This document shows, piece by piece, positions 1 to 64,000 of a stretch of DNA of 64,000 bases. Every line of letters starts with the position of its first letter. The stretch's first letter is position 1. The notes under the pieces are model-generated. The model was given only the letters and a program-made list of their open reading frames with translations, was not told where the DNA came from and did no database searches. This DNA comes from Planctomycetota bacterium. Its GTDB lineage: Bacteria; Planctomycetota; Planctomycetia; JALXBF01. The DNA lies in the NCBI GenBank assembly GCA_026981825.1, contig JALSID010000115.1:4198-68197 (forward strand), given 5' to 3'. A program made the translations under genes and the position numbers.

Positions 1-3000
1 CCGTGAGCCGGAAGCGGCGCCATTTTCCGGTCTCCGGGTCCGGACCAGTCAGGCTTACGTTCTGTACCTTAGTTCCCAAGCTCGCTTGGGCGGTGTCGTC
101 GCTGTCCAGCGTGAGTAAGTATGAAAATGCCAGTTCAAGGGGCACACCGCTATCGCTTGGAATGCCCGTTAATGAAGCGGTCGCCGAATCACTCGACCGG
201 TTGACTCCGGATTCGGCCCGGAACTGTAGGTGGTGCGGGAGGGAGTGTCCCGGCCTGGGTACCCCGTCGTCGTCTTTCGGTACTTGATCACTCACCGTCC
301 ACAACGGGCTGTTGGTTGAAAACACGAAGCCATCCCGCGACCCCCGTCCATCCCCGTCGGCGACGTCGGCGGTGAAGTATACGTTCCAGTTCTTCTTCCC
401 GGAGAACAAGTGGACCGTGCCATTCCCGTCGCCTCCCGCGCTGTCGCCGACCAGCAGGTCGCCGATCGAGTCGCCGTCGACGTCGCCGGCAGGAGCGGCC
501 ATGATGGTACCGAGAAAGCCACGGATCTGAACGTCGCGATCTTCGAGTACATTGATGATACCATTGTCGATAACACCGCCCCAGTGTTGTGGATCGGAAC
601 TCCCAAAGAGCACGTAGACCCCCGACTTGCTGAACGGGAGCACCTTGCCATCCGAGTCCTTGAAGGTGGTGAAGGTCGCCTCATCGCCACGCGTGACCGT
701 CACCACGATGTCATCGATGCCGTCGCCGTTGTAGTCGCCCGGGCGTGCGATGAAGCTTTGCGAACCAAAGATCGACGGAGCGGTCAGTGGAGCCGGGAGC
801 AACAACTGGACCGGCCGTCGGCCAAGCCTCTCGTCCTCCGTCCCGTCGCGGCCGAACCGGATCGACGCGACCGTCGGTCGGCTCAGCCGGTCTGCCGGAT
901 GCTCGCTTGTGGACGGATCGGGGGCCGACAACTCTGCCGGGTTGCCGAAGTACTCGCGCACCGCCACGATGAAGTCGCCGTAGCCATCCCCGTCAATATC
1001 GCCTAGTGGAACCGAAACAGGCTTGTCCAGATCGAACTGAGGTGTCACCGTCAGCGAATCGTTGCCAGCAGCCACGTGAAGCACTTGCCCGACCTGACCA
1101 CCAAAGCGAATATGATACGCTCCCATGGGTTCCAAGTCGTTGTCTGACTTGCTGTCGATCTGGTTTATGTTGCGGACGTTTAAAAGGTAGAAGTTCGGCA
1201 CTCCAGAAAACTGCTCGACCGGTATGGCTGACACGATTCTTCCATGCTCGTCGGTTTCCACCTGTGCGGGAAACAGAAACACGTTCTTGCCCTTAAACTC
1301 GTCCGCGTTAAACCGATCATTCTGCGCGGAGTTGATCGAGCCATCTTCGTTGACGAATGTGACCGAGATCATTTCCGGAGTCAAGAGGGCGGTCTTAGAT
1401 CCTGCGAACTGGCGGCTCGATAGCGGAGCCGGGATGAGGTACCAGTCTTCCCGGTCACCAGGATGAATAGTCGCTTCGATCACATCACCGGGCCCTGGCC
1501 GCGGTACCAAGCTGGCGAAGCGTGGTTCGTCGTTGAAGCCGCGTTCGCTGCCCCGCGTGACCATCTCGTAGGGGTCGGGCGTAACTGCACGGCCCCCTGC
1601 GAGCAGGTCATCGTCCGGGCCGCCGGTGATGGAGTCGCTACCCGGGCCACCCGCGATAAAGTCCACACCGGGGCCGCCGTCGATCGTGTCCGATTCCGCC
1701 CCACCGAAGAGCAGATCGTTGCCCGGACCGCCAAGAATCACGAGCGACCCAATGGCCGAGCCCTGGGGCCGATCCTGGGGATCGATCCCCCACTCCCTCT
1801 CCGCGCCCGGGAACCTGTATCCGGGATCGGCATGCACAACGTCGTCGCCTGAACGGACGTCGATCACCGTGCGCTCGATCTCGAACGGCTGGTAGAAGGC
1901 GTAGTGCTCCAGGAATTCCCCCGGGCCGGTAAAGCCCGCAGCCCGGGCGGTGGGCGAGTCCGCAGCGACAAACTGTTCGTTGGCCACGTCCCACACAAGG
2001 CTGGCGAACTCGTAACGCTGCAGCGTCGTGTTGTAGCGGATGGCCACGTGATCAGGTACAGGGCGGCCCAGCCGATCCCGATCGCCGCCCAAGAAGATCA
2101 CCTCGTCCCTGCCCGGCCCCCCATCAAACCGGTCGCTCAGTGTGGGGACGAACGACCGCTTCGGCCCCGAGCCGAGGCTACGCTGCGGCGGAGTCAACAG
2201 CGGGAGGCGGTCGGGAATGATCTGGAAGCGGTCATCCCCCTCGCCACCAAAGAGCAGATCACTGGCCTGCCGGTCCGCTCCACCCGTTAGAACGTCGTTC
2301 CCCGGTCCGCCGAAGATCCATTCTTCGCCCGAGCCGCCCGCGAGGACGTCGGCGCCTTCGCCGCCCAAGAGCACATCGCGACGCGGCTCCGCGATGAACG
2401 TAGCGACATCGACAGATCGCCCGGCGGACAGGTCGAGCGTCGCGAAGTTCTGCCCTTCGATCACCGGCTGCAGTTCGTAACGGGCAGGTTGCGGAGACGT
2501 TCCTCCAGGCGCGGCATGCGTGATACGCACGGTTCCGCTGTGAGCCAGCCCGAGGGGGAGGGTGGCCCAGGTCCCCGCCCCAGCCGTCTCGGCTGCTACC
2601 GTCACGCGCTGCGGCCTCGTGGTATCTCCCCCACCGCCAAGTCTGCCGTGGTGGCCGCGGCCAGTCTGATCGCGCACGGTGTCGCCAGTGCCATCGAAGG
2701 TCCAGTAAGCGACTAACCCCGGTTCCGTGCCGATCAGCCTCCGCCCCAGATCCCGCTCAATTTCCTCGGCCGTCCGAGCACGGTCCCAGAATCGAACCTC
2801 GGCTATGTTGCCGACGAAAAAGTCGTTACCGCTCTTTCCAATAAACAACAGCTCATCAGGGTTCGGTGCAAAGCTGTCAACAGTTGCGGTGCCAACCTCG
2901 CTGCCATCCACGTAAAGCTTCATGGTCTTCGTGGCATCGTCGAACGTGGCGGCGATGTGGGCCCATTTCCCGAGCAGAACGCGGGGCCCTCCAAGGGCAG

Positions 3001-6000
3001 TCCACGCCGTCTGCCCCTTCCCCTTGCCAACGGAAAACTCCCAGGTGTTGTCGGACCGGACCTTCAGGCTATACCCGAAGGTTCCCGCCTCGGAGCCCGT
3101 GATAGACTTGCGGCTCTCCACAATACCCCGAACTCGGTTCTCCCCGCCGGTCACCTGCACCCAGGCTTCGATCGTGAAGCTGCCGGGATTCAATTCAGCC
3201 GCGTGGGGCACACTTACGAAATCGTCAGTACCGTCAAAGGCCAACATCCACTGGTCGAGGTACTCGATCCTCACCGGCGTCGAGCCCCCGGTTTGAACGA
3301 GGCGCAATTGATCCGTGCCGCTCGGTAACAGCGGCTGGTCTTCTACGTCTTCGTTGCCTGCATCCTTCGGTAGGATAAGTTGGAACCGGAACTCGTCCTC
3401 GTCCGAAGTACCGTGGAGCGTTAGGCCGGTAACACGGTGCAGATCGACGAGGTTGCCCAGATCAGCCGTGGTACCGGCACCGCTCGATTCGGTCCGGTCC
3501 TGGGCCGCGACCAGACCGAACGTCAACTGGTACACCGTGGGCGTCCGGTCGGTGGTCACGCGGATCAGGTATTCGGTGTTTGCGGCGAGCTTCGCGGCGG
3601 ACTGGCCGTTCTTCTCGAAACCGAGGGCTTCGGCGCCGGTGATCGTCAGGGCCGCCATCTTCCGTTCCAGAGGCACCAGGACCAACCGATCGCCCTCCAC
3701 CCGGAACCGGACCGCACCACCGAACCCGGTCCCGGCCAGCGCCTTGCCCAGCGCGCCGTTGAGGTCGTCGGCCAGGTCTTGCAGCTTCGCATTATTGACC
3801 GTCGAAGCTGCCGCGAGGGTGACCGCAACCGCGCTGGCGGTATCGTCGTTAAACCGGAGCGTGAAGGTCACATCCTCGCTGAGTCTTCCGGCTGGGGGGC
3901 CGAGGTTGGCTGCGGTGATAGCGCCAAGGCGGTCGAGCTCGATCCGCTGGAAATCGTCGGCCGGTATCAGCAGCCGCGTACCGGCCAACACGCCGCTGGC
4001 ATCGTGTACCGGTTCGCGCAGTTCCCATCGCATACGGTCGCCAAGCGATAGACTATCGAGTGTCAACACGTCCCCTGGCTGGGGGGCCGAAGCCAATCGA
4101 AACCGGTACCAATCCTCGTCGTCCGGGTTATCGATCGAGAGCCCGGTGACGGCAACGTCACTGCCGATGGGTGTGAGCGGGTCGTTATCGCGAGTCCGTT
4201 CGCCCGCATCGCCGTCCAGTGCGTAAGCGAACTGGGGCAGGTCATTGCGGTGCGCCACCCCGTCGCCGCCCCGCAGGCGCGCGATCGGATCGTCGGTCTG
4301 GTCGATCAGAATCGGCGCACCCGGTTGCACTTCGATCCGATCGTCGCCCCGGCCGCCATCCACCCAGACGCTCTTGGTTACCGTGGGACCGATCTCCACC
4401 CGATCATTGCCGTCCAGGGCATCGATGAGGATTGCCAGGAAATCGTCTTCGGGCGGCAGCGCCCTCTGGAGCAACTCCGTTTGGACCGCGGCCGTGTTTG
4501 TCATCGGTTCGGTGAATCCAAGCGCATCGAGAGCCGCCTCGCGCGCTTCGGGATCCGCTGTTTGCAGCGCGTCGAACGGAACGACCGCATCACGGCGATC
4601 CCAGATGCGGCGGCCGTCTGCATCGGTAGCGTCGAAATCGAGCCGTACCTGGGCATCGAATGTGAAGTTGCCCCCGTTGTCCGTCAGCCGTGTGATCAGG
4701 TGATGCCCTGAAAGCAGCCCCGGCTCGGTGACGAAATCGACCGTGATCACATCGTCCAGGTTTGACCCGGCATAATACCAGACGCGGTTGGTCGACCGAG
4801 CGTACTGTTTCCATTCGTCTCCGGCCAATTGGCTGTCGAGCGCTTCGAAGGGTTGGCCCGTCCGGGTGAAAAGTTGATCGTCGCCACTGCGGCCGTACAT
4901 AAAGTCCAGGCCGGTGCCAGCATAAAGCGAATCGTTGTTCTCGCCGCCGAGCATACGGTTGAGTCCGGTGTCCTCTAGCGGGTAGGGCCTGCGCCGCTGC
5001 TCCTCGGGCAAGCCGGCGTCTTCGTCCAGGAATCCGTCGCCGTCCAGGTCGCCGTTGCTGTCGGTGAGGGTTCCGTCCGGTTTGACAAAGACGCCGAACT
5101 GGGGCGATGCGCCACCCTGCTGCGGCAGCGCGCCATCGCCGGCGACAACGCCTTCTGGATGGAACGACCACGCGTACAGCTCATTCGTCCCCGGCCCGCC
5201 CAGCAGGTCGTCGAATCCCTGGCCGGCAAAGAGCACGTCGTGCTGGGCCGTGTCCGGCGCCACCGCATCGCTGCTCGTACTGTCGCCCCACAGGCGATCG
5301 TCGCCGGCGAGGCCGAACAGGACGTCGCTACCTGGCCCCCCGTCCAGCCGGTCGCGGCCGCCGGTACCCACCAGCCGGTCGTCGCCCGGCCCGCCGTCGA
5401 GCACGCCGATCCAGTCCTGCACTTCGGCTTGCGCGTTGCGATCCAGCAGTGCCGAGATGTCCAGCGCGTCCGGTCCGGCCACGAACTCCAGCACGTCGTC
5501 GCCACCCAGTCCAGCCACACGGAACTGTTCAACGAGCGGCTCGCCCTTGGCGTCGGTCCAGACCGCCTCGAACTTGGCCGTGGCGGGTAACGTCGAGGTG
5601 GTGTACTCGACCAGCAACTGCCCTCCCTGCGCCGCGCCCACGTCGTTCCCCCGGAAGTTGTAAAGTCTCTCCCCCGGCTTCGATTGTCGCAACCGGATTG
5701 TGTCGTCGGCATTCGTGCCATTGATCAGCAGAATATCGGTGGCGTTATCATCCGGCACGTCGGCTGCTGAAGCATTGCCGAAATGGCCGTCGATCACGTC
5801 ACCGAGCTCGGTATAGTTGGCTCGGGCGTCGAGCACGATCATGTCGATCCAGCCACCACCGTACACAGTGTCCCGGCCGTCCTGGCCTTCCAGCCAATCG
5901 CTGTCAGCTCCACCCCAAAGCTCATCACGCCCACCGCCGCCGAAGAGTTGATCTTCGCCCGAATCGCCGAACAACCGATCGGGCGCACCCAGCGTGTCCC

Positions 6001-9000
6001 CCTGACGGTTGCGGCTGTAACCCGGTCCGTGCAGCTCTTCGCCGTGCAGGTAGTCGTTGCCCGCCTCGCCGACCAGGATCTCCTGGCGAAGATTGCCGTA
6101 CAGCCAATCGCCGCCGGGGCCACCGTGCAACTCGTCGCCACGCAAGCCCGTTTCCTGGGCGGCGTCGGTTGTCGGAGCGTAAGCGAACAGCGTATCGATC
6201 CCGCCGCCCCCCCAAAGGCGCTGGCCGGCGAGAGTCTCGATGGTGGCCGTCGCCCCGCTGTACTCGGGCAAGTCCTCACCGTCGCTGTTCTTGGCCTCGA
6301 AATTGGACAGCGTGACGCTCTGTGTCTGATAGCCCGAGCCGACAAAGATGCCGATCTTGGTCTTGCCCACGCGACGGGCTTCGAGCGCGAGGTCCAAGTT
6401 CGCCGCGATCAGAGCTGCTTGAATCGCTGCGTTGATGTCGGCCACCAGGTCGTCGATGCTCTGGTTGTCGGTCAACCTCGCACTCTTCCCCACGTCCACG
6501 GACAAACTCGTCGAACCGACCATCACATCGAACTTGAGTGTGCCCGGCGCAAAGTTGGTAGTTGAAGTGGTGATCGCCGCTACGGTCTGACGTACCCCGC
6601 CGTCTCCGAAGAGCAAGTCATCGCCGGCATCGCCGTAGAGCTGATCAATACCGCCGTCGCCACGTAACACATCGTTGTTAGCACCACCGCGCAGAACGTC
6701 GTTTCCGTCCCCCCCTTCGATCCGGTCGTGGCCGATGCCGGCGTCGAGGTAGTCGTGCCCCCCATCGCCGAAGAGCCGGTCGTCATCGCCCCCGCCGAAC
6801 AGCCAATCGCCGTCATTGCCGCCATGGATGGTGTCGGCGCCGTCGGCGGAATCGCCCGGTACCGAGGCGCCGAAGACAAACCTCGGCGTGATCTGCGGCG
6901 GTGTGAATCCGGTCCGAAACCGCGCTTCGGTCGCCATCCAATCGTCCGGTGCCGCGAAGTTCTCCTGCTGCACCGCCGAATGCCGTGCGTCGGTCCAGAA
7001 ATCGGTTTCGGCGAATTCGGCAAAACCGCCCCAGATCACGTCGCGTCCGGCTCCGGCGTCGACATAATCATCGCCTAAGCCGCCCACAATCCAGTCGTCG
7101 CCCCCTAGACCGAAGACCTGGTCATCGCCGTCGCCCGCATCGATCACGTCGGCACCCCCACCGGCGTTAATGAAATCGTCGCCGGTTTGGCCGAGGATCC
7201 AGTCATGGCCCCCGCCAGTGACGATGCGGTCATCCCCTGGGCCACCTTCGACTGTATTCTCTCCGCCCGCGATGCGGATCTCATCGTCCCCCTCCTGCCC
7301 GAAGACTCGATCGTTCCCGAGGTTCAGCCGTATGACGTCGTTGCCGGCGCCCGCATACACCGTATGATCGCCCAGCGAACCGAAGATCCGGTCAGCGTGG
7401 TCCTCGCTGGACGTGCCCCTGGGAATGGGTTCCGTGGGATCGGTCCGGTCGCCGTAGATGGTCTCCACGTCACCGCCGCTGTTTTCGTCCGATAGCCCCA
7501 CACCAGGGAAGACGCCGGCGTAGATTCGATCGGCGCCCCATCCCCCGATAAGCGTGTCACTCCCCGGGCCGCCGGCCAGTTCGTCGCTTCCGGCCCCCCC
7601 GTCGATCTGGTCATCGCCTCTGCCTCCGTCGATCCGGTCGTCGCCCCCGCCGCCGAAGAGCAGATCGCTGAACGCCCCCCCGTCGATCCGGTCGTCCCCG
7701 TCGCCGCCGCGGATGTTATCGCCCCCTCGGCCGCCGAGGAGTTCGTCGTCCCCTGCGCCGCCGTCGATTACATCGTCATCCAGTCCACCATCGACGAAGT
7801 CATTGCCCGCTCCCGCGACGATCACGTCCTTTCCCGTCTGGCCCAGGATCCGGTCGTCACCGTCTTCGCCAAAGACCTGATCGTTGCCCCATCCGCCCTG
7901 GATCTGGTCACCGTCGGCGCCGCCGCGGATCACGTCATCGCCACGGCCACCGTCGATGATGTCGGCTCCGGAACCGCCATCGATCGTATCGTTCCCGCCT
8001 CCGGCGGTGATCATGTCGGCCCCGTCGCCGCCGGAGATCAGATCGGAGGATGGCCCGCCGGCGAGCTGATCGTTGCCCGCGCCCCCATTCAGCGTGGCCG
8101 GGCCGCCCCCAGCAACCAACACGTCGTCGCCCGGCCCCCCCACCAGCTCCACAGGCACGCTCACCCCCTCGTGAATGATGATCTGGTCGTTCCCAGCGCC
8201 GCCGTCCGCATAGATCCGATTGACGCCCGAAAAGGTCTGCCGGAGCCCGAAGGCCTCGACCACCACCTCATTAGGCGTGCTGCCGGGTAGTACGCGAAAC
8301 ACCTCGTCCCCGTCGCTGGTATCGCCATGGCTGCGCGCCACGGCGTTCGGGCCCATGTTCAGCGTCAAAAGGTCGCCGTTTTGGGACGCTAAAACTGGCG
8401 GCTCCACGTCGCAGAACGAGTGAGCCAAGTCGAAAATCGTAATCGAGGCCAACTCCTTGTGCGCATCGATGATGGTTAATTTAAAGAAGCCCAGCTTGAT
8501 TTGGATCTTCACAAAGGCGGCCAGGCTCGCCCGCAAACTTCCCGTCACGTCGAAGACGCACTGCACTCCCTGGCGCAGTCGATGGCCCAGCTCGTCCAGA
8601 TGGACTCTGCCACCGTCACTCGGGTCTGGGTCTACCAGGTCGAACCCCGCGTTGCCGAACAAACCACCGCCGGCACCCGCAAGAACCGTGGCAATCCCCA
8701 GATCCACGCCCAGGGCAGCATAGGCCGCAAAGCTGGCGAAAAAGTCGAGCTCGTTAATGTCGCGACCATCCACCGTATCGCGGATGTAGAAGCCATTGAG
8801 GAGGTTCCCCGCGTCGCCCGTTTCCACGGCCTGCCTTAATCCACGGGTGTCGAATCCAAACCGGAAACTCGCCGCTAATCCTGCCCGCGCATCGAAGTAG
8901 ATCGTCAAGAAGGGGGGAAACACGGGTATCGAGGGAATCGGAATCGACGTCGTTACGTTAAACGTGGGCAGGTTCAGCTTGATCAGATCAATGTCTTGGC

Positions 9001-12000
9001 CCAAGAGCAGCCGAAAAACGGACGTGGGTTTGTCAATGAACGGGAACGTTAAACCGCTCCCGTGCTGACTGGGAATGTTCCCCGCCTCGTCGAAGAACTC
9101 CCTGGCTGCCTCCTGCCCCGCCTTGTTCAGTTCCTCCTGCACCTGCCTCTTCAAATCCTCGTCTCTAATCTCGTTGCCACTAGCGTCCCTGGGCGTGAGT
9201 CCGCTCAGCGTTTCGTTGTTCAGGTCGTCGGTGGAAATCGTGAAACCGCCGATTGGAATGTCGCCAGTCGCGAGGTTTCGGGAAGCGTCCGCCAGCCGCG
9301 AGATGGAATGTAAGGCGCTAACAAATTGCGCCGAGGTCTCAACCGATCGCCGCACGGATTCGTTCGGCGCGAACTGCTTCGCCAGGGTCAGCACCGTCAC
9401 AGGGCTTTTGCTCAGATCCGAAATGATCGGGATCGGCGTCGTTAGGAAATCCACCACGGGCTTGATCGGGGCGAGAACCGAAGCGATCTTCTCAACGACC
9501 GGCCGCCCGAAGTTTGTGATGAGCTGCCCCGGATTGATCCGCACATTCTCGAAGGTCACGGAGGGCGTTCCGAGGAACTGCCCCGTCTTGGCCGCTGTAT
9601 CCACCTGGTCGAAGGTCCAATCGATGCCGAAGTCGGCCTTGATTTCCGGGAAGTTCGCATTAGCGCCAAAGCCAGCGACCAGGTCGAGGTTGACGTCAGC
9701 GTTGCCATCGAGCGTCGCCTTGATGCCAAGCCCTGCGAACTCGGATGTTGTCAGCCGCCCATCACCGCTCGGATCAACGAGGTCGATGGTGAATTCCCCC
9801 GTGAACGCGCTCGGATCGCCCGAATCATCGGACGCATCGATTCGGAGGAACCCCAACCTGCCGGTGGCCTTGAAGTCCGGGATGCGAGCGTCCAGCGTGA
9901 TCGACAGCTCTGGGATCTCGTTACCTTCTTTGTCTTTGTTCGATGTTCGGAAGTAGACACCCTGCGTCTTGCTGATCCCGACGCCCACGGTGAACGTGAA
10001 GCCGAGCTCGGTGGCCACCTTGCCGTCGAGTTCCAGGCCGAGGTTGTCCAAACCGATGTCGAAGCCGATCGGCACATCAAGCAGTGTGGCGTCGCGGCCA
10101 AGTTGCATGACGAACTGGACGTCCTCCGGTCTATTGGTGTCGGGCAGCCTGATGTCGTCCACGGTGATAACGCCGTCGCTGTTCATGTCTTTCAGCCAGC
10201 CCAGGTTGCCCGGGCCGAGGGCGTCGAACAAAGCCCGACGAACGGTGTCCTTGTCCCGCCGCACGTTGCGGGCAGCTAACGCTTCAAACTCGTCTCGGAC
10301 GGCATCGCGGATGTCCGCCAGGAAGCGCGCTGCATCGCGGAGACCTGTGCCGATCAAGGGCAGCTTGACCGCGGCGAATACCCCCTTGTCCAAGCCTGCC
10401 TCCAGAGCACGGAAGAATCCCTCCCAACCGTCACCGATCGCCCCCATGTCGGAGGCCACGTCGCCGATCTGTTCGATGATGCCACTGAAATCGGGCACGT
10501 CGATGGTCGCACGCGACGGGTCGGCAAGATCCACTGTGAGTTGAAAGACGTGGTCCAAGACGCCATCACCGTCGGTATCGCGGCGCGTCCTGGTGATGGG
10601 CGTGTCCTTGTTGGGTCCGAACACCGGCAGCGTTGCCTTCGCCGTTCCTGAGACGACCACATCGAGGATCTGCGGCGTGTTGCCAACGAACTCGTCGAGA
10701 TAGTACCGACGGTCCGCGGGGTCGTTGGCCAGATCGATCGTGAATGTCGCCGGATTCTCTCCGTTAGCGATGGTCACAGAACTGGCGATGTCATCCTTCG
10801 TACCCACCGTCCCATCGGCCCCGCTGTCAGGATGCACAAAGATTCCCAGCGGACCGACGGCCGCGCTGAACTCCACATCGCCGGCGGCCGCCCGAAGCCG
10901 CAGTTCGACGTTCGTCGTGTCCTTGATAAATGGCCGCAGTCGGCGATCCGCAAGGTCGATACCGAAGTCGAGATGTAACGTGGACCCGATGTCCAGTTGT
11001 AAGGGAGTCTCCCCCCGTACGTCGACGAAGCCTTTTACGAAGGGGTCGAAGTTGAGTTGCGCCTCGACACGCTCTTGGCTTTCCAGCGTTAAGTCAATTC
11101 CCAGGGCCGGACCGGTGGTGAGCTCCAACGTTAACTGACTGTCGGTGAGCCCGAAGGCCGACTCGATACGATCTTCGAGTTCCTGGAGCGTGCCGGCTGG
11201 GTTGTCGCGCAGGTTCGATAACAGCTCGATGAACTGCCCGTCAATGCCGACCAGTTGTGGGACCGACCGGTTGAGGATCGGCAGCTTGCGACCAAGCAGG
11301 CGGGTACTGTCGAGGTTCTCCAGGTCGGCTAAGAACCGGTCCGCCACCCCCTGGAGGCCGTCAACGATGGTTTGAAAATCCAGATCCGGCAAAGTGCCCA
11401 GGTTCTCAAACCCGGTGGTTGTGACATGCACCGTCCCCGGGAACTGCCAACTCGCCACCACCTTTGCGTCCTCATCCACCCTGAGGCCACCGATGTTGCC
11501 TGCCACCGAAACCGGCAACACCAGGTTGGCTGAACCGGTAACGTTCACGGAGTTGCCTGAGAGCGTATGGTCGGCAAGCTCGCGCAGCCCGATGCGTCCG
11601 TCTCCATCGCGGTCTTCCAGCGTCAGGCTGGCGCTGAGCCCCCCTTGCAGGGATCCCCCGGTGACGGTGACGCCGAGGCCGAAGTCCTGGGGGCCGAAGC
11701 GGGCCGAGCCATCGATGTCCTCGGCCGTTAGCGTGACCGTCCCCTCCAACAAGGCACTCCGGAAGAACAATCGGTCCGAAAGAGCGCCCACCCGGAGCGG
11801 CGGGCTGGTCAGTTTGGGCTCGCTATCGCCGTCTTCATCGCCACCAACCAGTCCCAGAGCAAACCCGGCTAGTGAACCATTGGTCGCGCTCACGGCAAAC
11901 GTGTGGTCTCCCGTCGTCTTGTCTTCCAGTTCAATGAGCGTGCGATGGATCTCGTTCGAATCGGTCGTTTCGCTCCCCTTGCGATCCTGGAACACGAGCC

Positions 12001-15000
12001 GAGCACTGAACTTGGCATTGCCGTCACGATCGCTCGGAGCAGCCGCGTTCAGGTCCACAATCAGGTCAGACAGGGTGGTCACGTCTTTCGTCGGGTCGCT
12101 CGGATCGGAGCGCCGCTGGAAATCGACGTTGAACGTCGTCCCATCTCGGAGCGTGATCGTCAGGTCGTCTCCATCGGCTATCGGAATACCGCGTCCGTCG
12201 TTCAATTCGCGTAGGAAGGTCCTCTCGGTGACGGCCGGCGGCTTACTCAGGTCTAATGCAACGGTCAACGAGCCGCCCACTTCGGCCTGCGTGGTTAGCG
12301 TGCTGTCGGTCTGGAAGTCAGAGATCTTGCCCAAATCGACGTCCTCTCCGATTGGGATCGCAACACCGAACAGCACCGTGTTGAAGTCAATGGTGTAGGT
12401 GAGCGCCGGATCGTCTCTGGTGCCGTCACCGTTCAGGTCATCGGTGTAGCTCAGGTCGGTTATGACCCCCGGTAGCAGATCAGCCAGTTCCTGGGCGGTG
12501 GCGAAGCTCAAACCGGAGGCCTCCTGACCGGGGTCGAACCCGAGCGGTTCACCTCCGCTGATCGTGAGCGACCTGACCGTGTCGCTGCCGCCGATGAAGA
12601 CGATCCGGCCGCCATGTAATCCCGCCTTCAGAGCATGTGTGTCGATTCCAACCGCATCGAGCGCCGGACCTAGTGACGCGTTCAGATCATTCACCAGGGC
12701 CCGCGCGTCCTCGTTGTCGGCTAGTTGATCAGGGGTAAGCGTGACATTCACGCTGGTCTGGCCGTTGAGTGTCAGCGTCAGGCCCACGCCCTGGCCTTGG
12801 CCTGGGACACCGTTGGCCGGGACCAACCCGCGCGCCACCAAACGCACGCTGGAAATCGGGTCGAGGAGCGTTTCTTTTAGCGCCTGTTGAAAGTCGAGCA
12901 GATCGCCCAGATCACCAGAGTCGGCAAAGGGCAAATCGACGTTGAGCCAACCGCTGGCACGCAGCGTGTCAAGGGCCAGCCCGGCCTGCCCGAACAACCC
13001 CACCACTGTCTGCGCATCCAGGGTGCGGAATGGCTCGAACCGATGGAAGTTCCGCGCCGTGTAGCGAGCTGTCGTCGTGCTGTCAAAATCCGAAGGCTGC
13101 ACGAACACAGGAAGCTGATCGTCGAAGACGTTGGGATCGACCATCTCGAACGTCCCACCGGTGATGCTCGCTTCCCCCATGAATGCGCTGATGTCGAAGC
13201 CCACCTCTAGCGAACCCTTCGTCGCTACCGTTAAGCTCGACACGGGCAGTTCTTGCAATTCGCCCGCCGTGATCCGCGTTGTCTCCGTGTCCGGATTAGC
13301 CACATTCACGTCCACTTGCGCGTTAAACTTGACGCTCGAATCGCCGGTAAGTGGCGTCACGGAGACCTCAAGGAATCCCAAGCGTCCATCAAAACCGACC
13401 GAACTATTGACATTCAAACCGGTACTCAATGACACGTTGTCGAGGAAAAATGCGTCCGCGCCGGTCCGGTTCCCGTCTAGGCCAAAATCGAACTTGAGCG
13501 AAAAACTCGGCGCCACGTCGATCGTTACGTCCCCTACCGGGGCGATACCAAAGTCGAATAGTTGTTGGAAAGGCAACGGGATGCGGACATCTGGAAGGGT
13601 AGCGGACCATGTGACCTTGAATACGTCGTCTTCGAACTTCACGGCCTGGTCGGAGTCGCCCAGAGCGTCGTTGAGCCTGCTGGCCAGTTCCCTGGCGGTC
13701 GCGGGCTGACCCGGTTGCAGACCAGCGAAGTATGTTTGCGCCGAGGCGAGTAGTTTCTGGCGCAACAATTTGGGCAGGTCGACCAGATCGGCGATCGATG
13801 GGTTCAAAACCGAGGTGCTGAACTCTTCTGTTTCGAACAAACCGGTGAGCCATTCAGCGAGCGACGTAAGCCCCTGTAGAATCGCCGACTGATCCTCGGT
13901 GCCGAGTACATCGGGTGCGGGCGCGGTGATACCGTTCAGCTTCTCGACCAGGTCGGCGTCGATCGGACTGGCGGGATCACCGGCAGGCAACCCTTTTGCA
14001 CTGCGAAAGGCTTCGATCGCGTGCTGCGTGTTCGGGCCTAGGATGCCGTCCGGATCGAGAGGCTTCCCGCCAAGGCCCCTATAGCCGAGTTGCCGCAGCC
14101 GCTGCTGGGTCGCGAGGATCGAACGCGGACCCGTCCCTGCCGTGACCGCGCCGGGACCTTGTGCGCTAAAACCCCGACGCACGTCGATGCGCAGCCGCTC
14201 GGTTCTCCTCCGCCCGTTGTGTTCAAATCCGACGGTCACAAAAATTACTCCCTGGAATCCCGCTGCCGCCGGGTCGGCGTCCAGTCGGGCAGTGGGGTTC
14301 CCCGCATCCGGATCGATGGCTTCGGGAACGAAGTAGAAGCGGCCCGTTTCAGCGAACGATTGGCCCTCGATGCGGTCCGAAAGGATGATCTTGCCGAGCG
14401 TCTTCTTCGTACCGCCGGGGAGGACACGCACCACGCGGAACTCACCCGGCCGCCGCGTGCTTTCGACCAGATCGGCCCCCTCAACGCCAAGCAATTGGAA
14501 ATTCTGACGACCAGGGTTGGCCCCTGACGTGTTGACGGCGATCACGTCTCCGGTGCGTCCGCGCGCTCTGGCGGCTAGTTCCAACCGCACATTGTCGATC
14601 GCGATCTCGGAGGTAACCTCGCCGGAGCCGCTGATGACCTCAAACGTCACCGTGTGGACCTGACCGCGCAGCGACTCGGGGATCTCCAGCCGGTACCCCT
14701 GGAAGTCAGCATCCGTGGCGTCCAACCGCAGCCCGCCGCCGTCGATGGCCGCATCGCCTATCCGAACTTGGAGCCTGTCCGCATCGCTCGCCTGCAGGCG
14801 GCGCATCTCGAACCGCACGGCCACTGCATCAGGGGGCACATAGAGCTGGCTGTGGGTGAGCTTGGTGTGGCGGGCACTCAGGACCGCAAATCGATCGGCG
14901 TCGGGCGGCGCCGTAAATCGCGTGGCGTTGCCGGACCCTGTGGAGCGGGCAGGATCAAAACCGACCTGCGCGCCGAATGCACCGGTCCCGTGATCCGACC

Positions 15001-16357
15001 ACCCCGGATAGATCGTCGGGCTCAATCGGTTGGAGAGTTCTCCGATGAGGTTCGGCCCCGTCTGAAAATCGCCGTTCACAATCATCCCCGGATCGAACGC
15101 CGGTTCCCACCCGCCCTGGGTGACGAGTTCCGCCGTGAGGCCCAACGACTGAAGACCCGAACGATTTGGGCTGCCGGTTGAGCGGTCGACGAGCGATTCC
15201 GGCGTGTTCCGATGGTCCTGTTGGCTGAGATCGAGCTGCCCGTTGCCGTTCAGGTCCTCCCCTTCGTCCAGCACCCCGTTGCCGTTCAGATCTTCTGTCG
15301 CGTAGAAGACCGCCGCCGGCCGGGCAATCGGCGAAGTACTGGGATCGCTGTCATCCCGAGTCTGACCCCCCGCAATCCGGCTGAAGGCATAGCCTGTGGA
15401 TGACACGTGATCGGTAACGGTCTTCAGATAAAAATCCTTCCAGACAGCCGAATGGGCGTTTCCGGATACGTTAGAGAGTTGCTCGTTGATCCATACGTTG
15501 TACGCGCCTGGGATCGGACGGCCTTGTGGGGTGTCCTTCGTCTGGTAATAGACGTCAACGAATTGCACATTGCTCCAGACCGCTGCTCCGTAGCCGGGCG
15601 GTTCACCGAGCACCGACTGGCGTTGGTCTCCGTCCACAGGCAGCCCCGGCTCGTCGAAGTCGTGGGGATCGAGATAGGTGACCTGATCCACCGGAACACC
15701 GTAGGCGGCCAGTCTCTCGACGGCTTCGCTGGTCACCGCGGCGCCGGAGCTGTGCCCGATGAAATGCAGTGGGACGTTCGCTGCGCCGGTCGAAGGGTCG
15801 ACCAGACCCAGACCGACGAGCATCGCGAAGAGGGCCTCTCCGGCTGCCTCTGACCAGCCATCGGACAGTTCGTTCGATTCTGGCGCCCAGTCGAACAGGA
15901 GTACCACCTCGCCGGACAGATTGGGTGGATTGCCATCTGGCAGGAGGGATCCGTTGTTTAAACCGTCGTCCTCTCCGCTCAGGTCGGCGTCGAAGAACCC
16001 GGCGTCTCCTTCTTTCCGCACGTCGTAATCGAGCAACCACGCCGTGCCCGCATCGGCGTTGGCTTCATCAGCCCGGTTGCGTATTGCCTGGGCAAGCGGC
16101 ATGAGCGAATCGCCCCCCTCGTCCCTGAACTGATACCCGTGCGTGATCACCGTCGCGCCCGTAACGTCGACTTTGGTAAGCAACCCCCTAACGTCCTGTA
16201 TTGAAAGCGTGGACAGCAACACCCGCTGTTCTAACCGCTCGAGCGCTAGCGTCGTTTTCCGCGCCCGCGGGCGATTAGGCCTTCCCCCCTTCCGCCTCGT
16301 TCCGGCTAGGCCAAGCAATCCCCCTGGTGCCTGTGAATTCGAATGGGGATCGAACAT
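1..16357 (-). CDS. Giant secreted multidomain protein, partial (3' end lies beyond the window start; at least 5,452 aa). Domains: N-terminal LEPR-XLL-type motif, lipase-like alpha/beta hydrolase (GHSSG), very long RTX/hemolysin-type Ca-binding repeat region, LamG/ConA-like domain, FG-GAP/VCBS-like repeats
   Basis: I translated the minus strand by hand, in frame with the ATG at 16355-16357; the nearest in-frame stop upstream is at 16535-16537. The translation gives MFDPHSNSQAPGGLLGLAGTRRKGGRPNRPRARKTTLALERLEQRVLLS, which fits a basic stretch plus LExRxLLS. It continues through HFIGHSSGAAV (lipase GxSxG, around 15743-15763). Dozens of GGxGxDxUx nonapeptides (e.g. GGGGDDRIDGGRGDDQIDGGAGSDELAGG) lie around 8200-4900. 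A LamG-like block (FTIEAWVQV...KWAHIAATFD...LYVDG...EVRFWDRARTAEEI) lies around 3230-2730. DxDGDGxxD FG-GAP-like repeats lie around 1200-300. No frame-0 minus-strand ORF appears in the track. That is expected if this ORF is unbroken and runs off the window, because the track lists only closed ORFs. All plus-strand ORFs in 1-16000 are low-complexity S/P/R-rich antisense artefacts. Confidence 0.8.
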   Translation of the reverse strand, partial: MFDPHSNSQAPGGLLGLAGTRRKGGRPNRPRARKTTLALERLEQRVLLSTLSIQDVRGLLTKVDVTGATVITHGYQFRDEGGDSLMPLAQAIRNRADEANADAGTAWLLDYDVRKEGDAGFFDADLSGEDDGLNNGSLLPDGNPPNLSGEVVLLFDWAPESNELSDGWSEAAGEALFAMLVGLGLVDPSTGAANVPLHFIGHSSGAAVTSEAVERLAAYGVPVDQVTYLDPHDFDEPGLPVDGDQRQSVLGEPPGYGAAVWSNVQFVDVYYQTKDTPQGRPIPGAYNVWINEQLSNVSGNAHSAVWKDFYLKTVTDHVSSTGYAFSRIAGGQTRDDSDPSTSPIARPAAVFYATEDLNGNGVLDEGEDLNGNGQLDLSQQDHRNTPESLVDRSTGSPNRSGLQSLGLTAELVTQGGWEPAFDPGMIVNGDFQTGPNLIGELSNRLSPTIYPGWSDHGTGAFGAQVGFDPARSTGSGNATRFTAPPDADRFAVLSARHTKLTHSQLYVPPDAVAVRFEMRRLQASDADRLQVRIGDAAIDGGGLRLDATDADFQGYRLEIPESLRGQVHTVTFEVISGSGEVTSEIAIDNVRLELAARARGRTGDVIAVNTSGANPGRQNFQLLGVEGADLVESTRRPGEFRVVRVLPGGTKKTLGKIILSDRIEGQSFAETGRFYFVPEAIDPDAGNPTARLDADPAAAGFQGVIFVTVGFEHNGRRRTERLRIDVRRGFSAQGPGAVTAGTGPRSILATQQRLRQLGYRGLGGKPLDPDGILGPNTQHAIEAFRSAKGLPAGDPASPIDADLVEKLNGITAPAPDVLGTEDQSAILQGLTSLAEWLTGLFETEEFSTSVLNPSIADLVDLPKLLRQKLLASAQTYFAGLQPGQPATARELASRLNDALGDSDQAVKFEDDVFKVTWSATLPDVRIPLPFQQLFDFGIAPVGDVTIDVAPSFSLKFDFGLDGNRTGADAFFLDNVSLSTGLNVNSSVGFDGRLGFLEVSVTPLTGDSSVKFNAQVDVNVANPDTETTRITAGELQELPVSSLTVATKGSLEVGFDISAFMGEASITGGTFEMVDPNVFDDQLPVFVQPSDFDSTTTARYTARNFHRFEPFRTLDAQTVVGLFGQAGLALDTLRASGWLNVDLPFADSGDLGDLLDFQQALKETLLDPISSVRLVARGLVPANGVPGQGQGVGLTLTLNGQTSVNVTLTPDQLADNEDARALVNDLNASLGPALDAVGIDTHALKAGLHGGRIVFIGGSDTVRSLTISGGEPLGFDPGQEASGLSFATAQELADLLPGVITDLSYTDDLNGDGTRDDPALTYTIDFNTVLFGVAIPIGEDVDLGKISDFQTDSTLTTQAEVGGSLTVALDLSKPPAVTERTFLRELNDGRGIPIADGDDLTITLRDGTTFNVDFQRRSDPSDPTKDVTTLSDLIVDLNAAAPSDRDGNAKFSARLVFQDRKGSETTDSNEIHRTLIELEDKTTGDHTFAVSATNGSLAGFALGLVGGDEDGDSEPKLTSPPLRVGALSDRLFFRSALLEGTVTLTAEDIDGSARFGPQDFGLGVTVTGGSLQGGLSASLTLEDRDGDGRIGLRELADHTLSGNSVNVTGSANLVLPVSVAGNIGGLRVDEDAKVVASWQFPGTVHVTTTGFENLGTLPDLDFQTIVDGLQGVADRFLADLENLDSTRLLGRKLPILNRSVPQLVGIDGQFIELLSNLRDNPAGTLQELEDRIESAFGLTDSQLTLELTTGPALGIDLTLESQERVEAQLNFDPFVKGFVDVRGETPLQLDIGSTLHLDFGIDLADRRLRPFIKDTTNVELRLRAAAGDVEFSAAVGPLGIFVHPDSGADGTVGTKDDIASSVTIANGENPATFTIDLANDPADRRYYLDEFVGNTPQILDVVVSGTAKATLPVFGPNKDTPITRTRRDTDGDGVLDHVFQLTVDLADPSRATIDVPDFSGIIEQIGDVASDMGAIGDGWEGFFRALEAGLDKGVFAAVKLPLIGTGLRDAARFLADIRDAVRDEFEALAARNVRRDKDTVRRALFDALGPGNLGWLKDMNSDGVITVDDIRLPDTNRPEDVQFVMQLGRDATLLDVPIGFDIGLDNLGLELDGKVATELGFTFTVGVGISKTQGVYFRTSNKDKEGNEIPELSITLDARIPDFKATGRLGFLRIDASDDSGDPSAFTGEFTIDLVDPSGDGRLTTSEFAGLGIKATLDGNADVNLDLVAGFGANANFPEIKADFGIDWTFDQVDTAAKTGQFLGTPSVTFENVRINPGQLITNFGRPVVEKIASVLAPIKPVVDFLTTPIPIISDLSKSPVTVLTLAKQFAPNESVRRSVETSAQFVSALHSISRLADASRNLATGDIPIGGFTISTDDLNNETLSGLTPRDASGNEIRDEDLKRQVQEELNKAGQEAAREFFDEAGNIPSQHGSGLTFPFIDKPTSVFRLLLGQDIDLIKLNLPTFNVTTSIPIPSIPVFPPFLTIYFDARAGLAASFRFGFDTRGLRQAVETGDAGNLLNGFYIRDTVDGRDINELDFFASFAAYAALGVDLGIATVLAGAGGGLFGNAGFDLVDPDPSDGGRVHLDELGHRLRQGVQCVFDVTGSLRASLAAFVKIQIKLGFFKLTIIDAHKELASITIFDLAHSFCDVEPPVLASQNGDLLTLNMGPNAVARSHGDTSDGDEVFRVLPGSTPNEVVVEAFGLRQTFSGVNRIYADGGAGNDQIIIHEGVSVPVELVGGPGDDVLVAGGGPATLNGGAGNDQLAGGPSSDLISGGDGADMITAGGGNDTIDGGSGADIIDGGRGDDVIRGGADGDQIQGGWGNDQVFGEDGDDRILGQTGKDVIVAGAGNDFVDGGLDDDVIDGGAGDDELLGGRGGDNIRGGDGDDRIDGGAFSDLLFGGGGDDRIDGGRGDDQIDGGAGSDELAGGPGSDTLIGGWGADRIYAGVFPGVGLSDENSGGDVETIYGDRTDPTEPIPRGTSSEDHADRIFGSLGDHTVYAGAGNDVIRLNLGNDRVFGQEGDDEIRIAGGENTVEGGPGDDRIVTGGGHDWILGQTGDDFINAGGGADVIDAGDGDDQVFGLGGDDWIVGGLGDDYVDAGAGRDVIWGGFAEFAETDFWTDARHSAVQQENFAAPDDWMATEARFRTGFTPPQITPRFVFGASVPGDSADGADTIHGGNDGDWLFGGGDDDRLFGDGGHDYLDAGIGHDRIEGGDGNDVLRGGANNDVLRGDGGIDQLYGDAGDDLLFGDGGVRQTVAAITTSTTNFAPGTLKFDVMVGSTSLSVDVGKSARLTDNQSIDDLVADINAAIQAALIAANLDLALEARRVGKTKIGIFVGSGYQTQSVTLSNFEAKNSDGEDLPEYSGATATIETLAGQRLWGGGGIDTLFAYAPTTDAAQETGLRGDELHGGPGGDWLYGNLRQEILVGEAGNDYLHGEELHGPGYSRNRQGDTLGAPDRLFGDSGEDQLFGGGGRDELWGGADSDWLEGQDGRDTVYGGGWIDMIVLDARANYTELGDVIDGHFGNASAADVPDDNATDILLINGTNADDTIRLRQSKPGERLYNFRGNDVGAAQGGQLLVEYTTSTLPATAKFEAVWTDAKGEPLVEQFRVAGLGGDDVLEFVAGPDALDISALLDRNAQAEVQDWIGVLDGGPGDDRLVGTGGRDRLDGGPGSDVLFGLAGDDRLWGDSTSSDAVAPDTAQHDVLFAGQGFDDLLGGPGTNELYAWSFHPEGVVAGDGALPQQGGASPQFGVFVKPDGTLTDSNGDLDGDGFLDEDAGLPEEQRRRPYPLEDTGLNRMLGGENNDSLYAGTGLDFMYGRSGDDQLFTRTGQPFEALDSQLAGDEWKQYARSTNRVWYYAGSNLDDVITVDFVTEPGLLSGHHLITRLTDNGGNFTFDAQVRLDFDATDADGRRIWDRRDAVVPFDALQTADPEAREAALDALGFTEPMTNTAAVQTELLQRALPPEDDFLAILIDALDGNDRVEIGPTVTKSVWVDGGRGDDRIEVQPGAPILIDQTDDPIARLRGGDGVAHRNDLPQFAYALDGDAGERTRDNDPLTPIGSDVAVTGLSIDNPDDEDWYRFRLASAPQPGDVLTLDSLSLGDRMRWELREPVHDASGVLAGTRLLIPADDFQRIELDRLGAITAANLGPPAGRLSEDVTFTLRFNDDTASAVAVTLAAASTVNNAKLQDLADDLNGALGKALAGTGFGGAVRFRVEGDRLVLVPLERKMAALTITGAEALGFEKNGQSAAKLAANTEYLIRVTTDRTPTVYQLTFGLVAAQDRTESSGAGTTADLGNLVDLHRVTGLTLHGTSDEDEFRFQLILPKDAGNEDVEDQPLLPSGTDQLRLVQTGGSTPVRIEYLDQWMLAFDGTDDFVSVPHAAELNPGSFTIEAWVQVTGGENRVRGIVESRKSITGSEAGTFGYSLKVRSDNTWEFSVGKGKGQTAWTALGGPRVLLGKWAHIAATFDDATKTMKLYVDGSEVGTATVDSFAPNPDELLFIGKSGNDFFVGNIAEVRFWDRARTAEEIERDLGRRLIGTEPGLVAYWTFDGTGDTVRDQTGRGHHGRLGGGGDTTRPQRVTVAAETAGAGTWATLPLGLAHSGTVRITHAAPGGTSPQPARYELQPVIEGQNFATLDLSAGRSVDVATFIAEPRRDVLLGGEGADVLAGGSGEEWIFGGPGNDVLTGGADRQASDLLFGGEGDDRFQIIPDRLPLLTPPQRSLGSGPKRSFVPTLSDRFDGGPGRDEVIFLGGDRDRLGRPVPDHVAIRYNTTLQRYEFASLVWDVANEQFVAADSPTARAAGFTGPGEFLEHYAFYQPFEIERTVIDVRSGDDVVHADPGYRFPGAEREWGIDPQDRPQGSAIGSLVILGGPGNDLLFGGAESDTIDGGPGVDFIAGGPGSDSITGGPDDDLLAGGRAVTPDPYEMVTRGSERGFNDEPRFASLVPRPGPGDVIEATIHPGDREDWYLIPAPLSSRQFAGSKTALLTPEMISVTFVNEDGSINSAQNDRFNADEFKGKNVFLFPAQVETDEHGRIVSAIPVEQFSGVPNFYLLNVRNINQIDSKSDNDLEPMGAYHIRFGGQVGQVLHVAAGNDSLTVTPQFDLDKPVSVPLGDIDGDGYGDFIVAVREYFGNPAELSAPDPSTSEHPADRLSRPTVASIRFGRDGTEDERLGRRPVQLLLPAPLTAPSIFGSQSFIARPGDYNGDGIDDIVVTVTRGDEATFTTFKDSDGKVLPFSKSGVYVLFGSSDPQHWGGVIDNGIINVLEDRDVQIRGFLGTIMAAPAGDVDGDSIGDLLVGDSAGGDGNGTVHLFSGKKNWNVYFTADVADGDGRGSRDGFVFSTNSPLWTVSDQVPKDDDGVPRPGHSLPHHLQFRAESGVNRSSDSATASLTGIPSDSGVPLELAFSYLLTLDSDDTAQASLGTKVQNVSLTGPDPETGKWRRFRLT

Positions 16358-17652
16358 CGTCTTCCACTCCACAGGTGCTGTCTCGAGAATCGCGTCCGGA
16401 AAACATCTCGCCCAAGCTACTGGCAGAGGACGACGGCGTGGTACATCCAGGGCTGGGAGGCGACCTGTGACGAGGAGCAAGGAGGCTTGGCGGGTGTGCG
16501 CGCGGTATAGCGAGGCCGGACTGGAAACGCCCGCTCAGTTGGTGCAGATGGATGGCCAGCGAGGGGCGCAACAGCGAGGACCTCGGTCGCGTTAGGCATG
16601 GGACGCAAACGGCTTCACGCGCTTTCCCCTCCAGATGGGCCTCCAACCAAGGGCCCCCCCGCACCGGGAGCATGGTTCGAACGGTACCGCTGCACACCGC
16701 TGGCTCGCCCCGACCGCGGTAGCATGAAGCTTCGCGCCGCTGCACGGTACCCCCGTCGCCCCCCACCGTCACCATGGCGTCGATAAACGCCGGGCTTTGG
16801 GCATGGACGACAGGATCCGCCGTGCCCTGCTGAACAGCGAGCAAACAGGCCCAGGGGCTGCTGGCTGCGGAACGTGGCAAGCGAAGAGCGTCATCCTCAT
16901 GATTGCCTAGCCTCGCTCCCTGGCGATCCCTCCGACCACGGTCGAGCGACCTCGCAATTGGACCGGCTCTCGTTCCGCTGAAGCTCGACCGCTTTTCATC
17001 GACCTGGCGCGCCTCAACGCGGCGCCCATGGTATCCCGGGGGCTCCGCGCGGCTTGGGGCGTCTTCCGGGTAACCGAGGGCCCACCGCGGAGTCGCATGT
17101 TCTCGGCCCAGTCGCGCACCGTCGGTGAAAACTGGTTCAGGCGCGAGCCTTGGTCTGCTGGACCGAGAGCCCATCACGCCGGGACGCCGTAGCAAGCTCG
17201 GTGTATCGCCACCCAGGGCGGGCAATTTCGTCAGCCTGTACGCGTATCCAACGATCGACCTTGGCGAAACCTTCATGGCGCGCAGTCCAACTAACCGAAC
17301 ACACTCTGTGCGCCATTCATTCCCCGCGCGCCTCACAGAATCTCGCGACCTGTTGCCCGCGCTGAGCCATCAGCCAGGGCCAGCCCGCCTGACGCGGAAG
17401 GCTTTGGGCGAGGCACCGAGACGTTCGCTGCCAGCACGCAGCTTGCTCTCCTGTGGCTTGGCAGAGCCGAACGATAGCTGCCGCGTTCCCACGCGTCCGC
17501 TCTCGCGCGGCCCGGCTCGGCCATCCGGCTCTGGTCTTGTGCCTGCCCGCTTTGGGGCGCAGCCCGGGGCCGCAGGAGGTGCTGCCAAAATCATCCCCCG
17601 GCAAAGCTAGAAACGCCCTCCCATCGCGGGATTGGCAATCGCGCCCGGTCTG

Positions 17653-17933
17653 TCTCGCCGCTTCGGCCGCAAGCCGAAGCGGCCCCGAGCCCGCCGCCTG
17701 GCGGGACGAAGGGAGCGGCGGACCGCCGTCGCGCCGGCGACGGCGCATTGGTTGCGCGACCCGGCCCCGGGTCCGCCCCAAGGCGGTGGCGCCAAGGAAG
17801 CGCCGGCGCTAATGGCCCCCGCCGAGCAAAAGAAAAGCCCACCCGTCGCGGGAAGGACAAAGGGGGGGGCGCTCGCTCTCGCCGCTTCAGCCCGCCCGGC
17901 CGAAGCGGCCCCGAGCCCGTCGCCTGGCGGGAC
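17653..17933. repeat. Two copies of a roughly 55-nt imperfect direct repeat (17653-17706 and 17877-17933; the core ccgaagcggccccgagccc[g/t][c/t]cgcctggcgggac is 34 nt with 2 mismatches), 224 bp apart, in GC-rich non-coding DNA
   Basis: Direct reading of the sequence; both copies begin ctcgccgcttc[g/a]gcc and end ctggcgggac. Confidence 0.7.
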
Positions 17934-18032
17934 CGGAGCTCCGCCGCTGCGAAGGCGGAGCAGTGGTAGCCGGACCCGGCCCAGCGGAGGAGCAAGTGAA
18001 AGCGGCAGAGGACTACCGCACTCCAAAGCGGC

Positions 18033-18061
18033 AAAAAAGCCGCTCGACCGCACGGTCGAAC
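18033..18061 (-). terminator. Putative Rho-independent terminator downstream of tRNA-Pro
   Basis: On the minus strand, 19 nt after the tRNA 3' end, there is an 8-bp stem GUUCGACC/GGUCGAGC (one G-U pair) with loop GUGC. A UUUUUU run follows 5 nt later (plus strand aaaaaa at 18033-18038). Confidence 0.4.
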
Positions 18062-18080
18062 GGCGCCGGCTTCTTCCAAG

Positions 18081-18155
18081 TCGGGGCGCCGGGATTCGAA
18101 CCCGGGACCTCTAGAACCCCATTCTAGCGCGCTAGCCAGGCTGCGCTACGCCCCG
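18081..18155 (-). tRNA. tRNA-Pro (anticodon GGG), 75 nt, no encoded CCA
   Basis: The reverse complement reads CGGGGCG-TA-GCGC-AGCCTGGCTA-GCGC-G-CTAGA-ATGGGGT-TCTAG-AGGTC-CCGGG-TTCGAAT-CCCGG-CGCCCCG-A. It has a 7-bp acceptor stem, D arm, a 5-bp anticodon stem with a 7-nt loop (U33, anticodon GGG, G37), a GGTTCGAATCC T-loop, and discriminator A. Confidence 0.85.
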
Positions 18156-18380
18156 AATCCGCCTTATTCTACAGCCCACCACCGGAACCGGCAAACGCGG
18201 TCGCCGTCTCAGCGGTCGGCCTCGGCTGCCGGAAACAGATGCGCGCGCTGAGCCGACGGGCATCGGTGGCGGTGCCGTCAAGCCACCAGGGCGGCAAGCC
18301 AAATGAAGAAGCAGCTCGCATCCCGCCAAACGCTTACCCGAAACCAAATCGCTCTACCCCCCACTGGCAACCTCCGAGCG

Positions 18381-18485
18381 CGCCGAACTGTCGCGACGAA
18401 GAGCGCATGCGCCTGCTTGTATACCGGTACGGCCCTTCTGGCCCGGTGAACGCGCCGACCTGTCGCAACGGAGAGCGCATGCGCC
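18381..18485. promoter_or_regulatory. Two 33-bp direct repeats (18381-18413 cgccgaactgtcgcgacgaagagcgcatgcgcc; 18453-18485 cgccgacctgtcgcaacggagagcgcatgcgcc), each ending in the 10-bp palindrome GCGCATGCGC. They sit in the divergent intergenic region between tRNA-Pro and the first vWA gene
   Basis: Direct reading: 29/33 identical, 72 bp spacing, palindromic core; about 170-270 bp upstream of the vWA gene start. Confidence 0.5.
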
Positions 18486-18654
18486 GCCGCTGCCACCAGA
18501 AGGGTCACGCGGTGCGGGTCAGGCCGACTATGACGGTGGCCATGTTCTCTCGTATGCTGATATCCAAAACCGATTAGAATGACAGTGGTTGAGGTCGGGC
18601 CCATGGTGGCTCCCGGCTTCGTCGTTGGGCGATTCGGTCCTTCCTGACCAGCGA

Positions 18655-20625
18655 ATGGGAGCAAATATGGAACGGAAGCGTCGGCGTGGGGCCGCAGGCT
18701 ATGGGCTGACCCGGGTCGAGAGGGCTCTGCAGAAGTCAGCACACAGGCGGACCAGAACAGCCGCGCCGGAAGAGATCCGCCACCGCTGGTATCTCTCATC
18801 CGCCCTGGCGAGCTTACTCTTCCATGTCTTGATTACCGTCGTCCTCTTCCTCGTTCCCGGCCTCGTCCAGCATCGCAGTCAGGCGGTGGTCGTGGACACC
18901 CGTTTGACCGACCTGAAGGAGAACCTCCAGTTCACCCAGGTGCTCGATCTGGACACGATCGAGGTAGGCGACACAGCGCGGGCGCTGAGCCCGTTGAGTT
19001 CGGCTGCGCCCTCCGCCATGATCGAAGAACAAGACCCCGCCGATGAGCTGCCCGAAGAAGTGCTCCCCGATCCAGAGTTGCCCGCCGTTGCCAAAATCGA
19101 CCTCCCCCGCTCCGATCAGCTCACCACCTCCGTCAGCGTACAGGGGGCAACCGGAGAATTCGTAGGCGGAGTCGAGGGGGCAGTCGACAGGCTCACGGTC
19201 GAGATCCTCCGTAGCCTCGAGCGAAACAAGACGCTGGTCGTTTGGATCTTCGATTCCACCGAAAGCCTCCGCGACGAGCGAGAAGCGATCGCCAAGCGGT
19301 TCGAACGGGTGTACCGCGAACTGGCAGCGTTCGGCAAAACCGAAGGCGATGAACTGCTCACCGCGGTGGTAAGCTTCGGCAAAAAGCCGCAGGTGCTCAC
19401 GAAGAAACCCCTCACCGACGTCAAGAAACTGCAAGAAACCGTACGCAACATTCCTCTCGACACGTCGGGAGAAGAGTACGTCTTCACCGCAATCCAAACG
19501 GCTGCAGAAGCGTTCGGAGCGTACCGTACCCGCGGCAGGCGTGACCTCATGTTCATCGTGCTCACCGACGAGGTCGGTGACGACGAAGGGCGGGTCGATG
19601 ACGTGTTGCCGATCCTGCAGAAGCTGAAGGTGCGCGTCTATGTCCTGGGGGCCGAAGCTCTGTGGGGTAAACGTACCACCACGATCCCGTATCGGGACGA
19701 GAACGGCCGCGTGCTCGGCTACCCGGAAGTCACGCGTGGACCGGAGTCGGCCATGATCGAAGTTGCCCACCTGCCGATCTGGCACGGTGGCAACCCAGGG
19801 CTACTTCGATCCGGCTTCGGTACGTGGGGGCTGACGCGGCTTTGTCGAGAGACCGGGGGCATCTATTTCATTGTCGACTTCGGCGACATGAACGGCCCCA
19901 GCTTCGATCGGATTGCCCTGCAAGCTCTGGAGCCGGATTATGTCTCAAGGCGCGAGTACACGGCGAGAGCGTCGCGGAGCCCGTTCCGCACCGCCTTGCT
20001 GCAGGTGGCGGCGAGCGTCAAGGTCCGGACCCGCCCCCCGCGTTTGCTCTTCCCGGCGTATGACAAGAACGTGATGAGCGAGGCGATGAAGCAAGCCCAG
20101 GGTGAGGCTGCCATTCTGAAGGCCCAGGTGGACCCGGCCGTGTCGATGCTCGCCAGAGTCGAGAAGCTCCGCGACAAGGAAAAGTCAACCCGCTGGCGTG
20201 CGCACTTCGACCTGATGTTCGGCCGACTGCTGGCCGCCAAGGTACGTGCTTACACCTACAACGCCATGCTGGCCCAGATGCGGGTGGCGCCCAAGGCATT
20301 TTCGAACAAGAAGAACAACGCCTGGCGTCTGGTGCCGGATGAGAACATCCCCGAGGACACGCCTGCCGGTTTCGCGCTGGTCGAGGCCGCCAGGAAAGCT
20401 CGGGAGTACCTGGAGCGATGTGCAACGGAGTATGCCGGCACGCCCTGGGGCTACCTGGCGGAAAAAGAGCTCGAGTACCCGCTCGGTTTCCGCTGGGAAG
20501 AAGCGTACGTCCCGCCGCCACCCCCTCGTAGGCAGGACAACAACAGAGCCAGACCCAGGCCGCGGCCGAATCGGCCCCGCCCACTGCCGGGCCCGCCAGC
20601 TCGGCCAGTACCCAAGAAGATCTAG
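18655..20625 (+). CDS. Membrane-anchored von Willebrand factor A (vWA) domain protein with a Pro/Arg-rich C-terminal tail (paralog 1)
   Basis: ORF 18589..20625. Likely start is ATG 18655 (MGANMERK) or 18667 (MERKRRR): a basic N-terminus is followed by a TM helix (LLFHVLITVVLFLVPGL). The vWA-like core is VVWIFDSTESL...LMFIVLTDEVGDD...VYVLG. The C-terminal tail is PPPPPRRQDNNRARPRPRPNRPRPLPGPPARP. It is about 40% identical to the downstream ORF across the central domain. Confidence 0.7.
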   Translation: MGANMERKRRRGAAGYGLTRVERALQKSAHRRTRTAAPEEIRHRWYLSSALASLLFHVLITVVLFLVPGLVQHRSQAVVVDTRLTDLKENLQFTQVLDLDTIEVGDTARALSPLSSAAPSAMIEEQDPADELPEEVLPDPELPAVAKIDLPRSDQLTTSVSVQGATGEFVGGVEGAVDRLTVEILRSLERNKTLVVWIFDSTESLRDEREAIAKRFERVYRELAAFGKTEGDELLTAVVSFGKKPQVLTKKPLTDVKKLQETVRNIPLDTSGEEYVFTAIQTAAEAFGAYRTRGRRDLMFIVLTDEVGDDEGRVDDVLPILQKLKVRVYVLGAEALWGKRTTTIPYRDENGRVLGYPEVTRGPESAMIEVAHLPIWHGGNPGLLRSGFGTWGLTRLCRETGGIYFIVDFGDMNGPSFDRIALQALEPDYVSRREYTARASRSPFRTALLQVAASVKVRTRPPRLLFPAYDKNVMSEAMKQAQGEAAILKAQVDPAVSMLARVEKLRDKEKSTRWRAHFDLMFGRLLAAKVRAYTYNAMLAQMRVAPKAFSNKKNNAWRLVPDENIPEDTPAGFALVEAARKAREYLERCATEYAGTPWGYLAEKELEYPLGFRWEEAYVPPPPPRRQDNNRARPRPRPNRPRPLPGPPARPVPKKI

Positions 20626-20942
20626 CCTCGCCGGAACTCCAGACGGCGTCGGCAGAGCCTCTGCTCAGTCGAACCGCAGCAGTAGCCGTTTGGCTCCCGG
20701 CCCACTGCTCTTAACGGATCCCGGGCGGTCGGCTGCCTGACGAAAGCCGGTGCTTCGGACGGAGGTACAATCTTTTGCGTACTCGGGAAAGCGGTCGCGA
20801 TACAGCAAACGCCAGTAGCCTATTTCTCGCGCGGGCAAGTCGCTCACTCGGCTCGCGCTGGAAAGCACAGTCGGAACAAACGCACTCATCGCATCGGTGA
20901 GGGGGGTGCATAGGAAACGGGTGGCCTTTTCGGGGCGAGGGT

Positions 20943-22871
20943 ATGTCGCGGCTCGCGAGACCAACAAACGGGCGCCGACAAGAGACCGCTGCGGCGAGAC
21001 CGAAGACCTGTGCCGCTACCGTCCTGATCGCCTATCTGAGGCGCTGGTACCGTACGTCCCCCGCGTGGCTCACCAGTTTCCTTCTCCACGTGGTGGCAGC
21101 TATTCTCCTTGTGCTCGTCCCCTACCGCCACAGGCTTCTGGCCACCCACGTCGTAATCGAAACACGGCTCGACGACTCTGAGCTCACCGTCGAGTTCGCT
21201 CGTCTGCTGGAGCCTGACTACGAACCGGGCGACAGCATGAGCGGTGGTTCGACCCCGGCGACGCCACACGGAACCGACCAGGGGTCCGTTCTGCCTGATA
21301 TCCCAACCACTTCGACTGAAGACCTTCCCCCCGCCCCTCCGATCGCCAAATTGCCGAACATCGGGCTTGGGGCATTACCCCAGGACTCGCAACTGACCAT
21401 GGACGTCTCCGTAAAAGGTGATCCGATCGCCGTGGTCGGTGGAGTAGGAGACGCGATCGATCAGATCACGCGCGAAATCCTCACTCGTCTGAGCAAAGGC
21501 CCGGTGTTGGTGATCTGGATGTTCGACGAATCCCGGAGCATGCAGGACGAACAGCAGGACATCAAGGGGCGATTCCATCGGGTCTATCAGGAACTCGCCG
21601 AGAGACCAGAGACCCGCAACGACGCGTTGCTCACCGCCGTCGTCGCGTTTGGTAAGGACCTGCACTTCGTCCTCGAGAAGCCCACCGCTGACGTGCCACG
21701 GATCCGGGAGGCCATCGACCAGATACCCGTTGATCCCTCTGGCCAGGAATGGCCGTGCAAGTACTTGATCCAGGTGGCCCGTAAGTACGAGCCTTTCGGA
21801 AGACGGGGGCGCCGCCAGCTCATGTTGATCCTCGTCACGGACGAATCCGGTGAGCGGTCTCCGGATGGGCTTACCCCGCTGGACGGTGCGTTCCTTGAAG
21901 ATGCGATCGCTGCGGCGGTGAAGGCCAGGATGGCGGTATACGTGATCGGCCGTGAGGCGGTTTTTGGGTATCCCTTCGCTCAGGTGCCGTACCGGGCGAA
22001 CGGCCGGAGCTACCACCTGCGCGTCACACGAGGGCCCGAAGCACCCGACGTGGAATGCCTCCAAACCATCGGGCTGCGGCCTACCCGGCCGTTCCTGCTG
22101 TCCGGCTTCGGCCCCTGGGAACTCGTCCGGCTCGTGCGAGAAACCGGTGGCATCTACTTCCTCAGTCCTGCGGATGAACCAGGCCGACCCGTAACTTATG
22201 CTTTCGACCCCCTGGTGATGCGAAACTACTTGCCCTACTACGGCCCCCGGACCCTGTATGTCAGCACTCGTGACCGCAGCAAACTGCGCGCAGCCATGTA
22301 CGACGTTATCAAGCGGACCGCTCGCGTGGGTGTGCCGCTGGTATTCCCTTCAGCTCCTGCCGCGTTCACCCAACAGGCTGCCCGAGCGATCCAGCAGTCT
22401 CGCCAACAACGAGCAGTACTTGCTGAGGCCTATCGGGTTCTCCAGCAGGTAGCCCCCCTGTACGACAGCGAGGACTCGCCCCGTTGGAGGGCGGCGTTCG
22501 ATCTGATGGCCGCTGAGCTGGCCGCGTTCCAGGTCCGGCTCTATTCGTACGAATCGATGCTTGCCAAGCTCATGAAGGACCCTCCGAAGCCGTCGCGCCA
22601 GCCCCCTCCGGGCCACGTCCTGCGCTGGGAAGTGTTGCTCTGCCCGCACACGAAGCATGACTGGATTGGTGATGACGAGGGGGCTGTGGAGGCGCGCAAG
22701 CGAGCGATCGAACTGCTGCAGCAGGTGATCGACACGCACCCCCGTACCCCTTGGGCTCGACTGGCACGTATCCACCTCGACGTAGGACTAAGCGTCCGCC
22801 TTGTCGAGGTCTTCGTCGGTGTCCCTCCTCCCGGTGTCCCTCGCCCCACCCCCCGCCCGCCTTCCCTTTGA
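20943..22871 (+). CDS. Membrane-anchored vWA domain protein with Pro-rich C-terminal tail (paralog 2)
   Basis: Same architecture: a basic N-terminus plus TM (FLLHVVAAILLVLVP), then LVIWMFDESRSMQDEQQDIKGRFHRVYQELAE...LMLILVTDESGE...AVYVIG, ending in the tail VGVPPPGVPRPTPRPPSL. Strings such as LLTAVVAFGK, VTRGPEAP and LVRETGGIYF are collinear with paralog 1. Confidence 0.7.
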   Translation: MSRLARPTNGRRQETAAARPKTCAATVLIAYLRRWYRTSPAWLTSFLLHVVAAILLVLVPYRHRLLATHVVIETRLDDSELTVEFARLLEPDYEPGDSMSGGSTPATPHGTDQGSVLPDIPTTSTEDLPPAPPIAKLPNIGLGALPQDSQLTMDVSVKGDPIAVVGGVGDAIDQITREILTRLSKGPVLVIWMFDESRSMQDEQQDIKGRFHRVYQELAERPETRNDALLTAVVAFGKDLHFVLEKPTADVPRIREAIDQIPVDPSGQEWPCKYLIQVARKYEPFGRRGRRQLMLILVTDESGERSPDGLTPLDGAFLEDAIAAAVKARMAVYVIGREAVFGYPFAQVPYRANGRSYHLRVTRGPEAPDVECLQTIGLRPTRPFLLSGFGPWELVRLVRETGGIYFLSPADEPGRPVTYAFDPLVMRNYLPYYGPRTLYVSTRDRSKLRAAMYDVIKRTARVGVPLVFPSAPAAFTQQAARAIQQSRQQRAVLAEAYRVLQQVAPLYDSEDSPRWRAAFDLMAAELAAFQVRLYSYESMLAKLMKDPPKPSRQPPPGHVLRWEVLLCPHTKHDWIGDDEGAVEARKRAIELLQQVIDTHPRTPWARLARIHLDVGLSVRLVEVFVGVPPPGVPRPTPRPPSL

Positions 22872-23025
22872 CAGGATCCCAGTAGCCCAGTCTGGCGGGC
22901 CTGATTCCCCGGAAGCGATCACGCCGTGGACCGACTCAAATGCACCGGCCCACCCAGGTGCGGGCCGCCCGAACGCCGACGAACGCAATCGCCCCAACTT
23001 CTTATTACCCGTGCCCGTGTCACAC

Positions 23026-24384
23026 TCAGCGCCCCTGGAAGGGCAAGGGAACGTTTTGGAACTCCAACCGTGCGCGAACCCACTCCGGGCGACGAGGCAA
23101 CTCGTACACAAAGTCGTAATCGCTCAGCTTTCCCGGCAGGTCGACGAAGAAGTACTCCACCGCAAAAGAACGGTCTCCCGTGCTAACCAGGTTGAAGCCT
23201 CCGTTGCAAGGCTGAGCTTTTCCCGTTGTCCGATGCACTAGGCGTACAGGATTGCGCAGAAACCAGCTCTCAAAACTCTCCGTCGCCGGTTCCGCATCAT
23301 CACGCTCGTACTCCACCTGCACTTGAATTCGCCAGATGCCCTCCTCATCGACCGCACGGACCACCGAAATCGTCGCGTCCTCGACCCGAGCCTGGAGCGG
23401 TGCTTTGCCCCTAAGGGGGCCCAGTTCGACCTTCTGCAACATGCCCGCCACGAACAACTCTAGTGGCACCGCAACGCGCGTCAACCTGGTGGCTCCTGGC
23501 GGCGGCAGAGCGGGCAGGATCACGGGAAGCTCCACGAAACACTTGGCACCATCTGGATGGGCCTCAACCACCGGTCTCGGTAACGGGACCGCAACCGGCT
23601 GCGGCTGCTCGACCGCGCTTACCAGGCCCCCTGCGTCTGTTTCCACCTCGAGTGCCGCCACCCGCACCCTCGCGCGAACCACCGTCAGCCGCGGCTCCCA
23701 ACCGATTACCAGCGACAGCTCCGTGGCGGTGCTCCGGATTTCGAGCTGCCGGCGGAGCACCACCTCACGCACGTAACCGATCACGGCCCCCCTAATCGCC
23801 ATCGGTACTGGGGGGATGCTACCGCTAGCGACCGCAATCGACTCCCGCGACTCGTAAGGGGCGATCCGCAACCCCGCCTTCCGGGCAAGCTCCAAGAAGG
23901 CGGTCCAGAACGGGGTGTTCTTCCAGGAGACATCGATCGTTGGATTCTGCACGGGCTGACCAAGTTCCGCACGAAGGTCGTGGATGCGGTTCCCCGTCGC
24001 CTTCTCCAAACGTTCGAGCAGCTCGCTCAACGTGTACTGCCCCGGCCCGAGAGTGACCCGGGATGGCGCGATGATTGCGGCTCGACGTTTCGCTTCAAGC
24101 GCCGCGATTACCCGGCGCAGCCGGTCCTGCTGCTCTGCCGACAGGCTCGGATCGTCCGGATCAGGGAGCAAAGGCAGGATGGATGGACCGAGCTCGATCA
24201 GCGACGCCTGAGCTGCCTCACGCGTTTCGCGATCGGCAGCGTCCAACTGCGCCACCAGCTCGGCTATCTGCTCGCGGCCAGCTTTACGCTGCTCCTCCTG
24301 ACCGCGCCCCGACTGCGCGAACCCTGCGTGGTAGAGACCTGCGATGACGCCAACCAGGATGAGACGAATCGCCAGGGTTTTCAT
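23026..24384 (-). CDS. Secreted hypothetical protein with N-terminal signal peptide and coiled-coil region
   Basis: MKTLAIRLILVGVIAGLYHAGFAQS signal-like N-terminus; ordinary amino-acid composition (not an antisense artefact). The start ATG overlaps the stop of the upstream cytochrome c peroxidase gene (ATGA at 24381-24384), implying co-transcription. Confidence 0.55.
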   Translation of the reverse strand: MKTLAIRLILVGVIAGLYHAGFAQSGRGQEEQRKAGREQIAELVAQLDAADRETREAAQASLIELGPSILPLLPDPDDPSLSAEQQDRLRRVIAALEAKRRAAIIAPSRVTLGPGQYTLSELLERLEKATGNRIHDLRAELGQPVQNPTIDVSWKNTPFWTAFLELARKAGLRIAPYESRESIAVASGSIPPVPMAIRGAVIGYVREVVLRRQLEIRSTATELSLVIGWEPRLTVVRARVRVAALEVETDAGGLVSAVEQPQPVAVPLPRPVVEAHPDGAKCFVELPVILPALPPPGATRLTRVAVPLELFVAGMLQKVELGPLRGKAPLQARVEDATISVVRAVDEEGIWRIQVQVEYERDDAEPATESFESWFLRNPVRLVHRTTGKAQPCNGGFNLVSTGDRSFAVEYFFVDLPGKLSDYDFVYELPRRPEWVRARLEFQNVPLPFQGR

Positions 24385-26267
24385 CGACGGCTCCTGATTG
24401 CTTGCGGCTCAGTCCCCCTAGCCTCGTCCGGTGTGTACGGAGCGGGCCTGGTCCGATCCCCCTCAAGCTCCGGCGGCAACTCGTACGGCAGAGACTTCAA
24501 AAACTCCACGAGGGCGTCGATTTCGTCGTCCGATAGATGGCTGGTTCGCCCATGGCGATCTTCCCTGTTGTATGTGGTGAGGACATCTCGCAGAGTGCGA
24601 GCTTTGCCGTGATGAAGATAGGGGGCCGTACGGTATACGCCCAGCAAGGTCGGTGTGTCAAACGCGGGTCCCAGCTTCTCCGACGGATCATCCCGCCCCG
24701 TCCCAACATCGTGCATCTTCTGGTCCGTGTAGTACGGGCCACTGTGGCAGGTGGCACAGCCCACATCGGCACGGTAGAACAGCTCCCGGCCCTTTACGGC
24801 TTTTTCGCTCAATTTCCCCCCGCGAGCGTAGGGACTCAGCGTAAAGCCGATCGAATTGCAGTATTCTGCCAAAGCATCTAGAGCCTCGGAGCGGCCCGCA
24901 TTCGGAGCGCCAAGAGGAGGATTGGGCTTCCCCTGAATCAGACCACACCCCCGCATCAACGGACCGCGAATCGTGTGCTCAAAGTCCTGGACCTCGTCCC
25001 GGTCGGCGGACCAGTGCAGCGGATGGGTGTACCACAGCCCGGCAAGAGAGGGCGTATTGCGCGGCCCCTCGGGCATGTGCCAGGTACGCCCGTCCGGCTG
25101 ACCGTCCGGATGGCAGCTCGCGCAGCTTATCCATCGGCGCGCGACCATCGGCTGCAAAGCGGAATTGAACAGGATCTTTCCCAGGAGATGACGTCGAGAA
25201 TAGGGGGCAGTCGTCACGGTAACGCGGTCCACGATCTCCATGCTGTGCGTGTCAAAGACTGCCACACAGAAATCCAGGGCCGCGTAGACATAGGCGTACC
25301 TTCCGGTGGGGTCCACAACAACAGCCCGTGGATTGCGGCCGACGCGCACCAGCGGCCTGGCCATTTCGATCTCGTAGTAGTTGTCGTCCAGGACCCGATT
25401 CACGTGCATATCGTCCGTTCCTGCGTAGACGATGTACAGCATGCGGCCGTCCGGACTCACCGCCGCCTCCCACGGGTTCGCCACCGCAAAGAAACCGTTG
25501 TAGGTATCAAGCGAAATGGGCTTGCGCCGCTTACCCTTCACTCGGTCCAGGTCGACGACGGACAGGATCGGCGCGATCGAGCGATCCGCGTCGATGATGT
25601 CCACGTCAGAGCGAACGTGGGGAATGTAGGCCTTGGCTCGGACCGGGTTCAGGACCACGTTCCTCGCCAGGTTGTACTTCGGGACGGCTGTCCAGCGGTC
25701 CACAACACTACCGGAGGCCGTGTCGATCTTCAGCAGCTCAGCGGTATAGAACTCGGTGGCGTACAGCCATCGATCGTCGGGGGAAATCGCCACACCGCGC
25801 ACGAACCGGCCCACTTTCCAGGTTTTCACCAGTGTGCGGCGGTTGAGATCCACCACAGAAACGGCACCTGGGTAATCGTGAGACACATAGGCGAGCTTGC
25901 CATCCCGGCTGACGACCACGCCGTAGGGCTCGTCAGGCACACGGATCCGCGCCTCCACGCGACCGGCCACCCAGTCCAGCACGACCAGGACGTCCTCGTC
26001 GTAGACCGTGGCAACAGCAAAGCGGCTGTTCGGGACGACCGCCACCCCCTGTGGATTCCTGCCCACGGGCAGCTCAAAGAGCGCCTGCCGGGCCCCGGTA
26101 TCCACCACCGTAACGCTACCGCTGTCCGGATTGGCGCAGAGCAGCCGCTTACCGTCGGCCGTAACAGCGATCAGGCTGTTGTTTCGCGGTAGCGGATGCG
26201 CATCGCACCATGCCCACCCACGCAGGATCGTCACGAGCAACGCTGTTGCTAGCAAGGACCTGAGCAC
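24381..26267 (-). CDS. Beta-propeller (YVTN/YncE-like repeats) fused to a di-heme cytochrome c peroxidase (CCP/MauG family) domain
   Basis: Signal peptide MLRSLLATALLVTIL. The N-terminal half has repeated ...DGKxxYV... propeller-like blocks. The C-terminal half has two CxxCH heme motifs (CASCHPDG and CATCHSGPYYTD) in a CCP-like context (FNSALQP...SCASCH; RELFYRADVGCATCH). Confidence 0.8.
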   Translation of the reverse strand: MLRSLLATALLVTILRGWAWCDAHPLPRNNSLIAVTADGKRLLCANPDSGSVTVVDTGARQALFELPVGRNPQGVAVVPNSRFAVATVYDEDVLVVLDWVAGRVEARIRVPDEPYGVVVSRDGKLAYVSHDYPGAVSVVDLNRRTLVKTWKVGRFVRGVAISPDDRWLYATEFYTAELLKIDTASGSVVDRWTAVPKYNLARNVVLNPVRAKAYIPHVRSDVDIIDADRSIAPILSVVDLDRVKGKRRKPISLDTYNGFFAVANPWEAAVSPDGRMLYIVYAGTDDMHVNRVLDDNYYEIEMARPLVRVGRNPRAVVVDPTGRYAYVYAALDFCVAVFDTHSMEIVDRVTVTTAPYSRRHLLGKILFNSALQPMVARRWISCASCHPDGQPDGRTWHMPEGPRNTPSLAGLWYTHPLHWSADRDEVQDFEHTIRGPLMRGCGLIQGKPNPPLGAPNAGRSEALDALAEYCNSIGFTLSPYARGGKLSEKAVKGRELFYRADVGCATCHSGPYYTDQKMHDVGTGRDDPSEKLGPAFDTPTLLGVYRTAPYLHHGKARTLRDVLTTYNREDRHGRTSHLSDDEIDALVEFLKSLPYELPPELEGDRTRPAPYTPDEARGTEPQAIRSRR

Positions 26268-26429
26268 GATCTCCTCCTGACGATGCTCTTGCAGGGATCC
26301 CTAGATGGTCAGGGCGTGTCGACTTAGCACAGCCGACGGCGAACCATTGCCTGTACGTCAAACCTCCCGCCAGGGATCCCAAACACCCACGAAGATCATC
26401 CCGCACCGGCCGGTTGCGAGGCGGCCCGT

Positions 26430-26921
26430 CTACTCGCCGCCGGAGTCCCCAGAGGGGTTTGTGGGGCGTTCGAACACAACGTAGATTTCTGTCCCGTGGT
26501 GGATAGCCTGGCGGAACCGCCACCCGTCAGCGGCGTACTTGTTCAGGGATTCCTCAATCGTAGCTTGAACCATCCTGCCCCCCAGATGGACTCGCGCGAC
26601 GCTGTACTCGTAGCCGTGCGCCGTCGCCGCCACCGGGCCGCTGGCTTCTTGCCGCTCGGCGGCAGGGGTGCTGGGCGGAGTAATCTGGCTGACTTCGTGG
26701 GAACTGGCTTCCTTCGCCTTCTTGAGCTCCTCCAATTCTTCGTCCACGATAGCTTCCTCGACATCCGCTAGCTGCGTACCCCCACCGGCGGTTGCCGGCT
26801 TGACCACGAAATGCGCGTCGCAGTTGTTGCAGGCGACCTTGAGCCCAAGGTACTTGGAGGGAATCTTCAGCGTCTTGCCGCAGTTCGGGCACTGGCGGAT
26901 CACCGTAGCTTCTGTGGACAT
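26430..26921 (-). CDS. Small protein with an N-terminal zinc ribbon and a C-terminal DUF4177-like domain
   Basis: CPNCGK...CNNCDAHF makes a CxxC...CxxC ribbon. The C-terminus YEYSVARVHLGG...DGWRFRQAIHHGTEIYVVFERP resembles DUF4177. Confidence 0.5.
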   Translation of the reverse strand: MSTEATVIRQCPNCGKTLKIPSKYLGLKVACNNCDAHFVVKPATAGGGTQLADVEEAIVDEELEELKKAKEASSHEVSQITPPSTPAAERQEASGPVAATAHGYEYSVARVHLGGRMVQATIEESLNKYAADGWRFRQAIHHGTEIYVVFERPTNPSGDSGGE

Positions 26922-27054
26922 GCTGCACCTCCGCCGTCACGCTTTACGCGGCTTTACCATAACTCTATGATACGAAACCGCTCACGACATGCAACTGCAC
27001 GGATGCCGTACCATACGTCAGGATGAGGCCCGAAATCTCGCTCGATGAAGGACC

Positions 27055-28797
27055 ATGGCAGCAAACCGAACAAATCGGCCATCTTCGAAACAACCTCACC
27101 GGATTGGTCCCTTCATCCTGGAGAAGCGTCTGGGTGCCGGCGCGATGGGGGTGGTTTTCCGCGCGCGGCACGAACCGACCGGCAAGATCGTCGCCGTCAA
27201 GCTCTTCCCACCCGCCCTGCTGGACAACGAGTCGCTGGTCAAGCGGTTCGAGCGGGAGATGCGCGTGCTGCGCAACTTGCGGCACCCGAACATCGTCCGC
27301 TGTTACGGTGGCAGCCCGCGCCCACCGCAGCCGTTTTTCGCCATGGAGTACGTGAAAGGCGGCTCGCTGGCCGAGCTGATTAAACGCAAAGGCCACCTGA
27401 CGTGGGAAGAGACGATCGACTTCGGCGTTCAGATCTGTCGCGCCTTGAGCTGCGCTCACGAACACGGCATCATCCATCGGGACCTGAAGCCAAGCAATCT
27501 ACTGCTTACCGAACGGGGCGTGATTAAGCTCAGTGATTTCGGCCTGGCGCGGGGCCAGGACACCACCGCCCTGACGGCTCCGGGTAAGACGGTCGGCACC
27601 TACGCGTACATGGCACCGGAGCAGATCACCGGCAAGCCTGGGCTGTCCCCGAAGACCGATCTCTACGCCCTGGGATGCGTGCTGTACGAAATGCTCGTAG
27701 GTGAGCCGCCCTTCCAAGCGGAATCGCCTGCCGAGGTGCTCTACAAGCACATCCAGGAAAAACCGCCCGAACCGATCGAACGAGCGCTCGACTGTCCGGT
27801 CTGGCTCAACGCCATCGTGCTCCAACTGCTTCAGAAGGATCCCCAGAAACGTCCTCCGGACGCCAACTTCGTCGAGCAGCAGCTTTTGGAAGCGCGTGAG
27901 CGAACGATCGAACAGACGGCCGCTACGGTACGCATCTCGCGAGGGGGGCCGGACCCCCTGGCAGATACCGCTCGGAGCGACAACATTCCGGTCGAGGTCC
28001 GCCGAGAGCTTGCCGGCAGACCTACCAAAAAGACGCGGAAGAAGAAACAGCACCGCCCGTTCTACGAGCATCCCGCCGCGCTCGTCGGTGCCCTCGCTGC
28101 TCTCATCCTGTTCATCGTCTGGATGATGCTACCCCCCAGCGAAGCTGAGCTGTACGCCCGAGCCCGGGAAGCTATGCAGTCCAACAGCGAGGCGACCAAG
28201 TACGAAGCGTACGAACGCTACCTTATCCCCTACCGCGAGCGGTTTCCCGAAGGGGAGCACATCGACGAGATCAATGCCTGGATCGATGAAGTCGAGATGA
28301 TCAAAGCGGAAAACCGCTTCCTGGCGAACGTCCGGCTCGGTCGCGATCCGCGATCCGAATACGAACGGAAGTACCGAGAAGCCTGGCAGATCGAGCAGTT
28401 CGGGGATCCGGTTACGGCGCTCCAAAAGTACCAGGCACTGGTGGAGCTTTTCAAGGACGATCCCGACGCACGCCCTTACGTGAACTTGGCCCGCAAACAG
28501 ATCCGCCGCCTCCAGAACACGGCAAAAAACGTAGATCGCATCGCGCTGGTACGACGTAAGCTCGAACTCGCCGACGAACTCTACGCCAAGGGCCAGCGGA
28601 TCGAGGCACGCCGGATCTGGATCTCCATTGTGGACCTCTACCGGCAAGATCCCGAAATGCAGGAACTGGTCGACGAAGCGCTCGATCGTCTGGCCGGCGG
28701 CTCCACTAAACGGTCAAAGAGCCAGCGTAGCGACGAAGCATCGGACCAGGAGACACGGGGGCAAGGGAATGACGATGCCCGCGAGCGACAGCCCTAA
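27055..28797 (+). CDS. Serine/threonine protein kinase with a single TM segment and a C-terminal helical (TPR-like) region
   Basis: Hanks-type kinase motifs: GAGAMGVVFRAR...VAVK, HRDLKPSNLL, DFGLAR, YMAPE. A TM helix (ALVGALAALILFIVWMML) lies after a Lys/Arg-rich linker. An alpha-helical C-terminal domain follows. Confidence 0.9.
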   Translation: MAANRTNRPSSKQPHRIGPFILEKRLGAGAMGVVFRARHEPTGKIVAVKLFPPALLDNESLVKRFEREMRVLRNLRHPNIVRCYGGSPRPPQPFFAMEYVKGGSLAELIKRKGHLTWEETIDFGVQICRALSCAHEHGIIHRDLKPSNLLLTERGVIKLSDFGLARGQDTTALTAPGKTVGTYAYMAPEQITGKPGLSPKTDLYALGCVLYEMLVGEPPFQAESPAEVLYKHIQEKPPEPIERALDCPVWLNAIVLQLLQKDPQKRPPDANFVEQQLLEARERTIEQTAATVRISRGGPDPLADTARSDNIPVEVRRELAGRPTKKTRKKKQHRPFYEHPAALVGALAALILFIVWMMLPPSEAELYARAREAMQSNSEATKYEAYERYLIPYRERFPEGEHIDEINAWIDEVEMIKAENRFLANVRLGRDPRSEYERKYREAWQIEQFGDPVTALQKYQALVELFKDDPDARPYVNLARKQIRRLQNTAKNVDRIALVRRKLELADELYAKGQRIEARRIWISIVDLYRQDPEMQELVDEALDRLAGGSTKRSKSQRSDEASDQETRGQGNDDARERQP

Positions 28798-29098
28798 TCA
28801 GGCTTCGCCACAAGAGCCAGCCGTGCTGTCCGCTGTACTTCAGCGATACCTGGGCAAAGTCGTGGTGGTCGATGTAGAGGCTCCCTACGTGTACATCGGT
28901 ACGCTGGTCCGCTACGATGGCCACTTCCTTGAGCTACGCGACGCGGACGTCCACGACCTGCGCGACTCAACTTCGACCCGGGAACTGTACGTCTTGGAAA
29001 GCAGCCAGTACGGCGTGCGCCGCAACCGCCGCGCCGTCCAGATACGCACCGAGAAGATCGTAAGCATCTCGCTCCTCTCAGACGTCACGGACCGCTAA
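28769..29098 (+). CDS. Small hypothetical protein (about 109 aa) overlapping the 3' end of the kinase gene
   Basis: ATG at 28769 inside ORF 28628..29098. The sequence AVLQRYLGKVVVVDVEAPYVYIGTLVRYDGHFLELRDADVHDL could form a small beta-barrel. There is a 29-nt overlap with the kinase stop. Confidence 0.4.
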   Translation: MTMPASDSPNQASPQEPAVLSAVLQRYLGKVVVVDVEAPYVYIGTLVRYDGHFLELRDADVHDLRDSTSTRELYVLESSQYGVRRNRRAVQIRTEKIVSISLLSDVTDR

Positions 29099-29457
29099 AC
29101 CAACGCTCCTGCATCGTGCCAGGTCCCACGGCAACCCGCTTCGCCGACAGCCTCTTGGACAGCTTCGGGCATCCCATCGACCGTTGGGATCGTCTTGCAC
29201 CCGCACCTGGGCGTAACCGCGTTCGCGCAAAGTCACTCAGCTTGCTCCGCGCAGACCGGCCGCTGTGTGGTGTGCGCGCCCCAGGGACCCCTGTGCCGCT
29301 CAGATTTCGGCCAGATCGGGCCGATCGATCCGATCAGTCCGATGCATCCCCAATTCCTACCGTTAGAATGGCAGACCAACGGGGCTGCCGTTCTGCTCCT
29401 AGTCACAGGCGAATTGGCAGCTTCCCACAGGACCGGACCGTCGAGGAGGCGATTCCG

Positions 29458-31839
29458 ATGGGCCCTAGTCGGCGCAGCTTCTTCCGCAGACTGGCGGGAC
29501 TGCTCACGCTCGGTCTCTATCGGCCGCAAGCTGATGCCTCTACTCCCAGCGACTTGACTCTACCGCCGGGCCAGGACGTGGTGCGCCCTCCGAGGACGGG
29601 CGAAACGCATATCAGAGCGCACTATGACGTGGTGGTCGTCGGTGGCGGCATCGCGGGGACCTGCTGTGCGATCGCAGCGGCGCGAAACGGAGCCCGCGTC
29701 GCTCTGGTCCACAACCGCCCCATGCTCGGGGGAAACTCCTCCAGCGAAGTCAAACTCTATCCGGAAAACAACAGTGCCCACCAGCCCTGGATCAAGGAAG
29801 GGGGTATCCATGAAGAGTTCCACACCGAAGAACGCGTCCGGAATCACCAGCCCTACGTGGAGGGGCTGATGAACTGCCACTGGGACCTGGTGCTGTACGA
29901 ATGGGCGATTCGCGAGCGATCACTTACCCTCCTGCTCAACACCCACATGCACCGGGTCCATATGGCTTCCAGGCACCGTATCCGCTCCATCGAAGCAATC
30001 CAGCTCGGAACCGAGAAAACGTACGAACTGTCCGCCGAAATCTTCGTGGACTGCACAGGTGACGGCTACCTCGGCTATCTTGCCGGAGCCGAGTTTCGCT
30101 GGGGTCGAGAGGGACGAGGCGAATTCAACGAACCGCTCGCTCCCGAGCAGCCAGACGACAAGGTAATGGGCAACACGATCTTCTTCCGCGCCTGGGATAT
30201 TGGCCGGCCCGTTCCCTTCAAACGCCCCGACTGGGCCGCCGAGTTTCCCACCGAAAGGGACCTCACCGCGCGCGGGCATTCCTTCATCGAAGGTGGTTAT
30301 TGGTGGATTGAGGTGGGCGCCCCATACCATCCCATTCACGACAACGACAAGATTACCCACGAGCTGCTTCGCCAGGCCCTCGGCGTTTGGGATCACATCA
30401 AGAACAAGGGAGACCATGGTGCCGAGAACTACGGCCTGGAGTTCGTCGGCTTCTGGCCGTACAAGCGCGAGGCCCGCCGCCTACGCGGTGACTACATCCT
30501 CACCCAACAACACGTCCAGGACCCGCCCGAATTGCCCGACAGCGTGGCATACGGCTGTTGGGGAATCGACATCCACGTTCAGGGTGGAATTTTGAACCGC
30601 CATGAGCCCCCCTACCCCCCACCACGCACCAATGACAACTGGGACCAGCTTGGTACGCTCGTCTACCCGATTCCCCTGCGCGCGCTGTATTCGCGCAACG
30701 TCCAGAACCTGATGATGGCCGGCCGGCCAATCAGTTGCACCTACATCGCGTTCGCCTCCAGCCGAGTCCTCTCTACCGGAGCGATCGTCGGACAAGCCGT
30801 GGGTACTGCCGCCGCACTCGCCGTGAGGCATCGGGTCCCGCCCCGCACCGTTGCTCAGCGGCACATCAAGGAATGCCAGCAATTGCTGTTGAGACAGGAC
30901 TGCCACATACCCGGAGTGGAGAACGAAGATCCCCAAGATCTGGCCCGCCAGGCCACCGTCACGGCAAGCAGCTCAGCTCGGCTGGTGTTTCCCCCCAAAC
31001 CGCTAGGGAGCTGGTCGCTAGGCAGACCTCTCGCCCAGGTGTTCCCCGTAAGCGGAGATCGAATCCAAGCCGTGAAGCTATGGCTGCGCTCTGTTGCCGA
31101 TCGGCCGGTACCCATCACCGTTGGGCTGCGACAGGCGCCCCATGTGTGGGATTTCCGCTCTACCAGTGATATCGCCAAGGCCGACGCGGTGGTCCCCCCC
31201 AGACATAACGGCCCGGTCGAGGTCGTATTCGACGCTCGGGTCAAGCCTCGCAAGCTGTACTACGTCTACGTGGACCGGGCGCCCGGCATCTTTTGGCAAG
31301 CCCATCGTGACGAGCCCGGTAAACCCAGCCTGGTCCCCCCTGGCGTGACTCCTGCCGACCTGCCCGGCTCGAAGATGTGGCGACCGGCCACGGGCGGCCG
31401 AGCTTTTCTCATGGAGCTGGATCCGCCCTCCTACCCCTTTGGTCCAGAGAACGTCAACCGAGGTACGAATCGGCCGGACCGGTGGACGAATATCTGGATC
31501 TCCGACCCCCAGGCAGGCCTGCCCGCCTGGATCGAACTCCGTTGGGATCGTCCGATCCAGTTCAACCTCGTCCAGATCACCTTCGATACCGACGCCCTCA
31601 AACGTGTGACCCTGCCCCTATTCCGCTACCCTGAATGCGTTCGTGACTACAGCATCCTGGTCTGGAAAAAGGGGAGGTGGGAGGAGCTTTGCACCGTCAC
31701 GGGCAACTACGTCCGCCGTCGGGCACATCGGTTTGACCCTATCACCGCGGATCGGCTCCGGGTACTCGTTCACGCGACAAACGGTGCGCCCTCGGCCCGA
31801 ATCTACGAGATCCGTGTGTACAACGAGCCGGTCTCCTGA
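29458..31839 (+). CDS. Tat-secreted FAD-dependent oxidoreductase (pfam12831-like) with a C-terminal beta-sandwich (discoidin-like) domain
   Basis: Start at MGPSRRSFFRRLAGLLTLGL (twin-arginine motif SRRSFF). A Rossmann dinucleotide motif YDVVVVGGGIAGTCCAIAAARNGARVALV follows. The C-terminus DRLRVLVHATNGAPSARIYEIRVYN is discoidin-like. The listed ORF begins earlier at 29116, but there is no signal for that. Confidence 0.7.
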   Translation: MGPSRRSFFRRLAGLLTLGLYRPQADASTPSDLTLPPGQDVVRPPRTGETHIRAHYDVVVVGGGIAGTCCAIAAARNGARVALVHNRPMLGGNSSSEVKLYPENNSAHQPWIKEGGIHEEFHTEERVRNHQPYVEGLMNCHWDLVLYEWAIRERSLTLLLNTHMHRVHMASRHRIRSIEAIQLGTEKTYELSAEIFVDCTGDGYLGYLAGAEFRWGREGRGEFNEPLAPEQPDDKVMGNTIFFRAWDIGRPVPFKRPDWAAEFPTERDLTARGHSFIEGGYWWIEVGAPYHPIHDNDKITHELLRQALGVWDHIKNKGDHGAENYGLEFVGFWPYKREARRLRGDYILTQQHVQDPPELPDSVAYGCWGIDIHVQGGILNRHEPPYPPPRTNDNWDQLGTLVYPIPLRALYSRNVQNLMMAGRPISCTYIAFASSRVLSTGAIVGQAVGTAAALAVRHRVPPRTVAQRHIKECQQLLLRQDCHIPGVENEDPQDLARQATVTASSSARLVFPPKPLGSWSLGRPLAQVFPVSGDRIQAVKLWLRSVADRPVPITVGLRQAPHVWDFRSTSDIAKADAVVPPRHNGPVEVVFDARVKPRKLYYVYVDRAPGIFWQAHRDEPGKPSLVPPGVTPADLPGSKMWRPATGGRAFLMELDPPSYPFGPENVNRGTNRPDRWTNIWISDPQAGLPAWIELRWDRPIQFNLVQITFDTDALKRVTLPLFRYPECVRDYSILVWKKGRWEELCTVTGNYVRRRAHRFDPITADRLRVLVHATNGAPSARIYEIRVYNEPVS

Positions 31840-32199
31840 GATAGAGTGTCGCAATGCAGAACCGTGAACGCCGCAGCAGGGGCGATCGCCCGCATTACGC
31901 TCCGGCTCGCGGTAGGGAAACCGGTGGCGTGAGAATAACGTGAGCGTGCAAACACGGGGGTCCCAGGGAGCCCACGCCGGTAAGCGGTTGCGAGCGTGCC
32001 TCCGGTCCGGCGTTCGGAAGCGTCATCCCGTAAAAAAGGATCAGGGCCGTCTCCGAGCTGAAGGGGTAGAAGGGGAGAGGTGGGCCCGTGGCAGTATCGC
32101 TGCCGTGCTCAACCGGTCCCGATGAGGATCGGAGCGTCCCCCGAGCTGTGGCACTGGTCCCGATCTGAATGGGACAAGTACCTCGAGCAGGTGCCGGCT

Positions 32200-33783
32200 A
32201 TGACATCGACAGAACGCGAAGCGATGCCCTGTACGCCAAAACCCGTGGCGGACTCCGCCAGGCGTAACTCGTTCACCGTGTTGCCGGAGCCCACGGTCTT
32301 TGTGGTCTTCGGGGCCACGGGGGATCTCATGCGGCGCAAGCTCATGCCGGCCCTCTACAACCTGCATCTGGACGGTCTGCTCCCCGAACAGACCGTAATC
32401 GTGGGCGTGGGACGGCGAGAACTCAGCGACGACCAGTTCCGCAACATGATGCGCGAAGCTGTCCGGGACCACTCCCGGAGGGGAATCGGTGATGAACAAC
32501 GCTGGGAGTCGCTCAGTCAGCGCACCTTCTACGTGCGGTGTGCTTTCACAACCACCGAAGGCCTGCAAGAGCTCAAAGGGAAGCTCGATCAACTGGACGA
32601 GCAGTACGGCACGGGTCGCCGAAGATTGTTCTATCTGGCGGTTCCCCCCCACCTGTTCGAGCCTATTGTCAAGGCATTGCGCGAAACCGGCCAGGGAGAC
32701 CTGCGCGCCGATGTGGCCGATGACTGGAGACGGCTTGTGGTCGAGAAGCCCGTGGGGACAGATTTCCGGTCAGCTTGCCGCCTAAATCACGAAATCAGTC
32801 TCACGTTCCACGAGCGGCATGTCTTTCGTATCGACCATTACCTGGGCAAGTTCACCGTCCAGAATCTGTTGGTGTTCCGGTTTGCGAACGCACTTTGGGA
32901 GCCCGTCTGGAACCGGAACCACATCGACCACGTGCAGATCACCGTGGCAGAAGACATCGGTGTGGCAGACCGCGGTGAGTATTACGACGCCACAGGAGCG
33001 CTTCGGGACATGGTGCAGAACCACCTCCTCCAGTTGCTTTGCCTCACCGCGATGGAACCGCCGGCATCCCTCGAGGCAGACGCGATACGCGACGAAAAGG
33101 TCAAGGTTCTTCGCGCCATCCAAACGACGGCACCGGCTCAACCGGGTCCGGTCGTCGTTCGTGGGCAGTACACGCGCGGCTACGTGGACGGCAAGGAGGT
33201 GCCCGGATATCGGGAGGAGCCCGAGGTGGCGCCGGATTCGACGACCGAGACGTTCGTGGCGTTGAAGCTGTTCGTGGACAACTGGCGGTGGGCGGGCGTG
33301 CCGTTCTACCTGCGTACCGGTAAACGGCTCGCTCGGCGCGTGACCCAGATCGTCATCGAGTTCCTCCGGCCCCCATCCGTACTGTTTTCGAAGCAGTTCC
33401 CCCAGAGTATCCAGAGCAACGCTCTCGTGATCGAGATCCAGCCCGACGAGGGGATCTCACTTGAATTCAACGCGAAAGTGCCCGGTACGCTCACGCAGAT
33501 CCGAACCGTGGACATGGAATTTAGCTTCGGGGACGATTTCGGCTCGTATTCTCCCGAAGCGTATGAGCGGCTCCTGCTGGATGCCATGCTTGGCGATGCC
33601 ACTCTGTTCACACGCCGGGACGAGGTCGAGCTTGCCTGGGCGATCGTGGACCCGATCCGCGCATGGTTCGACCAACTGCCTCCCCCCGAGCCGTATCGCG
33701 CCGGTACCTGGGGACCTCCGGGCGCCGACCGGATGATCGCCGCCGACGGACGGTTCTGGCGGAACCCGGACCAAGGGAATTAG
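32200..33783 (+). CDS. zwf: Glucose-6-phosphate 1-dehydrogenase
   Basis: NADP-binding [21 protein letters not shown] and active-site RIDHYLGK motifs; length about 527 aa from ATG 32200 (MTSTEREA) within ORF 32080..33783. Confidence 0.9.
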
Positions 33784-33953
33784 GCCGCCATCACCCAGGC
33801 GTTACACGCCCCTAGCCCGTTAGCAAGCCCGCCCGCGGCTCTTACGCGAAGTCCGCCCCCACGCACCCGTAAAATGCCACAATCACGAACAGGGAGCCGC
33901 TTCAGACGGCCCCCTTCTCTGGACTTACTCCATGTGCTTATCGAAAAGCAACT

Positions 33954-36900
33954 ATGACGACGCGAACGATGTTTCGAGGCAAAGCACTCTGCACGATTAT
34001 CACCGTCGGCTTGTTCTGCACGATCCTGTGCCCGCAAACCGCCCACGCTGCCGACCGGGTACTGGTGCTGGGCAAGAGCCTGAGCGAACTTTTGCCGGAT
34101 GCATACAGGGCCACCGAGCAAGGCTTGCCTTCCTCGGCCGTCCCCCCTGAGCTGATCGAACAGCACCGCGCTGTGATTGTCGATCTCACTGGTGTTACCC
34201 CCGACCGACTCGACGCGGTCGTTACCCTGGCCCGCCAGTTCGTGCAGGCCGGGAAGGGCTGTGTGTTTGTGGGCGTCGCTCGGGAGCTGTCTCCCCTGTC
34301 CGCCCTCGTCGGCGCTCAGGTCAGCGGCCCGACGGGGGCCTTCAAGGCACGTCTCTGGTTCATCGACACCGGTCACCCTGTCAGCAAGGGGCTGCGTGGA
34401 ACAATATGCCCCCTAAAGAGGATCGAAACAGGGGAGCTCTCCAACGATTGTCGTGCCCTTGTTGCTGCCTACCAGGATGGCGGTCTCCAACCCTACGTCT
34501 GGCTGCGCAGGTTTCCCTCTCGTGGCCGTCTGTTCATCAGCCTTCTGCCGAAAGAGACCTACACGACGCCCGTCTTCCGCGAACTGGTAGCTCGCGCCGT
34601 GCGGTGGGCGACCGGTGATCTCAACCTCGATCGTTCGGTCTTCCGCTACAAGGAGGTCGAAAACATCCCTGTGTACCGACCCGACCGCCGGGTAGAGCGT
34701 CAGACGAAGATGCAACTGCCCCTTCCCGCAGAGCTCTCCATGCAGAGATATGCCCTTCCGGAAGGCCTCCGGCTGCAACTGTTCGCAAGCGAACCCCTCG
34801 TCGTCAAACCGATTTGCATGACCTTCGGTCCACGCGGCCGCCTCTGGGTGGTGGAGTCGGTAGACTATCCGAACAACGTCCTCCCCAACCCCGAACGAAA
34901 CGGTAACGATCGGATCAAGATTCTGGAAGACACGGACGGAGACGGTCGAGCGGACAAAGCCACCATCTTCGCGGACAAGCTCAATATCCCGACCAGCCTT
35001 CTCCACGTCAGAGGTGGTCTGCTCGTTGCCTGCGCCCCCCACATCCTCTTTCTCAAGGACACCGACGGCGACAGGCGTGCCGACGTGCGCCGCATCGTTT
35101 TCACCGGCTTCGGTCGTGCCGACACCCATGCCGTCCACGCCAACTTCCACTACGGGTTCGACAACTGGATCTGGGCCACGGTCGGGTACAGCGGCGGAGA
35201 AATCAAGCTCCACGGCAAGCGGATCAGCTTTCGCCAGGGCGTGTTCCGATTCAAACCGGACGGCAGCGCTTTCGAGTTCGTAGCCCCCACAACAAACAAC
35301 ACGTGGGGACTGGGCTTCAGTCCCGACGGAGATGTGTTCGTCTCCACGGCCAATAACCAACACAGTTTTTACCTGGCCATACCCAACCGCTACTTCGAAC
35401 GGGTGCGGGGCTGGTACGCCACGGGAATCGCCAGAATCGAAGACCACAAGAGATACCACCCAATAGGACCGTACCGTCAGGTGGATTTCCACGGGGGGTT
35501 CACCGCCGCCAGCGGTCACAACTTCTACGGCGATACCCGCCTCTTGCCCATCTACAACAACCGGGCCGCCCTGGTGACAGAGCCGACGGGGCACCTGGTG
35601 CACGTCTGTCTACCGGTTCAGCGGGGCAGCGGTTTCGTTACTCGCGACGGCTACAACCTGGTAGCGAGCGATGACGAATGGGCAGCCCCCATTGCGGCTG
35701 CACCTGGTCCGGACGGTGCCGTCTGGTTCCTGGACTGGTACAACTTCATCGTGCAACACAATCCGACTCCCCCCGGTTTCCGAACCGGCCTCGGAAACGC
35801 CTATGAAACCCCCCTGCGCGACAAAACGCACGGACGCGTGTACCGGGTGGTGGCCGAAGGTGAAGCCCGGCAAGAGCAGCCGAATTTCCCGGATGCCTCC
35901 GATGACGAACTCGTTGCTTTGCTCGGCCACGAAAGCATGTGGTGGAGGCTGCACGCCCAGCAAGAGCTCGTCGAACGAGGCGACCTGTCCGTTGCGCCCA
36001 AGCTGGAATCGTTCGCCCGTGCAAACCGCGACTCGCGCGCGGCGATTCATGTCCTCTGGACTCTACACGGTCTGGGGGTAACCGACGAGCTCGTTCGCGC
36101 GGCCCGGGTGTGTCTGGGCAGCAAGCATCCGGCGGTCCGACGAGCCGCGGTCCAGACGTTGCCGCCTACTCGTGAAACCGTCGGCATCCTGCTCGAAGCC
36201 GGCGCCCTCAGTGATGACGACTTTCGAGTGCGGCTTGCGGTGCTCCTAAAGTTCGCCGATTGCCCCCCGGACGATCGTATCGCCGCCAAACTCGTCGGAG
36301 TTTTCCTTGACGAAAGCGTGGCTCGTGACCGCTGGCTCCCCCTGGCCGCCATCTGCGCGGCTGCCACGAATGACGTCGCTTTCCTGAAAGCCGCATGTAC
36401 GGTGGCTAGAGCGTCGGAACTGCTGGCACGGGCGGTAGAGGTGGTGGCGGAACATTGGAGTCGCGGAGCGCCCGCACCGGAACAATTCCGACAACTCGTT
36501 CGAACGTTGCAGAACGCGTCGGAGCCTGTCTTAAATGCCTTCTGTCAGGGGGTCATCCGTGGCTGGCCAAAAGGTCATGACGCGGGTAACCTCGATGAGT
36601 CGGACCGCCGGCTTGTCCTTCACCTGGTACGCTCCACTCCCCCTGCTGTGCGCCCTGGCCTTGTCCTGCTATTCCGCAGAGTGGGCTGGTCGGCACCCAT
36701 CGGCGAATTCGTCGCCAAGGTGCGGGAAGAATTGCTCCACAGGCTGGACAATCGTAGTCTGCCAACACGTGACCGACTTGAGGCGGCAGAGCGTCTCCTG
36801 AGACTCGATCCCTCCGACGAAACCGTCCGCGCGCTGGTGAGCCGTATCGCGGTTGCCGAACCGCCGGAGTTCAACAAGAGCCTGATCGATTTCCTGGCTC

Positions 36901-38204
36901 GCACGGATAGCCCAGCAGTGGCAAGCGAGCTTCTGCAGCGGTGGCGAACTTACTCGCCCGAACTGCGCCGCCTCGTCGTTCGAACCCTGTTGCAGCGTCC
37001 CGTTTGGGCGAGTCAACTGGTAGCCGCGCTGCGCGCCGGTGTCCTAAACCGCGCCGACCTCACCCTGGACCAACGTCAGCTTCTGCTCGCTCATCCGGAT
37101 CGACACATCCGCGAACAAGCGCAGGCCCTGTTTCAGGGGGCCGTTGTGTCTGCAGGTCGAGAGGACGTCCTGAAGCGGTACCTTCCGCTCGCCGACCGGA
37201 AAGGCAATCCAACGGCAGGTCGGAAAGTGTTCGAGGAGAACTGTGCGAAGTGCCACCGGTTCGAGGAGATCGGTGAGGCGGTGGGCCCGGATCTGACCGG
37301 AGTAGCTGTTCGCGGTCGTCGCGCGATCTTGACGGACATTCTCGACCCAAACCGCTCGGTCGAGGGCAACTTTACCCAGTATCTCGTGCTCACCCGGGAC
37401 GGAAGGGTCTTGACCGGCCTACTTGCTGCCGAGACCCGCACCGCCATCGAGCTTATCGACACAGAAGGAAACCGCGTGATCGTCTTAAGAGAAAACATTG
37501 AAGAGATCACGAATTCCGGCAAGTCGCTCATGCCGGAGGGGTTTGAGCAGCAGCTTAAGCCCGAGCAGATCGTTGATCTGCTCGCCTTCCTGACTCAGCA
37601 ACGACGGTTCGTCCCGATCCCTATCCGGCGTGCTGCCACGATCGTGACGACCCAGGGCATGTTCTACCGCAAGGAGTCCCCCACCGAGCGATTGGTCTTC
37701 AGCGATTGGGGGCCGAAAACGTTTAAGGGAGTCCCGTTCCACCTCGTGGATCCCAAAAGCACGCTTCAGCCGAACGCGATCATGCTGTACAGCCCGAATG
37801 GTGCCGTCAGCCGAGAGATGCCGCGGCGTGCAGAGGTGGAGTGCAATCTGCCTGCCCGGGTTGTCCACATCCTGGGCGGCGTAGCCGGTTGGGGCTACCC
37901 GGCCTCACCCGCGGGTACGACCTCCATGGTCGTCCGGTTTCATTACGCCGACGGTTCCTCCGAGGACCACCGGCTGATCAACGGCGTACACGTCGCCGAC
38001 TACATTCGCGTGGTTGACGTACCCGGATCGGAGCTTGCCTTCGTCCTGCGGGGCAGACAGCTTCGCTACCTCGCGATCGAACCAAAGAAACGGGAAGTTA
38101 TCCGGAAGATCGAGTTTCTGAAAGGCGACGATAATACGGCCCCCATCGTAATGGCGATTACGGTCGAACTGCCCGGCGAAGGACGTGCCAGCTCGGGTAG
38201 CTAG
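33954..38204 (+). CDS. 1416-aa secreted multidomain protein. Domains: ThuA-like N-terminal domain, glucose/sorbosone-dehydrogenase-like beta-propeller ('membrane-bound dehydrogenase domain'), HEAT repeats, c-type heme CxxCH domain, C-terminal domain of unknown function (PVC-type heme-binding protein family)
   Basis: Signal peptide MTTRTMFRGKALCTIITVGLFCTILCPQTAHAA. Propeller-like blocks (DGDGRADK, DGDRRADV, FSPDGDVFVS). HEAT-like repeats (AVRRAAVQTLPP...). A single CAKCHRFEEIGEAVGPDLTG heme-binding motif is followed by LMPEGFEQQLKPEQIVDLLAFL. It is collinear with ORF 57821..61915 through the propeller, HEAT and heme regions. Confidence 0.8.
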   Translation: MTTRTMFRGKALCTIITVGLFCTILCPQTAHAADRVLVLGKSLSELLPDAYRATEQGLPSSAVPPELIEQHRAVIVDLTGVTPDRLDAVVTLARQFVQAGKGCVFVGVARELSPLSALVGAQVSGPTGAFKARLWFIDTGHPVSKGLRGTICPLKRIETGELSNDCRALVAAYQDGGLQPYVWLRRFPSRGRLFISLLPKETYTTPVFRELVARAVRWATGDLNLDRSVFRYKEVENIPVYRPDRRVERQTKMQLPLPAELSMQRYALPEGLRLQLFASEPLVVKPICMTFGPRGRLWVVESVDYPNNVLPNPERNGNDRIKILEDTDGDGRADKATIFADKLNIPTSLLHVRGGLLVACAPHILFLKDTDGDRRADVRRIVFTGFGRADTHAVHANFHYGFDNWIWATVGYSGGEIKLHGKRISFRQGVFRFKPDGSAFEFVAPTTNNTWGLGFSPDGDVFVSTANNQHSFYLAIPNRYFERVRGWYATGIARIEDHKRYHPIGPYRQVDFHGGFTAASGHNFYGDTRLLPIYNNRAALVTEPTGHLVHVCLPVQRGSGFVTRDGYNLVASDDEWAAPIAAAPGPDGAVWFLDWYNFIVQHNPTPPGFRTGLGNAYETPLRDKTHGRVYRVVAEGEARQEQPNFPDASDDELVALLGHESMWWRLHAQQELVERGDLSVAPKLESFARANRDSRAAIHVLWTLHGLGVTDELVRAARVCLGSKHPAVRRAAVQTLPPTRETVGILLEAGALSDDDFRVRLAVLLKFADCPPDDRIAAKLVGVFLDESVARDRWLPLAAICAAATNDVAFLKAACTVARASELLARAVEVVAEHWSRGAPAPEQFRQLVRTLQNASEPVLNAFCQGVIRGWPKGHDAGNLDESDRRLVLHLVRSTPPAVRPGLVLLFRRVGWSAPIGEFVAKVREELLHRLDNRSLPTRDRLEAAERLLRLDPSDETVRALVSRIAVAEPPEFNKSLIDFLARTDSPAVASELLQRWRTYSPELRRLVVRTLLQRPVWASQLVAALRAGVLNRADLTLDQRQLLLAHPDRHIREQAQALFQGAVVSAGREDVLKRYLPLADRKGNPTAGRKVFEENCAKCHRFEEIGEAVGPDLTGVAVRGRRAILTDILDPNRSVEGNFTQYLVLTRDGRVLTGLLAAETRTAIELIDTEGNRVIVLRENIEEITNSGKSLMPEGFEQQLKPEQIVDLLAFLTQQRRFVPIPIRRAATIVTTQGMFYRKESPTERLVFSDWGPKTFKGVPFHLVDPKSTLQPNAIMLYSPNGAVSREMPRRAEVECNLPARVVHILGGVAGWGYPASPAGTTSMVVRFHYADGSSEDHRLINGVHVADYIRVVDVPGSELAFVLRGRQLRYLAIEPKKREVIRKIEFLKGDDNTAPIVMAITVELPGEGRASSGS

Positions 38205-38461
38205 CGGGCCAGTGAATGACACCGCGATGCTCCAGTCGAAGCCCCACGGCTTCCATAGTCGCGGCTTTCCCGTCGACGACGTCGGGTTCGCGCGATCTCG
38301 TTCCACAGCCCCTCTCCCGCTACCGTGCCCTTCCGACAGGCGCACCGATTGGCTTCCGGGTTGCCCACGTGAGCCAGTCTTAAAACTGTTGGTCCGCCTC
38401 GCCCAACGGTTCTGGATGCGCTGAGGCATCGCTGCCGCGTACCCCTGGAAGCTGGACCGGT

Positions 38462-39853
38462 TTAGCGCCTCTCTCTCGAAGGCCAGGGCACCTCTGGGCT
38501 GTCCGTCGCTCGCGCCCGGAAAAAGGCTGGACACGGACGCGTTGACCGGATCTGTTCGATCCAGATCACCCCGTCGAACGCGCCGCTGTTGCCCCGGGTC
38601 GTGAGGAAGTCTACCAGTCCGTCCTCATTGAGATCGGTTGGAATGAACATGTCGTACATTGCCCGACGGCGGCGCGATATCGGATAGCGGATCCACAGCT
38701 CCGTCGGTCGCTCGGGCTGCTTAAACCAGACCAGGCAGCCGCACCTGTCCGACGGACGGATTACGGCCGGTTCGTGTAGGCGGGGGCCGGCACTGTAGCC
38801 CCCCACGATTAGATCCTTTTGACCATCGCCGTCGATGTCCGCTAGCCCGAGCCCTGTCGCCCAGTCGGGAGAGACATCGCCGATAAGGTGGAGCTGCCAC
38901 CGGCCTCCGTCCATCCGCGCCGGCTGCTGCAGCCAGAATACCCGCCCGCCGTGGTCCTCTTCCGTAATGATGTCCAGCCGACCGTCCCTATCGAGATCAA
39001 TGAACTGCATCATGAAGCCCTCGCTCGGAGGATTTGAACCCGAGTAGATGGGGATCGTTCGCCAGGTGTCCCGCTCGCGGTCCAGACAGACGATCCGCTT
39101 CTCGCCTCTGCTAGCGGCGACGAGCTCCAACGTGCCATCCCCGTCTAAATCGACGGGGCGCACGTTGATGGGGGTCCTGCACCGCCAGACCACTTTCTCC
39201 GTCCATTCGCGACCGTTGCGGGGTTGAGCCCCAGGGTAGAGAATAGACACGCTTGTCCCCCCTTTGTTCGCCGCCACCAGCTCGTTGTGCCCGTCTCCGT
39301 CGAGGTCCACCACTGCCAGGCGGATCCAGCTCCCACGCCCACGCGTGGCTTGCACGATCACGGGTAGCCAACCGCTGTGCTCGCGCGGCCGCCCCAGGTT
39401 GAAGAAGACGACAACATGGCCGCGTTCGCACGCCACGGCCACGTCATCCCAGCCGTTGCCGTCCAGATCACCGATGGAAACGTCTTCGCAATCCCCGACA
39501 AGCGGCCCCTTACCAAGCGTGAGGCTCCCCGACCATCCCGGCTGACGACGGACCTCGATTGGCCCCCCGAATACAGCGCGAACATGGGAACTGTCCTCAT
39601 GCACGGCAATCACGTCGATAAAGCCGTCCCGATCAAGGTCCCCCACTGCCAGCCCGTCGGCCCCCAGAATGCGCTCGCCGGCGACGCCCCCATCATCGAC
39701 GATGTGCTCGCGCCAGGCGATGTAGGCGCCTCGCGATATACGAGCCGCAGGGAAGGGATGATCGGAACCGACTGGGCCGGACGCCAGGGAGAACCACACG
39801 GCCAGCACTAGCTGCAGAAATACGCCGCACATGGCTGTCTGCACCTTTTCCAT
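38462..39853 (-). CDS. Secreted FG-GAP repeat (integrin-alpha-like beta-propeller) protein
   Basis: Signal-like N-terminus. Multiple DLDGDGxxD / DLDRDGxxD / DIDGDGxKD Ca-binding FG-GAP motifs spaced about 50-60 aa apart. Confidence 0.75.
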   Translation of the reverse strand: MEKVQTAMCGVFLQLVLAVWFSLASGPVGSDHPFPAARISRGAYIAWREHIVDDGGVAGERILGADGLAVGDLDRDGFIDVIAVHEDSSHVRAVFGGPIEVRRQPGWSGSLTLGKGPLVGDCEDVSIGDLDGNGWDDVAVACERGHVVVFFNLGRPREHSGWLPVIVQATRGRGSWIRLAVVDLDGDGHNELVAANKGGTSVSILYPGAQPRNGREWTEKVVWRCRTPINVRPVDLDGDGTLELVAASRGEKRIVCLDRERDTWRTIPIYSGSNPPSEGFMMQFIDLDRDGRLDIITEEDHGGRVFWLQQPARMDGGRWQLHLIGDVSPDWATGLGLADIDGDGQKDLIVGGYSAGPRLHEPAVIRPSDRCGCLVWFKQPERPTELWIRYPISRRRRAMYDMFIPTDLNEDGLVDFLTTRGNSGAFDGVIWIEQIRSTRPCPAFFRARATDSPEVPWPSRERR

Positions 39854-39989
39854 CGTCCCACCGCCACAGAGGAAAGCACGGCCGCGCTCGACAGAGCCGA
39901 CGCTAGTACCGATCGTACCAAGGCCTCAGACAGAAATGGCCCCTTGCGTAGTTCGCAAAGGGGCCAGGTTTCCGATGGCACGCGTAGCG

Positions 39990-40928
39990 CTATTCCTCAA
40001 AGCTGCTAAAGCCGACGAGGTCGTCCAGCCGAACGTGCTCCGGATCGAACTTGTGTGCCGCCTCGAGCATACGGTCCATCGTGGCATCGTAATCGGCGGC
40101 CGACCTTTTTCGCGGCTCCAGGGGGCTCAGCCGACTTACCACATAGGTCTTCAGGTACGGGCTCTCCACGCCCTGAGCTCTCAGGGCGTCGACAATTGCG
40201 GTGATCCGCTCGTCGAGCTGCAGCAGCTTCTGCGCGCGGGCCTTGCGGACCTCCAGCGCTTCCGGCAACGGCACCTCAAGGAACTGATCGATCCGCTTCA
40301 GAAGGCTTTGGTAGGCACCGCCCGAGAACCTGGCGTGATCGAGGTAGCAGAAGCCAAGGGTGAGGAAGTAGGGTTCTTCGAACTGGACGGCAAACTCCAC
40401 CTCGGGCCGCGGGTCGAACGCCGCAAGGTCCTGCGCCATACGCACTGCTTCGAGCGACTTCTCCTTGAGGTTGTGTGCCTTCTCGGTATTGAGAGCAAGG
40501 ATCTGGTAGGCGATCTCACGTTCGGGGAGAACGATCGCCAGGATGCTTGTCGCCCCAAGCTGCTTCATGGCGGCCGTTCGGTGATAGCCGTTCGGCGTCC
40601 AGTACCGCCCATCCTCGGTACGGACCGCGATGATGGGATCGAGATAGCGGTCGAGCTTCTCGATCACGACAGCCAGCCGGTTCACGTGGCTGGTGGAGAG
40701 GTCTCGCTGGAATGGAGTCGGATCGACCCGCTCCAGGGGCAAGGCGACAAGCAGTTGCCAGTGCCCTCCCCAGGGATCACGAAAGGTGCATAGCACTTTG
40801 CCGCCATCCTGTTCGATGAGGTCGGCAAACTCTTTCAGCTCGGCCGGCACGACAGGCTCGGCCACCTCGGCAGGCTTCAACCCCCGGACGCCGATCCCGG
40901 CCACTGCCGCCTTTCTTTTCCTCCCCAT
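39990..40928 (-). CDS. ParB/sulfiredoxin-like (ParB N-terminal nuclease-like) domain protein
   Basis: Likely start MGRKRKAAVAG (ATG 40926-40928) within ORF 39990..41321. ParB/Srx-fold signature ...PIIAVRTEDGRYWTPNGYHRTAAMKQLG (DGxHR..A). The upstream part of the listed ORF is Arg/Gly-rich junk. Confidence 0.55.
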   Translation of the reverse strand: MGRKRKAAVAGIGVRGLKPAEVAEPVVPAELKEFADLIEQDGGKVLCTFRDPWGGHWQLLVALPLERVDPTPFQRDLSTSHVNRLAVVIEKLDRYLDPIIAVRTEDGRYWTPNGYHRTAAMKQLGATSILAIVLPEREIAYQILALNTEKAHNLKEKSLEAVRMAQDLAAFDPRPEVEFAVQFEEPYFLTLGFCYLDHARFSGGAYQSLLKRIDQFLEVPLPEALEVRKARAQKLLQLDERITAIVDALRAQGVESPYLKTYVVSRLSPLEPRKRSAADYDATMDRMLEAAHKFDPEHVRLDDLVGFSSFEE

Positions 40929-41344
40929 CGCGCACCTCCCGCCAGTGCTCTTTCGGAAAGCACGGTTCCGCCTGGCCATCCGATCGGTTTGCAATCTGCG
41001 TTCCGAAAGTACACGCGACAACGGCCGGTCCTGGCGTGAGGCGCCGGACTCCGAAAAACCGACCAACGCACGACCGGCGTTGAGGGCAACCGTGCCTTCA
41101 GCCGTCGGCGGCCGGCCAGCCGAGCCGGCTAGGTAGCGACAAGCTGACCGGGCGCCGCGCACAGTTGCCGCCCACGCTCGCCCACTCCTCCGCCGCTTAG
41201 CGGACCGACCAAACCGAGGCAGGCGGCCTGGTCGGCCCCCCGGAGCGGTCGTGGTCGCAGGGTGTTCTGGTCGCCAGTCGCATGGGCAATCCGATGCTGG
41301 ACGGAGTATACTCGGGAGCATGGATGTGCGTGCTGGAGGCGAAC

Positions 41345-44300
41345 ATGGGAAAGCTCACGCAGAAGGTTTGGCCCGCGGCCCTGGTTGGAGTTCTTCTCGT
41401 TTCCGTGGCCGGGGCGGCTCGCGAGGCTGTGGCCCAGAGCTATCCGGCCAATCCTGAGGCGGTGGTCCGGCAGCAGCGCGGGCCTGATTGGCGACGTCGC
41501 CCGGTCGCCCCGGAGATCCGCCTTCGGGAAGCCGAACTTCCGGTAGGTTCGGTGACCACAGTTTTCGTGCAGTTCGGCTTAAGGGACACGGGCCCGCGGG
41601 ACTGGTCGGGATCCGTCACGACCGAGGGAGCGCGCCTCGTACGCGTTCGTGGCTGGCGGTTCGCACCCGGAATGAGCGTGAGCGGGGCCTCCTGGACATG
41701 CGGCTCCTGGTGGGGGCCGCGTCCGGTGCAGCGCGTCTTTGACGTCCACCTGCCCGGCCGCTTATGGCCCTTCCTTCGGCCCGGACTGCTGATCGACCTC
41801 GAACACGTCTCCACTGCCGCCCGATTGCGTTTCAAAACCGCTCAGGGGGACTTCGATATCCCCCTTCGCGACATCCTCCGCATGGGGCAGCTCAGGCGGT
41901 TGCGCGGGGCGGTCCGGGCAACACTGGCCGTGTATGGACAGCCGGCCGGCGTCGAGCCGCTGCCAGACCATCCGGAGGAGCACACGTGGCACGACTGGCC
42001 TTCGGTGCTCGCCGATAACGGCGGGGCGTGGATCGCCTACCAGAGCTACCGACGGGGCCGCGGTGACGTCCTGGTCGTACGCCGCTTCGAAGCGAACAGC
42101 TTGACCCCCGTGCAAATCATTCAGCCCCCTGCCAACGACGTCTACCGTACGGCATTAGGTCGGGATCGAACGGGCCGGATCTGGCTGGTGGCCAGCGTCC
42201 AGGTGGAGGGCAACTGGGATCTCTACGGTTGGGTACGAACCAAGGGGGGCTGGCAAGGTCCTGAGCGCCTCACGCACGCTCCCTACTCAGATATCCATCA
42301 CGCGCTTGTTCGAGATGCTGACGGTTTGCTTTGGCTGGTGTGGCAGGGCTTTCGGGATGGCCAGAGCGATATCCTGGCCAGGGTGTTCGACGGCGAGCGT
42401 TGGTCGGAAACGGCGCGTATCAGCGAATCGCCCCGCAACGACTGGGAACCGAGTGCTTGCCCCTATCCCGGAGGGGGCATAGCTATCGTCTGGGACAGCT
42501 ACGACCAGGGCAACTACGACGTTTTCGCTCGGCTGGCACGGGCCGAGTCCGCGAGCCACGTTCAGGTGAGCCGGGTTTACCAGGTAACCAGTGGTTCCTG
42601 GCGCGATTGCCGGGCGAGCGTGGCGGCCGACCGCAAAGGGCGGCTCTGGATCGCCTTCGATCGCGGTGGCAAACACTGGGGCAAGGACACCGGCTATTGG
42701 CTTGAGCTGAAACGGATGCCCCAGGGCAGTCGCCTGTACGAGCACCGCTGGATCGAACTGCGCGTCCTCGACCCGAAGACCGGAGCGATCGATCTACCCC
42801 CGTCGTACCGGCACCCGGATAACTTCGATCCCTCGTTGATCGAATCGGCCGAGAGGCCGCAACTCATCGTGGACGACCAGGGCCGCCTGTGGCTGCTCTA
42901 TCGGCGTTACAGCACGAGCGACCGAAGCCGGCGGGGCGTCGGCTGGCGGTTCTACTGGGAGGCGTACATCACCGGGTACAACGCGACCGAAGGCCGGTGG
43001 GGGCCGGAGTTGCTCCTGGCGGACTCAACGGGACGACTCGATGCAGTACCCGGCCTGTCGCTCCACGAGGGGACATTGTGGATCGCGTGGCCGACGGATC
43101 ACCGCACGATCCTGGGCGCCCGCCCGGACGCAATGAGCGTGTTCGCGGGCATGCTGGACGTCTCCTTGGCGCCTCTCTCCGGGGAGCTGGCTGCGGTCAC
43201 GGGGAAACCGGCCCCCTTCGATGCGCCGGAGCCCGATCCGGTGCATCCTCACGAGGCCCTGGACCTGGCTCGGATCAGAAGCTACCGGGTCCAAACCGCC
43301 GAGGGGGAACTCCGCATCCTGCGCGGAGATATGCACCGCCATACGGAGAACTCGCAGGACGGGGGCAACGAAGGCTCGCTGATCGACGTCTATCGCTACG
43401 CCCTTGATGCCGCCTCGCTCGATTACCTCCTCGTTACAGACCACAATGACGGCTACGCACACTACCAGTGGTGGATCCGCGAGAAATCCAACGACCTGTT
43501 CCACATGCCGCCTTACTTCGTCACACTCTATGGCTACGAGCGAAGCGTGGGCTATCCGAACGGGCATCGCAACGTGTTTCTCCTGAACCGCGGCGTCGAG
43601 CCCTTGCCGATCCGACCGGACGAGCAGCCGCGGCGGGGACGTGTCCGTGCGGGCTCAGGCAAGTTCCTCTACCCATATCTGCGCGAAAACCAGGGCATTT
43701 GCTTTTCCCACACGAGCGCCACTGGCATGGGCACGGACTGGCGAGATAATGATCCCGAGCTGGAGCCGCTGGTTGAAATCTTCCAGGGCGACCGAACCAA
43801 CTATGAGATGATCGGTGCCCCCTGGGCAGCCGATCCCGACGACCCCAGCACTCAGGAAGGAGGCTTCCGACCGGCCGGCTTCGTCGTAAACGCCCTGCGG
43901 AAGGGATATCGGTTAGGCTTCCAGGCATCCAGCGATCATTTGAGTACCCACCTGAGCTACGCGTGCGTTCTCGCCCCCCGAAACCGGAGACGGGCGCTGT
44001 TCGAAGCCATGAAGAAGCGTCACACCTACGCAGCAACTGACAATATCATCGTCGATGTTAGGCTCGCTGCCGGTGACAGGGTTGCCATTATGGGGGACGT
44101 GACGAGCTGCACGTCGTACCCGAAGCTGAACATCTACGTCCGAGGCACGCGCCCAATCGAGAATCTGGTAGTTGTCCGATCGGGCGAAGTCGTGTTCTCC
44201 TGTGCTCCACGCGACACCATCGTTCACCTTACTTTCGAGGACACCCGTCCCGAACCGGAGGGGCCGCTGTACTACTACGTACGCGTGCAACAAACCGATG

Positions 44301-44350
44301 AGCGAATCGCGTGGAGCTCGCCGATCTGGGTCAAGCTTCAAATGAAGTAA
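41345..44350 (+). CDS. Secreted DUF3604-like protein: N-terminal BNR/sialidase-like repeat region plus C-terminal PHP-like metal-dependent phosphoesterase-like domain
   Basis: Start MGKLTQKVWPAALVGVLLVSVAGAA (signal peptide) at 41345. Repeated ..GR(I/L)W(L/I).. Asp-box-like blocks (DRTGRIWLVAS, DADGLLWLVWQ, DRKGRLWIAFDRGG, DDQGRLWLLY). PHP-like motif RGDMHRHTENS...LLVTDHND...GYERS...FSHTSATG. It is collinear with the partial ORF at 62319..64000. Confidence 0.65.
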   Translation: MGKLTQKVWPAALVGVLLVSVAGAAREAVAQSYPANPEAVVRQQRGPDWRRRPVAPEIRLREAELPVGSVTTVFVQFGLRDTGPRDWSGSVTTEGARLVRVRGWRFAPGMSVSGASWTCGSWWGPRPVQRVFDVHLPGRLWPFLRPGLLIDLEHVSTAARLRFKTAQGDFDIPLRDILRMGQLRRLRGAVRATLAVYGQPAGVEPLPDHPEEHTWHDWPSVLADNGGAWIAYQSYRRGRGDVLVVRRFEANSLTPVQIIQPPANDVYRTALGRDRTGRIWLVASVQVEGNWDLYGWVRTKGGWQGPERLTHAPYSDIHHALVRDADGLLWLVWQGFRDGQSDILARVFDGERWSETARISESPRNDWEPSACPYPGGGIAIVWDSYDQGNYDVFARLARAESASHVQVSRVYQVTSGSWRDCRASVAADRKGRLWIAFDRGGKHWGKDTGYWLELKRMPQGSRLYEHRWIELRVLDPKTGAIDLPPSYRHPDNFDPSLIESAERPQLIVDDQGRLWLLYRRYSTSDRSRRGVGWRFYWEAYITGYNATEGRWGPELLLADSTGRLDAVPGLSLHEGTLWIAWPTDHRTILGARPDAMSVFAGMLDVSLAPLSGELAAVTGKPAPFDAPEPDPVHPHEALDLARIRSYRVQTAEGELRILRGDMHRHTENSQDGGNEGSLIDVYRYALDAASLDYLLVTDHNDGYAHYQWWIREKSNDLFHMPPYFVTLYGYERSVGYPNGHRNVFLLNRGVEPLPIRPDEQPRRGRVRAGSGKFLYPYLRENQGICFSHTSATGMGTDWRDNDPELEPLVEIFQGDRTNYEMIGAPWAADPDDPSTQEGGFRPAGFVVNALRKGYRLGFQASSDHLSTHLSYACVLAPRNRRRALFEAMKKRHTYAATDNIIVDVRLAAGDRVAIMGDVTSCTSYPKLNIYVRGTRPIENLVVVRSGEVVFSCAPRDTIVHLTFEDTRPEPEGPLYYYVRVQQTDERIAWSSPIWVKLQMK

Positions 44351-44356
44351 GGCAGC

Positions 44357-45922
44357 CTACGGCTCCGGTGTCCGCGCCGCTCGATTTCCACTCACCCGCG
44401 TCGCCTCCTCCGCCGTCTCCGACGGGTGCAGGAAATAGTCGTCCCAGCGATCGTTCAAGATCCGTAACGCCTCGTCCAACGGCACAACATGCCAGAGGGC
44501 GTCTTCGTCCTGGCGTGCCAAACCAAGGTCAACAAGCTTCCGCAAGGCGTCGTCGGACTCAAAGTCCACTCTCACCCCGAAGCGGTCGTAAAGCAGACGC
44601 TCGGCACGAGCATCCAGCTCGGACTCGCGCAACGGCCCCTCGGTAAGGAGTAATGCGTATGCGAGCAGAGCTTCCTTGCACTCCTGTTCGGCCACCGAAT
44701 CCAGTAGATAGAGGATGACACCCAGATCGTTGTCGCGGTGCTTCGAGTACAGCGCATCCGTGACCAGAAGCAGGTAGCGATCCCGGGATACCTTGAACTG
44801 GAAGAACACTTTCGATCCGTAGCCGGCAAGGGAAATCAGCGTGCCGAAAAACACGGCCGGATTTAGAACGGCGGTGAGTAGCCTCATTATCAGGATGCCC
44901 GCCCCGACCAAGGCGGTGACCGCAAGCTTCACCACGTCGAGCGGCTTCATAGACATCTTCTTGGCCGGGAAGATCACCTCGAGGTCTGAAATCGGAATGT
45001 CGCGGTAGGCGCGGATTTGCAGCGGCGTACAGGAACACTCTTCGTCCCCCTGCTTCTTCCGATGCTCCGGAGGGCACAGGCGGTAGAGGAGCACTACCTC
45101 TTTGAAGGTCGGTTCCGTGATCTGCGTCACCCGAAACAGGTTCCTCAACCCATACCCGGCCTGGCGCAGGGTGACACGTCGTTGTCGTACCTGACTGTGA
45201 ATCGTCCGGTACTGCGACCAGGCGTGCACCAACCCGTCGTCGCCCCCTTCGCTCTTTTCGCTGCCCGGCTCGCTTCGTCCGAGGAACCGGCGGCACAATG
45301 CGGCAACCACACGAAAGGGGTCAAACACAACCAGGTCCAGCACGTCACCGACCAGTAGATCGATCTTCTGCAGCAGGAACCGGCCCTCGGCTGTCTCCTC
45401 GCCCAGGCCGCGCACGAAGATGAGCATGTGCTCGGTGTGTCTGCCAGGCGGAAGGACGTGCCGCCACTCAGGATGGCGCTCGTAGAATCGCCGCAAGTAG
45501 GAGTCGTCCAATTTGGACCAGTCGACGCGCAGGGGGAGCATGTACAGGAAGTCATCGCGCTCGGCTTGCTTGATCACGCTGTACGGGATTGGCCGGAAGT
45601 TCGCCCGCTTCAACGTTTGCAGAAAAATGTCCAGAAACGTATCCATCGCCTCGTCGCGCTGAGACCGGTCGCACCACCAGTGGTCATTGGAGGCGTGGAT
45701 GACCGACCAGGCGCCCTTAGCCCGCTCCGATTCCGACCATACCTCGTGCGCGTACACAGCCTTGAGGATGCGACAAAAACTGGTCCACTGGTGTGATTGG
45801 CCGGAACCGAGGGCCCCAGTACAGACAACGCGCGAAATACCCGTCAGAGGCACCGGGATGTAGTGCTCTGGCTCGAAGCATTCGAACGTGCCCGAATCAT
45901 TGGACGTCGTTTGCGCTTCCAT
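44357..45922 (-). CDS. Hypothetical protein (521 aa) with a central hydrophobic hairpin (possible membrane protein)
   Basis: Clean ORF with ordinary composition. Hydrophobic stretch VVKLAVTALVGAGILIMRLLTAVLNPAVFFGTLISLAGYG. Stop is 7 nt from the stop of the convergent DUF3604-like gene. No family recognised with confidence. Confidence 0.5.
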   Translation of the reverse strand: MEAQTTSNDSGTFECFEPEHYIPVPLTGISRVVCTGALGSGQSHQWTSFCRILKAVYAHEVWSESERAKGAWSVIHASNDHWWCDRSQRDEAMDTFLDIFLQTLKRANFRPIPYSVIKQAERDDFLYMLPLRVDWSKLDDSYLRRFYERHPEWRHVLPPGRHTEHMLIFVRGLGEETAEGRFLLQKIDLLVGDVLDLVVFDPFRVVAALCRRFLGRSEPGSEKSEGGDDGLVHAWSQYRTIHSQVRQRRVTLRQAGYGLRNLFRVTQITEPTFKEVVLLYRLCPPEHRKKQGDEECSCTPLQIRAYRDIPISDLEVIFPAKKMSMKPLDVVKLAVTALVGAGILIMRLLTAVLNPAVFFGTLISLAGYGSKVFFQFKVSRDRYLLLVTDALYSKHRDNDLGVILYLLDSVAEQECKEALLAYALLLTEGPLRESELDARAERLLYDRFGVRVDFESDDALRKLVDLGLARQDEDALWHVVPLDEALRILNDRWDDYFLHPSETAEEATRVSGNRAARTPEP

Positions 45923-46375
45923 CCCCTACGAACACACTCAGGCGGTGCTACGGCGGACCAACCAACGCATTCTAATGATCCCCGTCCCTGGCCCCACTCT
46001 ATGGTACACACATCCGCCGGCGGTTTCCGCCTCGAGCGAACCGCCGCTACACTCACGCTGCAAGGGCCCATCAGACAAGGGCGCTCGGCGCGACCTCCAC
46101 GCTCGACAGCTTGCGGATGACTCCCGACACCGCCTAAACCTGTTTTCATTCACGCGGACGGTCTGACGCCGGACTGCTCCGCGGGCGCATGCGGCACGCT
46201 CCCGTACAGAGCTCTTCGTACCGACCACCGTGGCCGGCCAGCCCGGCTGCTGATTCGGTCCGCCGGATCGCTGAAGAACCGATCCCACTCGCCGGTCCTG
46301 CCCCCTTACGATAGCAACACCTCGCACCACGATGGCCCCTACGGCCCCCTTTACAACCGCTGACGCAACCTCCCC

Positions 46376-46864
46376 CTATGGCTCATCTACCCCCTTTGCG
46401 TCCACCCGCTGCCAACGTTGTCTCAGGTCCGCAACGAAGTGGTCCGGGCTTTGCGGAGAAATCGCCAGCGGCATCATACGCCCCAACCCGAAGAGGCCGT
46501 CGTATTCGATGAGGACGTATCGGACAGAAAGGGCGAAGTTGATCGCTGCCCAGCACGGCCTGCCGTCGGCCCGAACCGCCCTGATCGAGCGGTATGGCAC
46601 GGTCAGGCGGAAGGGAAAAAGGAGAATGCGGAGCGAGTCATCCCGCAGCTCGTACCGCAGCAAGAACGGTATCGCGGGCACCCAGACGCCGACCACGAAC
46701 ATAGCGCCGACAGCGACGTACAGCCCCCAGGGATCATTAGCCCTGACCTGTGCCGCCACCAGCCCGAACGCCAGTGCGATCAACAAGATCCCCGACGTTG
46801 CCAGCAAGGCCAGAACCCACCAATCAGCGCGAGCCCTGTACACGCTGGTCGCGGTCTCGGGCAT
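46376..46864 (-). CDS. Small membrane protein, bacterial PH-domain (bPH_2/YdbS-like) candidate
   Basis: Start assumed at MPETATSVYRARADWW (ATG 46862-46864). Two TM helices (WWVLALLATSGILLIALAFGLVAA; LYVAVGAMFVVGVWVPAIPFLL) are followed by a roughly 90-aa soluble domain, the usual bPH_2 layout. Confidence 0.45.
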   Translation of the reverse strand: MPETATSVYRARADWWVLALLATSGILLIALAFGLVAAQVRANDPWGLYVAVGAMFVVGVWVPAIPFLLRYELRDDSLRILLFPFRLTVPYRSIRAVRADGRPCWAAINFALSVRYVLIEYDGLFGLGRMMPLAISPQSPDHFVADLRQRWQRVDAKGVDEP

Positions 46865-47302
46865 CTCTCCAGTCCCACAGCAGGAGATCATCGGTGGGGT
46901 ACCCAGGCAAATCAAGGCGGTCACTCTGCCATGCTGACGCGAGCGATCGCCACTTGAGAATTGTACTTCCCCCCTCTTCGTGCGCAACCTGACCGCGCCG
47001 CCGAAACCGGACGCCTGTCGCACCTCTGGCTCAGCCTGAATCTCTTCCCCAGCCCTTTTTGCATCCCTGTCGTAACCGCTCGGCCGTCGACATTTGGCTA
47101 CACCAAATTGACCGGCCCAGCAAGCGCGCAGGCACCGCCGACGTGATCTACCCCGGTGGGCGACACAACCGGGTTACACAGCCCTCGGCCCCCGGATCCA
47201 ACGTTGCTCGCCTTCGCGCCCTGCCAGCAAGGGTGCTCACCCGTCGGAACCCATCGGCCGAACCTCGTGTCGGACCGGGCAGCCACCGGTACGGGGACCG
47301 GT

Positions 47303-48736
47303 TCAGGTTGTAGCGCAGTGCCGAGCAGGTCGGGTTGCCGAGCCGCCCCCGCCGTTTCTGGACTTGTCGGGCAGCAGCCCGAGTCGACGCATCTTCTTGT
47401 ACAGCGTGGCGCGGTTGATCCCCAGGGCGCGCGCCGTGCGCTGCTTGTTCCAATTGTTCGCCTCCAGAGCCGCCAGGATCAGGCGGCGTTCCGGATCCTG
47501 AAGAGCCGCCTTCAGGTTGTTCGGAGCAGGCTCCGGAGCCTGGACGCTGATCCCTGGAACCGCGCCACGAACTGTCGGAGGCAGGTCTTCGGGCTCGATG
47601 TACTCGGATCGGGTCAGTACCACGGCGCGTTCAATCGCGTTTTCCAGCTCCCGAATGTTGCCCGGCCAACTGTAGCACTGCAACAGATCCATCGCCTGCG
47701 GCGTAAATCCTCGCACGACCTTGCCTGTTTCCTCCCTGTACTTCTTGAGAAAGTGCTCGGCCAGAAGCGGAATGTCGGCGCGTCGCTCGCGCAGGGGTGG
47801 CAATTGGATGTTGATTACATTGATCCTGTAGTACAGGTCCTGACGGAACTTGCCTTCGGCCACGAGCTCCTCCAGGTTCTGATTCGTGGCCAGGATCACG
47901 CGCGCGTCCACGCGGATCGTCTCTTGCCCCCCGAGCGGCTCGAACTCCATATCTTGCAACACGCGGAGCAATTTCACCTGCAGGGCCGGAGATGCCGTGG
48001 CAATCTCGTCGAGAAAAACCGTGCCACCGTCCGCAAGCTCGAACTTCCCCTTGCGATCGGTGACCGCACCAGTGAACGCCCCGGCCTTATGACCGAAGAG
48101 CTCGCTCTCCAGCAGGGTCTCCGGCAGGGCGCCGCAACAAACCTCAATGAATGGCCCGTCACGCCTCTGACTGAGCCGGTGAATCGCTCGCGCCGTGAGG
48201 CTCTTGCCCGTACCGCTCTCGCCCGTGATCAGCACCGTTGTCCGGGTGTCCGCCACTGCTTCGATAAGCTCGTACACCTGGAGCATGCGTGCGTCGCGGC
48301 CGATGATGGCATCGAGACTGTAGCGTTGCTCGAGTTGCTTCTTCAGCCGACGGTTCTCCTTTTTCAGCGAGCGACGGGCGAGCGCACGATCCAGAGCGAT
48401 CTTGAGCTCTTCCTCAAAGACCGGCTTCACCAGATAGTCCTCGGCGCCCCGTCGAATTGCCTCGACCGCGTTCTCGACGGTGCCGTAGCCCGTCACCAGG
48501 ATGACAGAAACATCAGAATAGTGTTCCCGCAGCCAGTCCAGGAGGTCAAAGCCGTCGCCGTCCGGCAATTCGGTCTCCACAAAAACGATATCGAAGTCGC
48601 CGTTGCAACATTTCTCCCTAGCTTCAGCGATCGAACCACTGCGGCTGACGTCGAAACCTTGCTCCTCCAGATAGCTCGCCAGAGGATTCACAAACGAAGC
48701 ATCACTGTCGACGATCAGGACGGAGTGATTTGCCAT
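47303..48736 (-). CDS. Sigma-54-dependent response regulator (NtrC family): receiver, AAA+ sigma-54 activator and Fis-type HTH domains
   Basis: Receiver domain (VLIVDSD...DIVFVETELPDGDG...K). Sigma-54 interaction domain (GESGTGKSLTARAIH, ESELFGHKAGAFTGA, GNIRELEN). C-terminal HTH (QRTARALGINRATLYKKMRRLG). Confidence 0.9.
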   Translation of the reverse strand: MANHSVLIVDSDASFVNPLASYLEEQGFDVSRSGSIAEAREKCCNGDFDIVFVETELPDGDGFDLLDWLREHYSDVSVILVTGYGTVENAVEAIRRGAEDYLVKPVFEEELKIALDRALARRSLKKENRRLKKQLEQRYSLDAIIGRDARMLQVYELIEAVADTRTTVLITGESGTGKSLTARAIHRLSQRRDGPFIEVCCGALPETLLESELFGHKAGAFTGAVTDRKGKFELADGGTVFLDEIATASPALQVKLLRVLQDMEFEPLGGQETIRVDARVILATNQNLEELVAEGKFRQDLYYRINVINIQLPPLRERRADIPLLAEHFLKKYREETGKVVRGFTPQAMDLLQCYSWPGNIRELENAIERAVVLTRSEYIEPEDLPPTVRGAVPGISVQAPEPAPNNLKAALQDPERRLILAALEANNWNKQRTARALGINRATLYKKMRRLGLLPDKSRNGGGGSATRPARHCATT

Positions 48737-49228
48737 TGCTCCCCCTGTGACGTGTTCCGTTGACGGTGGTCAACATCGCGACGAACTGGCCGGATACATG
48801 TCACTTGAAATATACACCGCTGAATTGAGAGAAACTGGAGAAGCTGCGCACAAAGATACAACCTGTGCCGATTTTAACGACCGTACGCAGCGTACCAATA
48901 GAGCCACCGTAGCCGGGCAACTGCGTGGAACCTGGACCGGGCTCAGTGGACCTGCCGCTTCAGCCGCCACGCACCCTCGAGGTCCCGGTTCGTACCGCAA
49001 CCTCAGGCCCGGATAACGCGTGTTCCTCGTGGTGCACCCTTACCCCAGACCGCCATGCCTGGCCGCCCAGCCGGGCGCACCAGCGGCCGAGCGAGGTTTC
49101 GGATCGCCTGCCGTGGTTCTGCAGCACGCTAAGCCCTGATCAGGAACCACGGACCGATCGCACTCTCGGACCGCGAACCCGCCCAAGCGGCAACCTTCGC
49201 CCGCTTTCGCAGGTGCAAAGGCCAGGGT

Positions 49229-50641
49229 TTAACGCTCGAGCTGGTTAGGTACCGGCTTGATCGAGGCCTTGTGCTCCTCTGCGACCCGGGTCAGGCGACG
49301 GACGATATCGGGATGCCTCGGGGCCACGTCGAAGTTCTCGCCCGGGTCCACTTCGACGTTGTAGAGCTCCGGTATCTCGTGCACCTCTCTTCGGGGCCCG
49401 ATGCCGTACGATCCCTGCGTTATGAAGTGTGCTTTCCAGGCACCGACCCGCACGGCGTACAGCTCCTCTTGTCGCCAATAGAACACCCGGTCGCGGGGAC
49501 TCTTGTCCATTTTTCCGAGCAGGACCGGGGATAAATCGTAGCCATCCAGCACCCGATCTTTGGGGAGAGGCACGCCGGCCAGGGAGCAGAACGTGGGCAG
49601 TAAGTCCAGCACCGAGCCCATCCCCGTCTGGATCCCGGGGCGGACATGCCCGGGCCACCAGAAGATGCCCGGCACCCGCATCCCGCCTTCGTATGTTGTC
49701 CCCTTACCGTTGCGAAGTAATCCTGCGGATCCGCCGTGCGTGCCGAAGGGAAGCCAGGGACCGTTGTCGGAGGTGAACACCACGAGTGTTTGCTCAGCCA
49801 GGCCCAGCTCTTGAAGCGTCTGCAGGATTGCCCCCACTCCGGCGTCGATCTCTTCGACGGCGTCTCCATACAGGCCTCGTTTACTTCGGCCGAAGAACTG
49901 CTTGCTTGCGAACAGGGGAATATGTGGCATGTTGTGAGCGAGGTACACAAAAAATGGCTGGTGCCGGTGCTTTCGGATGAAGTCGATGGCTCGTGCCACG
50001 TAGCGTCTCGTAATCGTTCGCTGATCGACGGGACGTTCGATGATGCTCGTTCCGTCCAGCAGCGGCACGTTGAACTGTTGGAATGGGGCCATGTAGTGCG
50101 GATCCATGAGCGCCCGCTGACGGTAGTTCGGAAAACCTTTCCTGGCGTCCATGTCGTTCGAGTATGGGATCCCGTAGTAGTAGTCGAAACCATGCGCTGT
50201 GGGGAGGTACGGGGGCAAGTGTCCGAGATGCCATTTGCCAATCGCAGCCGTCGCGTATCCTGCCCCCTTTAGAAGCTCTGCAATTGTCACCTCTTCGGCG
50301 GGCAGTCCCCCTTTAGAGTCCGGGAACAAGACGCGACGACGGTCGGACATCATACCGCTACGGACCGGCACTCGCCCGGTAAGTAATGCCGCCCGACTGG
50401 GCGTGCAGACGGGGGCACCACAGTAGAAGCTCGTCCACTTTTGCCCTTCCGCGGCCATCTGGTCCAGATGAGGTGTACGGATGGTGGGGTGACCATAACA
50501 GCCAAGGTCGCCATAGCCCAGGTCGTCGCAGAAGATGACCACGAAGTTCGGTCTTTCCGCTGCCGGCGAGCGGTTCGGTGCACCAATTGCCAGCACTAGC
50601 CCGGCTACAGCCAACCATACGCGACCAGTTGTTCGCTTCAT
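49229..50641 (-). CDS. Secreted arylsulfatase (formylglycine-dependent sulfatase family)
   Basis: Signal peptide MKRTTGRVWLAVAGLVLAIGA. PNFVVIFCDDLGYGDLGCYG. CTPSRAALLTGR (the C-x-P-x-R formylglycine motif). Downstream GKWHLG. Confidence 0.9.
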   Translation of the reverse strand: MKRTTGRVWLAVAGLVLAIGAPNRSPAAERPNFVVIFCDDLGYGDLGCYGHPTIRTPHLDQMAAEGQKWTSFYCGAPVCTPSRAALLTGRVPVRSGMMSDRRRVLFPDSKGGLPAEEVTIAELLKGAGYATAAIGKWHLGHLPPYLPTAHGFDYYYGIPYSNDMDARKGFPNYRQRALMDPHYMAPFQQFNVPLLDGTSIIERPVDQRTITRRYVARAIDFIRKHRHQPFFVYLAHNMPHIPLFASKQFFGRSKRGLYGDAVEEIDAGVGAILQTLQELGLAEQTLVVFTSDNGPWLPFGTHGGSAGLLRNGKGTTYEGGMRVPGIFWWPGHVRPGIQTGMGSVLDLLPTFCSLAGVPLPKDRVLDGYDLSPVLLGKMDKSPRDRVFYWRQEELYAVRVGAWKAHFITQGSYGIGPRREVHEIPELYNVEVDPGENFDVAPRHPDIVRRLTRVAEEHKASIKPVPNQLER

Positions 50642-51305
50642 GGGTGCTTCCTTCCCAAGCTCCGTCATAACTGGGAGTAGCCGCCGCCCGAAACCGCGCC
50701 TTAGCTATGACGGCTCCTCCCTCACGCGGTGGCCGCACCGCGGTGTCTCGCAAACCAAGCCTCGCCGCCCGTGTCCCCACCGGACGGCGCTTCCACTGGT
50801 CTATCGCCAGACCAATGGTAGCACGGCCTGGCCAGGGCACGGTCCCCGAGCGCAAACGAAACCGACCCCGCGCGGCCGCACGGCGGCCGGGACCGTCAAG
50901 GAAGATCGGACTTCCCGTCACGCCGCGCATAGACCTGCAGCGCTCCCCTATTGCTGGCTGCGCAGCAGATGGCCGCTGCGAGCTCGGCGAGTCAAACTGA
51001 TCGGGCCGATGATGGTTTGCCGCTATCCGGAAGGTGGTTTCGGTCGATCACCGCGACGTCCCCGCGGCGGTTCCGGTCCGCCACCACCCACGCCGGCCAA
51101 GCCCTGCGGCGAACCCGCGGGCGGATCACACTACCGATGTTCCGCCGCCGGAGCAGAAGACTTCGCCGCCCACCCCGAGCCGTCCCCGCTCGCTTTTGCA
51201 AGCGTTTGCGGATCGCGGAAGCGCCGGGAGATGGAGAGCGCCCGTCCGCAGGACACCATCGCCGCTGGCAACCGCACCGCGACGTCGCCTACGCCGACAC
51301 TCAGC

Positions 51306-51737
51306 CTACCAGCGCCAGATGTCGACCCCTCCGAAGACGTTGGGGCGTGTGCTGAACAGCGGCCGCGCGCCGCGATAGGCATCCTGCCCACCGAAGATGT
51401 TCCTGCGCGTGCTGAATAGCGGACTGCTTCCCCGGTACACGTCGTATCCACGGAAGATGTTCGGCCTGGTGCTGAACAGCGGCCGCACACCCCGGTAGGC
51501 GTCCTGGCCACCAAAAATGTTCCGCCGCGTGCTGTAAAGCAGTCGCCCGCCACGATAAACATCGAAGCCACCAAAGATGTTGGGCCGGGTGCTGTAGAGG
51601 AGACGGCTTCCCTGGTAGACGTCCACCCCGCCGAACACGTTCGGTCGCGAAGATGTGAACTGGGCAAACGACTGTTCCGAGGAGGCAACAAAGAACGCCA
51701 CCGTCAACGCTGCAGGTGCTACCCATCTGGCGAGCAT
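51306..51737 (-). CDS. Small secreted protein (about 143 aa) made of six tandem 18-aa repeats (consensus STRPNIFGGxDVYRGxRLLY)
   Basis: Signal peptide MLARWVAPAALTVAFFVASSEQSFAQ. Then repeats ...SSRPNVFGGVDVYQGSRLLY/STRPNIFGGFDVYRGGRLLY/STRRNIFGGQDAYRGVRPLF/STRPNIFRGYDVYRGSSPLF/STRRNIFGGQDAYRGARPLF/STRPNVFGGVDIWRW. 54-nt periodicity is visible in the DNA at 51320-51660. Confidence 0.6.
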   Translation of the reverse strand: MLARWVAPAALTVAFFVASSEQSFAQFTSSRPNVFGGVDVYQGSRLLYSTRPNIFGGFDVYRGGRLLYSTRRNIFGGQDAYRGVRPLFSTRPNIFRGYDVYRGSSPLFSTRRNIFGGQDAYRGARPLFSTRPNVFGGVDIWRW

Positions 51738-52230
51738 GACTTGCCCTCCACTCTCGCGTGAACCTCGCTTCAAACCGCGCCCAAGACGGGCCCTCTCATT
51801 AGAGCTATACCGGTGACCGGTTGGATTTCGGACACCCGAAACGACCTGGCCTTTCTCAGGAAAAGCCGGCTTGCAACCTCCGCCGAATGCGTTACATTCC
51901 CCACGGCCAGCTCGCGCGCCGTCAGCGTGTGTGCGCGATTATAGCCGAATCCTCAACGGCAGCGCAGACCATCGCACCGCTTCGCCGCAACGGTCCGGTC
52001 CCTCTGGGCGCGGCCAGCCGCGGTCCGGCTACGAGGGTTCTCGCTCTGATGCCCGGCGTGGTCCGGAGCCGGTCTCGACCTACTATCCCGATCTCGCGAC
52101 GAGGACCTTTTCGGCTCGCTGCGGTGCCGTTGACCGATCCGGTCATGGCCAGTAGCCTGGCAGCAACGCAGCTCACGGCAGATCGCCGCTGCAGGAATTC
52201 CCGTTAGGTGAGCGACGAGCAGGAAGCAGT

Positions 52231-53286
52231 ATGGAGACAGGACGACCACGCCGGTTGCATGTGCGGCACGAGGGAAACCGCGAGCACCTTGAGTACGCAC
52301 GGCAGGTGCTCGAAACCGAAGCCGCCGCTCTGCGAACCGTCCGGGATCGGCTGGACGAATCGTTCGCAGCGGCGGTGAATCTTTTGCTCACTTGCAAGGG
52401 ATCGGTCATTGTGACCGGCATGGGGAAAGCCGGCATTGTGGGCCAGAAGCTAGCCGCGACCCTTGCTTCCACCGGTACACGGGCGCATCCGTTGCATCCG
52501 GCCGAAGCGGTGCACGGTGACCTGGGCCGGATCGGTGCCGAGGACATCGTGCTTGCCCTGTCGTACAGTGGCGAAACCGAGGAGGTGGTGCGTCTTGTGG
52601 ATCCTGTGCGGCAGATCGGGGCGAAGCTGATCGCGATCACGGGCCGGGGCCAGTCCACCCTGGCGTGCGCCGCCGACGTAGCGATCGTGCTCGGCCCGCT
52701 CAACGAAGCCTGCCCCCTTGGGCTGGCGCCGAGCACATCCACCACCGCGATGATGGCTGTAGGCGATGCCCTTGCCTTCGCCGTTAGCAAGGCGCGGCGG
52801 TTTGAACCAGAACAGTTCGCCGCGTTTCACCCTGCGGGCAGCCTCGGGAAACTATCCCAGTCGGTTCGAAACCTGATGCGGGTTGGAACTGAGGTGCGGT
52901 TGGCCCACACGGGACGAACCGTGCGCGAGGCGCTGATCGAAGCCCACCGGCCCGGCCGCCGTACCGGCGCAATGCTGATTGTCGACGAACGCGGCGTGCT
53001 GCAGGGCATCTTCACCGATGGCGACCTGGTTCGGCTGCTCGGACGAACCGACCTGGACGATCCGCTTGAGCTTCCGATCGAGCACGTGATGACCAGGAAT
53101 CCGGCGACGATCGGGGAATCGGCCACCGTGCGCGAGGCGGTGGAACGGCTGTCACGGGGGAAGTTCAGCCAGTTGCCCGTTCTCGATGAACACGGCCGCC
53201 CGATAGGCATTCTTGACATCACCGACGTGATCACGCTCATCCCAGACCTGGACCGTGAGCAAGACTCGACGGCCAAAGCTGCCTGA
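52231..53286 (+). CDS. kdsD: Arabinose-5-phosphate isomerase (SIS domain plus tandem CBS domains), KdsD/KpsF/GutQ family
   Basis: SIS motif VIVTGMGKAGIVGQKLAATLASTGT and C-terminal CBS pair; followed 15 nt later by kdsC. Confidence 0.85.
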   Translation: METGRPRRLHVRHEGNREHLEYARQVLETEAAALRTVRDRLDESFAAAVNLLLTCKGSVIVTGMGKAGIVGQKLAATLASTGTRAHPLHPAEAVHGDLGRIGAEDIVLALSYSGETEEVVRLVDPVRQIGAKLIAITGRGQSTLACAADVAIVLGPLNEACPLGLAPSTSTTAMMAVGDALAFAVSKARRFEPEQFAAFHPAGSLGKLSQSVRNLMRVGTEVRLAHTGRTVREALIEAHRPGRRTGAMLIVDERGVLQGIFTDGDLVRLLGRTDLDDPLELPIEHVMTRNPATIGESATVREAVERLSRGKFSQLPVLDEHGRPIGILDITDVITLIPDLDREQDSTAKAA

Positions 53287-53300
53287 ACGGGGACCGACTC

Positions 53301-53834
53301 ATGGCGGCGGACGAGAAGGAACTGCTCGAAAAAGCGCGGGCAATCGAGCTGCTGGTCCTCGACGTGGACGGGGTCTTGACCACAGGCGACATTCTCGTAG
53401 GCGACGACGGCCGCGAGTGGAAACAGTTCTACGTGCGTGACGGGGCCGCTCTGGCCTACTGGCACCGTATGGGCAAGAAGTCCGCGATTCTGAGCGGACG
53501 GATCAGCGAGGCCGTGTACCACCGGGCAGCCGAGCTAGGCGTCCACGAAGTGGTGCAAGGTCGGCTTGACAAGGGACGGGCAGTCGAAGAACTTGCCACA
53601 AGGATGGGCGTACCGCTGGAGCGGGTCTGCTTCATCGGGGATGACCTGGCCGACCTGAGCGCGCTGGCCCGAGTGGGCCTGGCCGCGGCCGTGGCCGATG
53701 CGGTAGCGGAGGTGAAAAGCAAAGCAGATTATGTCACAGAACTGCCGGGAGGGAAAGGAGCAGTCCGGGAACTGGTCGAGTTCCTGCTTCGTACCCAGGG
53801 GGTCTGGGAACAGGTGCTTGAGATCTACGACTAG
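53301..53834 (+). CDS. kdsC: 3-deoxy-D-manno-octulosonate 8-phosphate phosphatase (HAD superfamily, KdsC)
   Basis: HAD motif I LVLDVDGVLTTGD, about 177 aa, typical KdsC size and synteny after kdsD. Confidence 0.8.
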   Translation: MAADEKELLEKARAIELLVLDVDGVLTTGDILVGDDGREWKQFYVRDGAALAYWHRMGKKSAILSGRISEAVYHRAAELGVHEVVQGRLDKGRAVEELATRMGVPLERVCFIGDDLADLSALARVGLAAAVADAVAEVKSKADYVTELPGGKGAVRELVEFLLRTQGVWEQVLEIYD

Positions 53835-53890
53835 GTCACGAGGCCCCACGTACCGCACGTAGGGAAACCATCGAAGGAGTTGCAACTGTC

Positions 53891-56800
53891 GTGGTCCGTC
53901 GCGTCGTCACGGCAGCCATTGCATTCACCGCCCTGATGTTTTTGTACGCCCTCTACCTCGCGGCGTTCCGCCGCTTCTGGGCGCTGCAAAAACTGCCCAC
54001 CGACCTTCTGCCCCCTACGAGCGCACCTCGGTACACGGATCTGGTCAACACCAAGGAAGACATCGCCACCGAGGTGGCCGCAGAGGTCTTCGGTGGTGAC
54101 GCCTGGCAAACGCGGGCAGTGATTAGCCTGTACTGGGCCGAACAGGGGTTCTTTCTGTATGCGAACGAGTACGCGTTCCCGACCAAACAGAGCATGACCC
54201 TGGCACCGGTCAGTGTCGTGCGGAAACGCACGCTCGAGGGGGGTCACGTGGAGTATCTTGTGCTGCAGGCGGAAAAGGCATCGATTACGTTTGATCGGCC
54301 CATCAGCCTAACCGACTTTTCAGCCGCTCGCCCGGTCCGGGCGCAGGCGTCCGGTAACGTGGTCGTCGGCTGGAACCGCGGCACGCCGGACGAAAACGAC
54401 GACGTGACTGCTTATCTGACCGACCTGGTCTTCGACCGCAATCGCAAGCTTGTCTGGACATCGGGCGAGCTCAGGGTGACGAGCGACACGATGTCGCTCA
54501 ACGGCCACGGGGGGCGGATCACGCTCCGCGGCGGGCAAGACGGCCGGCTGGAAGTGGAATCCCTGCAGGTAAGCCGACAAGTACGCGTGGAAGGGCTTCT
54601 CAGCGATCGAAACCGCAGCCTGCTCGTAGCCACCGAAAGAGGTGGCTCGCGTTCCAAACCCAGCAAGGGGGGCAGAGAACAGTATCTGGCGATCGAGTGT
54701 CGTGGGCCACTTGTTCTCGATGCCGCTGGTCTGCAGGCGATCTTCCACAGGGACGTGGTCGTCACGGTTCAAACTCCTGGGCTATCACCTGACGTAGTGC
54801 GAGCCGATGAGCTCCGGCTAGCATTTGCGCGCGTGACCGAACCATCGGAAGGTTCGGCTGCGGCGGTCTCGAACCGGCTTACGTTGAAGCTTGCTGAGGC
54901 GGTCGGTCAGCCGGTGGTGGTCAGTTCCCCCACACGTCGTCTGACGGCCAGCGCGACCAACATGGCCTACGACATGACCACGCGGGTGCTCAGCCTTGAG
55001 TCGCCTTCGGGAGTGCAGGCGTCCTATGGGGCGCTGGACATTCGCGTTGCTCGGCTCAGACTGCAGATTGGCAGCCCAGGCGCGTTGCAGGGGGAAGCCC
55101 CGGGTCCTGGAGAACTGGTGGGAAAAGGGAAAGCGGGCGCGGATTCAGAGGGAATCCGCGCCTCCTGGCAAGAAAGCGCCCGCCTTGAGCTTGTGGACGG
55201 ACGACATGTCGTCACGCTCACGGGCAATGTGCGGGTCGAGCAGCCCGGGCGTGGCGAGATGGTGGCCCAGCGATCGGTCCGGCTCTGGTTCAACGGTTCG
55301 GCGAAGCCTACCGCGGAGAAGAGTTTTTCCCTTCCTGAGCGGATCGAAGCGACCGGCGGTGTGGTTCTCACCTCCGACGATTTGGTCTTGCGCACGGAAC
55401 TCCTGATCGCTCGTTTTACACCGGCCAAACGAAGGGACTCAGACGCCCCCGAAAAAAATTCCCATGAGGACGCGCGTGCCAGCCCCGAGTCTGCGAGTCC
55501 GAGCTTCGTCTTCTGCCAGGACGTGGAACGGGGGCCGGTGATCAGGATCCGGGCCGTTACGCCGGCTGTTTCACCGGCAGATTCCGAAGTACCCCCCGGA
55601 CCGGCCGACGGTACACCGCCTGATGGAGGCGAAGAGCACCACCGGCCCGGCCGCCGGATCGAGATCACAGCGGGCCGCATCCGCGCCGATATCGAGGCCG
55701 GCCCTGAGAAATTCGTAGCTCGCGAAATGTGGGCAGACGAGGCCGTATCAATCGTGGAGCGGCTCTCCGAAGAACAGTCCGGCCTCACCATACACGGCGA
55801 CAATGTACACGCCCGCGGGCTCGACGGTAGCTACTTCTTCGAAATCACCGGCCAGCCTGCCCTGGTGAGCACCGACACCCTGACGCTCCACGGCAAGCTC
55901 ATCGGCCTCGATCAGGCAACGCAGGTCGCCTGGGTACGGGGGGAAGGCAACGCTGTCTTCCGCACCGATGTTGCCCTTTCCCTGGACGAACAGGCCGGCG
56001 GGAACGTGCAGATCGTCTGGTCCCGCGACATGTTCTTCGATGGCCTGGTGGCGGAGTTCACGGGCGCGGTCCGGGTGGAACAGGGTCAGACGGTGCTCAC
56101 CTGCGAGCGGCTCGAGGCGCACTTGAGCGAACGGATCCAGCTCGCACGCCGGCCCCAGCAGGCTGCCCCCCCAATCCTCGCCCGGCTCATCGCCACAGGA
56201 GCAGTAGAACTACGTCGCCAGAGCGATCAGGGCATTACGAGGATCGAAGGCCCCCGCGTCGTCTATTCACGTCAGGACAATAAGATCGTCGTGGCCGGCC
56301 CAGGCCGGTTCTGGTCCAGCGGCAGGGGGTCGCCGGCAGTCCTTCGTCCCGCCGCTCCGCCCCCCCAGGATCCGCGCTGGAAGGGTACTCTGGTGCTGTT
56401 CGATCGGCTCATGGACGTCGACCAGGACAAAGGCCTGGTCCGCTTCGTCGGCCGCGTGCGTGTGTGGCACGCGCCGATCGATGGTCCGGATCGCGAGTTC
56501 TCCCATGCGGCACCACCGTCCGAGGCCATGTTCGTCGGCTGTGACCAACTCGAGCTGCTCACGACCAAAACCACCGGAGTGGCGTCCGTAGGCGAGACGG
56601 GCTCGATCCAGAAGCTCATCGCGCGTGGCAATGCCAAGATCCATGGCCAGGGCTTCTACGCTTACGCCGATGTCCTCAAATACGACACCACGGGCGGCGA
56701 AGAAAAGATCATCGCCGAGGCGAGCGAAACCGGTTTTGCTACCTTCTACCGCCAAACCGTCCCCGGACGCCGCCCCGACGTGCTACGCGCCCGAAAGATC

Positions 56801-56896
56801 ACCTACTGGCCCGTCACGGGGGAGTTCCGCCAGGAAGGTGGCATCATGCTAAATGTCCGGGAAAACGGCCCCCTCCGCCAACGAACCCGCCGCTGA
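53891..56896 (+). CDS. 1001-aa membrane-anchored protein, candidate expanded LptC/LptA (OstA-N-like) lipopolysaccharide transport protein
   Basis: N-terminal TM anchor (VVTAAIAFTALMFLYALYLAAF). Recurrent LptA-like '(T)GNV/GNA...' beta-jellyroll blocks (LTGNVRVEQPG, GEGNAVFRTD, ARGNAKIHGQGFYAYAD). Position immediately after kdsD-kdsC matches the conserved kdsD-kdsC-lptC-lptA order. The family assignment is an inference. Confidence 0.4.
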   Translation: MVRRVVTAAIAFTALMFLYALYLAAFRRFWALQKLPTDLLPPTSAPRYTDLVNTKEDIATEVAAEVFGGDAWQTRAVISLYWAEQGFFLYANEYAFPTKQSMTLAPVSVVRKRTLEGGHVEYLVLQAEKASITFDRPISLTDFSAARPVRAQASGNVVVGWNRGTPDENDDVTAYLTDLVFDRNRKLVWTSGELRVTSDTMSLNGHGGRITLRGGQDGRLEVESLQVSRQVRVEGLLSDRNRSLLVATERGGSRSKPSKGGREQYLAIECRGPLVLDAAGLQAIFHRDVVVTVQTPGLSPDVVRADELRLAFARVTEPSEGSAAAVSNRLTLKLAEAVGQPVVVSSPTRRLTASATNMAYDMTTRVLSLESPSGVQASYGALDIRVARLRLQIGSPGALQGEAPGPGELVGKGKAGADSEGIRASWQESARLELVDGRHVVTLTGNVRVEQPGRGEMVAQRSVRLWFNGSAKPTAEKSFSLPERIEATGGVVLTSDDLVLRTELLIARFTPAKRRDSDAPEKNSHEDARASPESASPSFVFCQDVERGPVIRIRAVTPAVSPADSEVPPGPADGTPPDGGEEHHRPGRRIEITAGRIRADIEAGPEKFVAREMWADEAVSIVERLSEEQSGLTIHGDNVHARGLDGSYFFEITGQPALVSTDTLTLHGKLIGLDQATQVAWVRGEGNAVFRTDVALSLDEQAGGNVQIVWSRDMFFDGLVAEFTGAVRVEQGQTVLTCERLEAHLSERIQLARRPQQAAPPILARLIATGAVELRRQSDQGITRIEGPRVVYSRQDNKIVVAGPGRFWSSGRGSPAVLRPAAPPPQDPRWKGTLVLFDRLMDVDQDKGLVRFVGRVRVWHAPIDGPDREFSHAAPPSEAMFVGCDQLELLTTKTTGVASVGETGSIQKLIARGNAKIHGQGFYAYADVLKYDTTGGEEKIIAEASETGFATFYRQTVPGRRPDVLRARKITYWPVTGEFRQEGGIMLNVRENGPLRQRTRR

Positions 56897-57059
56897 TTCT
56901 GCAAGAGCGTGCTCCATCCGCACAACCCGGTCCCCTGCTTATCAAGTGCCCGTCATCGTCAGCCCAGTACCACTGCGGTGCACGCGCTTTTCGGATAGCC
57001 TCCAACCAGCAGCCCCGGTGAACACCAGATCACCTGGTCGAACCGTTCCGTGGTCGAGG

Positions 57060-57815
57060 TTACTCTGCCTCTCCACCCGGCAGCGGCCGCAGCTCGTTAC
57101 TCCGCAGAGCGAGCACCGTGCTCCTCAGCAAGGCCGCCAATTTCGCGCGCGCCAGGCCGAACAGGTCTTCCACAGGCGCCGAGACTACCTCCCACTGATG
57201 GGGGACACCGATCGCGACCAGCTTGTCATGCAACCGCTCGATCCCCCGGAACCAGGTCGCATCGTCCCGGTTGGCCAGCAGGCTGATCGCAAGAGGCCGG
57301 TTTAGGGGGTTAATCCAGAGCGTTGCGGTCAACTGCCGCGCGCTCTCGACATCCGGAAACACCCGCTGGAGCAGTTCATCCTCCCAATAGCGCTGGTGAA
57401 AATCGATCCAGGGCTGCACGGCAGCAACCCCGGCGAACCGCCGGGGATGGCGGAAGGCGATTCGCAAGGCACCCTGACCGCCCGTGCCAACCCCGCTCAG
57501 CACGACCTGAGCGGGCCGATACCGCTCGTGCAGCCAATCAAAGACGGCTTCGGCCACCCACGCGTCCGGCGTGAGCTGCGCGTCGAATTCTTCCACCTGC
57601 CGGTGGAGCCACCACGTACCCCGGGCCTCCAGCAGAACCACGGGACAGCGCAGTTGCTCAGCTTCCTCCTCGATCAGCTCTGCGCACGCAAACGGCTCGA
57701 ACAAATCGTGCCCCAAACACACAATCGCGGTGTCCCCCACCGCCTGCGGCTTATACACCAGCGTTTGATGGCCGACAACGCGATGCTCCTGCCAGCGATC
57801 GGACGGCACGTGCAC
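57060..57815 (-). CDS. Esterase D / 'putative esterase' family alpha/beta-hydrolase homolog with the nucleophile Ser replaced by Gly (GVGTGG in place of GHSMGG)
   Basis: LSGVGTGGQGALRIAFRHPRRFAGVAAVQP aligns to the esterase-D consensus ..AGHSMGGHGAL.IAL.NP..F..V.A..P with a Ser-to-Gly change. It starts 5 nt after the stop of the upstream giant gene, on the same strand. Confidence 0.55.
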   Translation of the reverse strand: MHVPSDRWQEHRVVGHQTLVYKPQAVGDTAIVCLGHDLFEPFACAELIEEEAEQLRCPVVLLEARGTWWLHRQVEEFDAQLTPDAWVAEAVFDWLHERYRPAQVVLSGVGTGGQGALRIAFRHPRRFAGVAAVQPWIDFHQRYWEDELLQRVFPDVESARQLTATLWINPLNRPLAISLLANRDDATWFRGIERLHDKLVAIGVPHQWEVVSAPVEDLFGLARAKLAALLRSTVLALRSNELRPLPGGEAE

Positions 57816-57820
57816 CTCCT

Positions 57821-60800
57821 TTACTGACCACCAGCAGTCTGGGCCGCAGAATCGCCCAGCAAACGAACCTTGAGGTTACGTATTCGCACCGCAAATCCGT
57901 CGTCGCTCCTGATCTCGAATCCGACGGCGCCGCGCAACCGAGCCGCGGGATCGTCATGCTCACGCAGCACTTTCCCATCCCGGTACAGCGTTAGCCGCGA
58001 ACCCTGAGCAACGAGCCGCACGGCCCCGGACCTCGCCCCCGTCAGCCCGGCGGATGGCAGGAGAATGCCGCGCCCCCCACGCTCCAGGACCGCTCCAGAG
58101 CGCGGCCCTGTCAGAGGAATCTGGTAGCCAACGAGTTTGCCGTCGGTTCCAAACCCACACCGGAACAGAACCGAGAACTCTCCCGCTCCATCGACCTCAT
58201 AATCGAAGGAAAGCTCGAAATCCTCAAACTCGAATTCCGAAAGGATGACCGTACTGCCCCCGTTGAGCCGCCCCTCCAGCGTTCCGTTCTCGGCGCGCCA
58301 GGTCGGGCCGGTCACGAGCCAGTAGGTAAGATCGGTTCCCGAGAAGAACAGCGAGATGTTGCCCGGTCGGGCGAGGATCGGGGTCTGCCGGGGACTGGCG
58401 AGATACGCGAAGAGGGAACGCACCTCATGGGGCGTGAGTTGTTCCAGCAGGTTGTCGGGCATCATCGACTGCTCCGATTGCCGCATCGCCTCGATCTCGT
58501 CCCTGGCCAACGTCAGTTGCTCGTCGGCAGTCTGGACCACCAGGTACCGGTCCGTTTGCTGACGTACGATACCGGTAATGACTCGACCGTCGGCGGTCGC
58601 AATGATGTGCGGGATGTAGTCATTGGCCATGACCGCAGAGGGGTCGAGCACGTTGGAAAGAGCGTAGTCGAGGTCGGCCCGGTTGGAACCGGTCAAATCT
58701 GGCCCCACGTGCCCGCCCTTACCGAACAACGTGTGACATTGGGCACAGATCTTTTGGAACACAGCGCGTCCCAGGGCCACATCTGGGGCGGGAAGGTCGG
58801 TCCTTTCGATCAGCTTGCGGTAGCGTTCGATCAGCGCCTGCTTCTCTGCGTCGCTTCGCCGCACATGCCCCCAAACTTTTTCGATGCGTTTTCGAAGGTT
58901 GTCGTCGGACACATTGACAAGCTGCCGAATGAGATCAGCAGTGAGGTCGGTTCGGGGCACCGTTCCATGAGCCACCGCGTCGAGCAACTTCGCCGCCCAC
59001 TCGCGTCTGGTACTGAGCACCGCCAGTGTCGCTCGCTTTTCGAGGGGGCGAAGCTTGGGATAGCGATCCAGTAGGATCTTCGGCAAGACGGGATCCGCCA
59101 CGGCAGCGGCCCCCCGAATCGCCCGGCTCGTCAGAGCTTCGCTGTCCCGACCATCGGTCAGGACGCGCACGATCTCGACCAGAGCCGGATCGTGCACCTG
59201 GATGAGCGCATCGAGGGCTCGCATTCGGCTCGGTTGAGGGGCTGAACGATCCAGGACGACGTCACGCAGGGAACGCAAGGCCGCTTTATCGCCAAAGCGA
59301 ACGCTTAAGCCGACCACCGCATCACGCACCCGGGCATCGGGGCTGCGCATCAGCCGAACCGCAACCTGGGCCCATCCTGCCGGCGGAGCGATTTTCCTTT
59401 TCCCTTTCAACGCCGTTTCGAAGGCCGCCAGGATCTCGAGTTGTTCTTCCACCGACTTCGAACTGCCCAATGTGTTCGTGAGCAGCTCCAGAGCCTCAGC
59501 CGTACCCAGATCGCCAACCCGACGGAACGTGAAGCGTCGCACCAACCGAATGGCGCCTTTCCGCGCCACCTGGATCGCCCGGGGGGGATCGGACGCCACC
59601 AGGGGTTCAAAAGCGTACCAGTACATGTACGGCAGGTTGTGATCGGTGTTGTCCTCCGCATGAGCCAGCAGCCTTCGCAGAACTTCCCACCGCTGCGACA
59701 GGTCGGTCCGCTGCATGGCGGAGGCCAGGTAGAGCCGCACAATGGGTGAGGGGTCATGGGCAGCAAGATCGGGCAGCCGCTGGACCAGCTCCGAAGGGGG
59801 GGAATCCTCAAAACCGAGCTGAATGGCCCAGGCGCGGACGTACTCGTTCTTGTCTTCCAACATGCGGGTGAGGTCGCTAGGACGGAGCGCGTTGCAGACG
59901 TGCAGGGCCCACGCCGCACGCAGCCGGTGCCGTGGATCCGGAGCCGTCGCCAGGCTCTTCCGCAACAGCTCGATCGCGTCGGCGCTCACCCCGCCGGAGG
60001 CTGCCCGCTCCTGAAGGAGCCGCCTGGCCACGCGCACGTACCAGTCGTTCGGATGATGTTGCAGCCTGGCAAGCTCAACATCGCTCAGTCTGGCCAGGTC
60101 CAGCTTGCCCGACCGATACTGCTGCAGCAACCGCGCGTACAAGGAATCGGTTGGACGGGCCTGCCGATCTTGACCGCTGTCCCGATACACGATCTTGTAC
60201 ACCCGCCCGTTCGATCGGTCGTGCACTCGGGGGTCGGTCCGGTGGCACTGGTTACGGTCGTACCAGTCGATGACAAAGACCTGTCCGTCTGGTCCGTACC
60301 GCAGGTAGAGCATTTGCGACCAGTAATCGCCCGTGATCAGGAAATCCGGCCCGTGATGGCCGACGAACCCGGAGCCGCGGCGTTCGAGGATGTCCATATT
60401 GGTTCGTGCTCCGTGGATGTTGTTCATGAACAGCTTGCCGCGGTACTGCGCGGGCCAGGCGTCGCCCAGGTAGACCATGGCGCCGGCATGAGCGTGGCCA
60501 CCCCCGGCTGCTACAGTGTCTGCCGGAGTGATCGGGGTGTGGCCCCAGTGAGCGTGTTCCTGTATGGCCCCCTTGTAGTGGAGATGGTCGGCGATGGTCT
60601 TGATGTCGTCGTAGACGTAGGGATTGAAATGCTGCCCCGCCTGTCTCTGGTACCTGCCCCCTTGGATTACATGGTACAAGTGGGGGATCACGCATGCGGT
60701 GATGAATGCCTGGCCGAAGTCGTCGAAGTCCACACCCCAGGGGTTACTCGTCCCGTAGGCAAACACTTCGAAACGCTTCTTGACCGGATGGTACCGCCAG

Positions 60801-61915
60801 ACGCCCGCATTAATCCGCACACGCTGCTCATCCGGTGTGCCCGGTTTTCCCACCCGCGAATGGGTGAAGACGCCGTGACATCCGTACAGCCAACCGTCCG
60901 GGCCCCAAATGAACGAGTTCAGTGTCTCGTGTGTGTCCTGATAGCCCCAGCCGTCCAAGACAACCTCCGGTGGCCCATCCGGACGGTCGTCTCGGTCTCG
61001 ATCGGGGATGAACAACAGATAGGGTGCGGCGCCCACCCATACCCCACCGAAGCCGACCTCGATACCGCTAACCAGGTTGAGCCCGGTGCAGAAGATTTTG
61101 CGGCGGTCCATCCTCCCATCGCCGTCCGTGTCCTCGAAAATCAGGATCCGGTCCTTCCCCTTACCCTCCGGCTGGCGAACGGGGTAGGTGTACGCCTCCA
61201 CCACCCACAGGCGGCCGCGTTCGTCGATGGTCATGGCGATCGGTTGGCGCACATCCGGTTCGGCGGCAAAGACGCGCACCTCGAACCCAGGGGGAAGCTG
61301 CATGACCCGGGCTGCCTCTTCTGCTTTCAGGCCCTGGTACGGGAACGGGTTGTCGGCACGGGCTTGGATTTTTGGGGGGGCATCGTGGAGACGGAAGTCA
61401 TCGAAGTTGATGTGGCCCCAATGGCCCGAGTGTTGATCGATTACGCGGACAAACGCCACTTTGCCCAGGTGCTTGCGCAGATCGACGACAACCCGGCGCA
61501 TGTCCTCGCGGTCCTGACCGGACGCCTGGAACAAGACCGTTCCATCAGCGAGAACCACTTCCACGCGGGTCTCCTTGTGATGGCCGCCCCCCACCAGAAA
61601 GCTCGCCCAGGGTTTCGTAATCCGAAACGGGCTGGAGACGAGTACGCCAGTGGGGGCGTCACCCCCCACCTCGTACGTCCCGATCCAGTACTGGCCCTGA
61701 TGTCTGCTGTGCATATCCTGCCGCCTACGGTGGACGGTGTCCCCCCGAACAGGCTGACCACGAAACGCTTCTCCTTCGGCGCGCCAGTCACGAAGGTCAC
61801 CGGTCTCGAAATCCAGGTTCAGTGGCCGACCGTCCAGACCGACCGGCAGATCACCATCGGAACCGGACCGAGCGGCCAGACCGGCGAGAAGAAGAGCAGC
61901 TACCAGGCGGAGCAT
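57821..61915 (-). CDS. 1364-aa secreted multidomain protein (paralog of 33954..38204). Domains: N-terminal ConA-like/DUF1080-like jelly roll, glucose/sorbosone-dehydrogenase-like beta-propeller, HEAT repeats, c-type heme CxxCH domain, C-terminal DUF1080 (3-keto-disaccharide-hydrolase-like) domain
   Basis: Start MLRLVAALLLAGLAARSG (ATG 61913-61915; the listed ORF begins 36 codons earlier with no signal peptide). Heme motif CAQCHTLFGKGGHVGPDLTG...LMPDNLLEQLTPHEVRSLFAYL is collinear with CAKCHRFEEIGEAVGPDLTG...LMPEGFEQQLKPEQIVDLLAFL in the other copy. Propeller blocks (FEDTDGDGRMD, PDRDRDDRPD) and HEAT repeats are present. C-terminus WRAENGTLEG...DFELSFDYEV...VLFR is DUF1080-like. Confidence 0.8.
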   Translation of the reverse strand: MLRLVAALLLAGLAARSGSDGDLPVGLDGRPLNLDFETGDLRDWRAEGEAFRGQPVRGDTVHRRRQDMHSRHQGQYWIGTYEVGGDAPTGVLVSSPFRITKPWASFLVGGGHHKETRVEVVLADGTVLFQASGQDREDMRRVVVDLRKHLGKVAFVRVIDQHSGHWGHINFDDFRLHDAPPKIQARADNPFPYQGLKAEEAARVMQLPPGFEVRVFAAEPDVRQPIAMTIDERGRLWVVEAYTYPVRQPEGKGKDRILIFEDTDGDGRMDRRKIFCTGLNLVSGIEVGFGGVWVGAAPYLLFIPDRDRDDRPDGPPEVVLDGWGYQDTHETLNSFIWGPDGWLYGCHGVFTHSRVGKPGTPDEQRVRINAGVWRYHPVKKRFEVFAYGTSNPWGVDFDDFGQAFITACVIPHLYHVIQGGRYQRQAGQHFNPYVYDDIKTIADHLHYKGAIQEHAHWGHTPITPADTVAAGGGHAHAGAMVYLGDAWPAQYRGKLFMNNIHGARTNMDILERRGSGFVGHHGPDFLITGDYWSQMLYLRYGPDGQVFVIDWYDRNQCHRTDPRVHDRSNGRVYKIVYRDSGQDRQARPTDSLYARLLQQYRSGKLDLARLSDVELARLQHHPNDWYVRVARRLLQERAASGGVSADAIELLRKSLATAPDPRHRLRAAWALHVCNALRPSDLTRMLEDKNEYVRAWAIQLGFEDSPPSELVQRLPDLAAHDPSPIVRLYLASAMQRTDLSQRWEVLRRLLAHAEDNTDHNLPYMYWYAFEPLVASDPPRAIQVARKGAIRLVRRFTFRRVGDLGTAEALELLTNTLGSSKSVEEQLEILAAFETALKGKRKIAPPAGWAQVAVRLMRSPDARVRDAVVGLSVRFGDKAALRSLRDVVLDRSAPQPSRMRALDALIQVHDPALVEIVRVLTDGRDSEALTSRAIRGAAAVADPVLPKILLDRYPKLRPLEKRATLAVLSTRREWAAKLLDAVAHGTVPRTDLTADLIRQLVNVSDDNLRKRIEKVWGHVRRSDAEKQALIERYRKLIERTDLPAPDVALGRAVFQKICAQCHTLFGKGGHVGPDLTGSNRADLDYALSNVLDPSAVMANDYIPHIIATADGRVITGIVRQQTDRYLVVQTADEQLTLARDEIEAMRQSEQSMMPDNLLEQLTPHEVRSLFAYLASPRQTPILARPGNISLFFSGTDLTYWLVTGPTWRAENGTLEGRLNGGSTVILSEFEFEDFELSFDYEVDGAGEFSVLFRCGFGTDGKLVGYQIPLTGPRSGAVLERGGRGILLPSAGLTGARSGAVRLVAQGSRLTLYRDGKVLREHDDPAARLRGAVGFEIRSDDGFAVRIRNLKVRLLGDSAAQTAGGQ

Positions 61916-62318
61916 CGACTTACCCCCGCATGCGTTGTTCGCGAAACACAGGATGTTCGAACTTAATTCTAAACTCGGCTCGGGGCTGTGCCCCCGAATA
62001 ACCTGCAAGACCCCTGGCATCACGACGCTTCCTTACAGCTCCATGCCGATCGGCTCACGCGGTACGGTCAGCGCCGCCGGCCGGTGACATGTTTGCCCGC
62101 ACCGCGGAGCCCGGTGCACATCGAGGCGTGCCACCCTTTGGGTTGGCGGGCCCCCCATGCCCAGACGTCTGGCCTGAGCTGGTTCGTGTTGGAACCACAT
62201 ATCTTCCGTGCCCGCGCCCGGCACTTCCTCTCCCACCAAGAGGCGTCACTGAAGAGATGCCGGTCGGTGCACGATTAGGTATCCTTTGAATCGGACCCAC
62301 CCGCCGGAGGAGAAGGAG

Positions 62319-64000
62319 ATGGTACGCACCGTGCGATTCACGCAAGCGCTCGCGGTCCTGACTGCCCTGGGCATGCTGTTCGCCAGTGTGCTGCTTGGAA
62401 CAGTCCGCGGGACGTCACATCAACAGCGGAAGAAGACAGCTCATGTGCCGTCCGACGAGCTCCTTGCGGCTCCGCTGACCAGGCAGGTGCGTCGTGCGAA
62501 CGCGCCGGTGTCGGAGTATGTGCAGGACATGATCGAGCGTGCTGAAGCAGGAGGGGCATCGGTCCTTTCCGTGGGCGATTCGTATGACGACTTCGCATCG
62601 GTAGCGGTGACCTCGGATGGCGCGGTCTACGTAGCGTACGCGTCCTACTACAACGGGCACGACCAGATCCGGCTGCATCGTTTGCTCGAGAACGGTACCT
62701 GGTCCACGCACACGTACGTTCCCCTTGCCACCCCACGCCCGGACATCTGGATGCCACAGATAGCCGCGGACAGTCGTGGCCGCCTTTGGGTGATTTGGTC
62801 TGAGCAAGTGGGTATCGGATCGGGCAACTTTGAGTTGTTTGCCCGCTCGTTCGACGGCACCCAGTGGGGGCCGCTCGTGCAACTCAGCGACAATCCCGGC
62901 CCGGACATCAACCCCCATGTTCACGTGGCACCCGACCGCACCATCCATGTGGTTTGGCAAGCTCATCCGCACCAAAATGGAGACATCTACTACACGGTCT
63001 TCGACGGTCACGAGTGGGCTCCGCCGCGGGCCATCACCTCCGATGCCGCCAGCGACTGGTATCCCCATGTTGCAGTGGACCGGGCAGGGATTCCCTGGGT
63101 GGTTTTCGATAGCTACCGCAATGGGGACTACGACGTGTTCTTGACCGCTGCCGGCGGCGAGTATGCGGGCAAGCTGATCCCGATCGCAACGTCCGGCTAC
63201 TACGAGGCGCACGCCAGTCTGGCCATTGGCTCGGATGGACGGATCTGGATCGCTTGGGAGCAAGGCGGCTGGAACTGGGGTAAGGATCAGGGTTACTGGC
63301 TGCGTCGCGAGAACCGCAACGTGGGCTCTCCGCTGGGCAGCACACGACGGGTCGTCGTGGCAGCGTGGAAGGGGGGCACACTGCAGGCTGCGCCATCGGT
63401 GAGCAGCAGCCTCTCCGGCGGTGGGGCCCGTCACAACACCGCTTTGCCTGAACTTGCGTCGGACCGGCATGGTCGCATCTGGCTTCGGTTCCGCCGCCAG
63501 GTCCGGCGCCCGGTGGCCAATCGAGCGCGTCGGCTGTGGATCGAGCAGATCACTTACTTGACCCCCAACGGCTGGGCGCCCGCGGTGGCGTTGCCGGCAA
63601 GCGCCGGACGGATCAGCGTGTTTTCGCGGCTTGCACCGGCGTCCGATGGGGGCCTGTGGGTGGCTTACTCTGCCGATGGCCGCGCGCTGCCAAACCCGCA
63701 CCGTCCACTCCATGACCTTGCGCTGGTGAAGAAAATCACCCCGCCCGATACTCCGCCTGCCGTTCCCAGTGAGCTTCCTCCGTACGATCCGCCGGTGCCC
63801 CCCGAGCAAGCGCGGCAGTGGGATCGGGAACGCGAGGCGAAGCAGGTGGCGGCGATACGCAAGCACCGCGCCAGGATCGGCGCTCACGAGGCACGCATCT
63901 TCCGGGGCGATTTACACCGGCACACGGAACTGAGCTGGGACGTTGGCCCGGGCAACGACGGTTCCTTCCTCGACTTCTACCGGTACATGATCGACGTTGC
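62319..64000 (+). CDS. DUF3604-like protein, second paralog (BNR-like repeats plus start of PHP-like domain), partial; continues past window end
   Basis: GGAGG precedes the ATG at 62319 by 7 nt. MVRTVRFTQALAVLTALGMLFASVLLG is a signal/TM N-terminus. The frame stays open to 64000. It is collinear with 41345..44350: DSRGRLWVIW vs DRTGRIWLVA; FDSYRNGDYDVFL vs WDSYDQGNYDVFA; GRIWIAWEQGGWNWGKDQGYWL vs GRLWIAFDRGGKHWGKDTGYWL; ends IFRGDLHRHTELSWDVGPGNDGSFLDFYRYMID vs ILRGDMHRHTENSQDGGNEGSLIDVYRYALD. It is absent from the ORF track because it is unterminated. Confidence 0.7.
   Translation, partial: MVRTVRFTQALAVLTALGMLFASVLLGTVRGTSHQQRKKTAHVPSDELLAAPLTRQVRRANAPVSEYVQDMIERAEAGGASVLSVGDSYDDFASVAVTSDGAVYVAYASYYNGHDQIRLHRLLENGTWSTHTYVPLATPRPDIWMPQIAADSRGRLWVIWSEQVGIGSGNFELFARSFDGTQWGPLVQLSDNPGPDINPHVHVAPDRTIHVVWQAHPHQNGDIYYTVFDGHEWAPPRAITSDAASDWYPHVAVDRAGIPWVVFDSYRNGDYDVFLTAAGGEYAGKLIPIATSGYYEAHASLAIGSDGRIWIAWEQGGWNWGKDQGYWLRRENRNVGSPLGSTRRVVVAAWKGGTLQAAPSVSSSLSGGGARHNTALPELASDRHGRIWLRFRRQVRRPVANRARRLWIEQITYLTPNGWAPAVALPASAGRISVFSRLAPASDGGLWVAYSADGRALPNPHRPLHDLALVKKITPPDTPPAVPSELPPYDPPVPPEQARQWDREREAKQVAAIRKHRARIGAHEARIFRGDLHRHTELSWDVGPGNDGSFLDFYRYMIDV

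Follow-up and report, generated by a model that had tools for sequence, protein, structure and literature searches.

A small gene read directly behind a giant heme-protein gene raises the question of whether it encodes an enzyme, an inactive descendant of one or an accessory of the heme protein. The locus lies in the window, the whole stretch of 64,000 nucleotides of planctomycete DNA that was analysed. The initial annotation had proposed a pseudo-enzyme or binding module accompanying the heme protein. The pseudo-enzyme part is borne out by loss of the catalytic Ser and His and of the HG motif, an intact fold and sequence constraint; the heme accompaniment is not, because adjacency is not conserved and the two proteins appear to belong to different compartments. 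As read from sequence comparison, it is moderately probable that the protein is cytoplasmic and non-catalytic, and that it descends from a serine esterase conserved among planctomycetes.

The small gene and its active site

The gene for this catalytically degenerate esterase-D/PF00756-type alpha/beta-hydrolase homologue, which has no signal peptide, is found at 57060..57809 (-) and specifies 249 aa plus a stop codon. The mechanical open reading frame is slightly longer (57060..57815 (-)) and reaches a GTG at 57815. Upstream and co-oriented is the gene for a giant PVC-type heme-binding CxxCH protein of 1364 aa (57821..61915 (-), from the ATG at 61915), which ends in a TAA at 57823-57821. The GTG at 57815, the first in frame, is 5 nt past this stop, and the initially reported distance of 5 nt holds for that codon; the GTG at 57809, 11 nt past the stop, is the more likely start. 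A Shine-Dalgarno-like AGGAGG, read directly at 57815..57820 (-), abuts the TAA of the giant gene and stands 5 nt before GTG 57809. The same 249-aa protein is called in three independent assemblies (ENA, Logan and JGI), and no second copy is present within the window. A scan of 56700-62500 revealed no promoter-like sites, and its terminator-like matches all fall inside genes, so that it is informative only in placing none within the 11-nt junction. The short gap and the lack of a terminator between the two genes make their co-transcription in the window plausible.

At the amino acid level, the protein has the esterase D/Ag85-type alpha/beta-hydrolase fold, and the earlier statement that the fold outside the elbow is conserved agrees with this. 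Pfam PF00756 matches with 24.8 bits against a cutoff of 22, over residues 85-146 only. The protein is not an S-formylglutathione hydrolase, since its TIGR02821 (fghA) score of 24.5 bits is far under the cutoff of 281.7. By motifs, length and lack of a signal peptide it fits an unnamed Planctomycetota family of ∼250-aa esterases. The family motifs are WW, Gx[S/G]xGGQGALR and ExxRQxTA, with GxSMGGQGALR and ESARQDTA in the Ser-bearing form. The invariant columns of the family alignment (A1), G107, G111, G112, Q113, G114, A115, E156, P173 and G202, are all present in the window protein. A hydrophobic N-terminus is absent from the window protein and from 192 of 197 family members, as judged by inspection and not by a dedicated predictor. 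Literature on MPT51/Ag85 and on planctomycete DUF1080/cytochrome proteins provided general background only, with nothing on the ∼250-aa family. Apparent domain fusions (P0180, P0123, P0112 and P0114) are outgroup multi-esterases or carry extensions without a recognisable extra domain, and are uninformative.

The translation of the small open reading frame contains VVLSGVGTGGQGALRIAFRHPRRF. The nucleophile elbow and the start of helix C read GVGTGGQGALR (residues 106-116; 57462..57494 (-)), with Gly108 (codon GGC, 57486-57488 (-)) at the serine position. A phmmer alignment places GvGtGGqGAL of the window protein opposite GlSmGGyGAL of esterase 4rgy, and the family profile aligns with 4rgy over almost its full length (E 3.9e-16), with Ser, Asp and His at canonical positions. 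Both alignments show that the nucleophile serine is replaced by Gly108, and the Ser to Gly reading of the elbow, GVGTGG, is thus confirmed along with the translation. Mapping of the triad, which had been suggested as a check, shows losses beyond this substitution. The HG oxyanion motif is gone: after strand beta3 the protein has LGHD (residues 32-35; 57705..57716 (-)), a degenerate form of the family LHG in which HD is shifted by one residue relative to the family HG/HD column. The catalytic His is gone as well, the loop after beta8 having V213-E214-D215 (57165..57173 (-)) where the family has GGH, with Asp in place of His. Asp183 (57261..57263 (-)), which follows beta7 where the catalytic acid belongs and aligns with the invariant catalytic Asp of the family, is the only triad residue kept.

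An intact GxSxG serine is found nowhere else in the protein, nor are GxCxG, GxDxG, SxxK or GDS motifs. Ser105 and Thr109, beside the elbow, were considered as substitute nucleophiles and rejected, as both positions already differ among the closest relatives (CGVGIGG, LGVGMGG). A resemblance of GVGTGGQGAL to the NADPH-binding loop of DXR (phmmer E 0.04) was treated as chance. With Gly at the nucleophile, Asp at the catalytic His and no HG, formation of a serine-hydrolase acyl-enzyme would not be possible. Retained are TWW (residues 65-67; 57609..57617 (-)), which represents a family-wide (RS)WW motif also kept in Ser-less members, and VESARQLTA (residues 154-162; 57324..57350 (-)), the cap-helix motif E-x-x-R-Q-x-T-A that is near-invariant in Ser-bearing and Ser-less proteins.

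Serine loss and constraint in the family

The family is found throughout the Planctomycetota, with at least 401 genome loci. On the question raised earlier of whether orthologues retain the serine, Ser-Asp-His is kept in 76 of the best 80 of these loci, and Gly is found in three (L001, L043 and L070). Among the Ser-Asp-His members is P0029 of Aeoliella mucimassa. The serine codon is AGC in 75 of 77 cases, and Gly (GGC) is therefore one transition away. Among 133 representatives clustered at 50% identity in which the position is covered, the nucleophile residue is G in 78, S in 38, E in 10, D in 3, A in 2, V in 1 and C in 1, counts that come from a search profile enriched in Ser-less sequences and from a clustering that over-counts fast evolvers. 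A neighbour-joining tree with Fitch parsimony gives 16 changes of serine state with Ser at the root, and at least nine Ser-less groups are closer to a Ser-bearing member, at 59-74% identity, than to one another. These comparisons indicate that the catalytic serine is lost repeatedly in the family via a single AGC>GGC transition. How many of the losses were independent can be put only at roughly 9-16, as the tree is crude and fast-evolving Ser-less sequences may be misplaced. Putative tandem paralogues (119 open reading frames in 80 loci) proved to be shadow or alternate-frame reading frames with no family-HMM match.

HG and His persist in recent Ser-less members but are gone from older ones. 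Such apparently stepwise loss is what would be seen if catalysis had become dispensable and the protein, left without function, were a remnant awaiting deletion. The faster evolution of Ser-less sequences, which are spread over many 50% clusters, fits slow decay of this kind, as does the lower conservation of the esterase homologue relative to the giant, kdsC and kdsD genes when the window is compared with the related locus L083 (identities of 53% for the esterase homologue, 63% for the giant protein and 78% for kdsD). The LptA-like neighbour, however, is only 45% identical; the esterase homologue evolves no faster than this gene, at a rate between those of its neighbours. In the clade of catalytically dead members pN is 0.30-0.37 and pS 0.71-0.75. 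With dS saturated, dN/dS can be estimated only roughly; on these values the Ser-less genes appear to be under purifying selection. Reading frames remain intact across this saturated synonymous divergence, with pN well under pS. Across 91 Ser-less sequences, conservation stays strong in the elbow (GGQGALR), in the WW loop and in the cap helix (ESARQxTA). The strong Shine-Dalgarno sequence and tight operon spacing also argue against decay, as does the non-random, unscattered nature of the Asp replacements described below, and the decay reading is considered unlikely. In having a retained fold, lost catalytic residues and roughly estimated purifying selection, the window gene has the properties of a pseudo-enzyme gene.

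Asp occupies the oxyanion Gly position in 52 of 91 Ser-less sequences versus 1 of 105 Ser-bearing ones, and the His position in 21 of 91 versus 1 of 105. The source codons are GGC/GGT for the oxyanion Gly and CAC/CAT for His, from which mutation alone would yield Ser, Tyr or Arg as often as Asp. Glu is sometimes found at the nucleophile position. With these changes (Asp at the oxyanion Gly, Asp at His and at times Glu at the nucleophile) the cleft of Ser-less members would become acidic; the placement of these acidic residues and the conserved ones along a single cleft is taken from canonical alpha/beta-hydrolase topology. For the non-catalytic descendant that is the preferred reading, the retained role would be binding, of a ligand or a protein, by the former substrate cleft.

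A more specific proposal is that the Ser-less state represents a convergent new function, with a carboxylate-lined acidic pocket for a cation, basic ligand or peptide (a sensor or adaptor), or with carboxylate or metal chemistry. This seems rather improbable; if it were true, operons encoding secreted redox or PHP-type proteins would have taken in the esterase homologue in the window clade. An enzyme that dispenses with a Ser nucleophile and uses carboxylates (Asp35, Asp182/183, Glu214/Asp215) or a bound metal is also conceivable, given that Ser-less members recurrently gain Asp at the oxyanion Gly and at the His, and Glu or Asp at the nucleophile, and that they retain the cap and elbow motifs. 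Yet no single carboxylate arrangement is common to Ser-less members, acidic residues shift position within the window clade, 22 of 91 Ser-less sequences lack the His-loop and ∼30% lack the catalytic acid. To our knowledge there is no precedent in PF00756 for carboxylate or metal chemistry in place of Ser, and new chemistry of this type is judged very unlikely.

Genomic neighbourhood and the heme protein

The giant protein begins with a Sec signal peptide, MLRLVAALLLAGLAARS, and contains DUF7133 (60182-61324 (-)), HEAT repeats, a cytochrome c domain (58394-58786 (-)), a CAQCH heme site (58733-58747 (-)) and DUF1080 (57863-58351 (-)). The signal peptide and the CxxCH heme site imply maturation outside the cytoplasm. 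Divergent from the giant gene is the 5′ part (62319..64000 (+)) of a gene for an 878-aa secreted protein with Reg_prop-like repeats and a DUF3604/PHP-like C-terminus. On the other side, kdsD (SIS+CBS; 52231-53286 (+)), kdsC (HAD; 53301-53834 (+)) and an LptA/OstA-like gene of 1001 aa (53891-56896 (+)) form an operon, 52231..56896 (+), that converges on the esterase homologue and anchors the conserved synteny of the family.

Recurrent neighbours in the 80 loci examined are a divergent hpt-like gene (31 loci) and the convergent LptA-like gene with kdsC and kdsD (18 loci), and the latter include all three Gly loci. In the window the LptA-like/kdsC/kdsD side is present and the hpt side is replaced by the pair of giant and 878-aa protein genes. 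The chromosomal position is that of Ser-Asp-His members, and thus the window gene is a positional orthologue and probably not an extra paralogue.

One proposal makes the small protein a dedicated non-catalytic partner of the giant heme protein, whether as binding module, accessory subunit or chaperone for export or assembly, with both genes on one transcript. It draws on the 11-nt gap, the strong Shine-Dalgarno sequence and the lack of a terminator in the window. The arrangement of giant gene followed by esterase homologue recurs with a 14-nt gap in one related lineage (P0002/L081), and a giant heme gene is at most 3 kb away in each of the three clade lineages whose flanks extend far enough (the window, L081 and L083). 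Across the family, however, association with heme genes is not observed. A PVC-type heme gene is present within 10 kb in 2 of 80 loci and is upstream on the same strand in neither. Other Ser-less members have no heme neighbour at all, two with Gly (P0013 and P0047) being found in the canonical locus. Heme genes are neighbours only in the window's own narrow clade, and there the orientation varies: giant gene and esterase homologue follow one another on one strand in two of five lineages (the window and P0002), whereas the other three (P0003, P0004 and P0005) have, upstream and co-oriented, a gene for an 873-aa secreted protein, a homologue of the window's 878-aa protein. Where the contig among these three is long enough to show it (L083), the giant gene is on the opposite strand. 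Adjacency and co-orientation are therefore not maintained across relatives. Nor does a compartment appear to be shared, the giant protein being extracytoplasmic, with a signal peptide and c-type heme, and the esterase homologue lacking a signal peptide. Serine loss is also older and more widespread than the giant-gene neighbourhood. A dedicated heme accessory is accordingly regarded as highly doubtful, and the place behind the giant heme gene looks like a local rearrangement and not a partnership.

In all five clade lineages the esterase homologue is found tightly behind one of the two secreted-protein genes; the gap is 11-18 nt in three unambiguous junctions, ∼100 nt in L092 and an apparent 34-nt overlap in L094. 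This placement could reflect a functional link. On the reading as a non-catalytic esterase descendant, the divergent giant/878-aa pair would have come to lie upstream of the gene in this clade, and an inversion would have turned the pair round in some lineages. The window gene would then be read from the giant heme transcript only because that pair sits upstream, and a shared transcript would mean shared expression, not a physical complex. For the giant heme protein the outcome is negative, as its function is not illuminated by the small gene.

Related folds and annotation

Esterase D/S-formylglutathione hydrolase enzymes of the FrmB/EstA/FphF type (4rgy, 3e4d, 3fcx, 2uz0 and 6vh9) have the fold, strand order and elbow-helix xGGxGAL(R) in common with the window protein (TM 0.65-0.73), and the Ser-Asp-His planctomycete members probably act like them. 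The window protein differs from these enzymes in lacking Ser, His and HG, in being ∼30 residues shorter and in having the WW and ESARQxTA motifs, which are specific to the planctomycete family. A non-catalytic member of the antigen 85/PF00756 family is MPT51 (FbpC1) of Mycobacterium tuberculosis (PDB 1r88). MPT51, 13% identical in sequence to the window protein, is a secreted paralogue beside active Ag85A/B/C, whereas the window protein, which lacks a signal peptide, is orthologous by position to the active form.

In cholinesterase-like adhesion molecules such as neuroligins, the GESAG elbow has Gly where the catalytic Ser would be. The window protein has this substitution as well, which keeps the tight turn and abolishes catalysis. 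The adhesion molecules reuse the hydrolase fold for binding, a role that in the window protein may be analogous. They are, however, eukaryotic, extracellular PF00135 proteins with known partners and a single origin after duplication; in the planctomycete family, Ser loss recurs within an orthologous bacterial gene. Most pseudo-enzymes arise following gene duplication. Here an apparently single-copy orthologous gene seems to lose its Ser repeatedly across the phylum, yet stays constrained and gains Asp. If confirmed, this would mean that the selected function of the family is not hydrolysis, or not hydrolysis alone. It would also provide a natural series of intermediates, from Gly with His and HG to the fully remodelled state, for the study of how an enzyme changes into a binding protein. 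In the output of annotation pipelines, Ser-less members carry the names S-formylglutathione hydrolase FrmB or pimeloyl-ACP methyl ester carboxylesterase; as these proteins have no nucleophile, such labels are wrong and the genes should be excluded from metabolic reconstructions of Planctomycetota.

Fold and catalytic residues of the esterase homologue

The small gene at 57060-57809 on the minus strand encodes a 249-aa protein. The mapping of this protein on Pfam PF00756 gives a marginal match (24.8 bits versus a threshold of 22) that is limited to the elbow region, residues 85-146. A profile of 36 relatives aligns over nearly its full length with the esterase 4rgy (E 3.9e-16), and also with the structures of esterase D, FrmB, EstA and Ag85. 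Judged by these profiles, homology to the esterases is secure despite the marginal PF00756 match. Identity as an S-formylglutathione hydrolase was rejected by equivalog profile comparison.

Profile alignment places the family triad as Ser in GxSMGG after beta5, Asp after beta7 and His in GGH after beta8. The window protein has Gly108, Asp183 and Asp215 at these sites (249-aa numbering), and its elbow-containing stretch reads VVLSGVGTGGQGALRIAFRHPRRF in translation. The oxyanion motif after beta3 is LGHD, versus LHG in the family. The initial annotation was right that GVGTGG marks a change of Ser to Gly at the nucleophile elbow, but it understated the observation: His and the HG oxyanion motif are also lost, and three of four catalytic elements are gone. 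An intact GxSxG elsewhere, the finding that by its own account would refute it, is absent: a motif search found no alternative GxSxG-type motif anywhere in the window protein. On the aligned residues, serine-hydrolase activity would be impossible.

The closest structural neighbour of the window protein is MPT51/FbpC1, a non-catalytic Ag85 homologue. The elbow change of Ser to Gly also occurs in neuroligins. Non-catalytic alpha/beta-hydrolases are already known, and the window protein adds one more. Its unusual features are that an orthologous gene has lost Ser recurrently and that Asp has been gained repeatedly. With Gly in place of Ser, the elbow comes to resemble a GxGxxG strand-loop-helix, and VVLSGVGTGGQGALRIAFRHPRRF (residues 102-116, 57462-57506) has a weak phmmer match (E 0.04) to the Gly-rich NADPH-binding loop of DXR, a likeness that is probably due to chance.

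Recurrent serine loss and acidic replacements in the family

Relatives are proteins of ∼250 aa confined to Planctomycetota, with the motifs (RS)WW, Gx[S/G]MGGQGALR, PAIDFH, ESARQDTA and HPLNWP. A pattern scan of species-representative genomes gives at least 401 loci, and an HMM search run exhaustively over 1.84 billion representatives gives 166 matches below 1e-30. Whether orthologues keep the serine, a point raised by the initial annotation, has a divided answer. The triad is Ser-Asp-His in 76 of the 80 best genome loci and contains Gly in three, and Ser is lost in many other members. Divergent 50%-identity representatives covering the position have G (78), S (38), E (10), D (3), A (2), V (1) or C (1), in a sample that over-weights fast evolvers and with a search profile itself enriched in Ser-less members. 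In the protein clusters of P0039, P0041, P0042 and P0054, source pipelines label Ser-less members either 'S-formylglutathione hydrolase FrmB' or else 'pimeloyl-ACP methyl ester carboxylesterase', which is systematic mis-annotation.

Of 77 Ser-bearing loci, 75 encode this Ser by AGC. The window codon is GGC; one A>G transition is enough for loss of Ser. With 196 full-length members placed on a neighbour-joining tree, parsimony requires 16 Ser/non-Ser changes from a Ser root, on a crude phylogeny and biased sampling. A conservative count is at least nine Ser-less groups, each 59-74% identical to a Ser-bearing protein and less similar to one another. HG and His are still present in recent Ser-less cases (e.g. 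P0017, P0007 and P0009) and lost in older ones; Ser appears to go first and the remaining catalytic elements later. The window clade (window, P0002-P0005 and L001) is just 36-40% identical to any Ser member, and is therefore an old dead lineage.

Within this clade pN (0.30-0.37) is far below pS (0.71-0.75), with synonymous divergence saturated. Identity between the window and L083, another clade locus, is 53% for the esterase homologue, 45% for the LptA-like protein, 63% for the giant heme protein, 70% for kdsC and 78% for kdsD. With catalytic residues lost, homology secure and pN far below pS, the earlier proposal of a pseudo-enzyme is supported. Four segments are as conserved in 91 Ser-less sequences as in Ser-bearing ones: the WW loop, the elbow GGQGALR, PAIDFH and the cap helix E..RQ.TA. 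By contrast, the RS preceding WW, the GGH loop and the helix after GGH are relaxed. A slowly decaying remnant is an unlikely reading given the conserved segments; the Ser-less state is not simply one of decay.

Replacements in the dead site are directional. Asp stands at the oxyanion-Gly column (HG>HD) in 52 of 91 Ser-less versus 1 of 105 Ser-bearing sequences, and at the His column in 21 of 91 versus 1 of 105. From the ancestral codons GGC/GGT (Gly) and CAC/CAT (His), mutation alone should produce Ser and Asp equally readily at the first column, where 4 Ser and 52 Asp are observed; at the second it should favour Tyr or Arg over Asp. Asp gains number ∼15-17 at each site, a crude estimate from the neighbour-joining tree, and Glu occupies the nucleophile position in about 11 members. 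We read this, as far as alignments can indicate, as acidification of the former active site, which may serve for binding or may only be self-plugged. A new carboxylate- or metal-based catalyst is quite improbable. More likely than not, the window protein still uses the former substrate cleft for binding, with catalysis lost.

The window residues concerned are D35, D183 and E214/D215 (57705-57707, 57261-57263 and 57165-57170). The Glu members (GxEMGG), about a dozen among the family representatives, are P0032, P0034, P0035, P0054, P0076, P0079, P0089, P0091, P0095, P0098, P0121 and P0132. A single step leads from the Gly codons GGA/GGG to Glu at the nucleophile, and the catalytic His is missing in most Glu members.

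Gene order and the giant heme protein

The ORF listing shows two co-oriented ORFs at 57060-62023 (minus strand). The upstream one, a mechanical ORF at 57821-62023 (minus strand), encodes the giant heme protein, of the PVC-type heme-binding CxxCH kind, with matches to TIGR02604 (409 bits), DUF7133, HEAT repeats, the TIGR02603 cytochrome c domain (CAQCH heme motif at 58733-58747, minus strand) and a C-terminal DUF1080. Translation probably starts at the ATG at 61915, from which a classical signal peptide, MLRLVAALLLAGLAARS, is read, as assessed by eye. After the giant TAA (57823-57821) come AGGAGG and two in-frame GTGs, at 57815 and 57809. The first fits the 5 nt spacing initially annotated; gene callers in three independent assemblies use 57809, with an identical 249-aa protein and a gap of 11 nt. 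Read directly, the sequence rules out a read-through fusion, because the two genes are in different frames. A terminator scan found none in the 11-nt gap, and co-transcription, as initially annotated, is therefore plausible in the window.

Neighbours were clustered de novo across 80 loci. An hpt-like phosphoribosyltransferase gene lies upstream and divergent in 31, and a convergent LptA/OstA-like gene (∼1000 aa), then kdsC and kdsD, in 18. The window has this block (LptA/OstA-like, 53891-56896, convergent with the esterase homologue; kdsC, 53301-53834; kdsD, 52231-53286), as do all three Gly-type genome loci and the Gly-type P0013; the Gly-type P0047 has the hpt side. Because the block matches, the window gene is a positional orthologue of the active esterase. 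Apparent second family copies at loci were rejected as shadow ORFs.

Across the 80 loci, just 2 have a PVC-type heme gene no more than 10 kb away. Within the window clade, the giant precedes the esterase homologue on one strand in two lineages (gaps of 11 nt in the window and 14 nt in P0002). In three others (P0003, P0004 and P0005) the adjacent upstream gene, in the same orientation, encodes an 873-aa secreted protein that combines Reg_prop-like repeats with a DUF3604/PHP-like C-terminus. L083 has the giant on the opposite strand. These orientations indicate that a divergent pair, giant and 873-aa protein, adjoins the esterase homologue and was inverted. The identity of the gene preceding the esterase homologue is not conserved in the clade.

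Proteins of the c-type heme class with signal peptides mature outside the cytoplasm. An N-terminal hydrophobic segment is absent in 192 of 197 family members, and no export signal was seen by eye in the esterase homologue. The window protein is constrained, well folded, orthologous to an active esterase and probably cytoplasmic. The difference in compartments is one argument against a complex with the exported giant. The proposed module accompanying the heme protein is not sustained, given the rarity of nearby heme genes, the varying upstream neighbour and the lack of an export signal. That the protein serves the giant as a dedicated accessory or chaperone, with which the close spacing would agree, is likewise very doubtful. 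Co-transcription would then reflect local gene order. We favour, with moderate confidence from sequence comparison, a non-catalytic binding role of the cleft combined with giant linkage as gene order only.

The window homologue of the 873-aa protein (878 aa) starts at 62319 on the plus strand, divergent from the giant (62319-64000 in the window); it extends past the window end and hence is absent from the ORF listing. Its C-terminus carries GDLHRHTELS. With the giant it forms a conserved divergent pair, inverted in L083, whose copy (5472-8093) is 71% identical. A 490-aa ORF at 62415-63887 (minus strand) has no family matches and is an antisense shadow of this gene. The domain combination of the 878-aa protein recurs in a second protein (1022 aa) at 41282-44350 (plus strand). 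Another giant PVC-type heme protein (1416 aa; 33954-38204, plus strand) has a ThuA-like N-terminal domain, then DUF7133, HEAT repeats and cytochrome c; the one adjoining the esterase homologue ends instead in DUF1080. Loci L092/L093 (P0005) carry a Ser-less homologue 57% identical to that of the window contig (L085/L086), with an 873-aa-type gene upstream, and share samples ERZ27262642 and SRR7968108 with that contig. This homologue either belongs to a co-occurring sister population that has the other gene order or is an additional copy within the genome of the window contig.
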